In this document: positions 1 to 64,000 of the stretch, in pieces
How positions within the stretch are numbered: position 1 is the stretch's first letter
Layout of the letters: each line of letters begins with the position of its first letter
NCBI GenBank assembly: GCA_002400365.1
Contig: DHFK01000087.1
Span: 9,635 to 73,634, forward strand
From: Anaerolineales bacterium UBA4826
Lineage (GTDB): Bacteria; Chloroflexota; Anaerolineae; UBA4142
Direction of reading: 5' to 3'
Length of the DNA: 64,000 bases
Program-made: the position numbers and the translations under genes
Notes under the pieces: generated by a model
What the model was told of the DNA's origin: nothing
The model's input: only the letters and a program-made list of their open reading frames with translations
Database searches by the model: none

Positions 1-31
1 TCAAATTGAAACCCCCGTGGGCGCGGTTTCT

Positions 32-60
32 TTGACTTGCGCATCTGCTTGGGCTATAAT
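32..60 (+). promoter_or_regulatory. sigma70-type promoter candidate, TTGACT-17 nt-TATAAT
   Basis: TTGACT at 32-37, 17-nt spacer, TATAAT at 55-60. It lies about 44 nt upstream of the GTG start at 104. A GAAACC...GGTTTC hairpin at 8-30 precedes it. Confidence 0.55.
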
Positions 61-103
61 GATTGGGTAGGATCGGTTCTCACACGACGAGTAAGGATGC
101 CAA

Positions 104-1402
104 GTGAATCCGCTATCGCGTCTCTTCAATCGCTCCGCGTGGAAATGGCTATACATCGGCTTGGGCGTCAAGCGCTGGCTGCTCTTGCTCTCACTTGGCG
201 TGATGGTCCTGGCGCTCGGTTTGGCGTACGGACTGATCACCCTCTACCGCGAAACAACTCCCCCTGCCATGTTGGGCTACCTCACCCTGCAGTTCATTGA
301 CCGTCACGTGCGTGTCGTGCTCTTCGTCGTCGCCGGCGTCGTGGTGATGACAATCGCGATCGTTAAACTGAGCGAATCGCTCGTCTCCGCGTTTGCGAGC
401 GCAGACACGAGTCTGATTGACATCTTGTATCGCAAACGCGCGCGCCGCAAAGGTCCCAAGATCGTGGCGCTGGGCGGCGGCACCGGGCTTTCGACGCTGC
501 TGCGCGGACTGAAAGAGCATACCGATCAACTGACGGCGATCGTCACCGTCGCGGACGACGGCGGCAGTTCCGGGCGCCTGCGCCGCGAACTGGGCGTGCT
601 GCCGCCCGGCGACTTTCGTCAGTGCATCGCCGCGCTCGCCGATTCCGAGCCGCTGATGACTGCGCTGCTGCAATACCGCTTTGGCGCAGGCTCGGGGCTG
701 GAAGGTCATTCGTTCGGCAATCTGTTCATCGCGGCGATGGCGGGCGTCACCGGCAATTTCGAAAGCGCGTTGTTGGAGTCGAGCCGCGTGCTGGCGGTGC
801 GCGGCAAGATTTTGCCGTCCACGTTGCAGAACGTCACGCTGTGCGCCGAGACGCGCAATCCAGAGCCCCCAGCGAATGGATTGCAGCGCGTCGCCGGCGA
901 ATCCGAGATCACGCAGCGCGGCAGACCAATCGAGCGCGTGTACCTGGAACCGGAGCATGTGTCCGCGTATCCCGGCGTCATCCGCGCCATCCTCGACGCG
1001 GATTTGATCATCGCCGGTCCCGGCAGTCTATACACCAGTGTCCTGCCCAACCTGCTGGTCGAAGACGTGCGCGCCGCGCTGAAAGCGTCCAAGGCGCGCA
1101 AGGTGTACATCTGCAATGTCGCGACGCAGCCGGGCGAGACCGACAATTTCTCCGTCGCAGACCATTTCGACGCGCTCACGCAGCACGTCGGCAAGGGCAT
1201 CTTTACGACGGTCATCGCGAACGACAATTGGCAAGTGCGTTTTCCAGAACACGCCCAAAGCCAAATGGTGCGCGTCCAATCCGCACCTCCAGATTTCGAA
1301 ATGATCCGGGGAGATTTGGTGGATGAATCCAAACCGTGGAGGCATGACCCGGCGAAACTGGCTAAAGAGATTTTAGAGTGGTATAACTCGCTGCACGAAT
1401 AA
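104..1402 (+). CDS. YvcK/CofD-family (UPF0052) gluconeogenesis-factor-like protein with N-terminal TM segment
   Basis: 432-aa [17 protein letters not shown] and [22 protein letters not shown] motifs are typical of the YvcK/CofD fold. Hydrophobic N-terminus. AAGGA sits 7 nt upstream of the GTG start. Confidence 0.8.
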
Positions 1403-1427
1403 TTCCGACTCTAGGAGGAGAATCACC

Positions 1428-2438
1428 ATGGCAACACGAATCGGCATCAACGGGTTTGGACGGATCGGGCGGCTGGTCTTTCGCACGATCAAAGCGCGCG
1501 CAGCCGGCAAGGTCGAGGTGGTCGCGGTGAACGACCTGTTCGACCCGGCGACGAACGCGCACTTGCTCAAGTATGATTCGACGTACGGCGCGTTCGACGG
1601 AAAGGTTGAGGTCAAAGACGGCAACCTGGTCGTGGATGGCAAGACGATCAAGGTGACCGCCGAAAAGGATCTGAACGCGATCAAATGGGCGGACCTGGGC
1701 GTGGACATCGTGATCGAGTCCACCGGCTTGTTTACCGACGCGACCAGGTCGCGCGGGCACATCACGTCCGGCGGCGCGAATAAAGTCATCATCTCCGCGC
1801 CCGCCAAGAACGAGGACATTACCATCGTCCTCGGCGTGAACGGCGACAAGTACGACCCAGCCAAGCACCACATGATCTCGAACGCCTCTTGCACCACGAA
1901 TGGTCTCGCGCCGGTCGCCAAGGTGTTGAACGACCGGTTCGGCATTGACAAGGGCATCTTGACTACGGTGCACGCCTATACCAACTCACAGAAACTGCAA
2001 GACCTCGGCGCGAAGGATTTGCGCGACGCACGCGCCGCCGCGCAGAACATCGTGCCGGCGGAAACCGGCGCGGCAAAAGCCGTCGGGTTGGTCATTCCCG
2101 AATTGAAAGGCAGGTTCGGCGGCATGGCATTCCGCGTTCCAACCACCACCGTCTCGGTCGTTGACTTTACCGCGGTTCTGAACCAGGAAGCATCGAAAGA
2201 AACGATCCGCGCGGCAATGCTCGAATACGCGAATGGCTCGATGAAGGGCATCCTCGACGTGACCGACGAGCCGTTGGTTTCCAGCGACTTGCGCGGCACG
2301 ACGTTCTCGTCGGTGTTCAGCGCGATGGACACGCTCGTGATCGGCAACCTGGTCAAGGTGATCGCGTGGTACGATAACGAATGGGGCTACGCCTGCCGTG
2401 TGGCGGATCTGGCGGCGATGGTGGCGAGTAAACTGTAA
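1428..2438 (+). CDS. gap: type I glyceraldehyde-3-phosphate dehydrogenase
   Basis: 336 aa. [12 protein letters not shown]-binding motif and SNASCTTN active-site Cys motif. AGGAGG sits 8 nt upstream of the ATG. Confidence 0.97.
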
Positions 2439-2540
2439 TTGGAGATTGGAGATTGGAGATCGGAAGTTGGAGGTTAGAGGTTGGAAGTTGGACGGATGAT
2501 CCCAGTCCTCCAACATCTAACGTCCAACCGCTAACTTCTA
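2439..2540. repeat. tandem-heptamer hairpin (TTGGAGA/TTGGAAG units x8, with an inverted partial array)
   Basis: Eight consecutive 7-mers at 2439-2494 (TTGGAGA x3, TCGGAAG, TTGGAGG, TTAGAGG, TTGGAAG, TTGGACG). Complementary CTCCAAC/ATCTAAC/GTCCAAC/CGCTAAC units follow at 2508-2540. It fills the gap-pgk intergenic space. Confidence 0.85.
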
Positions 2541-2548
2541 GGTGAACC

Positions 2549-3718
2549 ATGAACAAGAAAACCATTCGCGACATCAACGTCAAAGACAAACGCGCGCTCG
2601 TCCGCGTGGACTTTAACGTGCCGCTGGAAAAGGGCCAAGTCGCCGACGACACGCGCCTCGTCGCGTCGCTGCCGACGATCCGGTACCTGGTCGCGCAGGG
2701 CGCGAAAGTGATCTTGTGCTCGCACCTCGGTCGCCCCAAGGGCAAGGACCAGAAACTGTCGCTGCGCCCGGTCGCGGCGCGGTTGCAGGACTTGCTCGGC
2801 AAGCCGGTCACCTTCGTGGGCGACTGCATCGGGCAGCCGGTCGAGCGCGTGGTGGAAGCGCTGAACGCGGGCGATGTGCTGCTGCTGGAGAACGTGCGCT
2901 TTTACCCCGAAGAAGAAAAGAACGATCCAGAGTTTGCCCGGCGACTGGCGGCGTTCGGCGATGTGTACGTGAACGATGCGTTCGGCTCCGCGCATCGCGC
3001 GCACGCCAGCACCGAGGGAGTGACGAAATATCTGCCCGGCGTCGCGGGCTTGCTAATGGAAAAGGAATTGAACTATCTCGGCAGCGCGCTCGCGCAGCCG
3101 GCAAAACCCTTCGTCGCGATCCTCGGCGGCGCAAAGGTGAGCGACAAGATCAAGGTGATCGAAAATCTCTTGCCGCAAGTTGATTCGCTGTTGATTGGGG
3201 GCGGCATGGCGAACACGTTCCTCGCCGCGCGCGGCTTGAACCTGGGGCAGTCGCTCGTCGAAGCGGACAAACTTGGTGTGGCAAAAGCGCTGATGGACAA
3301 GGGCGGCGCGAAGATCGTGCTGCCAGTCGACGCGGTGATCGCGGACAAGTTCGCGGCGGACGCGCAGAACAAGATCGTTCCGGTCGGCCAGGTGCCGGCA
3401 GACTGGCGCGTGCTCGACGTCGGTCCCCAGACGATCGCTGCGTTCTCGGAAATCTTAGGGGGCGCCAAGACAGTCGTGTGGAATGGACCGCTCGGCGTAT
3501 GCGAGTTCCCCGCGTTCGCGCAAGGCACCGTTGAGATCGCCAAGCGGCTGGCGCAGTCTGGCGCGACGACGATCATCGGCGGCGGCGACAGCGCGGCGGC
3601 GGTCGAGCAAGCCGGCGTCGCGGGCAAGCTGACGCACATCTCGACCGGCGGCGGCGCGTCGCTCGAGTTTCTGGAAGGGCGCGTGCTGCCGGGGGTGGCG
3701 GCGCTGCAGGACAAATAG
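2549..3718 (+). CDS. pgk: phosphoglycerate kinase
   Basis: 389 aa. N-terminal RVDFNVP motif, C-terminal [13 protein letters not shown] motif, and the usual gap-pgk synteny. Confidence 0.97.
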
Positions 3719-3789
3719 CAGGTGCTCGTACTATCGCCCGCGGGTCCGAGAACCAAAGAGCGGCGCGCTGACGCCACGGAAGACGCAAA

Positions 3790-4080
3790 ATGACCCAAGC
3801 AGATGTCCTAAGAACCCTCAAGGCCTTGAAGCCTGAGTTCACCACGCGCTTTAAGGTCAAAGAACTCAGTCTCTTCGGCTCCTTCGTCCGAGGCGAGCAG
3901 ACAGAAGCCAGCGATGTTGACGTTCTGGTAGAATTCGACGAAAGCGCTAGTCTGTTTGATTTGGTAAGGTTGTCACTCTTTTTGGAAGATCAACTTCATC
4001 GGAAGATAGATGTCGTACCAAAGGATTCCTTGCGCATGGAATTCCGAGAGAATATCTTGCGCGAGAGGGTGACGGTATGA
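3790..4080 (+). CDS. mntA: MNT-type nucleotidyltransferase antitoxin (type VII TA)
   Basis: 96 aa. GSxxRG-x-DxD motif (FGSFVRGEQTEASDVDVLV). ATGA overlap with the downstream HepT gene. Confidence 0.85.
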   Translation: MTQADVLRTLKALKPEFTTRFKVKELSLFGSFVRGEQTEASDVDVLVEFDESASLFDLVRLSLFLEDQLHRKIDVVPKDSLRMEFRENILRERVTV

Positions 4081-4445
4081 GAGACTATCGGATTTTTCTC
4101 AAGGACATCTTGGCGGCGATCAAAAGCATCCAGACATTCATCGCGGGGATGGATCTCGAAACTTTCCAATCGGATGACAAGACGACGAGCGCGGTTATTC
4201 GCAAGTTCGAAATCATCGGCGAAGCCGTGCGGGGTGTTCCCGAAGACATTCGCACCGCCTATGCCAAAGTCGCGTGGAAAGAAATGGCGGGGATGCGTGA
4301 TCGCCTGATTCATTTCTATATGGGCGTCAATTATCGGCTTATCTGGAAAACGATTCAAGAGGACTTGCCTACGACCGAAGCGCAGATTCAAAAAATCCTT
4401 GAGGAAAACCCAGCCGACCCGGCAAACGGGCGGGTCTCGGAATGA
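4077..4445 (+). CDS. hepT: HepT (DUF86) HEPN-family RNase toxin
   Basis: 122 aa. Rx4HxY HEPN motif (RDRLIHFY). Translationally coupled to the MNT gene. Confidence 0.85.
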   Translation: MRDYRIFLKDILAAIKSIQTFIAGMDLETFQSDDKTTSAVIRKFEIIGEAVRGVPEDIRTAYAKVAWKEMAGMRDRLIHFYMGVNYRLIWKTIQEDLPTTEAQIQKILEENPADPANGRVSE

Positions 4446-4454
4446 GCTTCGTGG

Positions 4455-5066
4455 ATGATTCCTGTTGATTTCGGCTTGTCCAAGTCAGGAGTAGGAGCGT
4501 TGAGAAAGAACGTCCAGTCCCAGTGGAAAGAAGAAACTCTCCGAATGAAGCCGGGTCACACTTGGAAATCCCAGCCCGGCTACAAGATATTTGTGGCGGA
4601 TCGCGGGGCAGTGCGCTTCCAGATTCCAAAACACTGGATCGTTGAGCCAGATGCGCGGTCTGTCAAATTCTTCGACGGCGCGCCCCCAAACGATAACTGT
4701 CGCTTGGAGTGCTCTTACTTGCGTATACCGTCCTTGGACTGGAGCGGACTGCCTCTGTCGGAACTGATCGCCGTGGCGCTGAAGGGCGATCCGAGAGAAA
4801 CTGTGATGAGTGGAGACATCGTTCAGCCAGATAGACAGGATCTTGAGATCGCTTGGGCAGAGTTTAGTTTCGTTGATTCAAACGAACAGCGTTCTGCCTG
4901 CACGCGAGTTTGCATTGCCCGCGGCTCCGGAATCCAATGTCTGCTCACGCTTGATTTCTGGCCCGAGGATGCTGCGCGAATCAATCCGGTGTGGCTTCAA
5001 GTCATCCGCACCGTGGAACTGGGCAGGTACGTCACCGATCCGACCAAGGGAGAAACTATTCATTGA
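4455..5066 (+). CDS. hypothetical protein (start uncertain; alternative ATG at 4545)
   Basis: 203-aa ORF with no motif I recognise. It lies in the same visibly lower-GC patch as the MNT/HepT pair. Confidence 0.45.
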   Translation: MIPVDFGLSKSGVGALRKNVQSQWKEETLRMKPGHTWKSQPGYKIFVADRGAVRFQIPKHWIVEPDARSVKFFDGAPPNDNCRLECSYLRIPSLDWSGLPLSELIAVALKGDPRETVMSGDIVQPDRQDLEIAWAEFSFVDSNEQRSACTRVCIARGSGIQCLLTLDFWPEDAARINPVWLQVIRTVELGRYVTDPTKGETIH

Positions 5067-5080
5067 ACGTTTTTGGCAAA

Positions 5081-6784
5081 TTACTTCTCCCCCACCACAA
5101 TCAACGACATCGCGTTCGGCGGCATTGCAAATGAAACGCGCGCCGCGCCGTTCTCGATCGCGCTGGCGCTGACTTGAGGCGCCAGTTTCGCTTTCGCCGC
5201 GATCTCCGCGACCTGCGCGCTCGTCGGTGATTTGGGACTGCCGAGCGCGAGCCACGCGCGGTACGCGTTCGCGTGCTCACGGTCAATCCGATAGTGCTTT
5301 AGCGGTACACTGGTCCCAGTAATTCCCTTGACCGTCAACTCGACCCCGACCGGATCACCGGTTCCTGCCGGGTTCTTTTCCTCGAACCGGTAAACAACCA
5401 TCTGTGCTGATCCACCGCGCCGCGCGGCAAAGCCGCGCACGTCTGCGCCCGGCTGCGCGATGTCAACGGCGATGCGTTCCGATCCCAGTTTGCCGAGCAA
5501 CCAGTATGCGTTGAAGATGGGCAGCGGAATGACCTGATCGCCGTAGAGCCGCGTGTGGGCGCGCCAGCCGTTCACCATTTGTCCCCAGCGTAAGAACAAG
5601 TCCACGCGCGCGTCCGCGTTGTTCAAGTTGTTGTCAATCGAACGGCAGAGGAACGCGGCATCGTATTCGCCCAAGACCGTCGGCGATTGTCCGGCGTCGC
5701 TCTGATTCAGTGTTTGTCCCCACTCGTTCTGGTGCAATTCGACTTGCGCCAGCGCGGGGTAACTGCGGACGCGCGCGCGGCGTTTCTTGTTATGCTCCAA
5801 TAATCCCTGGCTCGCGCCGTAGCCGTGCCACGAGATGAAATCAGCGCGCGTGCCGCGCGTGCCGGTCACCGCGTTCGTGCCACTCGTGATGTGATCGAGG
5901 AAGAGCCGGAAAAAGTCGTCGTGTCCGGCAAGCCCAGGTCCCCCCACTCTGATTTGCGAATCTGCCGCCGTCGCGCCATCCACAAAGTAATCGTACATCT
6001 TGTTGAACCGCGCGATGCGTTCGGACGTGAATTTCTGCGGACCTTCCGCGCCGTCAATGAAATAGGCGCGCAAATCCGGCTCGTTCCAGATTTCAAAGTA
6101 CCAGGTCCGCACCTCGTCCGCGCCATAGCGTTCGCCGAGATGCTTCACCGTGTGGTAAATCATCTCGCGCCATTTGGAGTAATCGCGCGGCGTGTTGATC
6201 GCGCCGCCGGAATAGTTGCGGACAAGCGTGCCCTCCGCGAGCGCGTCCGGCATAAAGTCCATTTCGAGGATCGGTTTCAAGCCGGCGCGCTGCCAGATGT
6301 CCAGAACTTGATCGAGATACTCAAAGTTGTAACGCGGCGCGCCGCTCGCATCTTCGGCATAGACGCGGCAGCCGTAGATTTGATCTGGACGCGCGCGCGG
6401 CGCCGCATCGCTGAATGTATTGTGACAGCGGATGTAGCGAAACGCGCGGCTCGCGCGCATCATCTCCCAGACCGGCTGTGTGACGGGCGAGGTCGTGTGC
6501 GCGAACATCGGATCGAAGCCGACGTTGCCCCACAGTTTCGCGTCGCACGCGCCGACGACGCGGCTGATATCTGCGCTCAAGCGCGCGGCGAGGGGCGGCG
6601 ACGTAGGAGACGCCGTTGGAGATGGAGGGACAGAAGTTGGCGGTTGGAAGTTGGAAGTTGGACTGGGCGTTGGCGCAGCGGTGGGAATGTCGGCGGCTCG
6701 GCATCCTCCAAGCATCCAAGCGGCGGCGAGTGATGCCGCGCCGATCCCGACTTGCTTTATGAATTCGCGGCGGGTTGTTCGCAT
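5081..6784 (-). CDS. clan GH-A glycoside hydrolase (GH39-like) with Tat/lipoprotein-type signal
   Basis: WYFEIWNEPD catalytic-acid motif. N-terminus MRTTRREFIKQVGIGAASLAAAWMLGGC. GGAGG sits 5 nt upstream of the ATG at 6784. The ORF-track start at 6820 is probably too long. Confidence 0.75.
   Translation of the reverse strand: MRTTRREFIKQVGIGAASLAAAWMLGGCRAADIPTAAPTPSPTSNFQPPTSVPPSPTASPTSPPLAARLSADISRVVGACDAKLWGNVGFDPMFAHTTSPVTQPVWEMMRASRAFRYIRCHNTFSDAAPRARPDQIYGCRVYAEDASGAPRYNFEYLDQVLDIWQRAGLKPILEMDFMPDALAEGTLVRNYSGGAINTPRDYSKWREMIYHTVKHLGERYGADEVRTWYFEIWNEPDLRAYFIDGAEGPQKFTSERIARFNKMYDYFVDGATAADSQIRVGGPGLAGHDDFFRLFLDHITSGTNAVTGTRGTRADFISWHGYGASQGLLEHNKKRRARVRSYPALAQVELHQNEWGQTLNQSDAGQSPTVLGEYDAAFLCRSIDNNLNNADARVDLFLRWGQMVNGWRAHTRLYGDQVIPLPIFNAYWLLGKLGSERIAVDIAQPGADVRGFAARRGGSAQMVVYRFEEKNPAGTGDPVGVELTVKGITGTSVPLKHYRIDREHANAYRAWLALGSPKSPTSAQVAEIAAKAKLAPQVSASAIENGAARVSFAMPPNAMSLIVVGEK
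6615..6675. repeat. GTTGGAA-type heptamer run inside the GH39-like CDS (encodes a P/T/S linker)
   Basis: GTTGGAG..GTTGGCG GTTGGAA GTTGGAA GTTGGAC. It uses the same unit as the 2439-2494 array. On the minus strand it reads PTSNFQPPTSVPPSPT, just after the lipobox. Confidence 0.7.
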
Positions 6785-6839
6785 GACGACCTCCGACCAA
6801 GTGTACGTGCTTTGGAACAAACGTCAAAATGACGCAAAG

Positions 6840-6869
6840 ACCTGGAAGGCGCTCAAGCACCTTCCAGGT
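6840..6869 (-). terminator. hairpin terminator candidate (ACCTGGAAGG / CCTTCCAGGT)
   Basis: Perfect 10-bp inverted repeat with a 10-nt loop, just downstream of the 6876 stop on the minus strand. A moderately T-rich tract follows. Confidence 0.45.
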
Positions 6870-6875
6870 TTGGCT

Positions 6876-7319
6876 TTACGGTAACGTAATGACCTTGCCC
6901 GTCTCAGTCCACACGCCATCTTCCTTATCGGTGTGGTACTTGCCCTGTCCCCGCAGGAGAAACTTGCCGGTGCCGGTCGCTTCGAGTTTGATGTTCTTGC
7001 CACCCAACGACACGACGATGTTGCTTCCGCTGATCTGCGCTTGCCCATCAAACCCGACATAGATGACGGTGCGGTCGTTGGGTTGGCGCTTGATGCCTTT
7101 GCCGCTGACATTGATGTCCGCGTCACCGGCAAGGTCGCGCATGGACAACACCCCTGACCCACTGAGGGTGATCGAACCGCTCCCTTTCATCGCGGCAAAT
7201 CCATCACCCTCTGCAGTTAGCGAGCCGGTGCCACCACCTTGCTCTGCCGCGGCGATGGCAGTCAGTAGCAAGGCGGCAACCAGTGCGAGAGTGAATGCGA
7301 CGACCAATTTGCCTTTCAT
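6876..7319 (-). CDS. small secreted protein of unknown function
   Basis: 147 aa. Signal-peptide-like N-terminus MKGKLVVAFTLALVAALLLTAIAAAEQ. Strong SD (AGGGAGG) 7 nt upstream. Confidence 0.6.
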   Translation of the reverse strand: MKGKLVVAFTLALVAALLLTAIAAAEQGGGTGSLTAEGDGFAAMKGSGSITLSGSGVLSMRDLAGDADINVSGKGIKRQPNDRTVIYVGFDGQAQISGSNIVVSLGGKNIKLEATGTGKFLLRGQGKYHTDKEDGVWTETGKVITLP

Positions 7320-7345
7320 GGTACACCTCCCTTTGAATCAATGTC

Positions 7346-7468
7346 TCATCGCGAGACAGCCCGAACACTTTTTTGCGACAGACCTAGCCAAATCACGAGT
7401 GCGATGCAAATCAGCGACGAGAGCACGTCCGTAGCCAGTTGGCTCAAGAATTTCTTGACGTTGCGCAT
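7346..7468 (-). CDS. candidate 40-aa small membrane protein
   Basis: Hand-translated as MRNVKKFLSQLATDVLSSLICIALVIWLGLSQKSVRAVSR. One hydrophobic helix, weak SD. It is below the ORF-track length cutoff. Confidence 0.25.
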   Translation of the reverse strand: MRNVKKFLSQLATDVLSSLICIALVIWLGLSQKSVRAVSR

Positions 7469-7486
7469 ACACACTAGTCCCCTCTG

Positions 7487-7555
7487 TCACATCCCCGGCT
7501 GGCGGAGAACCAGCCACGTACCGATTGCGATGATCGAAAACTGATGCTGTGACAT
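7487..7555 (-). CDS. candidate 22-aa small ORF
   Basis: Hand-translated as MSQHQFSIIAIGTWLVLRQPGM. GGGAGG sits 7 nt upstream of the ATG. It lies downstream of the TTTACA direct-repeat site. Confidence 0.25.
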   Translation of the reverse strand: MSQHQFSIIAIGTWLVLRQPGM

Positions 7556-7621
7556 GGTTTTGCCTCCCACCGTCTTATCACGTGGATCATCGCGCTAGCG
7601 GGTTAAGGCGGAATGAAACTG

Positions 7622-7639
7622 CTGTAAAATGACTGTAAA
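7622..7639 (-). promoter_or_regulatory. OmpR/PhoB-style direct-repeat site (TTTACAGTCATTTTACAG on the minus strand)
   Basis: Two TTTACA units spaced 11 bp apart. The site is near-identical to the one at 9976-9993 and sits at a similar distance from a -10-like hexamer. Confidence 0.5.
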
Positions 7640-7641
7640 AC

Positions 7642-7678
7642 AAAAAAGGCGCGACGCCCGTTCGACAGGCGTCGCGCC
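7642..7678 (-). terminator. rho-independent terminator of the histidine kinase gene
   Basis: Perfect 11-bp GC-rich stem (GGCGCGACGCC / GGCGTCGCGCC) with a 9-nt loop, followed on the minus strand by TTTTTTG. It starts 3 nt after the stop at 7681. Confidence 0.85.
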
Positions 7679-7680
7679 TT

Positions 7681-9129
7681 TCAGCGCACCGGCAGATGAA
7701 TGGTGAACACGCTGCCGTGCCCCGGTTCGCTCTTCACCGTGATCGCGCCGCCGTGCGCGGCGACGATTTCTTTGGCAATGGCTAGCCCCAAGCCGGTGCC
7801 GCCGGCGACGCGCGCTTTATCGCCGCGATAAAACCGCGCAAAGAGGCGCGGCAAGTCGTCCGCGGGAATGCCTTCGCCCGTGTCGGCGACGGCGATCCGA
7901 ATCCATCGCTGCGTCGGGGTCTTGCCTGCCGACCACCGCGCGAGCAAAGTGCTTTTGCCAGCGCTTTCTAGCGCTTCGGCTTTGGCGGTCACGGTGACTG
8001 TTCCGCCCGGGCGATTGTACTTGATCGCGTTTTCGACCAGGTTGGTCACGACTTGTTCCAATTGGCCGGCGTCGCCGGTGATTGGAGGGAGGGCGTCAAC
8101 CATGGCGACGATCGTCGCAGCCGGGATGTTCGCGCGCGCGCGGCAACGCTCGATCCAGCGCGGCAAGAGTTCGCCCAAGTCAACCCGGTCCTGCGCGAGC
8201 GCGATTTGCCCGGATTCCAGCCGCGCGAGCGTGAGCAAATTGCCAACCAAGCGCGCCATCCGCCCGGCTTCGTCGAAGATCGTTTGCGCGGCGCGGCGCG
8301 CCCCCGCCAGGTCATAGGTCGTCCCGTCGAGAATCGCCTGCGAAAAGCCCTGGATCGAAGTGAGCGGCGTTTTCAATTCGTGCGAGACGTTCGCGACGAA
8401 ATCTTTTTCCATCTGCCGCGCGCGCTGCATCTGCTCCGCCATCGCGTTGAAACTCGCGCCCAGCCGTCCGATTTCATCGCGCCCCCGGGCGTCGACGCGA
8501 TGAGCGTACTCTCCGCGCGCCAGCGCTTCGGTTGCCTGCGTCAAGCGCGTGATCGGTCGGGCAATCGAGCGCGCCAGCCAGAGCGCGGCGAGCAGCGAGA
8601 CCACTAACGTGATCGCGCCGGCGAGCAAGAGACTCGCGCCGATGTCGTCGAGCACGGCGAAGAAGGGCTGTTCTTTTGCCGCCAAACCCACGTACACCTG
8701 CTGCCCGCCGACCTGGCCTGCCAGCACGGCGACGTACAGCAGCGTGCGATTGAGGTTGCGTTGTGGATGAACGCCCCAGATGAATCCGCGGGGAGTGCCC
8801 GGCTTGTTCAGTGGCGTGAAAGAGATGTTGCGATTGGTCAAGCCATTTGCCGCGTCCGCCAGCACCAGCCCTTTGTCGGTCACGATGATGAGATCGCCGA
8901 CGCCGGTAGTTTGCTGCTGGAGCCGCGTCATCACCTCGCGCGGCGGAACGTTGTTGAGGAGCAGCGCGCGCGCCTGGAACGCCAACGGCACGACGGCATC
9001 CCCCAGGCGCGCGAGTTGGACATCGCGCTGGTACGCGCGCAGAATCACTGCCAGACTCACCGCGACGATCGCGAGCGTGAGCAGGATGACAAAGACGAAG
9101 GTTAGGGCAAGGCGCGTTCTAAGAGACAT
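7681..9129 (-). CDS. sensor histidine kinase (2 TM, HAMP, HisKA, HATPase_c)
   Basis: 482 aa. H-box SHELKTPLTSIQGF. N/G boxes (NAIKYN, DTGEGI, GGTGLGLAIAK). Two hydrophobic segments flank a periplasmic region of about 150 aa. Confidence 0.92.
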   Translation of the reverse strand: MSLRTRLALTFVFVILLTLAIVAVSLAVILRAYQRDVQLARLGDAVVPLAFQARALLLNNVPPREVMTRLQQQTTGVGDLIIVTDKGLVLADAANGLTNRNISFTPLNKPGTPRGFIWGVHPQRNLNRTLLYVAVLAGQVGGQQVYVGLAAKEQPFFAVLDDIGASLLLAGAITLVVSLLAALWLARSIARPITRLTQATEALARGEYAHRVDARGRDEIGRLGASFNAMAEQMQRARQMEKDFVANVSHELKTPLTSIQGFSQAILDGTTYDLAGARRAAQTIFDEAGRMARLVGNLLTLARLESGQIALAQDRVDLGELLPRWIERCRARANIPAATIVAMVDALPPITGDAGQLEQVVTNLVENAIKYNRPGGTVTVTAKAEALESAGKSTLLARWSAGKTPTQRWIRIAVADTGEGIPADDLPRLFARFYRGDKARVAGGTGLGLAIAKEIVAAHGGAITVKSEPGHGSVFTIHLPVR

Positions 9130-9134
9130 CCGAC

Positions 9135-9215
9135 TTTCGATTGCCGATCCTTCGGCAAGCGCAGGACAGGTTTTTCGATTTTCGATTGGGGCGCGCCAGA
9201 AATCGGCAATCGAAA
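9135..9215. repeat. TTTCGAT-unit repeat/hairpin between the kinase and regulator genes
   Basis: TTTCGATTGCCGAT (9135-9148) is the perfect reverse complement of ATCGGCAATCGAAA (9202-9215). An internal TTTTCGATTTTCGATT tandem lies at 9172-9187. Confidence 0.8.
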
Positions 9216-9231
9216 ATCGAACATCGAGAAT

Positions 9232-9900
9232 TCATCCGCCGACAAGTTTGTAGCCGACACCGCTCACCGTTTCAATTTGCGTCCGCGCGCCGGCGAGTTT
9301 CTTGCGCAAATGCGCGACGTGAACGTCCACCGTGCGCGTCTCGCCTGGGAAATCAAAGCCCCAGGCGATTTCCAGCAAGCGTTCGCGCGTCAAGACGATG
9401 CCGGGGTTTTGCATCAGCACCGCGAGCAAATCGAATTCTTTGGCGCGGAGCGCCACTGGCTTGCCCGCCGCCGTGACTTCGCGCCGATCCAGATCCAGAA
9501 CCACATCGCCGACGCTGAGGCGCTGGGTCTTGGGCGCGGGATTGACGCGGCGGAAAATCGCCTTGACGCGCGCGACGAGTTCGCGTGGGTTGAACGGCTT
9601 GGTCAGGTAATCGTCCGCGCCGAGTTCCAGTCCGACGATCTTGTCCACGTCCTGATCGCGCGCGGTCAGCATGATGATCGGCGCGTCGCTTTCCTGGCGG
9701 ATGCGGCGGCACACTTCCCAGCCGTCCAGCCCCGGCAGCATCAAATCGAGGATGACCGCCGCCGGCTTGAGCGCGCGAAAGCGGTCGAGCGCAGTCTTGC
9801 CGTCATACGCGGTTTCAATTTGATAGCCCTCTTTTTCCAGGTACAGGCGTTCCAGTTCGATGATGTTCTTTTCGTCGTCCACCAGGAGCAGCGTGGTCAT
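9232..9900 (-). CDS. OmpR/PhoB-family DNA-binding response regulator
   Basis: 222 aa. Receiver domain (LLVDDE, DLMLPGLDG, KP) plus a winged-helix trans_reg_C domain (LTRKEFDLL-type, VGYKL). Confidence 0.93.
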   Translation of the reverse strand: MTTLLLVDDEKNIIELERLYLEKEGYQIETAYDGKTALDRFRALKPAAVILDLMLPGLDGWEVCRRIRQESDAPIIMLTARDQDVDKIVGLELGADDYLTKPFNPRELVARVKAIFRRVNPAPKTQRLSVGDVVLDLDRREVTAAGKPVALRAKEFDLLAVLMQNPGIVLTRERLLEIAWGFDFPGETRTVDVHVAHLRKKLAGARTQIETVSGVGYKLVGG

Positions 9901-9929
9901 GCGAGACTCCGCGATTCGGTTTCAATGAA

Positions 9930-9958
9930 ATTATAGGACGGACGCGGGGGAATGTCAA
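9930..9958 (-). promoter_or_regulatory. consensus sigma70-type promoter TTGACA-17-TATAAT for the response regulator operon
   Basis: The minus strand reads TTGACA (9958-9953), a 17-nt spacer, then TATAAT (9935-9930). The ATG at 9900 has GGAG 8 nt upstream. Confidence 0.65.
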
Positions 9959-9975
9959 AGGGTTTACTCCGCAAA

Positions 9976-9993
9976 ATGTAAAATCACTGTAAA
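9976..9993 (-). promoter_or_regulatory. OmpR/PhoB-style direct-repeat site (TTTACAGTGATTTTACAT on the minus strand)
   Basis: Two TTTACA units with 11-bp spacing, 18 nt upstream of the -35 hexamer of the regulator's own promoter. Confidence 0.5.
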
Positions 9994-10018
9994 TTCCTTC
10001 TGCCATGCCGCTTGCCAT

Positions 10019-10047
10019 TTGTCACTCGGCGCTTTTGCGGCTATAAT
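10019..10047 (+). promoter_or_regulatory. promoter candidate TTGTCA-17-TATAAT, implying a leaderless mRNA
   Basis: TTGTCA 10019-10024, 17-nt spacer, TATAAT 10042-10047. The ATG at 10055 is only 7 nt after the -10 hexamer. Confidence 0.5.
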
Positions 10048-10054
10048 CGCGGCG

Positions 10055-10807
10055 ATGGATTCGAATGTATCCAACGACTTGGCTGTACGTCCATCCTTTG
10101 CGTTGTCCCCGGTGCCGTGGGGTTGGCGCGACTTGGGCTGGGCGATCCTCCTCGCAGCGGGCGCCATCCTCGCGCTCAACCTCGGCGCGCTGGCGTTGAG
10201 TGTTGGAGTGCGCCTGCCCGTCCACGGAAATGGAGTCATCCTCGCGCTCTTTGTCGTCGTCCAAGACCTGATCATCGTCGTCGCGGCGTGGCGGTTTAGC
10301 GTCGCGCGTTACCGCGTGGGCTGGGGGCAACTGGGCTTGCGCGGGTTCGACGCGGCGTTCGGCTGCCTGACCGGCGCGGCGTTGTTCTTTCTGTCGTACG
10401 TCGTGCGCGTCTGCTACGCCGCGACCGCGCTGGGCTTGGGGATAAAACTGGAACCGCAAGCCGTGCTGGCGCGCCTGGACACCAGCGGCTGGGCATTTTT
10501 CTTGACGCTTCTCAGCGCGGCGGTCTGGGCGCCGGTAGCCGAGGAGATTTTCTTTCGCGGCTTTCTGTACGGCAGTCTGCGCGGGCGCATCGGCGCGCGC
10601 GGCGCGATGATAGCCAGCACGTTCTTTTTCACCGCGCTGCATTTCAGTCTCGACGCCTTTATCCCGCTCTTTGTTCTGGGCTTGTGCCTGGCGTGGCTGT
10701 ACGAAAAGACCGGCTCGCTCTACCCGGGCATGATTCTGCACGCGTCGAACAATGCGGTTGCGCTCGTCGCGTTGTTCGTCACGCAAGCCATGGGGGTCAA
10801 GGTGTAA
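10055..10807 (+). CDS. CPBP-family (CAAX-type) intramembrane glutamic protease
   Basis: EEIFFRGFLY, FTALHF and HASNN motifs, multiple TM segments. I moved the start to the ATG at 10055, because the ORF-track TTG at 10019 coincides with a -35 hexamer. Confidence 0.85.
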   Translation: MDSNVSNDLAVRPSFALSPVPWGWRDLGWAILLAAGAILALNLGALALSVGVRLPVHGNGVILALFVVVQDLIIVVAAWRFSVARYRVGWGQLGLRGFDAAFGCLTGAALFFLSYVVRVCYAATALGLGIKLEPQAVLARLDTSGWAFFLTLLSAAVWAPVAEEIFFRGFLYGSLRGRIGARGAMIASTFFFTALHFSLDAFIPLFVLGLCLAWLYEKTGSLYPGMILHASNNAVALVALFVTQAMGVKV

Positions 10808-10808
10808 G

Positions 10809-10837
10809 ACCTTCCGGGTTTCCAAAACCTGGAAGGT
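10809..10837 (+). terminator. hairpin terminator candidate (ACCTTCCGGGTTT / AAACCTGGAAGGT)
   Basis: 13-bp imperfect inverted repeat immediately after the CPBP stop, followed by a T-rich tract. Confidence 0.45.
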
Positions 10838-10848
10838 TTGCTTCTACT

Positions 10849-10877
10849 TTGCCAAATCGCCCCAATTCTGGTAAAAT
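10849..10877 (+). promoter_or_regulatory. promoter candidate TTGCCA-17-TAAAAT for tRNA-Leu
   Basis: Correct 17-nt spacing. The -10 hexamer ends 14 nt before tRNA position 1. Confidence 0.55.
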
Positions 10878-10891
10878 GACCATAGAGCGTT

Positions 10892-10979
10892 GGGGGTGTG
10901 TCGGAATTGGCAGACGAGCATGGCTTAGGACCATGTGGGCTATAAACCCGTGAGAGTTCGAGTCTCTCCATCCCCACCA
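10892..10979 (+). tRNA. tRNA-Leu (anticodon TAG), class II with long variable arm, CCA encoded
   Basis: Hand-folded. Acceptor GGGGGTG/CATCCCC, anticodon stem CATGG/CCATG with loop CTTAGGA, variable arm GGG..CCC, T arm GAGAG-TTCGAGT-CTCTC, 3-prime ACCA. Confidence 0.93.
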
Positions 10980-10991
10980 ACAGCGAAGGCA

Positions 10992-11068
10992 GAAGGATGA
11001 AGGATGAAGGATGACAAACAGCGCGCTGCGATCAGTTTTCATCCTTCATCCCTCATCCCTCATCCTTT
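10992..11068. repeat. tandem-heptamer hairpin (GAAGGAT x3 / ATCCYTC x4)
   Basis: GAAGGAT x3 at 10992-11012. Complementary ATCCTTC, ATCCCTC, ATCCCTC and ATCCTTT units at 11041-11068. It lies between tRNA-Leu and tig. Confidence 0.9.
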
Positions 11069-11101
11069 TGATCCATAGTCCAAGAGAGGGAAACTAACCA
11101 C

Positions 11102-12565
11102 GTGAAAGTTACCACGGAACGCACCCCGAATTGCAACGCCGTCGTCACCGTCGAGGTGGACGACGACCAAGTCCAACGCGCGTTAAAGAACGCGGCAGTG
11201 CGCGTCTCGCGCATCCGCCCGATCCCCGGCTTTCGCCCCGGCAAGGCGCCGTACGCACGCGTCGAACGCGCGGTAGGCAAGGACCTCTTGCTCGACGAAG
11301 CGATTGACGAACTGGCGCAATCGCTCTACAAGCAAGTTCTGAAAGACGCAAACATCGAACCCTACGACGCCGGCAGCGTCGAGGTCGTGCAAAAGCAGCC
11401 GGTCATCTTAAAGTTCACGGTCCCCACGCGCCCGGTCGTCACGCTGGGCGACTATCGCTCCATCTACATTCAGCCCGAGCCGGTCGAAGTGAGCGCTGCG
11501 GAGGTGAATCAGGTCATCGAGCGCTGGCGCACGGAGCAAGCCACACTCGTGCCAGTCACGCGACCTGTGCAGCTGGGCGATCGCATTACCATCAATGTCA
11601 AAGGTGGGATCGAAAACCAGACGCAGATAGACCGCGAGAGCATGGAAGTGCAGATGGAGCCGGAGAAATTGCTCTTTCCCTGGTTGGAGCAACTCGTCGG
11701 CGCGAACGCCAACACGCCGCTCTCGATTACCTACACCTACCCAGCGGATGCGGCGGCGCCGGTCGCCGGCAAGACGGCGACGTACGCCGTGACCGTCACG
11801 GAAATCAAAGAGACCCAGTTGCCGGAACTCGACGACGCGTTCGCCCAGTCCATCAGCGCGTTCGAAACGCTCGACCAGTTGAAAAGGCGCGTCCGCGCGA
11901 ATCTGCTGGCGGAAAAGCAAGACGCGGAAAACAATCGCTATGCCGACCAGGTGGTGGACGCCGTGGTGGCGCAAGCGCAGATCGAGTACCCCGATTCCAT
12001 GATCGAAGACGAGCTCAACGTCGAGGTCGAGCAATCGAAAGACCTTGCCAAGCGGCTGAGTCTGACCTGGCAAAAGTACCTGGAATTGGCAAAGCAGGAC
12101 GAGAGCACGTATCGTGAAGCCAGCCGCCCGCGCGCGGAAAAGCGGCTCAAGCGCTTGCTGGCGCTGATGCAGGTCGCCGAAGCGGAAAAACTCGCGGTCA
12201 CCGCCAAGGACGTGGACGTGGAAATTGATCTGCGCGCGCAGCAAGACGCGCGCGCCGGCGGGAGCGCGGAGCAAACGCGCCGCGCGCTGGCGACGTCCGA
12301 TTCCCGGCGCGACATCGAGTTTACGCTCAGACTGCGCAAGGCGATCGCCTTTTTGGTCGCTTCCGCCAAGGGCGAGCCGACGAGCGGAAAGATCGTGACG
12401 CCAGACATGGTGCTCGCCGAACGCCGCGCCCGCGCGCAAGCCGCCGCGGCGGCAACCGCCGAGACCGGCGTATCGCCCAGCGGCTTGATCACCGATCCGT
12501 CTCAAGTGCGCGCGGAGGATTGGCCCCGCGGGCTGGACCATCCGCTGCTGCCAGGACAAGAGTAA
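11102..12565 (+). CDS. tig: trigger factor
   Basis: 487 aa. The N-terminal ribosome-binding region carries GFRPGKAP, the signature trigger-factor motif. Usual tig-clpP-clpX synteny. GTG start. Confidence 0.93.
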   Translation: MKVTTERTPNCNAVVTVEVDDDQVQRALKNAAVRVSRIRPIPGFRPGKAPYARVERAVGKDLLLDEAIDELAQSLYKQVLKDANIEPYDAGSVEVVQKQPVILKFTVPTRPVVTLGDYRSIYIQPEPVEVSAAEVNQVIERWRTEQATLVPVTRPVQLGDRITINVKGGIENQTQIDRESMEVQMEPEKLLFPWLEQLVGANANTPLSITYTYPADAAAPVAGKTATYAVTVTEIKETQLPELDDAFAQSISAFETLDQLKRRVRANLLAEKQDAENNRYADQVVDAVVAQAQIEYPDSMIEDELNVEVEQSKDLAKRLSLTWQKYLELAKQDESTYREASRPRAEKRLKRLLALMQVAEAEKLAVTAKDVDVEIDLRAQQDARAGGSAEQTRRALATSDSRRDIEFTLRLRKAIAFLVASAKGEPTSGKIVTPDMVLAERRARAQAAAAATAETGVSPSGLITDPSQVRAEDWPRGLDHPLLPGQE

Positions 12566-12644
12566 TTTCAGATTTCAGATTTATGCTTTAAGATTTGGCG
12601 CGCCCTCAAGTGGACGTGGAAATCATAAATCTGAAATCTGAAAT
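12565..12644. repeat. tandem-octamer hairpin (ATTTCAGATTTCAGATTTATG and its perfect complement)
   Basis: Perfect 21-bp inverted repeat, 12565-12585 versus 12624-12644, each arm made of TTCAGATT-type units. It lies between tig and clpP. Confidence 0.9.
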
Positions 12645-12663
12645 TTAGCAGGAGTCTCAAAGA

Positions 12664-13296
12664 ATGAATCACCTAGTCAGGTCGCCCAACGCCGTCATCC
12701 CCATGGTCGTCGAGAATACCGGGCGCGGGGAGCGCGTGTACGATATTTACTCGCTGTTATTGAAAGAGCGCATCATCTTTCTGGGCACGCCGATTGACGA
12801 CCACGTCGCCAACCTGGTGGTGGCGCAAATGCTCTTCCTCGATCGCGAGGACCCGGAAAAGGAAATCCGCCTGTACGTCAATTGCCCCGGCGGCTCGATC
12901 ACGGCAGGGCTCGCGATGTACGACACGATGCAAATCGTCGGCGCGCCGGTCTCGACGATCTGCGTGGGGCTAGCCGCCAGCATGGGCACGGTGCTGCTCT
13001 CGGCGGGCGCGAAGGGCCGCCGCTACGCGCTGCCCAACTCGACCATTCACATCCATCAGCCGTGGGGCGGCGCGCAGGGCCAAGCCGTGGACATCGAGAT
13101 CGAGGCGCGGCGCATCATGCGCGAGCGCGAGCGCTTGAACCAGTTGTTAGCCAAGAACACCGGGCAGCCCCTCGAACGCATCATCCACGACACCGACCGC
13201 AACTATTACATGGACGCGGCGGAAGCCGTCGAGTACGGCTTGATCGACGAAGTGCTCGCCAGCCCGAAAACGGAAAAGCAGGAAGAGAAAAAGTAA
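12664..13296 (+). CDS. clpP: ATP-dependent Clp protease proteolytic subunit
   Basis: 210 aa. Catalytic-Ser region GLAASMG and catalytic-His region IHQP. AGGAG SD. Confidence 0.97.
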
Positions 13297-13300
13297 GCGC

Positions 13301-14584
13301 ATGCCTAACATCATCCGGCGCGAGGAAGAATACTGTTCGTTTTGCAGTCGCAGTTCGGAACAGGTGAGTCGGCTGATCGCAGGACCGGAATCCGTGTTCA
13401 TCTGCGACGAGTGCGTGGACCTCTGCCGCGAAATCCTGGAGGCGGAAGCCGCGGGCGCCAAGGGCGAGACGCTCTCCATCCAGCGTTTGCCGCCCAAAGA
13501 AATCTATCGGCGGCTGAATCAATACGTCGTCGGGCAGGACCGCGCGAAAAAAGTCCTCTCCGTCGCGGTGTACAACCACTATAAACGCGTCCAGCCCGGC
13601 GCGGCGCCCGACGACATCGAACTGGGCAAATCGAACATCTTGCTGATCGGCCCGACCGGCTGCGGCAAGACTCTGCTGGCGCAAACGCTCGCGAAAATCC
13701 TCGACGTGCCGTTTACGATCGCGGATGCGACCACGCTGACCGAAGCCGGCTACGTCGGCGAAGACGTCGAAAACATCTTGCTCGCGTTGATTCAGAACGC
13801 CGACGGCGACATCGCGCGCGCCGAGCGCGGCATCATCTACATTGACGAGATTGACAAGATCGCGCGCAAGAGCGGCGACAGCCCTTCGATCACGCGTGAT
13901 GTTTCGGGCGAGGGCGTGCAGCAAGCGTTGTTGAAAATTCTGGAGGGGACGGTCGCGAATGTTCCGCCGCACGGCGGGCGCAAACACCCGCACCAAGAGT
14001 TCATCCAGATCAACACCGCCAACATCCTGTTTGTCTGCGGCGGCGCGTTCGAGAGCTTGGACAAGATCATCCTGGACCGCACCACGGATCGCCGGGCGGT
14101 CGGCTTCAAAGGCGAGAAAGAACGCTCCACGCAAGAAGCCAGTCCGGCAGAACTGCTCAAACTCGTCACCGCCGACGACCTGCTGCGCTTTGGATTGATT
14201 CCAGAATTTGTCGGGCGGATTCCGGTGATCGTCAGCGTAGACCCGCTCGATCGCGGGATGCTCATTCAGATTTTGACCGAGCCAAAGAATTCGATCATCA
14301 AGCAGTACCAGCGTTTGTTCGCGCTGGACCAGGTCGAGTTGGCTTTTACGGACGACGCGCTGCAAGCGGCGGCGGAAGAGGCGCTGCGCTACCGCACCGG
14401 GGCGCGCGGCTTGCGCACGATCATCGAAGGCATCCTGCTCGACGTGATGTACGAAATCCCGTCGCGCAAAGACGTGCGCAAGTGCCTCATCACCGCCGAG
14501 ACGATCCGCCAGCGCGCCAAGCCCCTTTTGCTGACGCAGACCGAGCACCCGGTCGAATGGCAAGAGGCGCAAAAGACCGCGTAG
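13301..14584 (+). CDS. clpX: ATP-dependent Clp protease ATP-binding subunit ClpX
   Basis: 427 aa. N-terminal zinc-binding CSFC...CDEC, Walker A GPTGCGKT, Walker [10 protein letters not shown]. Confidence 0.97.
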
Positions 14585-14592
14585 GACAATCC

Positions 14593-14625
14593 AGAAACCA
14601 GGGCGCCTGCAGAAACCTGGTTTCT
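14593..14625. repeat. AGAAACCAGG / CCTGGTTTCT hairpin (GAAACC-family palindrome)
   Basis: Perfect 10-bp inverted repeat with a 13-nt loop between clpX and the AAA+ gene. No T-run follows it. Confidence 0.7.
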
Positions 14626-14637
14626 AGCGGAGACCCT

Positions 14638-15936
14638 ATGGAAGCGACTCCCTCCCCTAACTTTCCGCCGGAACCGCGGACCATCGAAGATACCGGTTTG
14701 AGCATGGCGTTCCTCGCCGACCTCGCGCTCAAGACGATGTACACGCGCGGCTTTATGATGGGCCACGAAATCGCCGATTCGATGAAACTCCCCTTTGCCA
14801 ATGTGGTTGACCGCGTCCTCGACTATTTGCGCCGCGAGCATCTCACCGAAGTGAAAGGTTCGGGCGGCTTTGGCGAATCCTCCTACCAATATGTGATTTC
14901 CGACGAGGGGCGCGCACGCACGCGGGAACTGATGGATCAGAATCAGTACGTCGGGAGCGCGCCCGTCCGCCTGGAAGCCTATACGCGTATGGCGGCGGCG
15001 CAGTCGTTCGGCGGGCACGTCGTTTCCCAGGAGAGTCTCCGGCGCGCGTTCGCCCACCTGGTCCTCAGCGAAGAAATCTTGAATCAGTTGGGTCCCGCCA
15101 TCAACTCGGGCAAATCCATGTTCCTGTTTGGCAACGCCGGCAACGGCAAGACCGCCATCGCCGAAGCCATCGGGACGCTGCTGCCCGGCGCGATTCTCAT
15201 TCCCTATGCGGTCAGCGTGGATGGGCACATTATCCGAATCTTCGACGCGCTGCACCATCAAGCGATCCCGGAACAAGACGATGGCGACAACACCGCCGTG
15301 GGCATTCGCAAAGGCGAACGCTATGACCGCCGCTGGGTGCCCATTCGCCGCCCGTTGATCGTCACCGGCGGCGAACTGATGCTGGAGAACCTCGACCTGG
15401 TTTTTGATCCGACGACGAAATTCTACGAAGCGCCGTATCAGATGAAGGCGAACGGCGGCGTCTTCCTGATTGATGACTTTGGGCGTCAGCAGGTGCGCCC
15501 GCGCGAGTTATTGAATCGCTGGATCGTTCCGCTCGAAAAGCGCGTGGATTACTTGACGCTGGCGACGGGGCACAAGATTGACGTGCCTTTCGACGCGCTG
15601 ATTCTTTTTTCGACCAACCTCAATCCCGACGACCTGGTGGACGAAGCGTTCCTGCGCCGTATCCGTTACAAGATCTACGTGACGGATCCGACGTGGGAGG
15701 ATTATCGAGAGATCTTTAAACGCGTGGCGGCGAAGAACAGCATCCCCTACTCGGAAGAGGGCTTGCGTTATCTCATCACCGAGTATTACATCAAGCCCAA
15801 ACGCAAACCGCGCGCGGTCCATCCGCGCGACATTCTGGAAGAACTCGCGGACATTGCGCGCTTTCGCGGTCTGCCGCCGACCATGTCCAAAGAGTTGCTG
15901 GATCTGGCTTGCCGCACGTATTTCTTGCGCGGGTAA
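14638..15936 (+). CDS. MoxR/AAA_5-like AAA+ ATPase with a distinct N-terminal domain
   Basis: Walker A GNAGNGKT, Walker B-like VFLIDDFG, and LNRWIVPLEKRVDYLTL...FSTNLNP...AFLRRIRYKI, which resembles MoxR-type cores. Start set at the ATG at 14638 (GGAG 8 nt upstream), because the longer ORF overlaps clpX. Confidence 0.75.
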   Translation: MEATPSPNFPPEPRTIEDTGLSMAFLADLALKTMYTRGFMMGHEIADSMKLPFANVVDRVLDYLRREHLTEVKGSGGFGESSYQYVISDEGRARTRELMDQNQYVGSAPVRLEAYTRMAAAQSFGGHVVSQESLRRAFAHLVLSEEILNQLGPAINSGKSMFLFGNAGNGKTAIAEAIGTLLPGAILIPYAVSVDGHIIRIFDALHHQAIPEQDDGDNTAVGIRKGERYDRRWVPIRRPLIVTGGELMLENLDLVFDPTTKFYEAPYQMKANGGVFLIDDFGRQQVRPRELLNRWIVPLEKRVDYLTLATGHKIDVPFDALILFSTNLNPDDLVDEAFLRRIRYKIYVTDPTWEDYREIFKRVAAKNSIPYSEEGLRYLITEYYIKPKRKPRAVHPRDILEELADIARFRGLPPTMSKELLDLACRTYFLRG

Positions 15937-15952
15937 CCCCGAGGAGGAAAAC

Positions 15953-16915
15953 ATGTTCAGTTCGGTTTCAGTCGTGCTGGATGTCGCCATCGGAATTATT
16001 TTCGTCTTTTTGTTGGTCAGTCTCATCTGTTCCCAGATCAACGAAAAGATTTCACAATGGCTACGGATGCGCGCCAAGGGGCTGGAAGACGGGCTGCGGC
16101 AGTTCATCGTTGGCGACCCCAACCTCCAGCAACTGCTCTACAGCAATCCGCTGATCAAATCGCTGACGCCGGAGGATGCGTGGGTGACTCAGTTTCTCGA
16201 AAAGACCCCCGGGTTGAAGCAGTTGATTCGCGCCGACAAAAACCCGGTGAGCATCCCGCCGCGCACCTTCGCCCTCGCCTTGTTCGACATGATGATCCCC
16301 AATGCAGCGGGGAACACCAGCGTCGCGCAGTTACACGCGACGATCGCCACGCTGCCCACCACTTCGCCGATGCGCGCGCCCTTGCTTTCGATCATCTCCA
16401 CGGCAGAAAACAACATTAATACGGTGCGCCAGAACATCGAAGCCTGGTACGACAGCGCGATGACAAAGACGACGGCGCTCTACCAGGGACACATGTGGCG
16501 CTTTGCGTTGGTCATCGCCTCGCTCGTCGCCATCGTGCTGAACGTGGACACGGTCGCCGTCGGCGTCAATCTGTGGAGCGATTCGTCCTTACGCTCCGCG
16601 CTCGTCGCCGAAGCCGGCAAGTACGCGCAAGGCACGCCGCAAAAGGAAGCAGCGCTCAAACAACTCAACTCGCTGAGTCTGCCGATTGGCTGGCAGGTGC
16701 AATTCTCGCCCACGGCAACCGATTGGCTGTCCAAGATCCAATCTATCTCCATCAAGCCGAACGATTGGCTCGCCAAGCCGAATCAGCCGGAGACGACGTT
16801 GGGCTGGCGCAGCGGCTTGTTCAAACTCGCGGGCTGGCTCATCACCGCGCTCGCCGGCGCGCAAGGCGCGCCCTTCTGGTTCGACCTCTTGAAAAAGTTG
16901 ACGCGGCGGGGTTAG
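15953..16915 (+). CDS. membrane protein of unknown function (N-terminal TM, C-terminal GAPFWFDLLKK)
   Basis: GAGGAGG sits 6 nt upstream of the ATG at 15953, 17 nt after the AAA+ stop. Two to three hydrophobic segments. Confidence 0.6.
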   Translation: MFSSVSVVLDVAIGIIFVFLLVSLICSQINEKISQWLRMRAKGLEDGLRQFIVGDPNLQQLLYSNPLIKSLTPEDAWVTQFLEKTPGLKQLIRADKNPVSIPPRTFALALFDMMIPNAAGNTSVAQLHATIATLPTTSPMRAPLLSIISTAENNINTVRQNIEAWYDSAMTKTTALYQGHMWRFALVIASLVAIVLNVDTVAVGVNLWSDSSLRSALVAEAGKYAQGTPQKEAALKQLNSLSLPIGWQVQFSPTATDWLSKIQSISIKPNDWLAKPNQPETTLGWRSGLFKLAGWLITALAGAQGAPFWFDLLKKLTRRG

Positions 16916-16988
16916 TAGGGGCAGTCCTGCGTGACTGCCCAACGCGGGCGACCACATCGGGTCGCCCCTACAAGATCGCGTCCTAAAC

Positions 16989-17026
16989 AATCGCCGCGCT
17001 CGCGAGACATCGCGGGCGCGGCGATT
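16989..17026. terminator. bidirectional terminator hairpin between convergent genes
   Basis: AATCGCCGCGC (16989-16999) pairs with GCGCGGCGATT (17016-17026). TTTCTGTT follows on the plus strand. A compound GTAGGGGC...GCCCCTAC palindromic element at about 16916-16970 precedes it. Confidence 0.6.
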
Positions 17027-17040
17027 TTCTGTTGACTTTT

Positions 17041-19878
17041 TCAGGGCAGGTCGAGCGCCGGAAGCAGCACGCGGTCTTCCGCGGCGCTGGTTTTCAAGCG
17101 CACGCCGGTCGCTGGATCGTACACACCAATTTCGATTGGGTACATGCCCGGCGGCAAATCGGCGGGCAGCGTCAGCGTGTGCGCGTCGGCCATGTATTCG
17201 CCCTCGATCCAGCCGGTCGTCGGGAATTGATCGTTGCCCGGCGGCGCATCGCCAACGGCGATGACGTTGTTCTGCGCGTCGAGCAGGTGCACGAACACGG
17301 TGTACGGCGTATCCATGAGCGCGAGCGCGCGCCAGTACAAAGTCACCTGCGCGGTGGATTGTTTTGAATCTATTTGCAGATCGTAACCCAATAACTTGAT
17401 TTTCTGATCGAACGCCGCTTCCAGCGCGCGCGGAATGTTTGGCGCAGTCATCACCCGCGCGCGATTCTTTATTTCGATGCTTCCCAGGTCAACGACCGTG
17501 GCGCGGAACGGCAGCAAAGGCGTACCCAGCAGTTGATTGTTCCGCGCGACCGCGAGTTTCACCGCGTACTTGCCGTCGGCGACGTTCGCGGGGATACGCA
17601 TCGGGGACCAATCGCGCACGTACGTGTGCGGCTGCCACTGGAAGGGAGGATAGCCAACGCTGATGAGCGTATCGCGGCTAGTGATTTGTCTTCCTTCGGA
17701 ATCATCCAGCCAGATCCGCGCCATCAGATTGTCCGGCAGTTTCAGCGCGCCCGCGCGCCACAACAAGGTCAGCGGGAGCGCGTCGCCAGGTCGCGCCGGC
17801 GCGCTCGCGTCGAGCGCATAACCGACGAGAGACAACACGCCAAAGTCGGCGTCGGCGATCCGCGCGACGTTCCACGCGTCGAGCGAATAGCCGGCGAGCG
17901 ACAGCGCCAAGTACTCGGCGGCTGCGTGCGCGCCGTTCCGCGGGTCGCGGCGCGGCGCTGTAACGTCCGCCTCGAGCGTGATCTTATCGAGATCGCGCTG
18001 ACCGATCACGCCGCCGGAATTCGCGTCGTACAACGTCACGTTGACGATGTACTCGCCGGGCGTGACGCCCAACCACAGCGGCACCGCGTACGTATCAACG
18101 ATGATTTCGCCGGCGCGCCACGCGGTCGTGGGGTACGCGTCGAGCACGGGGCGGTGATCGGTTTGTCCGACGACGCGTCGATCGCGGCGTAGCACTTTGA
18201 CCGAGACCATTACGTCGCTTTCGATTTTTTGCGCGGCGAGCCAATGCAGTGTCACGCGCAGGCCGCGCCCGTTCTCCGCGTGCCAGCGACCGGGAAGCGC
18301 GTTGAGTCGCGCCGGGTCTAATTCGACCCCAAGCAGGGTGATGTCCGCGCCAAAGGACTCGCCGAGCCATTGCGCGTGCTTGGGATCGCCCATGACCGGT
18401 TGCGGGTTCACGCGGATGAGAGGACCGAGCGAACTCAGCGAGTATTTCTTCGCCGCGCCTTTCAGTTGTCGCGTGAGATAGACGACGCGGTTTTGTCTCA
18501 GCGCGTCGGCGATGGCAGCCAGGCGCGCGTCCTCTTTGTCGGCGGCGATCGTCTGGACGTCGGGGCGCAGACCTTGCGTCTCTTGAAAATAACGCAGCAG
18601 CGTCATCTCGCCCTGAATGCCGATAATCGTCGCGTTATTTTCGAGCGGCTGATTCAAGATGTCGAGACCATAGTCGTGGACGTCCCATTTGTTGGCTAGT
18701 TGGTTAGTTGGATAGTTGGCTAGCAACAGGTTAGCGGGAATGAGAAACAGGAGCCATCCAACTAAAAGGGTGAGTGGCGCAAAACGTGAAACGTAAAACG
18801 TAAAGGACTGGAGTGCGTCAATGCCTACGCTGAGGAAGAGCGCGAGCAAGAGAAACATCGTGAGAAAGTGGACTTGCACATTGGCGGTGTGATAATTGAA
18901 CGCAAAGCCGGCTTCGGCGAGCAGCGCGACGGCAAGCAACACCCATTCGCGCGGGCGGCGCAGCAGCGCGACGACGCCGAGCGCGGCGAGCGCGATGCCC
19001 GCGACAGTGAATTGCGCGTTGAATAGCGACCAATAAAAGGCGGCATCGTGTTGGACGTTAAACGGGTTGCCGAAAAAAGTAAAGTACTGTTGCGCTGTCA
19101 CCCACGCGATGAATCCTTGCAGTGTGTTTTCGTACGTGCCGTCGGCGGAGCCAACGCTGCCGCGCAAGGGCAGATATAGGTAAAGCAGCAATGGCGCAAT
19201 GAAAAGCAACGCGGCGCGCGCAAGCGTCTTGAAATCGCGGAGGATGGAGCGATCAACGAGTAAAACGTAAACCGTAATGGCAGGGTAGAGGAGCAAGATG
19301 AGCCGATGGTGAGTCAGCCCCAGCCCCATCGTGAACGCGAGCGCGTAGAACCTGCCCTGAGCGGAGCCGAAGGGGCGGTGGCGCGCGGCATCTGCGTTTC
19401 CGCGCGCGTGCTCTTCACGCCAGGCGAGCGCGAGGTAGAGCAGGATCGCGACGATCAGCATCTGCGTCGAGTACGTTTCCGCGATGACCGCTTGCGACCA
19501 AAAGGTCGGTCCGACCGCGAACGTCAGCGCGCCGATTAGCGCGGCGATGCGGTACGCGGTGAGGTGACGAATGACCAGGTACACCATTGCCACGGCGAGC
19601 GCGCCGTTCAGTGCGGAAAGCAAATTCAGCCGGAACGCGGGGGCGTTGAGCGGCACGATTAGCGTGAACAGTTTGCCGAGAAGCGCGTAAAACGGATAGC
19701 CCGTCTGGTGAATGATGCCGAGGCGCGGGACGACGTACTGAAACTCTAGCGTGTCGTCGAAGAGGAACGCCACCGAGGGCGCGAGTGTGCGCAGGTACAG
19801 CGCGCACGCGAGAAGGCAGATGAGCGCGCTGATCAGCGCGTCGCGGCGAGCGTTCCAGAGATGGGTTAGCGTTTTCAT
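17041..19878 (-). CDS. DUF2723-type polytopic membrane glycosyltransferase-like protein
   Basis: 945 aa. N-terminal DDTLEFQYVVPRLGIIHQTGYPFYALLGKLF resembles the DUF2723/TMEM260 signature. Many TM segments, then a large soluble C-terminal domain. Confidence 0.75.
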   Translation of the reverse strand: MKTLTHLWNARRDALISALICLLACALYLRTLAPSVAFLFDDTLEFQYVVPRLGIIHQTGYPFYALLGKLFTLIVPLNAPAFRLNLLSALNGALAVAMVYLVIRHLTAYRIAALIGALTFAVGPTFWSQAVIAETYSTQMLIVAILLYLALAWREEHARGNADAARHRPFGSAQGRFYALAFTMGLGLTHHRLILLLYPAITVYVLLVDRSILRDFKTLARAALLFIAPLLLYLYLPLRGSVGSADGTYENTLQGFIAWVTAQQYFTFFGNPFNVQHDAAFYWSLFNAQFTVAGIALAALGVVALLRRPREWVLLAVALLAEAGFAFNYHTANVQVHFLTMFLLLALFLSVGIDALQSFTFYVSRFAPLTLLVGWLLFLIPANLLLANYPTNQLANKWDVHDYGLDILNQPLENNATIIGIQGEMTLLRYFQETQGLRPDVQTIAADKEDARLAAIADALRQNRVVYLTRQLKGAAKKYSLSSLGPLIRVNPQPVMGDPKHAQWLGESFGADITLLGVELDPARLNALPGRWHAENGRGLRVTLHWLAAQKIESDVMVSVKVLRRDRRVVGQTDHRPVLDAYPTTAWRAGEIIVDTYAVPLWLGVTPGEYIVNVTLYDANSGGVIGQRDLDKITLEADVTAPRRDPRNGAHAAAEYLALSLAGYSLDAWNVARIADADFGVLSLVGYALDASAPARPGDALPLTLLWRAGALKLPDNLMARIWLDDSEGRQITSRDTLISVGYPPFQWQPHTYVRDWSPMRIPANVADGKYAVKLAVARNNQLLGTPLLPFRATVVDLGSIEIKNRARVMTAPNIPRALEAAFDQKIKLLGYDLQIDSKQSTAQVTLYWRALALMDTPYTVFVHLLDAQNNVIAVGDAPPGNDQFPTTGWIEGEYMADAHTLTLPADLPPGMYPIEIGVYDPATGVRLKTSAAEDRVLLPALDLP
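18691..18805. repeat. two simple-repeat patches inside the DUF2723 CDS
   Basis: GTTGGNTA x4 at 18691-18722, read as LANYPTNQLANK. AAAACGTGAAACGTAAAACGTAAAGG at 18778-18805, read as SFTFYVSRFA, uses the same ACGTAAA unit as the intergenic arrays at 40831 and 43261. Confidence 0.7.
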
Positions 19879-20036
19879 TGCGGCGAGATGATAACACAGA
19901 GTACGGAGAATCGCAAAAGTGAATGGTTTGTTGTATAATCACAGGAGAAATTCGATTCTGGAACAGCGACGCGCGGCACAACCTTGAAGCGGTGTTGGCG
20001 ACGATTTCAGAGAGGTTGCCAGACCGCGCGGAGAAA

Positions 20037-20156
20037 CGTCTTGACAATGTTGGATTAGCCACAGAGCGCACAGAGGACGCAGAGAAAAATCTGTTCTTTC
20101 CTCTGTGTTCTCTGTGTCCTCTGTGGCGGAAAGGAAAATGTAACATTGTCAAGACG
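20037..20156. repeat. 120-nt compound hairpin: 15-bp outer stem plus CACAGAG-unit inner arms
   Basis: CGTCTTGACAATGTT (20037-20051) is the perfect complement of AACATTGTCAAGACG (20142-20156). The inner arms are CCACAGAG CGCACAGAG GACGCAGAG versus CTCTGTGTT CTCTGTGTC CTCTGTGG. Confidence 0.9.
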
Positions 20157-20191
20157 TGAAAACCCTATGTCGTGACATCGAGGAGGATGTT

Positions 20192-20851
20192 ATGCTCCGC
20201 TCACTCTTTCGCTTCCTTTGGCTGAGCATCGCCGCTGCGGCAATCACCTGGTTGATCGGCTGCAGTTCCGCGCCGACGCCGACTATCGTCCCATCGCCGA
20301 CAAGCGTCGTTCTGCCGACTCCAGTGCCGAGCGCGATGCTAACCGATACGCCCACGGCGGCGCCCGCGCTCGCGCCAACACAAACGCCGACTGCCACGCC
20401 AACGGTCAAGACGACGCCCACGCGCACGCCGACGCTTGCCGCGGGCACGATGCGCATCAAACTGTTCTTCGTCGCATTGGAGGACAATGGCAAGCGCGGC
20501 AAAAAGATCGGCTGCAACGACAGCATCGTCGCGGTGGATCGCGTTATTCCCGCGACGACGGCGCCGCTGACCGCCGCGCTCAAAGAATTGTTTTCGATTA
20601 GCGAACGCACTTATGGTCCGTCGGGTCTGTACAACGCGCTGGCTCAAGCCAACTTGAAACTGGACAGCGCCGCGGTCGTCAACGGCAAAGCGACCGTCAA
20701 TATCTCCGGCGTTCTGAAACTCGGCGGCGTCTGTGACAATCCCAGAGCCGAAGCGCAGATCAAGGAACTGGTCATGCAGTTCGCGACGGTCAAACAGGCA
20801 AACATCTTCATCAACAACATCCCGATCGAAAAGGCGCTTTCCGAAAAATGA
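20192..20851 (+). CDS. GerMN-domain lipoprotein
   Basis: Lipobox LIGC after a hydrophobic N-terminus, a P/T-rich linker, then a GerMN-like domain. GAGGAGG sits 5 nt upstream of the ATG at 20192. Confidence 0.65.
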   Translation: MLRSLFRFLWLSIAAAAITWLIGCSSAPTPTIVPSPTSVVLPTPVPSAMLTDTPTAAPALAPTQTPTATPTVKTTPTRTPTLAAGTMRIKLFFVALEDNGKRGKKIGCNDSIVAVDRVIPATTAPLTAALKELFSISERTYGPSGLYNALAQANLKLDSAAVVNGKATVNISGVLKLGGVCDNPRAEAQIKELVMQFATVKQANIFINNIPIEKALSEK

Positions 20852-21492
20852 TTCTGACGCCCCTCCCCCTCGTGCGAAAAATCGAACTGGCTTTGCTCGC
20901 GCCCGAATTAGCGCGGCAGGATGTCGAAACGGGCTGCGCCGCGGCAGTGCGCTTGGATTGCGTGTCGGTGTTCGTCAAGCCGCATTATATCCAAGTCGCG
21001 CGCAAGGCGCTGAAGGATACGCACATCAAGGTCGTGTCGGTCGTCGGCTTTCCGCACGGCGGCGTGACCACGGCGACAAAAATGTACGAGACGCAAGACC
21101 TGATTCAGCGCGGCGCGGATGAACTGGCGATGGTCGTCAACCTTGGCGCGCTGCGCGATCGCGACGACTTGGCGGCGCGCAACGACATCGCCGGCGTCGT
21201 CAGGACCGCGCGGGGCAAGCCGATCACGGTGATTCTCGAAACGCCGCGGCTGACCGACGAAGAGAAAACGCGCGGCGGCAAGATCGCCGAGGCGGCCGGC
21301 GCGTCGTTCATCCAAACTGCCACCGGCTTTGCCGGCGACGCGACCGTTGCCGACGTGCGGCTGTTACGCGCCACCTGTCCAGGTCTAAAGGTGCGCGCGG
21401 CGGGCGGAATCCATTCGCCGGCAGACGCGCTGGCGCTGCTCGAAGCCGGCGCAGAACGCGTCGTTGTAAGCGCGAGCGAAAAGATTCTGTGA
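20848..21492 (+). CDS. DeoC/DERA-fold protein lacking the canonical catalytic residues
   Basis: 214 aa with clear class I aldolase DeoC-like motifs (VVGFPHGG, ADELAMVVN, VILET, FIQTATGF, VRAAGGI). The conserved Asp and three Lys positions read A94, T127, Q156 and R183. ATGA overlap with the upstream gene. Confidence 0.8.
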   Translation: MILTPLPLVRKIELALLAPELARQDVETGCAAAVRLDCVSVFVKPHYIQVARKALKDTHIKVVSVVGFPHGGVTTATKMYETQDLIQRGADELAMVVNLGALRDRDDLAARNDIAGVVRTARGKPITVILETPRLTDEEKTRGGKIAEAAGASFIQTATGFAGDATVADVRLLRATCPGLKVRAAGGIHSPADALALLEAGAERVVVSASEKIL

Positions 21493-21500
21493 TGGCTCGG

Positions 21501-21648
21501 GTCATCATTGCGAGCCAACCCAAGCAATCTCCACAGCACGGGGGGATCGCCTGCTTCGCCCTTGGACTTTGCTCAGGGTCGCTCAGCCCCGCATCGTTCG
21601 ACTGCGCCGCTTTGCGGCTCCGCTCACGATGCTCCTCGCAATGATACG
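21501..21648. mobile_element. MITE-like palindromic element (GTCATTGCGAGCC family), long copy
   Basis: Terminal 11-bp inverted repeat: ATCATTGCGAG (21504-21514) versus CTCGCAATGAT (21635-21645). Its internal GCAATCTCCACAGCAC..GGGGATCGC..CTTCGCC block is shared with the copy at 44369-44465. Confidence 0.6.
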
Positions 21649-21669
21649 GCGCGACAAGCCCTCGCGCAT

Positions 21670-21698
21670 TTGAAATCACTGGGAGAGTAGAGTATAAT
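21670..21698 (+). promoter_or_regulatory. promoter candidate TTGAAA-17-TATAAT upstream of moaC
   Basis: TTGAAA 21670-21675, 17-nt spacer, TATAAT 21693-21698. The moaC ATG is at 21735. Confidence 0.55.
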
Positions 21699-21734
21699 GC
21701 GGGCAACCAAATTTCTTGTGCTTCAAACATCACG

Positions 21735-22223
21735 ATGACCCTCTCGCATCTCGACGAACAAGGGCGCGCGCAGATGGTGGACATCAGCGCAAAAGCCGAT
21801 ACCGAACGCGTCGCCATCGCCAAGTGCCAGGTGACGATGCAAGCCGCGACGCTCGCGCTCATCCGCGCCGGCAAGATCGAAAAAGGCGAGGTGTTCGCGG
21901 TCGCGCGCGTCGCGGGAATCATGGCGGCAAAGCGGACGCACGAACTCATTCCGCTGTGTCATCCGCTGCTCGTCACCGATGTCGCGGTTGACTTTGAAAT
22001 TTTGTCCGCCGGCGACGCGCACGCACGCGCGCGCGTCGGCATCACTGGCACGGCGAAAAACGTCGGCAAGACCGGCGTCGAGATGGAAGCGCTCGTCGCG
22101 GTGACGACCGCCGCCCTCACGATCTACGACATGGCGAAAGCAGTGGACCGCGCGATGCGTATCGAGAATGTGCGTTTGGTGTTGAAACGTGGGGGCAAGT
22201 CGGGGGAGATTCAGTTGGAGTGA
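21735..22223 (+). CDS. moaC: cyclic pyranopterin monophosphate synthase MoaC
   Basis: 162 aa. Typical MoaC sequence ([42 protein letters not shown]). Confidence 0.93.
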
Positions 22224-22248
22224 GCGTGTTGCCCCAACGGAGGTAAGC

Positions 22249-22494
22249 ATGGAGTCGGTTAAGCAAGCATTGCATAGCACAATTGAATTGCTGGGCGACG
22301 AAGAAGCGCGCCAGATTCTGGAATTCGCAAGACGACTGCGAGAAAAGGACGCCGTTTCGCCGACACTGCGACGATTGGCTAACGATCCGACATTCAGAAT
22401 TCCCTCGATGGAAAAACTTGCCTTCCGCGTCGTGCAGCCGATCGAGGGGAAAGGCATTGCAGCATCCAGACTCTTGGTGGAGGATCGGCGATGA
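22249..22494 (+). CDS. putative antitoxin partner of the PIN toxin
   Basis: 81 aa. GGAGG sits 6 nt upstream. ATGA overlap with the downstream PIN gene. No family motif I can name. Confidence 0.55.
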   Translation: MESVKQALHSTIELLGDEEARQILEFARRLREKDAVSPTLRRLANDPTFRIPSMEKLAFRVVQPIEGKGIAASRLLVEDRR

Positions 22495-22979
22495 TTCTCT
22501 ACTACCTCGATGCCAGCGCATGGGTCAAGCGCTATTACCGAGAAGCGGGAACAGATTGGGTGCAGAGTTTGTTTTCGCAGAATTCCATGATAGCTTGCGC
22601 ATCCCTGGGTCTAGTGGAAGTAACAGCGACCTTGTCGCGGAAGCGAAAAGCGGGAGAGATTCCAGCCGAACTCTTCGAGCAGAAATCGCAGGAACTCGAA
22701 GAGGATTGGAATCGCCTGATCCAAGTTCAATTCACCGCCGAGGCAGTAGACGCGGCGAGAAAGTCAGCAAGAGAACTTGCGCTCCGCGGAGCCGATGCCA
22801 TTCATCTCGCATCAGCCGTTTTGCTGAGGGGGCGGCTTGCGGAAGGCGATCAGCTGATGCTTGCCACCTCTGATAGTGAACTGAAGAAGGCGGCTCAAGC
22901 ATCTGGTTTCGCTGTGATTGACCCCGGCGAACAAGACGCGCAGTCTGCTCACAATCTACGATATGGCGAACACGGTTGA
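22491..22979 (+). CDS. vapC: PIN-domain ribonuclease toxin (VapC-like)
   Basis: Acidic PIN residues in the expected order (YLDASA, LVEV, GADAIHLA, TSDSEL). The last ~10 codons read out of frame through a moaC-derived remnant. Confidence 0.82.
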   Translation: MILYYLDASAWVKRYYREAGTDWVQSLFSQNSMIACASLGLVEVTATLSRKRKAGEIPAELFEQKSQELEEDWNRLIQVQFTAEAVDAARKSARELALRGADAIHLASAVLLRGRLAEGDQLMLATSDSELKKAAQASGFAVIDPGEQDAQSAHNLRYGEHG

Positions 22980-23055
22980 CCGCGCGATGCGTATCGAGAA
23001 TGTGCGGTTGGTGTTAAAGCGCGGGGGCACGTTGGGAGAAACCAGACTGGAGTAA
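22948..23055 (+). pseudogene. orphan duplicate of the moaC 3-prime end (last 35 codons plus stop)
   Basis: It aligns without gaps to 22116-22223, with 87 of 108 identical by hand count and a 29-nt perfect core. It translates to [35 protein letters not shown], versus [35 protein letters not shown] in moaC. Confidence 0.85.
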
Positions 23056-23058
23056 CCC

Positions 23059-23505
23059 ATGAACACGCGAACACGCTTGGCTCTGGCTCTCAGCGCATTG
23101 CTTTTCCTTCTGATGGTCGCATGCAGCGAGTCCGACAGTCAAATAGCAGTGACAAAGAATTGGATCAATGCCTGCGAGCGTGACGATGCCACGAGTGCTG
23201 GCAAGTTCTGGAGCAAAGTCAATCCAGGGCTTGGCGAGAAGGAAACCAAGTTTCTCTGTGATCTGCGCAAAGAGACCAAATTCAAACTCCACGCGGTGGA
23301 AAAAAGAGACGGCATCATTGCGCTCTTGCAGTCAGGCGAGCAACGTGGCTTACTTGGACTTACTCTGGTGAACAGCGACAGTGGCTGGGTTATTACTGGC
23401 GTCGTATATTCGATCCAGGGCGCGTCCGGTTCTGGGGATGCGCGCTCCGGGTGTGAAATCGGCGCGAAGAAGATAACCAGTTTTGCAGAGTGTTTTTGGT
23501 ATTGA
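23059..23505 (+). CDS. lipoprotein of unknown function
   Basis: 148 aa. Lipobox LMVAC after a signal peptide. Visibly lower GC than the flanks. Confidence 0.6.
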   Translation: MNTRTRLALALSALLFLLMVACSESDSQIAVTKNWINACERDDATSAGKFWSKVNPGLGEKETKFLCDLRKETKFKLHAVEKRDGIIALLQSGEQRGLLGLTLVNSDSGWVITGVVYSIQGASGSGDARSGCEIGAKKITSFAECFWY

Positions 23506-23511
23506 AGAAGA

Positions 23512-24585
23512 ATGAACACCCCTTCCAAACACATCCGCCTCACCTCCTACGCCGCGTGCGCCGGCTGAGCGTCGAAAATCGGCGCTGCCGAACTGGCGCA
23601 AGTTTTGCGCCCCCTGCGCGACAGATTTCAGCCCAAGGATTTTCCCGCGCTCCTCGTCGGTCTCGGCGTCCCGGACGATGCGGCGGTCTATCGTATCAAC
23701 GACTCGACCGCGATCATTCAGACGATGGATTTCTTTCCGCCAGTCGTGGACGACGCGTACGCGTTTGGCGCGATCGCCGCGGCGAACGCCATGAGCGACG
23801 TGTACGCCATGGGCGGCGAGGCGCTTGTCGCGCTCAACATCGCCGCGTGGCGCGACGATTTGCCGCTCGAACTGCTCAGCGATATTTTTCGCGGCGCGGC
23901 GGACAAGGTCGCGGAAGCGGGCGCGGCGATTGCCGGCGGGCACACGATCACCGACGACGAACCAAAATTCGGCTTGGCAGTCACCGGCGTCGTACACCCC
24001 GACCGCATCATCACGAAAGGCGGCGCGCGCGCCGGCGATGCGCTGGTGCTGACCAAGCCGCTCGGCAGCGGCTTGCTCACGACCGCCGGCAAGCACGGCG
24101 TCGTGTCGGACACACATTTGCAGAACGCGATCGCTTGGATGACGCGCCTGAATCGCGGCGCGGCGCAGGCGCTGCAAGCCGTCGGCGTCAAATGCGCGAC
24201 CGACATCACGGGCTATGGCTTGCTCGGTCACGCGTACGAAGTTGCGGAAGCGTCTCACGTCGCGCTGCGCTTCCACGCCGACGCGCTGCCGATTCTCGAC
24301 GGCGCGCTCGAGTACGCGCGCGAACATCAAATCCCCGGCGGCGCAGGGCGCAACAAACTGTACCTGGAAGGCAAGGTCGAGTTCGCGCGCCCGCTCGCCG
24401 ACGCGCTCTACGAGGTTTTGTTCGATCCGCAAACGTCGGGCGGATTGCTCATCGCCGTCCCCGCCGCGCAACTCGACGCGCTCACGCGCGCGCTCAGGTC
24501 GCGTGGAGTTGAACACTGGGTCGTCGGAGAGATAATAGATGAACGAGGAAAGACGAAAGAAACCACGCGCATTCTAGTCGTTTGA
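23512..24585 (+). CDS. selD: selenide, water dikinase SelD with in-frame UGA (selenocysteine) at codon 19
   Basis: The ORF track starts at 23605, but the same frame from the ATG at 23512 reads [34 protein letters not shown]. This matches the SelD N-terminal Cys/Sec-x-x-K glycine-rich loop. The TGA is at 23566-23568. The remaining 326 aa are typical SelD/AIR-synthase-like. Confidence 0.88.
23581..23611 (+). promoter_or_regulatory. candidate bacterial SECIS hairpin
   Basis: GGCGC (23581-23585) can pair with GCGCC (23607-23611), with an inner GCC/GGC helix. Alternatively GGCGCA (23595-23600) can pair with TGCGCC (23606-23611). The structure starts 13 nt after the UGA. Hand-folded only. Confidence 0.35.
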
Positions 24586-24602
24586 TTTCCTTCTCTTCTT
24601 CT

Positions 24603-24637
24603 CTCTCATCTCTCATCTCTCATCTTTCATCTCTTCA
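24603..24637. repeat. CTCTCAT heptamer run upstream of fabF
   Basis: CTCTCAT x3, CTTTCAT, CTCTTCA. This is the complement of the GAAAGAT/GAGAGAT unit family. It sits directly upstream of the fabF SD. Confidence 0.8.
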
Positions 24638-24652
24638 CGAGGAGGTCGTCCA

Positions 24653-25909
24653 ATGTCGGACAATCAACGGCGTGTCGTCGTTACCGGAATGGGCGCAATT
24701 ACGCCGCTCGGCAATTCCGTCGCCAAGACCTGGGCGAATCTGGTCGCGGGCGTCTCGGGCACGCGACGCATCACGCGCTTTGACGCGTCGCGGTTCGCCG
24801 TGCAGATCGCATGCGAGGTCAGCGATTTCAACATCGAGGATTATGCGGAAATTGACCGCAAAGAGGCGCGGCGCATGGACTTGTTCCTGCACTATGCCAT
24901 CGCCGCTAGCGTGGAAGCGTTACGGGACTCGGGCTTGAAGATTGATGAATCGAATTGGGACGAGGTTGGCGCGCTGATCGGTTCGGGTATCGGCGGCTTG
25001 CAGTTGATGTACGACGGCGCGCGCACGCTGCTCGAAAAAGGTCCGATGCGCGTCAGCCCGTTCACGGGACCGTACATGATTCCCAACATGGCGGCGGGCG
25101 AAATCGCGATCCTCTTTGGCGCACGCGGTCCGAATTTTTCGATTGCGTCCGCGTGCGCGACCGGCACCCACGCGATCGGCGAGGCGTACGAAATCATCAA
25201 GCGCGGGGACGCGCAGGCGATGATTACCGGCGGCACCGAAGCGTCGCTCACTGAATTGGGGCTTGCCGCGTTCCATCGCACCCAAGCCATGTCCACGCGT
25301 AACGATGATCCCGCGCACGCGTCGCGTCCATTCGATTTGCAGCGCGATGGCTTCGTCTTTGGCGAAGGCGCCGGCACTCTGATTTTCGAGTCGCTCGAAA
25401 GCGCGCGGGCGCGCAACGCCAAGATCTACGCCGAAGTGGTGGGCTATGCGGCGACCGACGATGCGTTCCACATCAGCGCGCCGGTCGAAGGCGGCGTGGG
25501 CGCGGCAAAGGCAATGCAGCGCGCGCTGAAGAAAGCGGGCTTGGCGCCGGACGCCGTGGACTATATCAACGCGCACGGCACTTCGACCCAGTTGAACGAC
25601 GCGGCGGAGACGACGGCGATCAAAACCGTTTTCGGCGCGCACGCCTACCAGATTCCAATCAGTTCGTCGAAATCCATGCTCGGGCACATGCTCGGCGCCG
25701 CTGGCGCGGTCGAAGCCATCGCGGCGGTGAAGACGATCGAGACCGGCATGATTCATCCGACAATCAACTATGAATTTCCTGATCCCAAGTGCGATCTGGA
25801 TTACGTGCCGAACCACGCGCGTGCGGCGAACGTGCGGGTTGCGATGTCGAACTCGTTCGGCTTCGGCGGGCACAACGCGATTATTCTTTTCAAGAAATTC
25901 GAGAGATAA
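24653..25909 (+). CDS. fabF: beta-ketoacyl-ACP synthase II
   Basis: 418 aa. Active-site Cys motif (SACATG), HGTST and GHMLGAAG motifs. GAGGAGG SD. Confidence 0.95.
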
Positions 25910-25940
25910 CCCTGACAAGGTGACGGGGTGACACGGTGAC

Positions 25941-26717
25941 ATGGAGAAGGACCTGTCACCCTGGCACCGTATCATTATGGATTTGCAAGACCTCGAAACC
26001 GCGCTCGGCGTCACATTCAAAGACAAATCGCTGTTGACGCGCGCGCTCACGCATCGCTCGTACCTCAACGAGAATCCCGATTTGCCGTACCTCGACAACG
26101 AACGGCTGGAATTTCTCGGCGATGCGATTTTGGATTTTGTCGCCGCCGAGTTTTTGTACCAGCGCTTTCCTGAGATGAGCGAAGGCGATCTCACGTCCCT
26201 GCGCGCCGCGCTCGTCAAGGGCGAAACGCTCGCGCGCTTTGCGGCTGAAACTGGCATGCCGCCGCACCTCTTGATGTCGCGCGGCGAAGAAGCCGCGGGT
26301 GGACGCGAGCGCGCGACCCTGCTCGCCGGCGCGGTCGAAGCGCTCATCGGCGCGCTGTACCTTGACCAGGGACTCGACGCCGCGCGGGCATGGATTCTGC
26401 GCTTGCTCCCCAGCGAGGCGGAGCGCGTGCACCATCAGCGGCTCGACCGCGATGCCAAAAGCATGTTGCAGGAACTGAGCCAGGGCAAGTTGCAGGTGAC
26501 CCCACTCTATCGCCTCGTCGAAACGCGCGGACCCGACCACGCGAAAGAGTTCACCATTCAAGTGGTCATCCAGGAGCGCGTGTACGGACAAGGGACCGGA
26601 CGCAGCAAACAGATCGCGGAGCAAGAAGCCGCGCGGGTTGCCTTGGAAGCGTTACAGCAAGAAATCTCGCAAGCAGATCACGCGGCGTTGATCGCCCTAA
26701 AGGGCCAAGTCGAATAG
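25941..26717 (+). CDS. rnc: ribonuclease III (start uncertain: ATG at 25941 or 25977)
   Basis: RNase III signature NERLEFLGDAIL and a C-terminal dsRBD. The ATG at 25941 lies inside a GGTGACA/TGTCACC hairpin (25935-25960), which is preceded by GGTGACG-type units at 25919-25934. Confidence 0.9.
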   Translation: MEKDLSPWHRIIMDLQDLETALGVTFKDKSLLTRALTHRSYLNENPDLPYLDNERLEFLGDAILDFVAAEFLYQRFPEMSEGDLTSLRAALVKGETLARFAAETGMPPHLLMSRGEEAAGGRERATLLAGAVEALIGALYLDQGLDAARAWILRLLPSEAERVHHQRLDRDAKSMLQELSQGKLQVTPLYRLVETRGPDHAKEFTIQVVIQERVYGQGTGRSKQIAEQEAARVALEALQQEISQADHAALIALKGQVE

Positions 26718-26800
26718 TCGCGTAGTCGCATGGTCAGATAGTCAAACCGACTACGACTATACGACGACTCGACTATCCGACTAAAGACTATGCGACTATT
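26713..26800. repeat. TAGTCG-unit hairpin spanning the rnc stop and the next gene's start codon
   Basis: Left arm AATAGTCGCGTAGTCGCATGGTCAGATAGTC (26713-26743). Right arm GACTACGACTATACGACGACTCGACTATCCGACTAAAGACTATGCGACTATT (26749-26800). The ATG at 26790 is inside the right arm. Confidence 0.8.
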
Positions 26801-27674
26801 GGTTACCGGCGGCAGCGGCTATTTGGGCGCGGCGATCCTAAAGCGCGCGCCTCAAGACTGGGAACTCGCGGCAACGTATTACGCGCATCCACTCGCGCAG
26901 AGCCACGTTGCCGCGTTTCGCGTTGACGTGCGCGATGCGGACGCGGTCAGCCGTCTCTTCTCCACATTTCGTCCCGCGGTCGTGATTCACACCGCCGCGG
27001 CGATGTCCGGCGAGGCGATGCTGGCGACCAACGCGGCGGGCACGCGGAACGTCGCGCGCGCAGCGGCAGACATACGCGCGCGGCTCATCCATCTGTCGTC
27101 CGACGTGATCTTTGACGGCGAGCACGCGCCGTACGACGAGAGCGCGCCGCCGCATCCGCTCACGCCGTACGCCGAATCAAAAGCGCGCGCGGAACGCGCC
27201 GTCATCGAAAAGTATCCGGCGGCGGCGATCGTGCGTACCTCGCTCATTTACGGGTTCGATCCGCTCGACCCGCGCACGCGGCAAACGCTCGCTGGCGAAT
27301 TCCCGCGCCTGTTCACCGACGAGTACCGCTGTCCGGTTTTCGTGGACGACCTCGCGGACGCGCTGATCGAACTGGCGGGACAGAAACCCGTTTTCTCTGC
27401 CCCTCCGCTACGCTCCGGGGTGCTTTGCAAGAAAACGGGTTTCTCCGTGCTGAATCTCGCGGGAGCGCAGCGCGTGAGCCGCTACGAATTCGGCGTCAAA
27501 CTCGCGCGCGCGTTTGGCGTGCCGCCGCGGTTTGAACCCGCGCTCACCGCGTCGTATCCCACGCCCCGCCCGCGCGACTGCACACTCGACGTTTCGCTCG
27601 CGCAAAAGATCCTGCGGACGCGACTGCGCGGGGTGGACCAAGTTCTCGCGGAGGTCAAACGACCAAGCGAATGA
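26790..27674 (+). CDS. RmlD-like SDR (dTDP-4-dehydrorhamnose reductase family) with an internal palindromic-element insert
   Basis: TGGSGYLG Rossmann motif and YAESK catalytic motif. About 21 extra residues (QKPVFSAPPLRSGVLCKKTGFS) coincide with the repeat at 27382-27444. Confidence 0.8.
   Translation: MRLLVTGGSGYLGAAILKRAPQDWELAATYYAHPLAQSHVAAFRVDVRDADAVSRLFSTFRPAVVIHTAAAMSGEAMLATNAAGTRNVARAAADIRARLIHLSSDVIFDGEHAPYDESAPPHPLTPYAESKARAERAVIEKYPAAAIVRTSLIYGFDPLDPRTRQTLAGEFPRLFTDEYRCPVFVDDLADALIELAGQKPVFSAPPLRSGVLCKKTGFSVLNLAGAQRVSRYEFGVKLARAFGVPPRFEPALTASYPTPRPRDCTLDVSLAQKILRTRLRGVDQVLAEVKRPSE
27382..27444. repeat. GAAACCCGTTTTC palindromic element, copy A (inside a CDS, in frame)
   Basis: AGAAACCCGTTTTC (27382-27395) and GAAAACGGGTTTCT (27431-27444). 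Both arms are identical to those of the copies at 33091-33150 and 52518-52581. Confidence 0.9.
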
Positions 27675-27696
27675 AAGTAATTCGCCTATTCGTTTT

Positions 27697-27725
27697 TTGA
27701 TTCGTTGCCGTTCCTGTTGTATACT
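27697..27725 (+). promoter_or_regulatory. promoter candidate TTGATT-17-TATACT upstream of smc
   Basis: TTGATT 27697-27702, 17-nt spacer, TATACT 27720-27725. It is embedded in ATTCG-unit repeats. The smc ATG is at 27771. Confidence 0.45.
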
Positions 27726-27770
27726 ACATCTGCAATTCAATCCTTGCGTTTCACGTTTACGTTTTGATCC

Positions 27771-30407
27771 ATGCATCTCAAACACCTCGACCTGCACGGC
27801 TTTAAGACATTCGCCAATCGCACCAATTTCGTGTTCGACCTCGGCGTAACCGCGATCGTGGGTCCGAATGGCTCGGGCAAGAGCAACATCGCGGACGCCG
27901 TGCGTTGGGTGATGGGCGAGCAATCCTACAGCGAACTGCGCGTAAAAAAGACCGAAGACCTGATCTTTACCGGCAGCGCGACGCGCCCACGGATGGGCAT
28001 GACCGAAGTTTCGATGATGCTGGAGAATCCGAATCCGTGGACGGAGGCCGCCGCAGACGCGGAGCGCACCGGGGATACAGAGAAAACAAAACTCGACCCC
28101 GTGACCGAGTTGCTTCGCTCGAATCCATCCGAGGTGACGATCGGTCGCCGCGCGTACCGCGACGGCGGCAACGAGTACTTTCTCAACGGCGCGCGCGTGC
28201 GCCTGCGCGACATCTTCGAACTCCTCGCGCGCTGGGGCTTGGCGCGCAACACTTACGCCGTCGTCGGGCAGGGCTTGATTGACCAGGCGCTCTCGCTCCG
28301 TCCCGAAGAACGCCGTGCGCTGTTCGAAGAAGCCGCCGGCATCGGTCTCTATCAATCCAAGCGTCAGAACGCGATGGAGAAACTGGAAGAGACCAAGCAG
28401 AATCTCCTGCGCGTCAACGACATCATCAACGAAATCTCGCCGCGCCTACCCGCGCTGGCGCGCCAAGCCGAACGCGCGCGCAATTACGGCAGCGTCGTCA
28501 ACACGCTCGACGAGAAACTGCGCTTGTGGTACGCGTTTCAGTGGGCGCGCGCCCAGCAAGCCGCGCAAGAGACCGCCGCGCGCGAACACGCCGCGCGCGC
28601 CACATTGAACGCGCGGCGCGCGGGGGTGCAGGACCTCGCCGCCCGGCTCGCGCAGTGGCGGCGGCAGGGCCAGGAACTGCGCCAGCAACTTGCGCAAGCG
28701 CGCCACGCGCGGACGCAACTGGAACAGCAGCACGCGACCCACACGCGCGAACTCGCCGTCCTAGAAGAACGCCTGCGCTTGACGACGCAACAGCGCGATG
28801 AAGCCGCCGCCGAAATCGCGGCGCTCGCAGAATCGCAACGCGCGCAAGAACGACACATTGAGCAAGCGGCGAACCAAAGACAAGGGAAAGAGCAAGAACG
28901 GGACGGCGTGGCAGAGCGTCTGAGCAGGAGCGAAAAGGAACTGCGGGAATTGGAACACCGCGCCGCGCACGCCGAGGCGATGCTGGAGGAGAGCGCGCCA
29001 GAGATCCGCGGACTCGCCAAGCAACTCGCGTCGCTGCGTTCGGAATTCGGCATCTACGAAGAGGGCTTGCGCGCGGCCGCCGCGCTCAGCGTCCAAGCCG
29101 ACGCGCTCACCTCCTTTGAATACAAGCGCGCGCAAGCCGAACGCGCGGTCGAAACCGCGCGCGGTCAACTGACCGAGTTGCGCGCCGCGCTCGCGATCGC
29201 CGAACGCGATGTCGCCGGCGCGCGCGCGGAGGAACAGTCGGCGCGCACCGCGCTTGCCCAGTGGAACGCGCAGGTCGCCGCGCGCGCGCGCCGCGTCGAG
29301 TCGTTCACACGCCAGGTCGAAACCTTGACCGCGCAGCGCGATCAGTTGCGAACGCGCGCGGAGGCATCTGCCCGCGCGCTCGCGGAAAACGATCAGAGCA
29401 TCGCACCTGCCGAGACAAAACTGGCGGACGCGGAAAAAGCGCAGATAGATTTGGAGGAGCAGGAGACCGTAGAGCGCGCGCGGCTGGCGGAATTCGAGGA
29501 CGCGCACAATCGCGCGGTGCTGGACGCGGAACGCAGTCGCGCCGAGATCGCGCGGCTCGAAACCGAAATCGAAGACGACCTCGCCTCAGGTCGGATCGTA
29601 TCCGAAATTGTCGTAGACCCCGCTCGCCGCAGCGGGGACGAAAACGGCAACGGGCGCGAGACGGCGATCGTTCTCAACGCCGACCTGCCTACTCAACTGC
29701 GCTTGCAGTTGGGCGACGAAGTGGTCGCGCTGCCGGTCGTGACCGCCGCGCCCGAAGGACTCGAAAAAGAGATTCGCAAATTACGCAACCAGTTAAAGTA
29801 CATGGGCTCGGTGAATCCGAACGCGCCGCAGGAATTCGATGAGTTGAAAGCGCGCCATCAGTTTCTTACCGAGCAAGCCGCCGACGCGCAGCACGCGATC
29901 GAGAAATTGAACGTGGCGATCGCCGAACTCGACGAGATCATGCGGCGAAAATTCCAAGAGACGTTCAAAGCGATCAACGTCGAATTCACCAAGTTCTTTG
30001 CGATCCTATTCGACGGCGGGACGGCGCGCCTGGAACTGACGAATCCCGAAGACCTCACGCAAACCGGGATTGACGTGATCGCCAAGCCGCCGGGCAAGCG
30101 CGCCGCGCACCTCGCCATGCTTTCCGGCGGCGAGCGCGCGCTCACCGCGACCGCGCTGTTGTTCGCGATCCTCAAGGTCTCGCCGACGCCGTTCTGCGTG
30201 TTGGACGAGGTGGACGCGATGCTCGACGAGGCGAACGTCGGGCGCTTTCGCGACGCGCTCAAGACGCTGACCGCCGGCACGCAGTTCATCGTCATCACGC
30301 ACAATCGCACGACGATGGAAAGCGCGGACGCGGTCTATGGCATCACGATGAACGAGGATGGCGTATCGCAAGCGATTTCGTTGCGGTTGGAGTCAACGAA
30401 TGGGTAA
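27771..30407 (+). CDS. smc: SMC-family chromosome segregation ATPase, short form without a recognisable hinge
   Basis: N-terminal head FKTFANRT...[14 protein letters not shown]-terminal head [17 protein letters not shown]...[16 protein letters not shown]...THNRTTME. The ~490 aa between the heads is uninterrupted Ala/Arg/Glu/Gln-rich coiled-coil-like sequence. Confidence 0.85.
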
Positions 30408-30466
30408 CGAATAGACGAATAGTTCCCGCCCATTCGTTCATTCGTTTATTCGTTGGTGATTCGTTG
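30394..30466. repeat. ACGAATAG-unit hairpin overlapping the smc stop
   Basis: CAACGAATGGGTAACGAATAGACGAATAG (30394-30422) versus CATTCGTTCATTCGTTTATTCGTTGGTGATTCGTTG (30431-30466). Confidence 0.8.
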
Positions 30467-30483
30467 AGGTAGTTTTCCAACCA

Positions 30484-31485
30484 ATGCCCATCATCCAAGC
30501 CGAGAACCTCTCCAAAGTTTTCCGGATTCCCCACAAAGACCCTGGCGTCGCCGGCGCGTTCAAAGCGGTCTTGCGCCCACGCTTTGAAGACAAGGTTGCC
30601 GTCAACGGAATCAGTTTCAGCGTCGAGCCGGGCGAAATCGTCGGCTATATCGGCGTGAACGGCGCGGGCAAATCCACGACGATCAAAATGCTCACGGGCA
30701 TTCTCATGCCAACGCGCGGCAACGTTCAGGTGCTAGGTCGCGACCCGCATCGCCAGCGCGTTGCCAACGCGCGCGACATCGGCGTCGTGTTCGGTCAGCG
30801 TTCGCAGTTGTGGTGGGACCTCGCGTTCATCGAATCGCTCAATCTCGTCGCCAAGATTTACGAAGTGCCGCCGGCGCGCTACAAACAACTCCTCGACCAA
30901 TTCGCCGAAACGCTCGAACTCGGGGAACTGCTGCGCGTGCCGATTCGCAACATGTCGCTCGGGCAAAAGATGCGCGCGGAACTCGCCGCGACGCTCATTC
31001 ACGCGCCGCGCATCGTCTACCTCGACGAGCCAACCATCGGGCTTGACCTCATCGTGAAAGAGCGCATTCGCGAATTCATCAAACAACAGAACCGCGCGGC
31101 TGGAACGACGGTGATCCTCACGACGCACGACCTGGGCGACATCGAAGAGTTGTGTCCGCGCGTCATCATCATTGACGCCGGCGCGCTGATTTACGACGGA
31201 CCGATCAGCACGATCAAAGCGCGCTTTGGCAAGTATCGCGAGATCACGTTCGAGACGCTGGGCGACGCCAGCGCGTGCGCCGTTCCGCCCGGCGCAGAGA
31301 TCGTCGGCGCGGAACCGCGCAAACTCACCCTGCGCTTCGACCGCACGCTCACGACGGCGAGCCAGGTCGCGCAGGCGGTAATGAACGCAATCGAAGTCAA
31401 AGACTTTTCGCTCGCCGAGCCGGACCTCGCGTCGGTCATCAAGCAGATTTACGGCGGCGCGCTGCGCGAGCCGGTGACGCCATGA
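30484..31485 (+). CDS. ABC transporter ATP-binding protein (ABC-2 exporter type)
   Basis: Walker A GVNGAGKST, signature LSLGQKMR, Walker B IVYLDEPT. Confidence 0.9.
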   Translation: MPIIQAENLSKVFRIPHKDPGVAGAFKAVLRPRFEDKVAVNGISFSVEPGEIVGYIGVNGAGKSTTIKMLTGILMPTRGNVQVLGRDPHRQRVANARDIGVVFGQRSQLWWDLAFIESLNLVAKIYEVPPARYKQLLDQFAETLELGELLRVPIRNMSLGQKMRAELAATLIHAPRIVYLDEPTIGLDLIVKERIREFIKQQNRAAGTTVILTTHDLGDIEELCPRVIIIDAGALIYDGPISTIKARFGKYREITFETLGDASACAVPPGAEIVGAEPRKLTLRFDRTLTTASQVAQAVMNAIEVKDFSLAEPDLASVIKQIYGGALREPVTP

Positions 31486-32294
31486 TGCAAGCGCTGCGCC
31501 GCCGAATCAAAGTGTACGGCGCGTTCGCCGCAATGGCGCCGAAAGACTATTTTGCGTACACCGCCTGGGTGTGGGTGGAATTCATCGCGCAATTCCTGAC
31601 GATGACGATCTTTGTCCACTTTTGGCGCGCGGTCTACGCCAACACCAGCACCCTCAACGGCCTGAACCTCCCACAGACGCTGAATTACATCATGCTCGCC
31701 CAAGTCCTCGCGCCGCTCGTGCAGACGCGCACCATTTTTCAATTTGGCTTTTTGATTCAAAATGGTCAGATGGCGATCGAACTTTTGCGCCCGGTGGATT
31801 TTCAAGCGCGCGTCCTGGTAGATACCCTCGGCTGGCTCGGCATGTACGCGCTGCTAAAAACTCCCCTGCTCCTCATCGCCGTGATTCTCTTTGGCTTGCA
31901 ATTGCCGACCAGCCCGGCGGTGTGGCTCGCGTTCGGAATTTTGCTCGTCCTCGGTCGCGCGGTCGTGTTCTATTTCGATTGGATCTTTGCCTGCCTCGCG
32001 TTTTACACCACCGAGACCTGGGGGCTTTCCGTCGTCCGGGTCGGCGTGGCGACGTTCTTCAGCGGCATCCTTATTCCTATCGCGATGATGCCGGGTTGGC
32101 TGCAACAACTCGCCGGCGCGATGCCGTTCGCGCAAGCCATTTATGTTCCGACGTCGCTCCTCAGCGGGATTGCGAGTCTCGCCGACGCGCCGCGCGTGCT
32201 GCTAATTCAACTCGGCTGGCTGATCGCGTTGGCGATTCTCTCGCGCGCGGTTTTCAACGTCGCCATTCGCAAAGTGACCGTACAAGGCGGCTGA
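31482..32294 (+). CDS. ABC-2 family transporter permease
   Basis: ATGATG overlap with the ATPase stop. Six hydrophobic segments. The longer ORF-track start at 31275 overlaps the ATPase gene. Confidence 0.7.
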   Translation: MMQALRRRIKVYGAFAAMAPKDYFAYTAWVWVEFIAQFLTMTIFVHFWRAVYANTSTLNGLNLPQTLNYIMLAQVLAPLVQTRTIFQFGFLIQNGQMAIELLRPVDFQARVLVDTLGWLGMYALLKTPLLLIAVILFGLQLPTSPAVWLAFGILLVLGRAVVFYFDWIFACLAFYTTETWGLSVVRVGVATFFSGILIPIAMMPGWLQQLAGAMPFAQAIYVPTSLLSGIASLADAPRVLLIQLGWLIALAILSRAVFNVAIRKVTVQGG

Positions 32295-32297
32295 CCG

Positions 32298-33086
32298 ATG
32301 CGACGCTACCTCACGCTGTATTGGTACTTTCTCCTGCAGCGTTTCAAAATCCTGCTGGAGTATCGCGCCAACTTTATGATTGGCGCGTCGTCCACGATCA
32401 TCTTGCAGATCGCCGGGCTGCTGACGATTTGGGTCGTGATGGGACAGATACCCGATCTGAACGGCTGGGGCTTTGATGAAGTCCTGCTCGTGTATGGACT
32501 CATCACGCTGGCAAAATCCATCAACCACATGTTCGCCGACAACCTGTGGACGATCGGTTGGAGTTACGTTCGGAGCGGACAATTCGACCGCTTTCTCGTT
32601 CGCCCGATTGACCCACTCTTTCATCTGCTCGCCGACCGCTTTTGTCACGATGGCATCGGGAATTTTCTCGTCGGCGCAGCGCTCGTCGCGAAATCCACCG
32701 CGTCGCTTGGGATCGCTTGGACGCCTTTCAACGCGCTGTACCTGGCTGTCGCGGTTCTCAGCGGCGGCGCGATTTTTATCGCGCTGAATCTCATCACGGC
32801 AACCAGCGTCTTCTGGATCACCGAATCCATTCCGGTGACGCAAGTCATTTTCAACACGCACGAATTCGCGCAATACCCGCTCACGATTTACCATCGCGGC
32901 ATCCAAATTCTGCTGACGTGGGTGCTGCCGTACGGCTTGGCGTCGTTCTATCCCGCGAGTTTTCTGCTCGGGCGCGAGGTTGGCGCGCTGGCGTGGCTGT
33001 CGCCGGTGGTTGCGCTGGCTTTGCTGGTGATTGCATTTCGCGTTTGGCTGTTTGGTTTGAGGCATTACTCCGGCACGGGATCGTAA
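32298..33086 (+). CDS. ABC-2 family transporter permease (second subunit)
   Basis: 262 aa, multi-TM, starting 3 nt after the previous stop. Confidence 0.7.
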   Translation: MRRYLTLYWYFLLQRFKILLEYRANFMIGASSTIILQIAGLLTIWVVMGQIPDLNGWGFDEVLLVYGLITLAKSINHMFADNLWTIGWSYVRSGQFDRFLVRPIDPLFHLLADRFCHDGIGNFLVGAALVAKSTASLGIAWTPFNALYLAVAVLSGGAIFIALNLITATSVFWITESIPVTQVIFNTHEFAQYPLTIYHRGIQILLTWVLPYGLASFYPASFLLGREVGALAWLSPVVALALLVIAFRVWLFGLRHYSGTGS

Positions 33087-33090
33087 ATCA

Positions 33091-33150
33091 AGAAACCCGT
33101 TTTCCCAAGCCCCCGAAGCGAAGCGGAGTAGGGTCGAGAAAACGGGTTTC
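33091..33150. repeat. GAAACCCGTTTTC palindromic element, copy B (intergenic)
   Basis: AGAAACCCGTTTTC (33091-33104) and GAAAACGGGTTTC (33138-33150), with a different loop from copies A and C. Confidence 0.9.
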
Positions 33151-33168
33151 GGTGAAGGGCTATTGACG

Positions 33169-34020
33169 ATGGCTCTCCTGCGACGCTTGCAGGGCTACTG
33201 GTTGATGATTCACCCGTTTCCCGTGATGATGGTTATCACGTTCGCGGCGATTCTCGCGATCGTCACCGCGCGCGACGCGCTTGATCTGTCACGACTCGTC
33301 CGCACGGTCGCCGCGCTGTTCTTCTCCCAAGTCGTCGTCGGCATATCAAATGACTATCACGACCGTCTGCTCGACGCGCAGGGGCAGCCGTGGAAGCCGC
33401 TGGCACGCGGCATCGTCACGCCAAACGAAGCGCGCGCGTTGATCGCGCTCGCGTTCGTGCTGATGCTTGCGTGCGCGGTTTTGTTGGGACCGATTGCGCT
33501 GTCGTTCGTGCTGCTCGGTACGCTTGCCGGGCAGATCTACAATTTCCGGCTGCGCGGCACGCCGTTTAGTTGGCTCCCGTACGTTCTCGGCTTTATCATT
33601 CTGCCGATTTTCGTCGGGGTCGCAATGGAACGATTCGACGCGCGGCAACTCGCGCTCGTGCCGATCGGCTTGCCGTTGCTCTTCGCCGTTCACCTCGCGC
33701 AAACACTCCCCGATCTTGAGACCGATCGCGTGCTCGGCGTGCGTGGCGTGGCAGTAACGCTCGGGCATACCCGCGGCGTCACGGCGATGTGGCGCGCGTG
33801 GGCAGGCGCGCAAGCACTTGCGCTCGCGAGCGCGGCGCTTTTGGGCTTGGACCTGGGATTTGTCCTGATAGCAACGGGCATATCGCTCGCACTTGAAGTC
33901 GCAAGCATTGTGATGTATCATCATGGCGCAACGTCGTCAACACTGCGCGTCATTTTTCGATTGATCGCGGCGAGCGCAGTGATTCTGGTTGCAGGTTGGC
34001 TGCTCGGATTAAAATCGTAG
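33169..34020 (+). CDS. UbiA-family prenyltransferase
   Basis: NDYHDRLLD first Asp-rich motif and 8-9 TM segments. ATG at 33169, with an alternative TTG at 33163. Confidence 0.8.
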   Translation: MALLRRLQGYWLMIHPFPVMMVITFAAILAIVTARDALDLSRLVRTVAALFFSQVVVGISNDYHDRLLDAQGQPWKPLARGIVTPNEARALIALAFVLMLACAVLLGPIALSFVLLGTLAGQIYNFRLRGTPFSWLPYVLGFIILPIFVGVAMERFDARQLALVPIGLPLLFAVHLAQTLPDLETDRVLGVRGVAVTLGHTRGVTAMWRAWAGAQALALASAALLGLDLGFVLIATGISLALEVASIVMYHHGATSSTLRVIFRLIAASAVILVAGWLLGLKS

Positions 34021-34028
34021 AGGAACAA

Positions 34029-34925
34029 ATGACACTGAAACTCGAAGGCGTCTTTCCACCGATTCCAACGCCGTTTGACGCGGACGGGAATCTCTTGACC
34101 GAGAAGGTCAAATCCAACATCGCGCGGTGGAACAAAACCGGACTGCACGGTTACGTCGTCCTGGGCTCCAACGGCGAAGCGGTGATGCTCACCGATGCCG
34201 AACGCGCCGCGCTGTGGCAAGCCGCGCGCGCGGCGATTCCGCGCGACAAATTATTTCTCGCCGGCGCCGGCGTCGAGTCCACGCGCGGGTGCATCGCGCT
34301 GGCAAAACGCGCGGCAGAGTTGGGCGCGGACGCGGCAATGTTCGTCACGCCGAACTATTACAAGGCGGAGATGAAACCGGCGACGCTGATCAACCATTAT
34401 CGCGTCATTGCCGACGCGTCGCCGATCCCGACGATCATCTATAACATGCCCGCCGCGACCGGCATGGACATTGACGCGGCAACGGTGATCACGCTCGCGC
34501 AGCATCCGAACATCGTCGGCATCAAGGACAGCAGCGGCAACGTTGCGAAATACGCCGACATGATTCGCGCCGTGCGTCCCGATTTCTCCGTGATCGCCGG
34601 GTCGGGCGGATATTTTTATCCCGCGCTGTGCGTCGGCGCGCAAGGGTGCGTCGCCGCGCTGGCGAACGTTGCGCCGCGCGAGTGCGTGGCGCTGTACGAC
34701 GCGTTTCGCGCGGGGCGGCACGCCGACGCGCGCGCGCTGCAACTCAAACTCATTCCGCTGAATCAAGCCGTCACGACGCGCTGGAACGTTCCCGGCTTGA
34801 AAGCCGCGCTCGAAGAACTGAATCAGGGATTCTACGGCGGCGCGCCGCGCCTGCCGCTGCGACCGCTCGGCGACGAAGACCGCGCCGCGTTGCGGAAGAT
34901 CCTGCGGGAAGCCGGCGTGCTTTAA
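34029..34925 (+). CDS. DapA/DHDPS-family class I aldolase
   Basis: GSNGEAVMLT motif and Schiff-base Lys context GIKDSSG. GAGGA lies upstream of the ATG at 34029. Confidence 0.85.
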   Translation: MTLKLEGVFPPIPTPFDADGNLLTEKVKSNIARWNKTGLHGYVVLGSNGEAVMLTDAERAALWQAARAAIPRDKLFLAGAGVESTRGCIALAKRAAELGADAAMFVTPNYYKAEMKPATLINHYRVIADASPIPTIIYNMPAATGMDIDAATVITLAQHPNIVGIKDSSGNVAKYADMIRAVRPDFSVIAGSGGYFYPALCVGAQGCVAALANVAPRECVALYDAFRAGRHADARALQLKLIPLNQAVTTRWNVPGLKAALEELNQGFYGGAPRLPLRPLGDEDRAALRKILREAGVL

Positions 34926-34939
34926 CATTGACGATGGCT

Positions 34940-34999
34940 GATTTTCGATTTTCGATTGACCCCAACAGGAAATCGAAAATCAGAAATCGAAAACCGAAA
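34940..34999. repeat. TTTCGAT-unit hairpin
   Basis: GATTTTCGATTTTCGATT (34940-34957) versus AATCGAAAATCAGAAATCGAAAACCGAAAA (34971-35000). Same unit family as 9135-9215. Confidence 0.85.
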
Positions 35000-36112
35000 A
35001 TGAGTTTTGACGAACTGCTCTTCCAACTGGATAGCGCCGCATCGCTCAGCGCGAAAAAGCGCATGGTGCGCGAGTTCGCCGCGCGCCAGCCCTCCCCGAT
35101 CGTCGAGGATAACAGCGTCACGTTTTTCTATGTGAGCGAGGACGCCCGCGACGTCGCGTTGGAAGGCGATTGGACCCACTGGCAGCCGACCGCGCCGATG
35201 ACGTATTTGCCGGACACGCCGCTCTGGTATCGCGTCGAGCGATTTCCGCGCGAGGCGCGGCTGGAGTATCGGATCGTCGTCAACGGCACCCGCCGCCTCC
35301 TCGATCCCGGCAACCCGCGCACCGCGCCCAGCGGCTTTGGACTGCACTCTGAACTCGCCATGCCCGATTACCACGCGCCGCGCGAAGTGAGCGACCAGGG
35401 ACGCATCGCGCGCGGCGCGGTCGAGCAGCATTGGATGACCAGCAAGGCGCTGAACGATCGGCGCACGTTCTGGGTCTGGCTGCCGCCGCATTTCAACGCG
35501 CAGAAACCCCACCCGGTCGCGTACTTTAACGACGGCGGCGATTACTTGCGCCTCGCCGATCTGCCGCGCCTCCTGGACTATCTGGTCGAATGGGGTCGCA
35601 TCCCGCCGCTCATCGCCGTGCTCGCGAAACCGAACGATCGGGTCAAGGAGTACGCGCGCAACAACCAGTACGTGCGCTTTCTCGTGGACGAACTCGTGCC
35701 GTGGGTGGATGGCCTGTACCCGACGCGCGATGCGCCGGCGGCGCGCGCCATCATCGGCGCGTCGTACGGCGGATTGTGCGCCGCGCATGTAGCGCGCCGC
35801 CGCCCCAATGTCTTCGGCTTGGTCGGCGGACAATCGGGCTATTACAGTTACCAGAACGATGCGCTGCTGCGCGATTATGCGGCGGCGCAGAACCTCGGCA
35901 TCCGTTTCCACCTGGTCGTCGGCTCATTCGAAACCGATGCGCGCGGCAATGGCAAACCCGAAAGCGACTTGGTAGCGGCGCAGCGTCGCTTTGCGGAACT
36001 GTTACGCGGCAAAGGGTACGACGTGGCGTGCGCCGAGTATCCGGAGGGACATCAATGGGGATTTTGGCGCGCGCACGTCGGCGACGCGCTGAGATTTTTC
36101 TGGGGATGCTGA
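35000..36112 (+). CDS. esterase-D/enterochelin-esterase-like hydrolase with N-terminal Ig/CBM48-like domain
   Basis: GASYGG nucleophile elbow (GxSxG) and an N-terminal VTFFYVSEDARDVALEGDWTHW beta-sandwich-like region. ATG at 35000, with an alternative at 34934. The 34628 start is an artefact running through the dapA-like gene end. Confidence 0.72.
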   Translation: MSFDELLFQLDSAASLSAKKRMVREFAARQPSPIVEDNSVTFFYVSEDARDVALEGDWTHWQPTAPMTYLPDTPLWYRVERFPREARLEYRIVVNGTRRLLDPGNPRTAPSGFGLHSELAMPDYHAPREVSDQGRIARGAVEQHWMTSKALNDRRTFWVWLPPHFNAQKPHPVAYFNDGGDYLRLADLPRLLDYLVEWGRIPPLIAVLAKPNDRVKEYARNNQYVRFLVDELVPWVDGLYPTRDAPAARAIIGASYGGLCAAHVARRRPNVFGLVGGQSGYYSYQNDALLRDYAAAQNLGIRFHLVVGSFETDARGNGKPESDLVAAQRRFAELLRGKGYDVACAEYPEGHQWGFWRAHVGDALRFFWGC

Positions 36113-36182
36113 AGAACAGAGGAGACAGGAAAGATGAAAGATGAAAGATGAAAAACGACCCTCTCCTCTTTCATCTTTCTTC
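36111..36182. repeat. GAAAGAT-unit hairpin between convergent genes
   Basis: GGAAAGATGAAAGATGAAAGATGAAAA (36128-36154) versus CTCTCCTCTTTCATCTTTCTTC (36161-36182). A 13-nt perfect pairing is possible. Confidence 0.8.
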
Positions 36183-37531
36183 TATTTGAGCAACGCGGCA
36201 AGCACTGCATCGCTGACCAGTTGCGGGAACAAACCGAGGACGATAATCGCCGCGACGAGCAGCATCACCACGAACGTACACAGGTACGGCACAAGCTTCA
36301 ATTCGCCGTTTGATTCTAGCGCGCCAGCGCGTTCCGCCATGACACTCCAGACCATGCGCAACACTGCCACCACCACCAACCCGTTGGACGCCAGGAGCAG
36401 CGCGATAAATGCGATGTTCGATCGCGCGAGATCGCGGTAAATCGCATAGCCCGCAGCAAAGCCCAGCGCGGGCGGAAGGTTGGCGAGCGAGAAACCGCCA
36501 AAGAGGATGGCGAGCGCGCCCACGTTCTGCCAACGACGCTCTGGATGATGGCGCACGAAACTAATTCCCCCCGCGACGAGCGCAACGCCGGCGGCGCGGC
36601 TTAACGTCGCCAGCATCGCCCCGGCAAGCCCCAGGCGCGTGCCCAAGCCCAAACCGATCAACGCGTATCCCAGCGGGACGAGCGAAAGGTACGCCAGCAA
36701 GCGCCCTTCGCGCCGCTCCGCTACCGCGAGCAATGCGCCGACCGGGACTGTGATGGCGCCGCCCAAAAGCAAAATGCCGAGCAGCGGCGTTTTGTCAGTC
36801 AGCCAGAGCGCCGCGTCCAGTTGCCGCATGAGCAGCCACAACCCTACGGGCTGCGCCACGCCGACCAGGAACGCGATCCCCAGCAACGGCATCTCGTCGG
36901 CAAGCGGTCCCAGCCAGATACTGAGCGGCGCGACCGCGAGCAACAAGCCGAGACCCAGCGCCAAGAAAATCAGCGCGGCCCGGACCAGCTCGAGATTTTC
37001 CGGCGTGAGCGGATACAAATCCACGAAACGACTGGCGATGAGCAAACTCGCGCCCGCGACGACGATCAGCAAGAGGAATTGCCCCGCGCCGCCGACGCGG
37101 CCCTCGCGTTGGGGATGCGCCAGCAGCATCAGCACGACCAGGCCGATCGCCCAGAACAAGACGGCGAGCGGAAAACTATTCAGCGTGATCGCGACGACGA
37201 GCGGCGCGAGACTCCAGAAGAAGAACGCGCCCTGGGAATTGGCGATGACGGCGGAGGGCGCATTGCTGGCGCGTTCAAACGTCAAGGGCCCGAAGAATGC
37301 CAGCGCGGCGGTGATCGCGATCGCGGGCGCGAGAAACGCGCGCGCGGCGGCGTCGAGCGCGAGCGATCGCCCGAAGAAAAAGATGGGCGCGCCGGCAGCC
37401 GTCGCCAGAATCGCGGCGAGCGCTGTTGCGCCGGCGAGCGAGGCGACAAAAACCAGCCGCGGCCAGCGGCGCAGGACGCGGATCGCCACGCCGGTCGCCA
37501 GGCAGACCGCCGTCATCACGAGAATACTCAT
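36182..37531 (-). CDS. divergent NuoN/MnhD-like (Proton_antipo_M-like) polytopic membrane protein
   Basis: 449 aa, about 13 TM segments. LSIWLGPLADEMPLLGIAFLVG and GRLLAYLSLVPLGYALIGLG resemble the WLPxA..P.SA and KRLLAYSS..H.G blocks of antiporter-like subunits, with key residues changed. Confidence 0.45.
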   Translation of the reverse strand: MSILVMTAVCLATGVAIRVLRRWPRLVFVASLAGATALAAILATAAGAPIFFFGRSLALDAAARAFLAPAIAITAALAFFGPLTFERASNAPSAVIANSQGAFFFWSLAPLVVAITLNSFPLAVLFWAIGLVVLMLLAHPQREGRVGGAGQFLLLIVVAGASLLIASRFVDLYPLTPENLELVRAALIFLALGLGLLLAVAPLSIWLGPLADEMPLLGIAFLVGVAQPVGLWLLMRQLDAALWLTDKTPLLGILLLGGAITVPVGALLAVAERREGRLLAYLSLVPLGYALIGLGLGTRLGLAGAMLATLSRAAGVALVAGGISFVRHHPERRWQNVGALAILFGGFSLANLPPALGFAAGYAIYRDLARSNIAFIALLLASNGLVVVAVLRMVWSVMAERAGALESNGELKLVPYLCTFVVMLLVAAIIVLGLFPQLVSDAVLAALLK

Positions 37532-38262
37532 CGCGCTTCGCCCCGCCGCCGGCGCTGATCAGTTTCCAGGCTAGGGAGCGCGCCCAGATGCGCGATCACG
37601 AGCGCGAGCAAAAGATCGGCGATATTGAGCAACCCGTACAAAAGTAAACTCTCCTCGGTCGCCGTCTCCAGCAAGCACACGCCCCCGGTGAACATCAGAA
37701 TGCCGAGTCCCAGGCGCAATACATCGCGCGAGAGAATCGCTACGAGAACGCCTGCCGCGATCAGCCACACCCCGCTGAACAGAATGTCGGGCGCTAAACC
37801 GAGAAACGTCATGGACGAAGCGATGCCGATGATGGCGACCGCGACCAGCGCGAGCGCGAACAGTCGGAACGGAAAACCGACCATAAAGACTTGCTGGCGA
37901 TAGAGCCGTTCGATAACCGCGCGGGCGGCGTCGTCCTCTGCCTCCTGACAGGCGCGGCGATATTCCTCCGCCTTTTGGCGCAGCGTCAGATACAGAATCA
38001 GCATGGCGAGCGCGCCCGAAAGCGCGCGCACGACGGCGATGGGAAAGGGGACCCACGCGGCGAGCCAAGCCGCCGCGAGCACGTATTGCGCGAGCAGCGC
38101 AAAGAGCGCGCATCGCCAATCGGAAATGAGGACGATGAACGCGGCGGTGACGATCAAGCCGACGAGAATGCTCGCGGTGGAAATCGCTTGTAGATCAGGG
38201 AAAGACAAAACGCAGTTCCTTTGGGGTGGCGAGTGACGGGTGAGCGGGCTTTCCGATGTCAA
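37528..38262 (-). CDS. polytopic membrane protein, partner of the antiporter-like gene
   Basis: 244 aa, about 6 TM segments. Its stop overlaps the start of the downstream gene (ATGA-type coupling). Confidence 0.45.
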   Translation of the reverse strand: MTSESPLTRHSPPQRNCVLSFPDLQAISTASILVGLIVTAAFIVLISDWRCALFALLAQYVLAAAWLAAWVPFPIAVVRALSGALAMLILYLTLRQKAEEYRRACQEAEDDAARAVIERLYRQQVFMVGFPFRLFALALVAVAIIGIASSMTFLGLAPDILFSGVWLIAAGVLVAILSRDVLRLGLGILMFTGGVCLLETATEESLLLYGLLNIADLLLALVIAHLGALPSLETDQRRRRGEAR

Positions 38263-38486
38263 GCGAAAGCAACAACATCAATGCGCCGCTCTTGCGCGAG
38301 TTTTTTACGATGCAGTTTCAACCGTTCAATCTCATGCAGCGTCTCGGCAGTTAGGTAACTCTCACCGCAATGCGGACAGACAACTACAGGGACATTTTCA
38401 ATGGCAAACAGGTTTTCCCCTTTGCCGTAAGTTCGCGTCATACGCCGAATTCGCGCCCCGCTTTTTCTGCAAATATCACAAGTCAT
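38259..38486 (-). CDS. YgiT-type zinc-finger protein (MqsA-N-like antitoxin candidate)
   Basis: 75 aa. CDIC...CPHCGESY zinc ribbon. Confidence 0.78.
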   Translation of the reverse strand: MTCDICRKSGARIRRMTRTYGKGENLFAIENVPVVVCPHCGESYLTAETLHEIERLKLHRKKLAQERRIDVVAFA

Positions 38487-38497
38487 GTCTTCTCCTT

Positions 38498-38779
38498 TTA
38501 CGAACGGTATACCGTAATAAAAACCAATTTGCCCGTTGAACTCAACTTGGTGACCACACTCGCGTCATCGCCCGCAACCGTTTGACCTTTCACGAGATAC
38601 TTCCACTCTGCGGTTGTTTGATCTTTCTGGCGTTCAAAGATTTCGCCAGTGAGAATCACGCTTTCCACGTCGAAGATCGTCAAATCATCTTCGTCCATTT
38701 CTGCTTCACCATGCAAGGTCATGACGTACTCACGGGTACGAACTTTCTCACACATTCGTTTCAGGATTCGCTCAAGCAT
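38498..38779 (-). CDS. DUF4258-like small toxin candidate
   Basis: 93 aa. The sequence style (HGEAEMDEDDLTIFDVESVILTGEI...VVTVYRS-like end) and its pairing with a YgiT zinc-finger gene are both typical of DUF4258 modules. Confidence 0.65.
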   Translation of the reverse strand: MLERILKRMCEKVRTREYVMTLHGEAEMDEDDLTIFDVESVILTGEIFERQKDQTTAEWKYLVKGQTVAGDDASVVTKLSSTGKLVFITVYRS

Positions 38780-38832
38780 GATACTCTCCAGAGCGCGACA
38801 TCACCTTGCAAAGGCATTGCGCCGAACCCCCG

Positions 38833-40806
38833 TCACCCGTCACCCGTCACTCGCCACGCCCTCAGCACTTCCGCCACGCTCCACGCCTGCGCGATGCAGC
38901 CGACCGCGCGGTCCGGCGGCTCCGCTTCAAAGATTTCGCTGAGCGTGCCCAACCCCGCATCGGTCAGGTGCGCCCGAAACGCATCGAGCGCCACGCGCAC
39001 AGCGCGGTCGTCATGCGGCGCGATTTTGAGCCAGGCGTCCACGTACGCGCCGATCAACCACGCCCAGACGATTCCCTGGTGGTACGCGGCGTCACGCGCG
39101 CGCTGATCGCCGTGGTACAGCGCGTGATAATTCGGATCGTGCGGCGAAAGCGAACGTAACCCGAGCGGCGTCAGCAGGTTGCGCGTCACAAGGTCCAAGA
39201 TCATTTTCGCGCGCTCGGGCGCAACCAGGTCATCGGCGAGACTCAGCGCAAACAACTGGTTCGGGCGCAACGACGCGTCGCTGCCATTGGGCGTGTCAAT
39301 GACATCGTACAAATATCCGCCCCCGGCGTACCAAAAGCGATCGAACGACGCGCGCACCCGCGCGGCGAGATCGGCATAGCGCGCCGGCGGCTGCGCCAAC
39401 TGCGCTGCCCAGCGCTCCATCAAGCGCAGCGCGCGGTACCACAGCGCGTTGATTTCCACCGGCTTGCCGATGCGCGGCGTCACCACCCAGTCGCCGACCT
39501 TGGCGTCCATCCAGGTCAACTGTACGCCCGGCTCGCCGGCGTAGAGCAAGCCATCCGCCGGATCAACGTGGATGTTGTAGCGCGTGCCCTGGATGTGCCA
39601 GTCCACGATAGATTCAAGGATCGGAAATACCTCGCGCAACAAAGCATCGTCACGCGTCGCGGCAAGGTAACGGTCGAGCGCGTGCAAGAACCACAGCGTC
39701 GCATCCACCGTGTTGTATTCGACCGGCGCGGCGTCCACCCCGGCGTCGGGGAAACGATTCGGCAGCATCCCGCGATCCACATAGCGCGCGAACGCGCGCA
39801 AGATCTTCGCCGCTTCGATACATCGCCCGGTCACGAGCGTCAGCCCTTCGAGCGCGATCATCGTGTCCCTGCCCCAATCGCTGAACCAGGGATAGCCGGC
39901 GATGATCGTGCTGAGCGGCTGTCCGTCCACTTGCCGCTGGACGATGAACTGGTCCGCCGCGACGTACAATTGCTTTTCGAATTCGTCGCGCGCGTTCTGC
40001 GCGAGCGCCGCTTGCCGCGCGCGTTCGCGCTGCCAAGCCGTCTCGACCGCGCCGTCAACCGAGGCGACATCCTCGGTCGTCGCGACGACGGCGAAGGATG
40101 CGCCGGGCTGCAAATCCACGCGCCACAAGCCGGGCAGATACAAATCCTCGACCGAATCCAAACCGCGCTCTTGTTCGACGCGATGGCGAAAGCGCCAGTA
40201 CCACAAGTCCAGCGGGACGAAACTTGCCGCCGGCAGGGTCAACAGGTGGTACGCTGTCGCGCCGTCGAACGCAGTAATCGTCACGACGCCCACGCGCGCC
40301 TGGACGCCGAAATGCCAATCGCCCGAGCCGCGCAATTCGGCGTGGAAATCGCGATAGGTGCAGAGCGGCAGCAGCGTGAGCCGAATCGGCTGCGCGGTCT
40401 CGGCGAGCGCATAGCGAATGTACGTCGTGTTGCGCGCGTGCTCCATCCAGATCGTTTTGGTCAGGGAAAAATTCGCGGCTTGGTAGAAAAACGTGGGGAT
40501 CATCCCGTCGAGTTCGACACGTTCGAGGAACAAATAGCCGTCGGGGTAGAACACGCCGCTTTCATACTCGTTCGTACCCAGGCGATACGTCGCGCCGCCG
40601 ACCTCGACTTCTTCATCCATCTTCGCGAGCGTGACGGTGCGCGCCGCTGGCGGCTTGAGCGCTGCGACGAGCAGACCGTGATAGCGCCGCGTGTTCGCGC
40701 CGGTGAGCGTGCCAGAGGCATAGCCGCCGAGTCCGTTCGTCACCAGCCATTCGCGCGTGAGCGCGCTGTTGAGGTCGCGGCAAATTTCGCGGGGGATGGT
40801 GAGCAT
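38833..40806 (-). CDS. glycogen debranching enzyme family protein (GDE_N plus amylo-alpha-1,6-glucosidase domains)
   Basis: REWLVTNGLGGYASGT..NTRRYHGLL N-terminal signature and a large (alpha/alpha)6-type C-terminal domain. ATG at 40806 is preferred over the TTG at 40821. The last codons (VTGDG) lie in CGTCACC heptamers at 38828-38856. Confidence 0.9.
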   Translation of the reverse strand: MLTIPREICRDLNSALTREWLVTNGLGGYASGTLTGANTRRYHGLLVAALKPPAARTVTLAKMDEEVEVGGATYRLGTNEYESGVFYPDGYLFLERVELDGMIPTFFYQAANFSLTKTIWMEHARNTTYIRYALAETAQPIRLTLLPLCTYRDFHAELRGSGDWHFGVQARVGVVTITAFDGATAYHLLTLPAASFVPLDLWYWRFRHRVEQERGLDSVEDLYLPGLWRVDLQPGASFAVVATTEDVASVDGAVETAWQRERARQAALAQNARDEFEKQLYVAADQFIVQRQVDGQPLSTIIAGYPWFSDWGRDTMIALEGLTLVTGRCIEAAKILRAFARYVDRGMLPNRFPDAGVDAAPVEYNTVDATLWFLHALDRYLAATRDDALLREVFPILESIVDWHIQGTRYNIHVDPADGLLYAGEPGVQLTWMDAKVGDWVVTPRIGKPVEINALWYRALRLMERWAAQLAQPPARYADLAARVRASFDRFWYAGGGYLYDVIDTPNGSDASLRPNQLFALSLADDLVAPERAKMILDLVTRNLLTPLGLRSLSPHDPNYHALYHGDQRARDAAYHQGIVWAWLIGAYVDAWLKIAPHDDRAVRVALDAFRAHLTDAGLGTLSEIFEAEPPDRAVGCIAQAWSVAEVLRAWRVTGDG

Positions 40807-40812
40807 GGCTGG

Positions 40813-40841
40813 AGTATACAACAGAACAGATAAAACGTAAA
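40813..40841 (-). promoter_or_regulatory. promoter candidate TTTACG-17-TATACT, 6 nt from the ATG (leaderless)
   Basis: Minus strand: TTTACG (40841-40836), 17-nt spacer, TATACT (40818-40813), CCAGCC, then the ATG at 40806. The -35 hexamer is part of the ACGTAAA repeat. Confidence 0.45.
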
Positions 40842-40906
40842 ACGTAAAGATGCCATTACGTTCTGCGCGTTACGTTTTACGTTTTACGCTTTACGCTTTA
40901 CGTTTT
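40831..40906. repeat. ACGTAAA-unit hairpin in a divergent promoter region
   Basis: TAAAACGTAAAACGTAAAG (40831-40849) versus TTACGTTTTACGTTTTACGCTTTACGCTTTACGTTTT (40870-40906). Confidence 0.9.
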
Positions 40907-40925
40907 GCGCCCCGCGTGCTACAAT
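40897..40925 (+). promoter_or_regulatory. promoter candidate TTTACG-17-TACAAT, 6 nt from the folK ATG (leaderless)
   Basis: TTTACG 40897-40902, 17-nt spacer, TACAAT 40920-40925, GTCCCC, then the ATG at 40932. Confidence 0.45.
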
Positions 40926-40931
40926 GTCCCC

Positions 40932-41423
40932 ATGCCGACTCTCTACCTCGCGCTCGGCTCGAACCTGGGCGACCGCGAAAAGAATCTGCGCGACGCGCTC
41001 GCGCGGCTCGGCGAATTCATTGACCTCGCGCGCGTCTCGTCCATCTACGAAACGGAACCCTGGGGCGTGCGCGACCAGCCCTGGTTTCTCAACCTGGTCT
41101 GCGCGGGGACGACGACGCTCTCGCCGGTGGACGTACTGCGCCGCGCCAAGAAAATCGAAATAGAAATGGGGCGCACCGAAGGCATTCGCTTTGGCCCGCG
41201 CCCCATTGATATTGATATTCTGCTGTACGACCGCGTGATCGAACTCTCCCCCGCGCTGACGATTCCCCACCCGCGCCTGCACGAGCGCGCCTTTGTCCTC
41301 GTGCCGCTCGCCGAAATCGCGCCCGACTTGATCCACCCGCGCCTGCGCGTCACGATCCGCGCATTGCTGCGCCGCCTCGCTTCGACAGATCAAGTGCGGC
41401 TGCACAGTAGGACAAGTTTGTAA
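40932..41423 (+). CDS. folK: 2-amino-4-hydroxy-6-hydroxymethyldihydropteridine diphosphokinase
   Basis: LALGSNLGDR start motif, ETEPWG, RFGPRPIDIDIL and IPHPRLHERAFVL motifs. Confidence 0.92.
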   Translation: MPTLYLALGSNLGDREKNLRDALARLGEFIDLARVSSIYETEPWGVRDQPWFLNLVCAGTTTLSPVDVLRRAKKIEIEMGRTEGIRFGPRPIDIDILLYDRVIELSPALTIPHPRLHERAFVLVPLAEIAPDLIHPRLRVTIRALLRRLASTDQVRLHSRTSL

Positions 41424-41434
41424 ACTTGTCCTAC
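41407..41434. terminator. 13-bp perfect palindrome overlapping both convergent stop codons
   Basis: GTAGGACAAGTTT GT AAACTTGTCCTAC. It contains the folK TAA and the complement of the deacetylase TAG. Confidence 0.5.
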
Positions 41435-42393
41435 TTGCCGCTCGCCATCCAGTACTTGAGCCAGTACGCGAATTCGTCCACGGAATAACTGCCGCGCACG
41501 CGGATGCGCCGCAGTTCGAAAATGTCCTCCGTGGCTTGGCGCGCCCCCGCGATCTCCGTTACCGCGGCGAGATACCCGGTCGAACGCAACACCTCCAGCG
41601 TGCGCGCGTCGTACTTGCCCGAGGGATAGCAGAACGACGTGACCGGCGTGCCGATGCGCGCCTCGATCATCGCCTTCGCGCCGGCGATTTCGCTATTCTG
41701 AACCGCCAGCGATCTGCCGCGCAGTTCGATGTGATTCACCGTGTGCGCCCCGATCTCCATCCCCTCGATCGCCATTTCTTCCGCCTGATCCCAGGTCATA
41801 TAGCCGGGACGCTTTTCGTCAATCAATTGCGTGATGAGAAAGAACGTCGCGGGGAATTTATAGTTCTTGAGTATCGGAAACGCGTTTTCGAAATTGTCGG
41901 CATAGCCATCGTCAAAGGTCAGGACGATCGGCTTGGACGGCAACGGCTTGCCGTTCAACAAATGCTCGGTAAGATCAGATAGGCGGATCGGGTGATAGCC
42001 CTCGATGGCGAGGTATTCCATCTGCGCGTCAAAGTTGGCGGGGGTCACGGTGAGATCGAGGCGGTACTTGTCGGCATCGGGCGGGGGAATGCCGAGATAG
42101 TGATACATCAAAATCGGCACGCGCGCGACGCGCAAGTTGGGGTTGCGCGTGGGTGTGAGTGTGCGCGTGGGGGTCGGAGCAAAAGTGGGGGTCTTGGTCG
42201 GCGCGGCGGTTGGCGTCGGCTGAGGCGTCGAGGTTGGCGCGGGACTGGGCGTGACAACCTCTGTTGGCACTAGCGCGCTGACGCCGGCAACCTGGACGAC
42301 GGTACCTGGCGGTGGACCTGGAACATCCGCGAAACCGGCGAAGATCAGGGTCGCCACGATGGGCGCGGCGACGAGAAATCGCTTCAAGTTCAT
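41431..42393 (-). CDS. polysaccharide deacetylase (NodB/CE4) family protein, secreted
   Basis: TFDDGY, HTVNH and P/T-rich linker after a signal/anchor segment. ATG at 42393 is preferred over the one at 42414. Confidence 0.85.
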   Translation of the reverse strand: MNLKRFLVAAPIVATLIFAGFADVPGPPPGTVVQVAGVSALVPTEVVTPSPAPTSTPQPTPTAAPTKTPTFAPTPTRTLTPTRNPNLRVARVPILMYHYLGIPPPDADKYRLDLTVTPANFDAQMEYLAIEGYHPIRLSDLTEHLLNGKPLPSKPIVLTFDDGYADNFENAFPILKNYKFPATFFLITQLIDEKRPGYMTWDQAEEMAIEGMEIGAHTVNHIELRGRSLAVQNSEIAGAKAMIEARIGTPVTSFCYPSGKYDARTLEVLRSTGYLAAVTEIAGARQATEDIFELRRIRVRGSYSVDEFAYWLKYWMASGK

Positions 42394-42438
42394 TGCGCCC
42401 AGAGTATAACACAAACCCGCGAAAAAGCAAGAGCGCGT

Positions 42439-43254
42439 TTACCCGTTCGGCGGCAGCAGGACGATGTGCGGCGCATGCGCGCGCGTGGGATGGTCGGCGA
42501 CCAGAACATCCGTGCCGAAAACGCCCTGCACGCGTTCTTTCGACAACACCGCGCGCGGCGTCCCCTCGGTGATGATGCGCCCATCGCTCAGCAGCATCAA
42601 ACGATCAAAGTAAAGCGCCGCCAGGTTCAAATCGTGCATCGTCGCCAGCACCGTCAGCCCGCGCTCGCGATTCAGTTTGCGGATGAGTTCCAGCACCTCG
42701 ATCTGGTGATTGATGTCGAGATGCACCGTCGGCTCGTCGAGGAGCAGAACGGCGGGCTTGAGCCCTGGATCGAGCAGCACTTGCGCCAACGCCATGGCGA
42801 CCATCACACGCTGCCGCTCGCCGCCCGACAATTCGCCGAACACGCGCGCTGCGAGCGCGCGCGTCTCCGTCAACGCGAGCGCGCGGTCAATCGCGGCGCG
42901 GTCGCGCGCCGATTCGCCGAACAACGGGCGGATGTGCGGCGTGCGCCCCAACAAGACCATTTCCCGCACGGTAAACGCGAACGGCACGTTCACTTCTTGC
43001 GGCACGAGCGCGATCCGCCGCGCAATTGCGCGGCGCGAGAACGCGGCGAGGTTGTCGCCGTCCAGCGCCACGTGCCCCGCGCGCGGGGACAAAATCCCAT
43101 TCAGAATCTTGAGCAGCGTCGTCTTGCCCGAGCCATTGGGACCCAGCAGCGCGACCAGTCCGCCGCGTTCGAGCGCGAGGTCAACGCCGCGCAAGACCAT
43201 GCGACCGTTGTAGGCGAATTCGATCTGGTGAGCGGAAAGCAAAGGATCAGACAT
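42439..43254 (-). CDS. btuD: ABC importer ATP-binding protein (BtuD/FecE type)
   Basis: Walker A GPNGSGKTT, signature LSGGERQR, Walker B LLLDEPT. It sits in an operon behind a cobalamin riboswitch. Confidence 0.85.
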   Translation of the reverse strand: MSDPLLSAHQIEFAYNGRMVLRGVDLALERGGLVALLGPNGSGKTTLLKILNGILSPRAGHVALDGDNLAAFSRRAIARRIALVPQEVNVPFAFTVREMVLLGRTPHIRPLFGESARDRAAIDRALALTETRALAARVFGELSGGERQRVMVAMALAQVLLDPGLKPAVLLLDEPTVHLDINHQIEVLELIRKLNRERGLTVLATMHDLNLAALYFDRLMLLSDGRIITEGTPRAVLSKERVQGVFGTDVLVADHPTRAHAPHIVLLPPNG

Positions 43255-43260
43255 CGTACT

Positions 43261-43326
43261 CTTTACGTTTTACGTTTTAGACGAGGTAAAGCGTAAATCG
43301 TAAAACGTAAATCGCAAAACGTAAAA
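43261..43326. repeat. ACGTAAA-unit hairpin within the btu-like operon
   Basis: CTTTACGTTTTACGTTTTA (43261-43279) versus TAAAGCGTAAATCGTAAAACGTAAATCGCAAAACGTAAAA (43287-43326). Confidence 0.85.
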
Positions 43327-44358
43327 TCAGAATGTGTATTCCCGTTTCGTGCGTCTCAGCAGATAGATAAAGAACGGCGCGCCGACGAGCGCGGTCACCA
43401 CGCCGAGCGGCAACTCGGACGGCGCAAGGACAAGGCGCGCGATCAGATCTGCCAGCACGAGAAAAATCGCGCCGCTCAGGAATGAAGCCGGCAACAGCAG
43501 GCGATGATCGGGCCCCAGCACCAAGCGGACGACGTGCGGCACGATCAAGCCGACGAACCCGACCAAGCCGCTGATCGCGACGGCTGCGCCGGTGAGCAAC
43601 GCGCCAATCGTCAGCGCCAGGAATTTTTGCCGCTCGACCGCGACGCCGAGCGCGGCGGCTTGTTCTTCGCCGAGCAGGAACGCGTTGAGATCATTCGCCA
43701 GCGCGAACGCCGCGAGCGCGCCGACGACAACCAGCGGCGTCACGACCTTGAGCGCGTCCCAGCCGCTGGCGCTGACGCCGCCCATGGTCCACAGCACGAC
43801 GCGTTGGAGCGTATTCTGGTTCATCAGCATCAGGAATGACATGACCGACGCCATCATCGAACTCGTCGCAAAGCCCGCGAGCAACAGCGTCGTGATCGGC
43901 GTGCGCGGACCGACGCGCGCGATCTGATAGACGAGCAGCACTGCGCCCAGCGCACCCATGAACGCGGCAATCGGCACGAGCGTGAACGCAAAGACGCCGA
44001 ACGACGCGGGGACGAGCAAGGCGATCGTCGCCGCGAGCGCCGCGCCGCCCGACGTGCCGAGCAAATACGGATCGGCGATCGGATTGCGGAGCAGTCCTTG
44101 GAACAACACGCCCGCGCTGGCGAGCGCGGCGCCGACGATTGCCGCGCCGCAAACACGCGGCAGGCGCAACTGCCACACGATGGTTTCCTGCGTCTCGCTC
44201 CACGCCGCGCCAATGGACACGCCCAGCGCGCGCTTGAGCGCGATCGCGGCGATGTCGCCCAGCGGAATCGCGACGGTGCCAAGCGACGCCGCTACTCCAA
44301 GCGCGAGGAGCAGCGCGAGCGCTAGCAGCGTGAGAGCGAGAATGGGTTGGCGGCGCAT
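43327..44358 (-). CDS. btuC: FecCD/BtuC-family ABC importer permease
   Basis: 343 aa, about 10 TM segments, with typical FecCD blocks (LGTSGGAALAAT, PLGVVTALVGAPFFIYLL). Confidence 0.88.
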   Translation of the reverse strand: MRRQPILALTLLALALLLALGVAASLGTVAIPLGDIAAIALKRALGVSIGAAWSETQETIVWQLRLPRVCGAAIVGAALASAGVLFQGLLRNPIADPYLLGTSGGAALAATIALLVPASFGVFAFTLVPIAAFMGALGAVLLVYQIARVGPRTPITTLLLAGFATSSMMASVMSFLMLMNQNTLQRVVLWTMGGVSASGWDALKVVTPLVVVGALAAFALANDLNAFLLGEEQAAALGVAVERQKFLALTIGALLTGAAVAISGLVGFVGLIVPHVVRLVLGPDHRLLLPASFLSGAIFLVLADLIARLVLAPSELPLGVVTALVGAPFFIYLLRRTKREYTF

Positions 44359-44368
44359 GGGACTAGGC

Positions 44369-44465
44369 GTATGTCATTGCGAGCCAGCATCTTTTGCCGG
44401 CGATGCAATCCCCACAGCACTCTGGGGATTGCTTCGCCGCTTCGGCGGCTCGCAATGACACATAC
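44369..44465. mobile_element. MITE-like palindromic element (GTCATTGCGAGCC family), short copy
   Basis: GTATGTCATTGCGAGCC (44369-44385) versus GGCTCGCAATGACACATAC (44447-44465). Inner GCAATCCCCA/TGGGGATTGC hairpin. It lies between the substrate-binding and permease genes. Confidence 0.65.
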
Positions 44466-44467
44466 CG

Positions 44468-45529
44468 CTACTTGAACAACTCTGGGTGAATGATCTTCGC
44501 CGCGGCTTCCAAGCCATCGGCGATGCGCGGGCCAGGCCGGCTGACCAGGTTATCGTCAATCGGAAAGATTCGGTTGTTCTTGACGGCGTTGATCGCCGAC
44601 CAACCGCCGCGCGCCTTGACTGATTCGGGCGTCGTGCCGTACGCGGCATCGCTCAGGATGATGAGATCAGGATTCGCGGCGATGATCGCTTCCGCGTTCA
44701 CTTGGGCGTACGGCGTTTTGGCATTGGCGGTTGCGTTGACGCCTCCCGCGAGCGTGATGATGTCGTTGATGAACGAGCCGGGACCTGGCGCGTACGGCTT
44801 GGCGGGATCGGTCGCGTCGAGTTCCCAGTAGACCCGCGGCTTGGCCTGCGCGTTCGCCACCTTCGCTTTGACCGCGTCCACTTTTTGCTTCATCGCGTCG
44901 GCGATCGTTTTCGCTTTCGCATCCGTCCCGGTTGCCTTGCCAACCAGCGCGATGTCCGCGGTCACGCTATCGAACGTCGTGTTCATCGAGCCGACGACGA
45001 GCACGGTTAGTTTGAGATCGGCAAGTTTCTTGATGTCGTCAGGACTCTGGATGCCCGCCGCGAGAACCAGATCGGGCTTGAGCGCGACGATTTGCTCAAG
45101 GTTCAGCGGATACGTTTTGATCTTGGGCAAATCCTTCGTCTCGGCGGGATAATCGGAAAACGAATCCACGGCGACGACGCGGCGGCCCAGTCCGAGCGCG
45201 AACGCGATTTCGGTTGTGCTCGGCGCGAGCGAGATGATGCGTTGCGGTAGCGCAGAGATCGTCACGCTTCGATTCGCGCCGTCGGTGACGGTGATCGGCG
45301 CGGGTGTGGCTGTCGCAGGCACCGGCGTCGGCGCGACCGTTGGCGGGATTTTAGTCGGCGCAGCAGTTGGCGGGACGGGCGTCGCGGTTGGCGCGAGCGT
45401 CGCCGGAATTCGAGTCGGCGCAGCGGTGGGAGGAACGGGCGTCGCGGTTGGCGCGGGCGCGCATGCAACAACCGCGACCAGCATTATCGTCAGGGCAATC
45501 AGCCCGGCGGAAAGTTTTCGAGCGTTCAT
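44468..45529 (-). CDS. btuF: periplasmic-binding-protein (BtuF/TroA-like) lipoprotein of the ABC importer
   Basis: Lipobox VVAC, a P/T/A-rich repeated linker, then a class III PBP domain (RIISLAPSTTEI..). AGGAGA sits 6 nt upstream of the ATG at 45529. Confidence 0.82.
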   Translation of the reverse strand: MNARKLSAGLIALTIMLVAVVACAPAPTATPVPPTAAPTRIPATLAPTATPVPPTAAPTKIPPTVAPTPVPATATPAPITVTDGANRSVTISALPQRIISLAPSTTEIAFALGLGRRVVAVDSFSDYPAETKDLPKIKTYPLNLEQIVALKPDLVLAAGIQSPDDIKKLADLKLTVLVVGSMNTTFDSVTADIALVGKATGTDAKAKTIADAMKQKVDAVKAKVANAQAKPRVYWELDATDPAKPYAPGPGSFINDIITLAGGVNATANAKTPYAQVNAEAIIAANPDLIILSDAAYGTTPESVKARGGWSAINAVKNNRIFPIDDNLVSRPGPRIADGLEAAAKIIHPELFK

Positions 45530-45561
45530 TGGATTCTCCTGTTGTGAATTTAATGCACGAT

Positions 45562-45600
45562 GGAAAAACAAAAATCCCCTTGCCTTTTCGACAAGGGGAT
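45562..45600 (-). terminator. riboswitch expression-platform terminator
   Basis: Minus strand: ATCCCCTTG-TCGAAAAGG-CAAGGGGAT followed by TTTTGTTTTT. It ends 33 nt before the ATG. Confidence 0.85.
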
Positions 45601-45682
45601 CAAGTCGCGTGAGTCATCATCATCCTGCCCCCTTTCTCGCGAAGGTTGCGTCGGGTAAGCGCGATCAGATTGCATCGCGCTC

Positions 45683-45865
45683 TGACAGAGACAGGTTTTC
45701 TGGCTTGCTAGCAGATAACGTATGGCAGATGGCAGATGGCTATTGAGGTTTTTGCCATAAGCCATTTGCTCTTTGCTATCTGCTAGTCCACAGTTGCGGG
45801 ACAGCGTCGGCTTGACCGAACTTGCCCTGTTTGGCTCTCCCTTTCGGAAAGAGTCACCTCTGTCA
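45683..45865 (-). promoter_or_regulatory. cobalamin riboswitch aptamer
   Basis: The minus strand contains GGTGAC..TTCCGAAAGGGAG..AACAGGGCAAG..GGTCAAGCC..GCTGTCCCGCAACTGTGG, then the B12 box AAGCCAGAAAACCTGTC. P1 pairs TGACAGAG (45865-45858) with CTCTGTCA (45690-45683). It is upstream of btuFCD-like genes. Confidence 0.85.
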
Positions 45866-45946
45866 ATTCCTATTGCGTTGAAAATGTACGGATCGCTCAA
45901 CCATCCTCGCAAAGGCCCCAAACCTTCGCAAGGTTCTGGTTCGTGA

Positions 45947-46507
45947 TTATCCGAGGATGTCTGCCACGGCGAGTTCTAAACCAGGCAGGGCTTGCGGACA
46001 AAGAACTTGACCGCGCCTAACTTGCCGAACCTCAGCGTACCCCTTTGCCGAGGGCTGACGGAAGACCTCGATATAATCTTCGCTCAGGTCAACCAGCCAC
46101 AGTTCAGGGATACCGGCTTGCGCATAGAGCGGCGCTTTCGTTTCTCGGTCAAAGTCGGCGGAGGTCTCCGCCACCTCGACGATCAACAACACATCTTCGG
46201 GTTCCGGGTGCGCTCGTTCATAGAAATCATCGCGCGGCTGTAACAAAGCCAGGTCCGGCTGTGGTTCGGAGCGCTTGCTTAGGTGAATCGGGTTCTGCAC
46301 ACTGACGATCGCGCGCGTGCCTATTCGTGCAGAGAAAATTTGATTCAGCCGACGGACACACGCGGCATGGCGACTGCCAATTGGACTCATTTCCAAGATC
46401 TCCCCTTCGATGAGTTCTACCCGGTCGTCCTCCGAAAGGATGCCGCTCCGCGCCATCTGATAATATTCTTCGACCGTAAAAAGTCGTTTCAGAGTTTGAA
46501 GCGTCAC
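45947..46507 (-). CDS. Uma2-family (DUF820) restriction-endonuclease-fold protein
   Basis: 186 aa. FTVEEYYQM...RVELIEGEILEMSPIGSRH...PDLAL...EV..S typical Uma2 pattern. Confidence 0.85.
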   Translation of the reverse strand: MTLQTLKRLFTVEEYYQMARSGILSEDDRVELIEGEILEMSPIGSRHAACVRRLNQIFSARIGTRAIVSVQNPIHLSKRSEPQPDLALLQPRDDFYERAHPEPEDVLLIVEVAETSADFDRETKAPLYAQAGIPELWLVDLSEDYIEVFRQPSAKGYAEVRQVRRGQVLCPQALPGLELAVADILG

Positions 46508-46599
46508 TCCGACCTCCTGCCACGCCGTCCTCTGTATAACACAATCTCACTGGCTCGTCAAATCAACGGTCATCTCATTTGGCGTCATGCGAACATTCG

Positions 46600-48291
46600 T
46601 CACATCGTCTCCGGCGCGCGCACGCCCATCAGGTTCAGCGTCCGCGCGAGCGTGTGCTGCGCGGCGGCGACCAGTTTCAAGCGCGCGCGCGTGAGCGCCG
46701 CGTCTGCCGGATCGGACGAGACGACGCGGCATTGCTTGTAGAACGAGTGGAAGATGCCCGCGAGTTCGATGCCATAATGCGGCAGGTGATGCGGCTCCAG
46801 TTTCGTCGCGGCAAGTTCGATGATCTCCGGCAGGCGCAGCATCGCGCGAATGAGTTCCAGTTCGGCGGGATGCGTGAGCAACGCCACGTCGCCGCCTGCG
46901 CTCGATACACCCGACTCTGCCGCTTTTTTGAGGATACTCGCGATGCGCGCGTGCGCGTACTGCACATAGTACACCGGATTTTCCTCCGACTGTTTGACCG
47001 CGACATCGAGATCGAAATCAAGCGTGGAATTAGCGGACTGGGTGATGAGCATAAAGCGCACGGCGTCGGGACCCACTTCCTCGATCAGTTCATCGAGCGT
47101 GACGAATTCGCCGGTGCGCTTGCTCATGCGCACCGCTTCGCCGCCGCGCCGGAGCGTGACGAATTGGTAAATCACAATCCTGACGCGTTTTTCGTCCAAG
47201 CCGAGCACGCGCGTCGCCGCCAAGAGGCGAGCGACATCGCCGTGGTGGTCTGCGCCCCAGACGTAGATGGCGCGATCGAATTCCCGCAGCGCGAGTTTGT
47301 TCCATACGTACGCGATATCCGACGCCAGATACGTCGGGCGTTCATCCGGTTCGGCGATCACTTGCGGCGAACGGATCAGCACTTCGTCTTTCGCTTCGCC
47401 TAATGCCTGCGCGGCAAACCAGGTCGCGCCATCCTTCTCGAAAACCAGCCCCTGGTCCTGAAGAATCTTGAGCGCCTGCGCAAAGGTGCCATCCTCGTGC
47501 AACGAGCGCTCCGAGAGCCAGGTGTCAAAGCGCACGTTCATGCGCAACAGCGTCTCGCGCAAACTAGCAACCACCACGTCAATTCCCAGGCGCCCCAGTT
47601 CGCGGACGGCTTGGTCGCGCGACATCTTTAGAAATCTGTCGCCGTGCTGCTGCGCCCAGTGCTTGCCCATCTCGACGACATAGCCCCCTTGGTAGCCATC
47701 TGCAGGGAGTTTTTCGTCGCGCCCCAATGCCTGCGCGTAGCGCGCGAAAATGCTTTCGCCAAAGTGCCGCACCTGCGAGCCGTTGTCGTTGATGTAAAAC
47801 TCGCGCTGAACGTCGTGCCCGGCGGCTTGCAAGATGTTCGCCAGCGTGTCGCCGATCGCGCCATTGCGTCCGCTGCCAACGTGCATCGGTCCGGTCGGAT
47901 TGACGCTGACGTGCTCGACCTGGATTTTCAACCGGCGTTCGGGCTGCAGATTGCCAAAGCGCGCGCCCTCGGCAAGGATCGCGTCCACTTGACGCGCGAG
48001 CCAGGCATCGCTCAGCGTGAAATTCACAAAGCCCGGCGCGCGCGCTTCGACCCTGCCGACCGCGTCGTCGGGCGGGACGTGCGCGGCGAGCGCCTGCGCG
48101 ATTTGGAGCGGCGCGCGTTGCGCGGCGCGGGCGAGTTTCAGCGGCAGCGCGGTGGAGAAATCGCCCCACTCTTTTTTCTGCGGACGCTCGACGAAAACAG
48201 CGGGGGCTGGAAACGCGGGGAGCGCGCCCGCGGTCTGCGCCCGCGCGATGGCTTGTTTAACGAGTTCGGCGAGCTGATTTTTGATCAACAT
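46600..48291 (-). CDS. argS: arginine--tRNA ligase
   Basis: 563 aa. HIGH-type motif PTGPMHVGSGRN, MSKRTGE (KMSK-like) and a DALR anticodon-binding C-terminus. Confidence 0.95.
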   Translation of the reverse strand: MLIKNQLAELVKQAIARAQTAGALPAFPAPAVFVERPQKKEWGDFSTALPLKLARAAQRAPLQIAQALAAHVPPDDAVGRVEARAPGFVNFTLSDAWLARQVDAILAEGARFGNLQPERRLKIQVEHVSVNPTGPMHVGSGRNGAIGDTLANILQAAGHDVQREFYINDNGSQVRHFGESIFARYAQALGRDEKLPADGYQGGYVVEMGKHWAQQHGDRFLKMSRDQAVRELGRLGIDVVVASLRETLLRMNVRFDTWLSERSLHEDGTFAQALKILQDQGLVFEKDGATWFAAQALGEAKDEVLIRSPQVIAEPDERPTYLASDIAYVWNKLALREFDRAIYVWGADHHGDVARLLAATRVLGLDEKRVRIVIYQFVTLRRGGEAVRMSKRTGEFVTLDELIEEVGPDAVRFMLITQSANSTLDFDLDVAVKQSEENPVYYVQYAHARIASILKKAAESGVSSAGGDVALLTHPAELELIRAMLRLPEIIELAATKLEPHHLPHYGIELAGIFHSFYKQCRVVSSDPADAALTRARLKLVAAAQHTLARTLNLMGVRAPETM

Positions 48292-49066
48292 TTTTGGCTT
48301 TCCTAAAGTTGTTCTTGGGCGACCAACTCAAGAACGCGTAGATCGGATACAACTGCTCAATGCGCGTCAACACTTCGTCCGCGATGTGCTCCGCGCTCAG
48401 GCGTTTGTCGTTGGAGGGATAGTAAATGCCCAAACGCAAATCGTGTCCGCCGGGCTTGTACTTTTCCATCGTCGCGTTCAACATGCCGACGTTGACCAAG
48501 CGGCTTGCTTTGGCGCGCAGCGCTTCTTCGTAACGCGTGAATCCGTCTTCGCCGCGGATGTACTGCGAGAGCCGCAGCGTGTACTCGCCGCCCAGGTCTG
48601 CGAGCAGCGTTCGAAAATGACCGCGCTGATCCGCGCCGTCGCGCAGGCGCTCCTTGAGATTCTGCCCATCCACCCACGCCTTGTCGCTGACGTAGAGTTC
48701 AACCGCGAAACCCTCTTTGTCAATGCGCGCCGCGATCATCGCGTTGGCGTAAAAGTGCCCAAAGTCTTCGAACAGTTCTTTCTTCATCAACTTGATCGTC
48801 GTCTCGGGCTTGCTATAGCGCAGGGTCATAAAGTCAATGCGCGGCGTCGCCGGCGAAATGCGCGACGCGCTGATCAGCCACTGCGTCATCCAGTGCGGAT
48901 GCAGATCCCATTTGCGTTTGCGAATCTCGGGATAGACCGCACGATGCAGGAACACGAGTTTGTCTTTGACGCGCTCGCGTTCGCCGTCGTAATCGGGATT
49001 GCCGCCGAGTCCGTTTTCAAAGACCGCGTAATCGGCGGGCGAAAAGAACAGTCCGTCTCTAGTCAT
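48257..49066 (-). CDS. hypothetical protein
   Basis: 269-aa ORF with coding-like codon usage and no recognisable motif. It overlaps the argS start by 35 nt and the upstream gene's stop by 8 nt. Confidence 0.5.
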   Translation of the reverse strand: MTRDGLFFSPADYAVFENGLGGNPDYDGERERVKDKLVFLHRAVYPEIRKRKWDLHPHWMTQWLISASRISPATPRIDFMTLRYSKPETTIKLMKKELFEDFGHFYANAMIAARIDKEGFAVELYVSDKAWVDGQNLKERLRDGADQRGHFRTLLADLGGEYTLRLSQYIRGEDGFTRYEEALRAKASRLVNVGMLNATMEKYKPGGHDLRLGIYYPSNDKRLSAEHIADEVLTRIEQLYPIYAFLSWSPKNNFRKAKNVDQKSARRTR

Positions 49067-51791
49067 GGTGGATTCTGTTTCCGTGTCGAAGATAGAAAAT
49101 CACAATGCCGGTCACAATCAAAAGACTTGCGCTGACTGCCGCGCCGAGCATAAACGACATCGGGCGATAATCGAAAACAAGCGTATGCGTCCCCGGTTCG
49201 ATCCGCACCGCGCGGAACAAAACATCCGCGCGATAGAGCGGCGCCGGCTGACCATCCACGAACGCGTTCCAACCCGGATACCATGAATCGGTCAGCACCA
49301 CATAGCCCGGCTGAGCCGTCGTCGCCGCCATTTCGACGCGCTCGGGTTGGTAACGCGTGATGGCGATGGTGTCGGGCGACTCTGGTTGCGGCAACGCCTG
49401 CGCCAAGTCTGCCTCCGCAGACTCTTCACCGAGCAACACCACCTGGTCGGCGCGAAAATTCCTTTCGCTCAAGCGCGCGAGCGCCGCGTCGTCGTTCATC
49501 ACTTTTGCCGCGTGTACGACGAACGCGCGCGGCAGCAGGTCGAGATTCTCCCACGCCGCGACCGTATCGCTCAGATACGCCAGCCGGAACGCGTTCTTGC
49601 CGGTCAGATGCGCGAGCGAAATAGACGCGCCGTTCGCCGCGTTGAACCAGATACTTTCGATCAGCAGGCGCGCGGTCGGCTGCAGTACGCGGACGCCTAC
49701 GCCGACGATCTTGCGCGCCGCCAAGTCGTACCGCGCGAGGTACGTGTGTCCCTCGAACGCGCGACCGAACGCGCGCCAGTACGCTGAGAAAGAGTGTGCG
49801 ATCCGCGCGCGCTGATGCTTGATTTGGTGCGCGGCTTGCTTGCGGTCGTAATCCCAGTCCGCCGTTTCGACGCCGACGCGCAAGGACAAGGTCTTGGTCG
49901 TATCGTCGTCAAAGCGTAAAGTGATTTCAGCCACCGGCGTGCCGTCCGCAAGGTTCGCGGCTTGCTCGGTTGCGGACGCAATGTACATCACAGCCGCCGG
50001 CGTCGGCGCAATGCTAACTTCGTTGTCCAAAATATCCAGCGCGACGGAATCGGCGGGCGTCGCCATCTTCGTCTGCGGTCGTGGCTCGAGGGGGACCATC
50101 CAATAGCGCACGTTCAGCAGGCTCAGCATCGCCGGCGCAAGGTTGTAAAAGTACGCCTGGTGCCTGGCATATTCGAGCGACGTGTACGCCTGCGCGCTCT
50201 CTCGCCCAAAGGTCAGTCCGCTCGACGGAAAGAAACTGCCGCGCAGCGCCGGGAGAGACGGAAAGACCGACAAATCGGTGAACACGCGCTCGGGTTTTTG
50301 CGGCGCGCCCAGCGCAGTCGCCGATCGCGGTACCGTCTCAACGTACGCCGCCGGCGTTAGCGCGTCTATCGTCGCCAAGAACGGCGGGAAGAAACTTGCC
50401 AGGTCAAGCACGGTCAGCCCGACGATCGCGCTCGCCAAGACCGCGCCGTCGAGCCGACGCATCTTGCTCAGTCCAATCAGCGCCACCGAAACGAGCCCGA
50501 GCGGTAACGGGAGGATCTGCCACACCGTGAGCCAAAAGTCGAGGGGTTGCGCGTACGCCAATGCGATGACGCCCAGCGCGAACCCGGTCGCGAGAGTGAT
50601 CGTTCGTTTGCCTAATTCTCGGGTTTGCGCCAATGCGTCTAGCGCGCTCGCGCCCAAAAGCGCTGCCGCAAAAACAAAGATAAAGAGATAGCGCGCCGGC
50701 ACGCGGAACAAGCCAAAGATCGGCAGGCGATAGAGCCAGGCGTACAGCGGATTCTGTCCGCCCAACGCCAGCGCCAACGCGACCAACGCCAAGCACAGCA
50801 GGAAAATCGTCTGACGATTCCGGCGCAGCAACGGCGCAAGCAGCGCGAGCAGCAGCGGCGCGATGCCAAAGTAGAACCAGTACTCGCCGCTCGCTTCCGA
50901 CGGCTCGCCGCGAGCAAAAGGCAAAAGCGCCTGAGAAAGCGCTTCGACCGGCAGCGAATAACTGGCGAAAAACTCTTGGCTCGCTGCGCGGCGAACCGAA
51001 TAGCCGGTCAATTCGCTCGTCGGCAGCAGTTGCGCCGCGGCGATACCACCCCCCAGTATGCCGGGCAGCACCGTAGAGAAAACGACCGCCGCTAGCGCGG
51101 CGCGCCCGTGCGCGCGCCGATGCCACAGCCATCCGCCGGCAATGCCGAACGCGCCGAACGTGAGCGCGTTCAGGAACGCCAACTGCGCCGAGCCGCAGAG
51201 AAACTGGACGCCGAACGCCAGCGTGGTAAGCGCGAACCACACCGCGCGGCGATCGGTCATTGCGCGGAGCGATTTTTGCAGCCGGTCTTGAAAGAAAATC
51301 AACCACGGCAGCCACGCCATCGTCGCGATGACGGAGGGATGCGAGAGATGTCCAAAGATCACGCCGTTGAACGAAAAGACGAATCCCGCCAGGCACGCGC
51401 CCGGCGCGCGCACCCCCAGCGACCGCGCGCAAGCGTACATGCCGACGCCCGCCCACGCCAGGTGGAGCAAAATTCCGTACGACAGCGCGAAATGCGCCGG
51501 CAATAGTTTGTAAAGGAGCCAATTGATCGGATACAGCGCGCCCACCTGCCCTTCCGCCAGTAGCGGAAAACCGGCGAGCAAGCCCGGCGTCCAGAGCGGC
51601 AGCCGCCCCTCGTTCAGCGCGCGCGCCAGTTCAACGCCAAAGGGATGGAACAAGCGCACGACATCCGTCGTGAACCAGACATTCTGCCCGAGCGTCACCT
51701 GCCAGAAATACACCGGCGACCACGCGGCGAGCAACGCAATCGCCCCCACGTCTCCGCTACGGAAGAATCTGAGTTCACGGAAAGCGGACAT
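49059..51791 (-). CDS. YfhO-family polytopic membrane protein (glycosyl-transfer associated)
   Basis: 910 aa. N-terminal LPLWTPGLLAGFPLLAEGQVGALYPINWL is typical of YfhO. It has more than 12 TM segments and one C-terminal TM. Confidence 0.75.
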   Translation of the reverse strand: MSAFRELRFFRSGDVGAIALLAAWSPVYFWQVTLGQNVWFTTDVVRLFHPFGVELARALNEGRLPLWTPGLLAGFPLLAEGQVGALYPINWLLYKLLPAHFALSYGILLHLAWAGVGMYACARSLGVRAPGACLAGFVFSFNGVIFGHLSHPSVIATMAWLPWLIFFQDRLQKSLRAMTDRRAVWFALTTLAFGVQFLCGSAQLAFLNALTFGAFGIAGGWLWHRRAHGRAALAAVVFSTVLPGILGGGIAAAQLLPTSELTGYSVRRAASQEFFASYSLPVEALSQALLPFARGEPSEASGEYWFYFGIAPLLLALLAPLLRRNRQTIFLLCLALVALALALGGQNPLYAWLYRLPIFGLFRVPARYLFIFVFAAALLGASALDALAQTRELGKRTITLATGFALGVIALAYAQPLDFWLTVWQILPLPLGLVSVALIGLSKMRRLDGAVLASAIVGLTVLDLASFFPPFLATIDALTPAAYVETVPRSATALGAPQKPERVFTDLSVFPSLPALRGSFFPSSGLTFGRESAQAYTSLEYARHQAYFYNLAPAMLSLLNVRYWMVPLEPRPQTKMATPADSVALDILDNEVSIAPTPAAVMYIASATEQAANLADGTPVAEITLRFDDDTTKTLSLRVGVETADWDYDRKQAAHQIKHQRARIAHSFSAYWRAFGRAFEGHTYLARYDLAARKIVGVGVRVLQPTARLLIESIWFNAANGASISLAHLTGKNAFRLAYLSDTVAAWENLDLLPRAFVVHAAKVMNDDAALARLSERNFRADQVVLLGEESAEADLAQALPQPESPDTIAITRYQPERVEMAATTAQPGYVVLTDSWYPGWNAFVDGQPAPLYRADVLFRAVRIEPGTHTLVFDYRPMSFMLGAAVSASLLIVTGIVIFYLRHGNRIHHD

Positions 51792-53145
51792 TCCACTTGA
51801 AACCGAAAAATGGAAAACGATTCACGTCGCGCGTCATTTGCAACGGCGGCAGCCAATCCTGCCACGGCGCTTGCGCGCCTTGCAGCGACGAGTACGCCGA
51901 AAGCGCAAGCAGCGGCGCGAACAAGATCCAGCCGACATGCTTCCAGGTGCTTGCGTTCAGCGGCGGCGCATCAAAGATGAACGCGCACAAGGTGGGAATT
52001 GCCGGGATGAACCAACGCTCGCCATAGCCCGTGCCGCCATAGTTGCCTGTTTGCGTCGCCAGGTAGACACTCAACACGATAAAGCCCAACGCCGTAGAAA
52101 TTCCTTCGATCCAAAGTGGGTGTTTGCGCTTCAATCCTACTCCGATCGCGCCGACCAGCGCGAACAACAACAGCGGATTGTAGGCGAACAGCCCTTTGCC
52201 GCCGAGGAACATGCGGAACGCGTACGCCGCGTAATCGTCCGGCGTACCGTTTCCGCCGAACGTCGCGGGAAACGCCGAGCCGGGATAATTATAGCCGTTC
52301 GTAAGCATGTACGGCGGCAGGATCGTCTGCGCGATTTGATAATCGAGCAGCGCGGTCACGAGCATTGGAATCGCCGCGCCGATCAAAAAGAATCCCCAGC
52401 GCCAGCGCTGCCGCGCCAGCGCAATCCCGGCGATACTCGCGGCGACAATACCCGCCAGCACATCGAACGAAACCGCCAGGGCGGCTAGGAATCCTGCGGC
52501 AACGAGGAGTCCGTCGGAGAAACCCGTTTTCTGCGCTTTTTCGATGCATGTCCCGCCTGATGAGGAAGAAAACGGGTTTCTGAAACTGTGCACACTCGCG
52601 TCGCGCGTCGTCAATATATAGAAACTCGCAAAGAGACTTGCCGCCGCCGGAACATGATGGTTGAAAACAAGCGCGAACGGAAACAGCAGCGTGCCCAGCC
52701 CCAACGCCAGTATCCCGATCGCCGCAATCCACACCGGCACCGCGCGGCGCAGCGCGTGATCGAAAAAGAGCCAGAGCATCAGCGCAGCGGGAACGGCAAC
52801 CAGAATCAAAGTGAGCCAGGGGTACGCGCACCTCTGGCAATCAGGCGCGAGCGACGCGCCGAAGCCAAAACGCAAAATCGCGTACACCCCCGCGCCGATC
52901 AGGGTCAGCGCCGGCATTTTGTCGGAATAGAACTTGCCGCCGATCAGGACCTTGTCCTTGGTCGCGTCCACCCAGAGCGAATGGTCAATGGACCACGTCC
53001 CACGTTCCGCCAACGATTCGATCGCGGCGACGCGCGCGATGTCGTTCCACGACTCTGGCTTGCTCTTGATCAGCGTGAGCGCCCCGCCGAGAAACAAAAG
53101 CGCGATTCCCGCGCCGATTACCCTTCGCCATTTGCGATTCGCCAT
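51775..53145 (-). CDS. GT-C-like polytopic membrane protein (putative glycosyltransferase) with palindromic-element insert
   Basis: 456 aa. The DKVLIGGKFYSDKMPALTLIG loop resembles the first periplasmic loop of ArnT/PMT-like enzymes. The start at 53145 lies inside a heptamer array and overlaps polA by 28 nt, so it is uncertain. Confidence 0.5.
   Translation of the reverse strand: MANRKWRRVIGAGIALLFLGGALTLIKSKPESWNDIARVAAIESLAERGTWSIDHSLWVDATKDKVLIGGKFYSDKMPALTLIGAGVYAILRFGFGASLAPDCQRCAYPWLTLILVAVPAALMLWLFFDHALRRAVPVWIAAIGILALGLGTLLFPFALVFNHHVPAAASLFASFYILTTRDASVHSFRNPFSSSSGGTCIEKAQKTGFSDGLLVAAGFLAALAVSFDVLAGIVAASIAGIALARQRWRWGFFLIGAAIPMLVTALLDYQIAQTILPPYMLTNGYNYPGSAFPATFGGNGTPDDYAAYAFRMFLGGKGLFAYNPLLLFALVGAIGVGLKRKHPLWIEGISTALGFIVLSVYLATQTGNYGGTGYGERWFIPAIPTLCAFIFDAPPLNASTWKHVGWILFAPLLALSAYSSLQGAQAPWQDWLPPLQMTRDVNRFPFFGFKWNVRFP
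52518..52581. repeat. GAAACCCGTTTTC palindromic element, copy C (inside a CDS, reading frame maintained)
   Basis: AGAAACCCGTTTTC (52518-52531) and GAAAACGGGTTTCT (52568-52581). On the minus strand it reads FRNPFSSSSGGTCIEKAQKTGFS. Confidence 0.9.
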
Positions 53146-55940
53146 TCGCTATTCGCCATCGCGTCCCAATTCTGCCCGACCGCGACATCCACCTTCAACT
53201 TTGATTCCAGCGCGTACGCGTTCTCCATGATCTCGCGCACGAGCGGCGCAACAACGCGTACCTCGTCGTCGGGACATTCGAGCACGAGTTCGTCATGCAC
53301 CTGGAGCGTCATCCGACTTTTCAAATTGCGCGCGTGCAGTTCGCGCTGCAACCGAATCATCGCCAGTTTAATAATGTCCGCCGCGCTGCCCTGAATCGGA
53401 TGGTTGATCGCTTCGCGCTCCGCCGCGTTCTTCAGCGCGGGGTTGACGCTGCCCTTGCCGCGCAGTTCGGGAAAATAACGCCGCCGCCCCAGGAGCGTCT
53501 GCACGTAGCCATGCTCGCGCGCCTCGCGCTTGGTGCTTTCGATGTACGCCTTGACCCGCGCGAACTGGGTAAAGTAATTGTCAATCAGTTGCCGCGCCTC
53601 GGCTTGCGACAACTCGGTGCGCGCGGCGACACCGTAATCGGTGATGCCGTAGGCGATGCCAAAGTTGATCGTCTTGCCCAACTGCCGCATGGACGCCGTG
53701 ACCTGCTCACGCGGGACGTTGAACAAGCGCGCGGCGGTCGCCGCGTGAATGTCCTCCCCGCGCGCGAACGCGTCGAGCAAACCCGGGTCGTGCGTGATGT
53801 GCGCGAGGATGCGCAGTTCGACCTGGGAATAATCCGCGCTGATGAGTTTGCTGCCGCGCGGCGCGATGAACGCGCGGCGCACCTGCCGCCCCAGGTCGGT
53901 GCGGATCGGAATGTTCTGCAAATTGGGGTTCGACGATGAGACGCGTCCTGTGATCGCGCCGGTCTGGTTGTAATCGGTGTGCACCCGCCCGGTGCGCGGC
54001 AACACCAGCGCGGGCAGCGCGTCCACATACGTCCCTTTGAGTTTCGACAACTCGCGGTGCTCGAGAATCAACGGGATGATCGGATGCGCGGCGCGCAGTG
54101 ACTCCAACACCTCGGCGGCGGTCGAAATCTGACCGGTTTTCGTCTTGGGTAACCCAGTCGTCGGCAGTTTCAGCCGCTTGTACAGCGCATCGCCCAATTG
54201 CTGCGGCGACGCGATGTTGATCGGCATTCCAACGTGCGTGGTGATTTGCTTTTCCAACTCTTGCAGCCGCGCGGCAAGTTCGTCCGACATCCGCGCCAAA
54301 AAGTCGAGATCGAGCAACACGCCGGCGCGTTCCATCTCCAGCAGCACCGGCACGAGCGGCATCTCGACCTCGTTGAACAATTTGTCGAGTCCGTGTTCCG
54401 CCAGTTGCGGCTGGTAGAGTTCGACGAGGCGATAAGTGTAATCGGCGTCCGCGCACGCGTAACGCGACACTTTTGCAGGATCCACCTCCGCCATCGAAAT
54501 CTGGTTCTTGCCCTTGCCGATCAGCGCCTCGATCTCCGTCATCTCGACGCCGAACTTTTGAAAGACCAAACTCTTCAAGCCGATGGATTGTCTCCCCGGC
54601 TCGATCAAATGCGCGGCGATCATCGAGTCGAACGCAAGTCCGCGCAGTTCGACGCCGGCTTCGGCAAGCACCGTCGCGTCATATTTCGCGTTGTGCGCGT
54701 ACTTGATAATGCGCGCATCTTCGAAGATCGGTTTCAGTTTGGCGAGAACGTGATCGCGCTTAAAAGATGAAGGGTGAAAGATGAAAGATGAAGGTACTGT
54801 ATCAAAGGCAAGTTGCCCTTGTTTCCCAACTTCATCTTTCAACTTTCTGCTTTCATCCTTCACGGGAACATAATACGCCTCGCCATTCCCCACGCCGATC
54901 GCCAACCCCACCAACTCCGCGCGCATCGCGTCGGTGTCGGTGGTCTCGACGTCAACGACAAACGCCTTTGCCGATTGCAGACGCGCGACCAATTGGTCGA
55001 GCGCGGCTTCCGTATCAACCGTGTGATAATTCTCGGCGATGGCTTGCGGCTTGGCGGCAACCGAGTCCGGCGGCGCCGGCTTGACGCCGGGCAGTCGTTC
55101 GATCAAACTGCGAAAGCCGAGTTCACGAAAGAGCGCGACGACGCGTTCGCGGTCGTACTCTTCGACGCGGCACGCGGCGAGATCGAGTTTCACCGGCGCG
55201 TCGGTCACGATCGTGACGAGTTGCTTGCCTTGCTCTGCCTGCGCTTGTCCCGCGCGCAATTTTTCTTGCCAGCGTTTTTCGATTTCCTCGAGGTGCGCGT
55301 AGATGTCTTCGACGCTGCCGTACGTCTGCACGAGTTTCGTCGCGGTCTTTTCGCCGATACCGGGGACGCCGGGGATGTTGTCGGACACATCGCCTTTGAG
55401 CGCCTTGAAATCAATCAGTTGGCGCGGCTCGAGTTGGTAGCGCTGCTTGACCGCCGCTTCGTCGTACACAACGAATCCGCCCCCCGACTGCGGCGAGAAC
55501 ATCAGCACGCGCACGTGCGGCCCGATCAGTTGCAGCGTGTCAGTGTCGCCGGTGACGATGAGCGTTTCGATGCCGCGTTCGCTTGCCTGCCGCGCGAGCG
55601 TGCCGAGCAGATCGTCCGCTTCGTACCCTTCCAGCCCGAACGCCGGAATGCCCAACGTCTCCACGACCTGGCGCGAGCGCTGCAACTGCGTCAACAAATC
55701 ATCGCCGAGTTCAGGGCGCGTGGCTTTGTATTCCGCGTACAGCGCGTCGCGAAAACTCTTGCCCACGTCGAACGCGGCGGCGATGTACTCGGGCTTTTCG
55801 TCGCTCAGGACTTTGAGAACCGTCGAGGTAAAGCCGTACGTCGCGTTGGTCGGTTCGCCGCTCGGGCTGGTGAGGTTGGTTTGGATCGCGTGGTACGCGC
55901 GGTGGATCAGTGCGTGCGAATCAAGGAGAACAAGTTTCAT
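53118..55940 (-). CDS. polA: DNA polymerase I
   Basis: 940 aa. 5-prime nuclease domain, 3-prime-5-prime exo-like domain (DVETT, KYAHNAKYD) and polymerase motifs A (DYSQVELR), B (RRAAKTINFGIAYG-like QLGKTINFGIAYG) and C (QVHDEL). Confidence 0.97.
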   Translation of the reverse strand: MKLVLLDSHALIHRAYHAIQTNLTSPSGEPTNATYGFTSTVLKVLSDEKPEYIAAAFDVGKSFRDALYAEYKATRPELGDDLLTQLQRSRQVVETLGIPAFGLEGYEADDLLGTLARQASERGIETLIVTGDTDTLQLIGPHVRVLMFSPQSGGGFVVYDEAAVKQRYQLEPRQLIDFKALKGDVSDNIPGVPGIGEKTATKLVQTYGSVEDIYAHLEEIEKRWQEKLRAGQAQAEQGKQLVTIVTDAPVKLDLAACRVEEYDRERVVALFRELGFRSLIERLPGVKPAPPDSVAAKPQAIAENYHTVDTEAALDQLVARLQSAKAFVVDVETTDTDAMRAELVGLAIGVGNGEAYYVPVKDESRKLKDEVGKQGQLAFDTVPSSFIFHPSSFKRDHVLAKLKPIFEDARIIKYAHNAKYDATVLAEAGVELRGLAFDSMIAAHLIEPGRQSIGLKSLVFQKFGVEMTEIEALIGKGKNQISMAEVDPAKVSRYACADADYTYRLVELYQPQLAEHGLDKLFNEVEMPLVPVLLEMERAGVLLDLDFLARMSDELAARLQELEKQITTHVGMPINIASPQQLGDALYKRLKLPTTGLPKTKTGQISTAAEVLESLRAAHPIIPLILEHRELSKLKGTYVDALPALVLPRTGRVHTDYNQTGAITGRVSSSNPNLQNIPIRTDLGRQVRRAFIAPRGSKLISADYSQVELRILAHITHDPGLLDAFARGEDIHAATAARLFNVPREQVTASMRQLGKTINFGIAYGITDYGVAARTELSQAEARQLIDNYFTQFARVKAYIESTKREAREHGYVQTLLGRRRYFPELRGKGSVNPALKNAAEREAINHPIQGSAADIIKLAMIRLQRELHARNLKSRMTLQVHDELVLECPDDEVRVVAPLVREIMENAYALESKLKVDVAVGQNWDAMANSEWRIANGEG
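53124..53158. repeat. five tandem TTCGCCA-type heptamers at the polA end and the next gene's start
   Basis: TTCGCCA TTTGCGA TTCGCCA TTCGCTA TTCGCCA. On the minus strand it encodes the polA tail MANSEWRIANGEG and contains the ATG at 53145. Confidence 0.85.
54762..54863. repeat. GAAAGAT-unit hairpin inserted in frame in polA
   Basis: AAAAGATGAAGGGTGAAAGATGAAAGATGAAGG (54762-54794) versus CCAACTTCATCTTTCAACTTTCTGCTTTCATCCTTCAC (54826-54863). 17 of 18 bases pair in the core. On the minus strand it reads VKDESRKLKDEVGKQGQLAFDTVPSSFIFHPSSFK. Confidence 0.88.
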
Positions 55941-55949
55941 AAGTCACTG

Positions 55950-56012
55950 CGCCAATCGCCCAATGAACCAATGAGCCAAACGAGCCATTCGTCAAATTGC
56001 TTTGGCTCATTG
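55950..56012. repeat. CCAATGAG-unit repeat/hairpin upstream of polA
   Basis: CCAATCG CCCAATGAA CCAATGAG CCAAACGAG units. CAATGAGCCAAA (55969-55980) is the perfect complement of TTTGGCTCATTG (56001-56012). Confidence 0.85.
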
Positions 56013-56017
56013 CGCAT

Positions 56018-56404
56018 TTATTTATCCAGTCGTTCGAGGTTGCTGACGCCGCTGGTCTGCAATTCCTGATAGCGCGCGTCGGCGTTCCTGGCGCGCCACT
56101 CGACGACGACACGCCCGTCGCCGTTCTTGTACGCGGCGAGCGCCTTGTGCCTCAAGACGCGCTCAAACGCGTTCAGCAGTTCTTGGCTCGGCGCTTGCAT
56201 TTTGAGACGCAAATAATCCTTCGGCTCCCATTCCATCGTAAAAGCGACGTCGCCCCATTCGCCCCGACATTCAAACGGCGCGGTCTCTTTGACGCAACTG
56301 AACCACATGCGGGTCAAGCCCGCTTTCCAAAATGTCAGCCGCAGAGCGTTCTCAATGGCAGAGCGCGAGGGAGGAAAATCGGCGAAAAACCATTGGGCAC
56401 TCAT
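56018..56404 (-). CDS. hypothetical protein
   Basis: 128-aa ORF with no recognisable motif and plausible codon usage. Confidence 0.45.
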   Translation of the reverse strand: MSAQWFFADFPPSRSAIENALRLTFWKAGLTRMWFSCVKETAPFECRGEWGDVAFTMEWEPKDYLRLKMQAPSQELLNAFERVLRHKALAAYKNGDGRVVVEWRARNADARYQELQTSGVSNLERLDK

Positions 56405-56841
56405 TCTGTCTCTCTCCTTTTGAAAACAAAATAATGGCGCGCAGCCGGCGCTCTAGGTCGCGTTGATTTTAGCACAAGAGCGGCATAAAAACAACCTTGC
56501 GAAAAAATGCCGATCGAGATCGAAGCGAATCGCAGGCTCAGTGGGCGGCCCGATGCGCGTGCCGCGGCGTTGGCAGCCCGCGCGGACGCGTTCGTCAGCA
56601 AGGGCAACCCACCCAAAGGATGGTCGGCAATTTTGCGCGCCGTTTGCGTGGTAGGCGAAAAGCAACTTGCCAATGAGATTGACTTGGGCTATTATGGCGA
56701 GCAAGAGTCTGTGTCGCCCCCCTTGGCGACCCATTGGGTTGTCATTTGCGGACGCGAAACAAAACGGCAAGTGCCCCAAGGAATAGGCAAGCGCCAATGG
56801 ACTCGAGAGGTACTGTGAAACCTACTTGTGAAGGAGGCACC

Positions 56842-57330
56842 ATGTCCAAACAGATTTCACTCGACCGATTCACCCAGCCGTTGTTCGAGTTGCTCGACGA
56901 AACATTCGAGAACGTGCACGGCGCGTACCTCGACAAAGGCAACTCGCTCTTTGAAACGCTCGCGCCGGTGACCGCCGAACAAGCGTCGCGCGCCGCGTCC
57001 AATCAGGTGGCGACGATTGCCGCTCAGGTCAAGCACGTGCGTTTCTATCTGTGCGTGTTGCAGGACTATACTCTGAACAAGGACGTCGGGGGCGTGGACT
57101 GGGGGGAGATCTGGCGCACGACCAGGCAAGTCACGCCCGAAGAATGGGAAATCATCAAGCGCGAACTCAGAGAAGCCTATCAGAGCGTTCTCGCCACGCT
57201 GAAAAACCTGGACGGCTGGGAAGGCGAACACAGTATCGAGGGCGCTATGGGGATCGTCGCGCACACGGCGTATCACCTAGGCGAAATTCGCCAAGCCCTG
57301 GGCGTCATCAACGCGGCTCGACAAGGATGA
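56842..57330 (+). CDS. DinB/YfiT-like (DinB_2) four-helix-bundle metalloprotein
   Basis: The C-terminal HTAYHLGEIRQ motif is typical of the DinB superfamily. AAGGAGG sits 5 nt upstream of the ATG at 56842. The longer ORF-track start is unlikely. Confidence 0.78.
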   Translation: MSKQISLDRFTQPLFELLDETFENVHGAYLDKGNSLFETLAPVTAEQASRAASNQVATIAAQVKHVRFYLCVLQDYTLNKDVGGVDWGEIWRTTRQVTPEEWEIIKRELREAYQSVLATLKNLDGWEGEHSIEGAMGIVAHTAYHLGEIRQALGVINAARQG

Positions 57331-57781
57331 AGCATTTCTCGAAACGAAATCCTCCGATCGCGCCACGCGACCTGCAGATTCAGGCTTGCTCACAGATTGG
57401 CGCAAACCGAACCAGCCATCGAGTTCCCAGACGGCTTTGATTTCGTCAAGCGAAAACAGGGTAAGATCGGGATGACCTGGGACGTGCCGCGCGCTTTGAC
57501 CAAGCCAGCCGCATTGGCAGACAAGCGCATGGCTCGCCGCCACCGCGCGTTTGTCTGCCGCCGAGTCGGAGGGTCTGGTGGAGAAAGATGTTCTGCCCCT
57601 TTTCCTACGCGGCAAGGGGAGGGGTGCGCCCCTTCCCTGGGAGGGAAGGGGGTGGGGGTTAGGTCGGACTGCCAGTCAACTGACTCAAGCCCTCGGTGGA
57701 ATGTCAAGAGCCGCGAGGCAGGGGGCAAGAACAAATAAACCTAACCTGCGCCGAGCAGCAGATAGCACTTGGCCTGCTTGC

Positions 57782-60598
57782 TCATTCGATTTTGTACGCG
57801 CTCGGATCCGGCTTGACCGCGCGCGGCATCCACAGGGGTCGGCGCAGATTGGCCGGACCGGGTGCAGGGCGCGTCAGCGCGAGCCATTCCTTGTAGATTT
57901 CGTGGGCGCGGTTCGTGTCCACAAACACATCCCCATAGCGGTCGCCGGACTGCGCTTTGTCGACGCGCACCTTTTGATGCCAGCAGTGCATTCCGCTGAT
58001 CGGGTCGGGATGGACGGGCATAGTCAGATTTTGATGCACGCCGACCTCGTTCCACCACACGCGCAGAGAATCGGGGTCGTTGCTCGCAAAGGGTTTTGCG
58101 CCTTCGAGTTGCTTCATCGTCCATTTGCCGCCGGCGTGTTCCAGTTTCACCGTCGAAGCAAGCCAGCCCGAACCGCTCTGCTTGTCCAACCTCCAGCGTC
58201 CCATGTGATGCGAACACGCAACCACACGCGGATGAATGCTTTCCGTCACCCACACCTTGTCCACGAAATACCCGATGTCGGTCGTCACGCGCACCAGGTC
58301 GCCGGTCTTGACGCCGAGTTGGCGCGCGTCATCGGTGTGTATCCACACGGGGTTCTTGTGCGAAATCTCTGCCAGCCATTTCGAGTTCGCGCTGCGTGTG
58401 TGAATCTGGGTCGGCAGGCGAAAAGTCGAAAGCAAGACGAATTCATTCTTTGCCCGATCCACATTGTCGCGCCGCACGTGACTGGGAATGTATGCCGGCA
58501 AAGCGTACTCCCCCCATTTCCAATCCTGCATCGTACGCGAATAGATTTCAAGTTTGCGCGAGGGCGTCGGAAAGCCGACGTACTTTTCGCCATCAATTTC
58601 GACGCCGATTGCCGCGCCGCCTTTTTTCACCGCATGGGTCGTCGCATCTACGCTCGTTCCTTCAAGTTCCCTCTCCGTTAGTTTCTTCTCGTGGGTCTGG
58701 TAGACCAGGTCTTTGACGGTGAACGCGCCGTACTTGCGCATGAACTCGAGTGGGGTCAGGTTTTCTTGCTGCGCCGCTTCGGGTAAGCCGGGGACACTGT
58801 TCTCAAAAATCCAGCGATAGTAATCCGTGACCGTCATCTTTTCGCCGGGGCGAAAAGGCGATTCAAAATACTTGCGGATGCCCAGCGACCCATCGGGATC
58901 GATGCGCCACGACAACTCGATCCAGAACTCGTCTTCTTCCCAGACCTGACCTGGGTTGGCTTCGTACGTGTACTTGACCGGCTTGCCGATTTTCTCCAGC
59001 GCCACGCGGCGCACCGGTTGCCGGAACGCGATCCATTGCGCGGCGTGCGTTTCATAACTCACCAGGTCGTGCCGCTCCGGTCCCAGTCCCATCGGCAAGA
59101 CGTAGTCGGCGAACCACGCCGTCTCATTCCACGTGGGCGTGAGCGCGGCGTGCAAGCCGACCAGGTTTTCATCGGACAGCACTTCCATCCATGTCGCACC
59201 ATCGGGATTCGTCCACACCGGATTATAGACCCGCGTGAAATAGACGGCGAGTTTGCCGCGTCCCTCCTTCAAGAAATGCGGCAGGAGAAAACTCATTTCA
59301 AAGTACGCCAGCGGATACTCTTTCGGCATCAAGAGTTCGTTCCACACTTTTTGCGGCGGCGGCTTGAGCGGCGGCGTGGGCACGAATTTGTTGAACCCGT
59401 TGGGCGACGTGCCACCGGGCGTTCCCACCGCGCCGACGAGCACGCTCAAAAATTCCAGGCACCGCGCCACCTGCCAGCCGCCGAGATTCGCGGTCGCGGC
59501 GCTGCGCCACACGTGCGTCGCAAACGCCGACCCGGCGCGTCCGATCTCGCGCGCGATTTCGACAATCGTCTGCGCCGGAATTCCCGATTCCTTCTCCGCA
59601 AATTCCGGCGTGAACGAAGCGTAATTCTTTTTGAGACGCTCGATAAAGTCGTCGAAGGAGTAGTTAGCAATTGGAGATTGGAGATTTGGCTCATTGGGCA
59701 ATTGGCTCATTGGCTCATTGATCATGAACTCTTCCCAATTCGTCCAGCGGCGCACGAAATCGCGATTGAACAAATTCTCGTTCAAGATCACGCGCGCCAT
59801 GGCGAGCAGAACCGCGGCTTCCGAACCGGGCCACGTCGGCAGCCAATAGTCTGCCAGCGAAGCCGTGTTTGACAAGCGCGTGTCCAGCACCGCGATTTTC
59901 GCGCCGCGCATTTTCGCTTCGATAATGCGTTGCGCGTGCGGATTGAAATAGTGCCCCGTTTCGAGGTGCGACGAGATGAGCAGAATAAAGCGCGCGTTCG
60001 CATGATCGGGCGAGGGGCGATCAAAGCCATGCCACAAGGAATAGCCGAGGCGCGCCGCGGAGGAGCAAACGTTCGTGTGCGAATTGTGTCCGTCAATTCC
60101 CCACGCTTGCAAAACGCGATCCATGTAACCATCGTGCCCGGGACGACCGACGTGATACATGATTTCGTTGCGCCGTCCTTCCGTCAGCGCTTTGCGAATC
60201 CGTCCGCCAATATCGTCGAGCACTTGGGCCCAGGTCACACGTTCCCATTTGCCTTCGCCGCGTTTTCCGGCGCGTTTAAGCGGAAACAAAATCCGTTCGG
60301 GATCAGTCACCTGGCTGTACGTCGCCGGACCTTTCGCGCAGTTGCGTCCGCGCGAGCCGGGATGTTCGGGGTTGCCTTCGAACTTGCGCACCTGGAGCGT
60401 CTTTTTGTCAATGTACGCAAGCAAGCCACAACCGGCTTCGCAGTTAAAGCAGACGGTCGGCACGAGCATGTAATGCTTCTCGACGCGGCGGGGCCAAGCG
60501 GTGGGCTCGTACTCCATCCAATCGTCCCACTGCTCAACCGGCGGATACGCGGCGAGTTCTGGTTTCGTCGTCACAAAATCAAGCGCAACACGCGTCAT
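57782..60598 (-). CDS. molybdopterin (bis-MGD) oxidoreductase catalytic subunit, no Tat signal
   Basis: 938 aa. N-terminal 4Fe-4S motif CFNCEAGCG...C(AKG). Candidate Mo-ligand Cys in HTNVCSSAARLG. Typical MopB domain order. No RR-x-F-L-K motif in the first 40 aa. Confidence 0.9.
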   Translation of the reverse strand: MTRVALDFVTTKPELAAYPPVEQWDDWMEYEPTAWPRRVEKHYMLVPTVCFNCEAGCGLLAYIDKKTLQVRKFEGNPEHPGSRGRNCAKGPATYSQVTDPERILFPLKRAGKRGEGKWERVTWAQVLDDIGGRIRKALTEGRRNEIMYHVGRPGHDGYMDRVLQAWGIDGHNSHTNVCSSAARLGYSLWHGFDRPSPDHANARFILLISSHLETGHYFNPHAQRIIEAKMRGAKIAVLDTRLSNTASLADYWLPTWPGSEAAVLLAMARVILNENLFNRDFVRRWTNWEEFMINEPMSQLPNEPNLQSPIANYSFDDFIERLKKNYASFTPEFAEKESGIPAQTIVEIAREIGRAGSAFATHVWRSAATANLGGWQVARCLEFLSVLVGAVGTPGGTSPNGFNKFVPTPPLKPPPQKVWNELLMPKEYPLAYFEMSFLLPHFLKEGRGKLAVYFTRVYNPVWTNPDGATWMEVLSDENLVGLHAALTPTWNETAWFADYVLPMGLGPERHDLVSYETHAAQWIAFRQPVRRVALEKIGKPVKYTYEANPGQVWEEDEFWIELSWRIDPDGSLGIRKYFESPFRPGEKMTVTDYYRWIFENSVPGLPEAAQQENLTPLEFMRKYGAFTVKDLVYQTHEKKLTERELEGTSVDATTHAVKKGGAAIGVEIDGEKYVGFPTPSRKLEIYSRTMQDWKWGEYALPAYIPSHVRRDNVDRAKNEFVLLSTFRLPTQIHTRSANSKWLAEISHKNPVWIHTDDARQLGVKTGDLVRVTTDIGYFVDKVWVTESIHPRVVACSHHMGRWRLDKQSGSGWLASTVKLEHAGGKWTMKQLEGAKPFASNDPDSLRVWWNEVGVHQNLTMPVHPDPISGMHCWHQKVRVDKAQSGDRYGDVFVDTNRAHEIYKEWLALTRPAPGPANLRRPLWMPRAVKPDPSAYKIE
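59669..59720. repeat. ATTGGAG / ATTGGCTC simple-repeat patch inside the Mo-enzyme CDS
   Basis: AATTGGAGATTGGAGATTTGGCTCATTGGGCAATTGGCTCATTGGCTCATTG. It combines units found at 2439-2494 and 55950-56012. On the minus strand it reads INEPMSQLPNEPNLQSPIAN. Confidence 0.8.
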
Positions 60599-60685
60599 AA
60601 TTCACTCCCAGGAAAACAACTGAACCGCGAAGAAAACATAGAAAACCCTTGCGGTCTTCGTCTTGGCGGTGAGACTTGGCTTTAC

Positions 60686-62266
60686 TCAACTATTCGGCAC
60701 CCTCTGCCCGGCTTGCACCCAGGCGTGCAGGACCGCATACAATCCGGCGAGCGCGCAGGCGCCCCCGATCGCGCTGACGAATGTCAGCGCGGTGGCAAGC
60801 GCGATGACCGCCAACGCCAATCCAACTATCTCTGCCGCGATGCCGCCCCAGAAAAACGCACCGAAATATCCGTGGGTCATTAGACGATGTCCGTAGCGCG
60901 CGTTCGTCGTCGCGGGTGGAATCGCGAAATCGGCAAGGATTTGTGTGACGATGAGCGCGGCGAGACTGACGACGAATGCCCAGACGAGCGGAGTCGTCGC
61001 CGCAACCGCTAACCCGCCGATCATCGCCGCGATCAACAACGCGCCGCCGCCAGCCGCCCCGGCGTGGAGGAATAGATTGAGCGCAAGCGGCGGCGACTGC
61101 CACAAATCGCGCCCTTCCGCTTGGGAAAAGAGAAACGCCGAATAGATCGCGGAAAAGATCGCGAGAAACGCGGCGGGAAACGTCAACGCGTTTTGCGTTT
61201 GCTTGAGCCAATCCATTGGCAGCGCAATCGTCGCGCGCACGAATGTTTCTTGCGCCACGCTCGCGAGAAACCATAATCCGCCCAGCGCCGTGAATCCCAT
61301 CAAGATGAACGCGCCGCGCGCGAGCCACGAACGCAGCTGCGGGCGCAATACGATTTTCAAGAATCGGCGCGGCTGTTTCAAATCCCAGACGAGGAAAAAG
61401 GTCGTGATGCCGATGAACACAAGCGATAGGCATGCGGCAAGCGCGGCAAACGCGTTGGGGATCGGCAATCCAAATCCCAGGAACAACGCCGGGATAAAAA
61501 ACACGCCCGCGCCGATGGATTTCGTCCACAGGTACGCCGCAACTTTCCAGCCCCAGGGCATTTCGTGCGGCACGTCGTACACGGTTTGCGTCAGCGCGCC
61601 CGCAAACGTGCCCCCGCGCTGAATCGGTCCAGCGTGCCGGCCATTCGGCGCATATGCCGATTCGCCTACGTCTGCCCACATCCACGTTTCGGAACGCGCC
61701 GTCGCGAGCGGATTGAGCGATGCCGCTTCGCCGTCTATGTAGAATACTTTGGGATTCGTGCCTTGCTCCGGTTTGCGCACCGAAACCTGTTCGCGCGCGA
61801 GGAGCCGCGAGACCTGAGAACTGGGATCGTCCACGTCGCCGACGATGATCGCCCGTTCGGGGCAAACGATCACGCACGCCGGCTCCAAACCGCGCTCAAG
61901 CCGATGCGCGCAGAAATGGCATTTCGCCGCGGTGTGCGTTTCCGGGTCAACGTAGATCGCGTCGTAGGGACACGCTTGCAGGCACGCTTTGCACGCGATG
62001 CACTGCTCGCCGTTGAATTCGACGATGCCATCCGGTCGCCGATACATCGCGCCGGTCGGACAGATGCGGACGCACGGCGGATTATCGCATTGATTGCAGC
62101 GCGTGACCTGAAAGTACCGGCGTGTATGCGGAAACTTGCCTTTCTCGACGTACTTGACCCACGTGCGAAACACGCCGAGCGGCACCTGGTTCTCTTCCTT
62201 GCACGCGACACTGCACGCGTGACAGCCGATGCATTTGCGATTGTCAATGATCTTGGCGTATTTCAT
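60686..62266 (-). CDS. fused four-cluster ferredoxin (DmsB/PsrB-like) and NrfD/PsrC-like membrane anchor
   Basis: 526 aa. Four Cys groups (CIGCHACSVAC, CNQCDNPPC, CIACKACLQAC, CHFC...CVIVC) are followed by about 8 TM segments. There is no signal peptide. Confidence 0.88.
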   Translation of the reverse strand: MKYAKIIDNRKCIGCHACSVACKEENQVPLGVFRTWVKYVEKGKFPHTRRYFQVTRCNQCDNPPCVRICPTGAMYRRPDGIVEFNGEQCIACKACLQACPYDAIYVDPETHTAAKCHFCAHRLERGLEPACVIVCPERAIIVGDVDDPSSQVSRLLAREQVSVRKPEQGTNPKVFYIDGEAASLNPLATARSETWMWADVGESAYAPNGRHAGPIQRGGTFAGALTQTVYDVPHEMPWGWKVAAYLWTKSIGAGVFFIPALFLGFGLPIPNAFAALAACLSLVFIGITTFFLVWDLKQPRRFLKIVLRPQLRSWLARGAFILMGFTALGGLWFLASVAQETFVRATIALPMDWLKQTQNALTFPAAFLAIFSAIYSAFLFSQAEGRDLWQSPPLALNLFLHAGAAGGGALLIAAMIGGLAVAATTPLVWAFVVSLAALIVTQILADFAIPPATTNARYGHRLMTHGYFGAFFWGGIAAEIVGLALAVIALATALTFVSAIGGACALAGLYAVLHAWVQAGQRVPNS

Positions 62267-62995
62267 CTAGTCTCCGCCGGAAATTCGTGGGTTGATGATT
62301 TGATCCAAGCGCGAACGATCAAACACTTCCCCAGCGGAATGGCGCAGGGGAATCGTGAGCAAGCCCACGCCGAACAACAGCGACATGAACAGCGCCACCA
62401 CGCCAATGACGATTTCACCGCTGAGCGGTCCAATCGCGCCACGCGCGATGAATTCCTCCCAGGTCGTAACCGCAGTTGGCTGGGTGATATTCTTCAAAAT
62501 CCAACTCGCGATCAGCGTGAGAAAAATCCAACTGTAGTTGCGGCGAAAGCGCCGTCCCAGGGCTTCCCAGAGCGAGATCGGAAACTGCGGATGGCGCAAA
62601 CTGTCTGCCAGTCTTTCTGCCCACTGGGGCGAGGGCTCGTGGGGCGGTACCAACATCGCCGCAAAATAGTTGCACTCCATCAAACGCGCGCGGTACGCCC
62701 ACAACTCATAATAACGATCGCGCCGCGCTTCGATAAACAGAAAGAGGGCGATCAAGAACAGGTTGATGATGATGACGCCGTGATGATGATCCGACGCGGA
62801 GAGCGAGAAGGAAATCGCCGCGCCGGCAGTGATGATCGCCCAGTTGGTTGTGGCGTCGAGCCGCTGGCGCCAGACGTTCGAGCGTTGAATCTCCGCCCGA
62901 TAAAAGTGGACAAACGCCGTGTTGAACTCGCTCGTTTTAAGGTCGAGGTCGCGAAATTTCCAAATCGGTTCGCGTCCCGTTTGAGATTGGGTCAT
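62267..62995 (-). CDS. DUF2270-like integral membrane protein
   Basis: 242 aa. The N-terminal FVHFYRAEIQRSNVWRQRLDATTNWAI block matches what I recall of DUF2270. Four TM segments. Its stop abuts the start of the FeS-NrfD gene. Confidence 0.6.
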   Translation of the reverse strand: MTQSQTGREPIWKFRDLDLKTSEFNTAFVHFYRAEIQRSNVWRQRLDATTNWAIITAGAAISFSLSASDHHHGVIIINLFLIALFLFIEARRDRYYELWAYRARLMECNYFAAMLVPPHEPSPQWAERLADSLRHPQFPISLWEALGRRFRRNYSWIFLTLIASWILKNITQPTAVTTWEEFIARGAIGPLSGEIVIGVVALFMSLLFGVGLLTIPLRHSAGEVFDRSRLDQIINPRISGGD

Positions 62996-64000
62996 GAGGC
63001 AGATTGATCGAGCAGCATCACCGCGTGGGTCAGATCGTCCACGGTCATGCCCGGTGATTGAATGGCGAGGTTGCGATAGACTTCCTCGGCGCGCGCCTTG
63101 ACCGCATTCATATCAAGCGCCGTGCCGCGCAACGCCAGTTCGAGCGCGCCCGGCGCGAATTTCGGCAGCATCGTGAAATCGCCGGAGAGCGTGACGTCGT
63201 CAATGCGTCCCGCGCGCGTGCGCGCGGTTACCCGAATCAAACCGCCGGGCGCTTTGTGCGCCGCTTCGATCACGCGCACGTCTTCGTGAATCTTGACGCC
63301 GACCTGGCGCAGTCCGCCTTTTTGATAGAGCCATTCATCGGTCACCGCTTGCGCGTCCAATTGCGCCGCAATCGCCAGTTCCTTTTCGGTCGGTTCGCCG
63401 GGAACGATCTTGCGTCCCAGCACCGCCTCGACTTGCTCGAGATAGATTTTGACGACGGCGTCACGATCGGGCGTGCGTCCCAGGTGGCGCGTCATCGTCG
63501 TCATGTATTCGTTGAGGGATTGGAAAATCTTGTCGCGCATTTTCTCGGACGACACCTTCAACACTTGCGCCATCAACTCAACATTGAAATCGAACATCAA
63601 TGAGCCGACGACGACTTCGGCGTCGCCCATCTGCGCCGCGCCGGTGCCGCCGATCTTTTTGCCTTGCACGTGAATATCGTTGATCGGGCGATAGGTCGCC
63701 GGAATGCCAAACGCCCGATACGTTTCGACGAGCGGCTTGACGTACAGCGCAAATCGTTCGCCGAGATCGGCAGGCAAAACGTTGCGGTGGAAAATCCATT
63801 GTGTAAAGACCTGGTTTTGGTCGAGGTACACCGCGCCGCCGCCCACCTCGCGCCGATAGATCGGCAAGCCATGTGCGCGGCAGTACTCCACGTCCACTTC
63901 TTTTTCCAGTTCCTGATGAAAACCGATGCACACGTACGGTTCGGTCGGTCCGACGAGGATGATCGTGTCCGGCGAATCCGCATCGAGCGCGTATGCGACG
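62992..64000 (-). CDS. lplA: lipoate--protein ligase (LplA family), 5-prime end beyond the window
   Basis: The frame stays open to the window edge (..AYALDADSPDTIILVGPTEPYVCIGFHQ..). GGGAVYLD and the KKIGGTGAAQ lysine motif are present. ATGA overlap with the DUF2270 gene. Confidence 0.85.
   Translation of the reverse strand, partial: VAYALDADSPDTIILVGPTEPYVCIGFHQELEKEVDVEYCRAHGLPIYRREVGGGAVYLDQNQVFTQWIFHRNVLPADLGERFALYVKPLVETYRAFGIPATYRPINDIHVQGKKIGGTGAAQMGDAEVVVGSLMFDFNVELMAQVLKVSSEKMRDKIFQSLNEYMTTMTRHLGRTPDRDAVVKIYLEQVEAVLGRKIVPGEPTEKELAIAAQLDAQAVTDEWLYQKGGLRQVGVKIHEDVRVIEAAHKAPGGLIRVTARTRAGRIDDVTLSGDFTMLPKFAPGALELALRGTALDMNAVKARAEEVYRNLAIQSPGMTVDDLTHAVMLLDQSAS

Follow-up and report, generated by a model that had tools for sequence, protein, structure and literature searches.

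A Tat-less molybdoenzyme with a fused FeS-NrfD subunit, a probable sulfite:quinone oxidoreductase at the end of a type II sHdr-LbpA cluster in a Chloroflexi-type genome

Which reaction is catalysed by a molybdoenzyme that lacks an export signal and is anchored by a fused FeS-NrfD subunit, and why are a lipoate-protein ligase and a DUF2270 membrane protein encoded beside it? The question is raised by four genes at one end of the 64,000-nucleotide stretch of DNA analysed here (the window). We address it through the anatomy of the locus, the genes that lie upstream in the source contig, and the distribution of the enzyme family among sequenced genomes.

Locus anatomy and predicted orientation of the enzyme

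The anatomy of the locus could be read directly from the open reading frames: lplA, DUF2270, the FeS-NrfD fusion and MopB are four genes of the minus strand, in the order and with the tight packing described in the initial annotation. The features are as follows.

57782-60598, minus strand: MopB catalytic subunit, PSRLC3-type/SoeA-like, 938 aa, Tat-less (Pfam)
60686-62266, minus strand: FeS-NrfD fusion, electron-transfer and membrane subunit, 526 aa (Pfam Fer4_11 and NrfD)
62267-62995, minus strand: DUF2270 (PF10028) membrane protein, 242 aa (Pfam)
62992-64000, minus strand: 3' part of lplA, sLpl(AB)-type ligase, C-terminal 335 of 360 codons (Pfam)
60065-60067, minus strand: codon of Cys178, candidate Mo ligand in HTNVCSS (alignment with PsrA Cys173 and the ArrA Cys)
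60599-60685, minus strand: 87-nt intergenic gap upstream of MopB, whose ATG is preceded by a GGGAG ribosome-binding site
60641-60659, minus strand: hairpin and T-run inside the 87-nt gap (terminator-like pattern match)
57744-57763, minus strand: hairpin followed by a T-rich run, 19 nt past the MopB stop (pattern match only)

The lplA and DUF2270 genes overlap in the sequence tcATGAcc, and the TAG stop codon of DUF2270 abuts the ATG of the fusion gene. Terminator-like matches in the 87-nt gap are no more frequent than in shuffled sequence, and the hairpin past the MopB stop, a pattern not above chance, may possibly mark the end of the transcription unit. Since its frame stays open up to base 63999, lplA is truly partial in the window, as had been noted; the full gene in the source contig encodes 360 aa.

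MopB begins with MTRVALDFVTTKPELAAYPP and carries the Pfam domains Molybdop_Fe4S4, Molybdopterin and Molydop_binding, with C50, C53, C57 and C87 as the cysteines of FS0. The earlier proposal of the Cys of HTNVCSS as candidate Mo ligand agrees with our alignments, in which this residue, Cys178, falls on the Mo-ligand Cys173 of Thermus PsrA and on the matching active-site Cys of ArrA; it is also invariant among 68 aligned family members. Homologues from other phyla are 55-69% identical to this protein. Among solved proteins, PsrA (2vpw, 6e-45) and ArrA (6cz7) are the nearest by sequence, and the two are also the top Foldseek matches, with 19-21% identity. These nearest solved structures, at about 20% identity, are both reductases, a counterpoint to reading the enzyme as a sulfite oxidase. 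Comparison with NCBIfam gave no match to SoeA, and the best scores, from DmsA/YnfE and PhsA models, are all far under the family cut-offs. Assignment as a periplasmic reductase of the PsrABC/PhsABC type was considered and rejected, there being no RR motif and the PhsA score being 193.7 bits against a cut-off of 694.

The fusion protein has Pfam matches to Fer4_11 (residues 51-144) and NrfD (residues 234-511). Its PsrB/SoeB-like FeS domain (approximately residues 1-200) holds 16 Cys in four CxxCxxC...C groups, equivalent to four [4Fe-4S] clusters, and is 51% identical to PsrB (5.5e-57 by sequence), while the NrfD/PsrC-like anchor (residues 242-522) is modelled with eight transmembrane helices at pLDDT > 90 and compares with PsrC at a TM-score of 0.75. 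Among its 7,811 homologues (E <= 1e-10), each of the best 120 is a full-length fusion some 500-560 aa long.

Inspection of N-termini and hydropathy revealed no twin-arginine (RR) motif and no hydrophobic N-terminus in MopB, nor any hydrophobic 19-mer in the whole protein. The fusion protein opens right away with its first Cys cluster, MKYAKIIDNRKCIGC, and its N-terminus has no twin-arginine motif and no hydrophobic stretch. The NrfD loops on the side of the FeS domain carry a mean of 9.1 K+R against 0.4 on the opposite side, a bias found in 64 of 64 family members. The lack of a signal peptide on either subunit and the positive-inside rule support the prediction that the complex faces the cytoplasm. 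The initial annotation had proposed the absence of Tat and Sec signals, this topology and an analogy with SoeABC; the first two agree with our data, and the analogy is apt.

Gene context and distribution of the two-gene module

Directly upstream of DUF2270, and just outside the window end, begins an sHdr-LbpA cluster. The gene order in the source contig is shdrB1, shdrA, shdrH, shdrB3, etfB, etfA, emo, orf167, lbpA, lbpA, slpl, DUF2270, FeS-NrfD and MopB, spanning about 15 kb of one strand as seen in this Chloroflexi-type genome, with more lying upstream; the stretch read begins inside shdrB1, which is cut, and the position of shdrC1 lies beyond. No gene for the TusA/DsrE sulfur transferases that accompany such clusters occurs within the stretch read. 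ShdrA is HdrA-like, ShdrB3 is an HdrC+HdrB-like fusion, and Emo (699 aa) has hydrophobic helices at its N-terminus followed by Fer4 and CCG. Two LbpA (GCV_H) proteins with the ESGKW lysine are encoded immediately ahead of the ligase gene. The type II shdr cluster is defined by the syntenic genes shdrC1B1AHB3 and etfAB, and its main hosts include Chloroflexota (PMC11094781). B1 (cut), A, H, B3, etfB and etfA are all present here together with emo, as are the LbpA carriers and the dedicated ligase that characterise type II, and in the stretch read the upstream genes match the type II sHdr-LbpA set (shdrC1B1AHB3-etfAB-emo, lbpA, slpl) gene for gene. Among the published descriptions of type II clusters that we found, none ends in a sulfite-oxidising molybdoenzyme or in DUF2270.

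The two lbpA genes and the sHdr cluster immediately upstream explain the ligase. Its Pfam domains are LplA-B_cat and Lip_prot_lig_C, and it scores 125 bits with the canonical LplA model TIGR00545, under the 280-bit cut-off; judged by sequence and position, lplA encodes the sLpl(AB)-type ligase for the neighbouring LbpA proteins and is not, as had been implied, a partner of the molybdoenzyme. A link to lipoate-dependent sulfur metabolism, originally offered as speculation with the advice to look for lipoyl carriers beyond the window, has thereby found its genes. This context is conserved: sHdr-II/LbpA genes lie directly upstream of FeS-NrfD-MopB in all six close Chloroflexi relatives (MopB 77-100% identical), among which lplA shifts to the opposite side of the Mo genes.

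The combination of an FeS-NrfD fusion with a Tat-less MopB, which had seemed impossible to assign, instead represents a two-gene family with members in over 600 GTDB species from many phyla, whose Chlorobium members match PSRLC3. Neighbours were clustered without bias around family loci of 80 GTDB species, counting the loci with a given gene family within 10 kb. The fused gene is directly upstream of MopB in 70 of the 80, most of the other ten being on short contigs where little of the region ahead of MopB is available. PDO-rhodanese genes occur in 23 loci, SulP in 20, rhodanese in 13-14, SQR-like genes in nine, TauE in seven, YeeE-like genes in six and MoaE/MoaD in 7-8, and no sulfur genes were found within 10 kb in 42 of the 80. 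SulP or TauE immediately adjoins the module in 16 of the 80 other loci. The order in Chlorobium sp. N1 is module-TauE-DsrE2-Rhd-TusA-DsrN-DsrA-DsrB-DsrL, and plasmid pRHL3 of Rhodococcus jostii RHA1 has DsrE-TusA-module among PDO-like hydrolases, a rhodanese and a thioredoxin. The module thus adjoins three cytoplasmic sulfite-generating systems: sHdr (here), rDsr (Chlorobium) and persulfide dioxygenase (R. jostii RHA1). Literature searches found no member of the fused family that had been purified or knocked out.

Proposed function, alternative readings and the role of DUF2270

The locus is the downstream end of a sulfur-oxidation supercluster, in which the sHdr-LbpA system probably makes sulfite and the two-gene molybdoenzyme oxidises it. 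Cytoplasmic sulfite would arise from protein-bound sulfane sulfur through type II sHdr, with LbpA lipoylated by the lplA product; the molybdoenzyme would be a cytoplasm-facing, membrane-anchored, PSRLC3/Soe-like sulfite:quinone oxidoreductase. At the Mo-bisPGD centre, with Cys178 as ligand, sulfite would be oxidised to sulfate, and electrons would travel by way of FS0 and then the FeS domain, with its four [4Fe-4S] clusters, to menaquinone in the eight-helix NrfD domain. DUF2270 would have an accessory role in the membrane, possibly as an oligomeric anion channel for the exit of sulfate or sulfite. The sequence data show the anatomy, the cofactor motifs, the orientation and the conserved gene context; the substrate, the direction of the reaction, the type of quinone and what DUF2270 does are what we infer here, and it is gene context that points to sulfite as the most likely substrate.

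CstB-type PDO-rhodanese enzymes can yield thiosulfate in addition to sulfite. The PDO-rhodanese fusions in 23 of the 80 loci might do likewise, and DsrE and TusA stand just ahead of the module in R. jostii RHA1 and adjoin it in Chlorobium, which would fit an enzyme acting not on free sulfite but on another cytoplasmic sulfur substrate (thiosulfate, or a carrier-bound persulfide via TusA/DsrE). We consider this unlikely, because sulfite is the product common to sHdr, rDsr and PDO and the substrate of the characterised analogue SoeABC, and because the adjacent carriers belong to the TauE/SafE and SulP families. Less likely still is a reductase that faces the cytoplasm and runs in the Psr/Phs/Ttr direction, with quinol as donor and polysulfide, thiosulfate, tetrathionate or another oxyanion as acceptor. 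Its basis is that PsrABC and ArrAB are the nearest solved relatives and that DmsA/YnfE and PhsA models give the best NCBIfam scores; yet these scores fall far short of the cut-offs (194 against 694 bits for PhsA), identity to PsrA is about 21%, such reductases are Tat-exported whereas the enzyme here is not, and the gene context (sHdr, rDsr with DsrL, SQR, PDO) is oxidative.

The initial annotation implied a self-contained novel four-gene system, with the lipoate ligase and DUF2270 both working for the molybdoenzyme. The tight packing of the genes in the window would agree with it, as would the recurrence of the set LplA-FeSNrfD-MopB-DUF2270 in at least five metagenome loci. However, the neighbouring lbpA and sHdr genes already account for the ligase, neither lplA nor DUF2270 is linked to the module in any of the 80 sampled family loci, and among the six close relatives lplA is relocated and DUF2270 is missing in three. 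The co-location of lplA and DUF2270 with the enzyme, conservation of which had been put in question, is kept only in one Chloroflexi-type subclade, and the context data largely refute this very improbable reading.

The sulfite-oxidising reading leaves DUF2270 to be placed. The protein matches its Pfam model with E = 1.2e-60 and has about four hydrophobic segments, with 13 invariant Arg in the family alignment. [quoted passage not shown] ThsF is a small membrane protein, and its model is a ring-shaped oligomer that resembles a channel and has positively charged pockets. Membership of this common Pfam family would allow DUF2270 to be a ThsF-type defence gene lying here by chance, the least probable reading of all, given that the TIR partner of type V Thoeris (ThsB + ThsF) has no counterpart beside DUF2270 here, that DUF2270 overlaps or abuts the LplA and FeS-NrfD genes, and that its commonest neighbours over 80 surveyed DUF2270 loci are the Mo enzyme, an FmdE-like gene and LplA, with no TIR family among the recurrent ones.

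The Mo enzyme family does not generally come with DUF2270 (0 of 80 family loci), and in a relative with an 82% identical MopB the DUF2270 slot is filled exactly by SulP. Seen from the DUF2270 side, the Mo enzyme is the commonest neighbour (14 of 80 loci), which, together with SulP or TauE in the DUF2270 slot elsewhere, suggests that DUF2270 may be an anion channel; its translational coupling to metabolic genes would make it a non-defence branch of the family. We tentatively propose that this branch could act with the PSRLC3-type enzyme as a metabolic anion channel or accessory membrane subunit that releases sulfate or sulfite. If this is correct, it would be the first housekeeping function in a family so far known for phage-defence effectors only, and the Chloroflexi cluster would encode every step between sulfane sulfur and the export of sulfate. 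This possible role is the only fresh lead of the locus.

Comparison with known systems

PSRLC3 (polysulfide-reductase-like complex 3) of green sulfur bacteria, reportedly named by Frigaard and Bryant in 2008, is a two-gene unit of a Tat-less PsrA-like protein and a fused PsrB/PsrC-like protein, the same architecture as here. The literature speaks of '2 genes encoding PSRLC3' and of 'an alternative sulfite-oxidizing system', and regards the complex as a sulfite oxidase by inference. Modules of Chlorobium sp. N1, a Chlorobiaceae MAG and Chlorobium sp. L442-64 encode MopB proteins 62-63% identical to that of the window and adjoin TauE, DsrE2, Rhd, TusA and dsrNABL; matched by architecture, these loci would be the published PSRLC3. 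PSRLC3 stands beside dsr in Chlorobium, with TauE in the place held here by DUF2270, whereas the module described here lies inside a type II sHdr-LbpA cluster of a Chloroflexi-type host.

Among solved structures, PsrABC of Thermus thermophilus (2vpw) is the closest to each of the three modules of the enzyme, and it has the same cofactor motifs and Mo-ligand Cys. However, it is Tat-exported, faces the periplasm and consists of separate subunits, whereas the enzyme here is Tat-less with a fused FeS-NrfD, and identity in the catalytic subunit is about 21%.

SoeABC of Allochromatium vinosum and Aquifex aeolicus is a cytoplasm-facing sulfite:quinone oxidoreductase (including Justice 2014). It shares with the present enzyme a Tat-less MopB with FS0 and Mo-bisPGD, a unit of four [4Fe-4S] clusters and a heme-less inverted NrfD anchor, and both enzymes stand downstream of a cytoplasmic sulfite-producing pathway; the likeness to the characterised SoeA proteins (A. 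vinosum D3RNN8, A. aeolicus aq_1234) is drawn from architecture and published description. SoeABC differs in having three polypeptides encoded in the order A-B-C, whereas here B and C are fused into 526 aa encoded upstream of A. Since a KEGG-based survey, in which the fused family was not counted as SoeC, placed SoeC only in Proteobacteria, Clostridia and Aquificae, the fused family is probably an orthologous group apart from Soe.

Four-gene locus and membrane orientation

The initial annotation placed four minus-strand genes at the end of the window; their positions proved exact, and the junctions (one ATGA overlap, one abutting TAG-ATG and one 87-nt gap) and Pfam domains agree with it.

Genes at the end of the window
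57782-60598, minus strand: MopB gene, 938 aa, Pfam-confirmed domains
60686-62266, minus strand: FeS and NrfD fusion gene, 526 aa, Pfam-confirmed domains
62267-62995, minus strand: DUF2270 gene, 242 aa, Pfam-confirmed domain
62992 to past the window end, minus strand: lipoate-protein ligase gene (lplA), partial, Pfam-confirmed domains

This observation is therefore confirmed, and the interpretation built on it is partly supported. The FeS domain of the fusion protein carries 16 cysteines forming four [4Fe-4S] motifs, and the FS0 motif of MopB is formed by C50, C53, C57, and C87. Cys178 of MopB, previously put forward as the candidate Mo ligand within HTNVCSS, occupies the alignment position of Cys173, the Mo ligand of Thermus PsrA, and is invariant across 68 relatives. 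Inspection of the N-termini revealed neither a twin-arginine motif nor a hydrophobic N-terminus in MopB or in the fusion protein, as expected from the original reading that both lack Tat and Sec signals.

In the AlphaFold model, the NrfD domain of the fusion has eight confidently predicted helices and superposes on PsrC with a TM-score of 0.75, and the FeS domain shares 51% identity with PsrB. An eight-helix membrane domain starts and finishes on the FeS side, where the loops of all 64 family members compared are enriched in Lys and Arg (mean of 9.1 vs 0.4 on the other side). This charge bias, together with the missing signal peptides, places FeS and MopB in the cytoplasm and supports the cytoplasm-facing, NrfD-anchored complex proposed at the outset. 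[quoted passage not shown]

No RNA families were detected by Rfam at positions 55500-64000, and matches to promoter and terminator patterns do not exceed the frequency in shuffled sequence. The same holds for the hairpins with following T-rich runs on the minus strand at 60641-60659, within the 87-nt gap upstream of MopB, and at 57744-57763, just past the MopB stop codon. Elsewhere in the window, the N-terminal hydrophobic segment is followed by a long Pro/Thr/Ala-rich linker in two proteins: a putative substrate-binding protein encoded beside ABC-transporter genes (44468-45571, minus strand) and a polysaccharide-deacetylase-like protein (41431-42414, minus strand).

Upstream sHdr-LbpA cluster and its conservation

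The four proteins recur on public contigs, in the MAG GCA_002412505.1 (closest named relatives, Chloroflexi and Anaerolineae MAGs) and in JGI metagenomes, on which the genes beyond the window were read.

Genes upstream of lplA, all on the same strand as lplA
shdrB1, cut at the end of the stretch
HdrA-like flavoprotein, 351 aa
257-aa gene in the shdrH position
sHdrB3, an HdrC and HdrB-like fusion of 423 aa
etfB and etfA
Emo, a Fer4/CCG protein of 699 aa whose N-terminal part has hydrophobic helices
167-aa ORF
two LbpA, GCV_H-type proteins with the ESGKW lysine

This arrangement is that of the type II cluster known from the literature (shdrC1B1AHB3-etfAB-emo, accompanied by lbpA and slpl), which forms cytoplasmic sulfite from sulfane sulfur and counts Chloroflexota among its main hosts (PMC11094781). 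Since this cluster with lbpA lies directly upstream, lplA is the LbpA-specific ligase of the adjoining sHdr-LbpA system, and the view of it as a molybdoenzyme partner has to be abandoned. Searching past the window for lipoyl-carrier or sulfur genes thus uncovered both, in the form of two LbpA and the type II sHdr genes, and what had been only a speculative link to lipoate-dependent sulfur metabolism gains a concrete basis.

A conserved ORF of 164-176 aa with only a weak MarR/winged-helix match lies between emo and the first lbpA (7373-7876 in L100, the source-contig stretch beyond the window; also in the relatives L097, L099, L181, and L182 and in another compared locus, L026). It is present in five of the six close relatives and in L026; the contig of the sixth begins downstream of that position.

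Among these six close relatives (MopB 77-100% identical), sHdr-II/LbpA genes are located directly upstream of the two-gene module of FeS-NrfD fusion and MopB in every case, so the sHdr link is a stable trait of the clade. Four have an adjacent LplA, located in some cases downstream of MopB; DUF2270 occurs in only three, often fused to DUF2179; and a NarJ/TorD-like chaperone follows in four. The exact four-gene set is not a stable trait of the clade. Across 80 species loci, sHdr genes were found within 10 kb of the module in one, and DUF2270, LplA, and LbpA in none. Non-conservation of the co-location with lplA and DUF2270 in relatives, named at the outset as refuting the original reading, is thus partly borne out: the linkage is missing from all 80 species loci and is retained only within one Chloroflexi-type subclade.

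In the relative L182, the FeS-NrfD and MopB genes are separated by two inserted genes, one for a Rieske protein and one for a nucleotidyltransferase/HEPN protein (8373-9854). On the long ENA contig of another relative (L098, 947-4107), lbpA, DUF2270, and FeS-NrfD are each split into two ORFs, which look like assembly frameshift errors rather than real gene fission.

Distribution and gene neighborhoods of the fused family and DUF2270

Homologues of MopB number in the thousands, at 55-84% identity and in many phyla. The fused enzyme is very common: a scan of one genome per species found it in at least 600 species, the matches listed including Acidobacteriota, Chloroflexota, Binatia, Rokubacteria/Methylomirabilota, Bacteroidota, Planctomycetota, and Chlorobium, with further carriers in Actinomycetota (Rhodococcus jostii RHA1), Thermomicrobium roseum, and the haloarchaeal Natrinema. 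The FeS-NrfD gene directly precedes MopB in 70 of 80 loci, and the best 120 FeS-NrfD homologues are all full-length fusions. In R. jostii RHA1 plasmid pRHL3 (L010, 12811-13980) and Natrinema halophilum (L011, 12897-14057), the MopB stop codon is overlapped by a gene for an Mrp/NBP35-family ATPase, possibly an Fe-S cluster carrier dedicated to the molybdoenzyme.

For 80 species, every ORF lying no more than 10 kb from the module was clustered without prior labels, and the largest neighbor families were then annotated.

Neighbor families within 10 kb of the module (loci out of 80)
PDO-rhodanese fusion (PDO, persulfide dioxygenase): 23
SulP sulfate permease: 20
single rhodanese: 13-14
SQR-like flavoprotein: 9
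MoaE: 8
MoaD: 7
TauE/SafE: 7
YeeE-like carrier: 6

In Chlorobium sp. N1, TauE, DsrE2, rhodanese, TusA, and dsrN-A-B-L come after the module. In R. jostii RHA1, the module is preceded by DsrE and TusA and surrounded by PDO-like hydrolases, rhodanese, thioredoxin, and ArsR-type regulators, and the gene before it in T. roseum encodes a CsoR/CstR-type regulator. The module thus accompanies three unrelated cytoplasmic sulfite-making routes, sHdr, rDsr, and PDO, which is the strongest argument that it would oxidize sulfite and pass the electrons to quinone, as SoeABC does. The sHdr-LbpA pathway ends in cytoplasmic sulfite (PMC11094781), the disposal of which in type II organisms is not spelled out in the sHdr-LbpA literature searched; in the window and five relatives, it appears to be encoded within the same cluster. 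No SoeABC was detected in the samples of one mBio metagenome study (PMC12345210), and direct sulfite oxidation may be underestimated if marker-gene surveys of that kind miss the fused family. The proposed function is open to direct testing in cultured carriers, among them T. roseum, R. jostii RHA1, Flavilitoribacter nigricans, and Lutibacter aestuarii.

With about 1,500 homologues, the DUF2270 family is small and found in diverse settings: one copy of 79% identity neighbors an Hdr/Mvh hydrogenase cluster, and further copies occupy unrelated loci. ABC permeases beside some DUF2270 genes were considered as sulfate carriers and rejected, as they scored as sugar-type GlcTU/UgpAE. A DUF2270-centered metagenome scan gave 80 loci (52-60% identity), whose neighbors were obtained by unbiased clustering.

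Neighbors of DUF2270 in metagenomes (loci out of 80)
MopB family: 14 (commonest)
FeS-NrfD gene: 9
FmdE-like gene: 9
LplA: 6
DASS anion symporter: 6

The recurring order is LplA-FeSNrfD-MopB-(NarJ)-DUF2270/DUF2179-FmdE. Surveying DUF2270 neighborhoods, as initially suggested, therefore retrieved the same MopB family as the commonest neighbor, but amid variable contexts and at none of the 80 species loci of the module; none of the DUF2270 proteins from the homologue search was matched to the Mo-linked metagenome loci. An FmdE-like gene (PF02663) lies directly downstream of DUF2270/DUF2179 in the metagenome loci L119, L122, L125, L126, L128, L130, L133, L150, and L165; FmdE otherwise occurs in molybdenum or tungsten formylmethanofuran dehydrogenase operons.

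In L182 (MopB 82% identical), the slot that lplA and DUF2270 have in the window, with lbpA on one side and the FeS-NrfD gene on the other, is filled by a SulP permease gene (Sulfate_transp and STAS domains, 4846-6576), and 16 of 80 other loci have SulP or TauE as the immediate same-strand neighbor of the module. We know of no metabolic role for the DUF2270 family, for which its link to the module is a modest new lead and a cheap hypothesis. Recently renamed ThsF, the PF10028 proteins were shown to be the membrane effectors of type V Thoeris and were modeled as a ring-shaped, channel-like oligomer with positively charged pockets (bioRxiv 10.64898/2025.12.03.692087). The window copy has 13 invariant arginines and, unlike a Thoeris component, no TIR gene beside it, and would represent a non-defense branch. 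On these grounds, we tentatively propose that this branch could be an anion channel or accessory subunit for sulfate/sulfite release, a role that we consider possible but rather doubtful.

Comparison with PSRLC3 and SoeABC

In a Foldseek search of the PDB, ArrA and PsrA were the only matches to MopB, both at about 20% identity. Canonical soeABC was sought by tblastn against plasmids, which returned only family members and two more distant loci, and the one-genome-per-species scan gave no loci outside the fused family among the at least 600 matches listed. One of these, in Azoarcus KH32C, carries a Tat signal and belongs to a different family. The nearest unfused Tat-less relative found (about 40% identity) is on a Sulfurovum mangrovi plasmid (L008, 4084-9169), where FeS, NrfD, and MopB are encoded separately, in the order B-C-A, at 37-40% identity; a TorD-like chaperone gene follows, and a frameshift in the record interrupts the MopB frame.

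Polysulfide-reductase-like complex 3 (PSRLC3) of green sulfur bacteria, reportedly described by Frigaard, Bryant and Dahl as a cytoplasmic PsrA-like protein with a PsrBC fusion, agrees in make-up with the module seen here. In a KEGG-based survey, SoeC was confined to Proteobacteria, Clostridia, and Aquificae (PMC8076601), and the Chloroflexi, Actinomycetota, and Chlorobi hosts of the fused family are missing from it, which suggests that the fused family is an orthologous group distinct from SoeC. We infer that the enzyme is best filed as PSRLC3-type and probably SoeABC-like in action; it is not filed as a SoeABC member because SoeABC has three subunits, A-B-C, whereas B and C are fused here. 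The window enzyme is a new member of a known, named family, and its genes close a sulfur-oxidation cluster of a known type.
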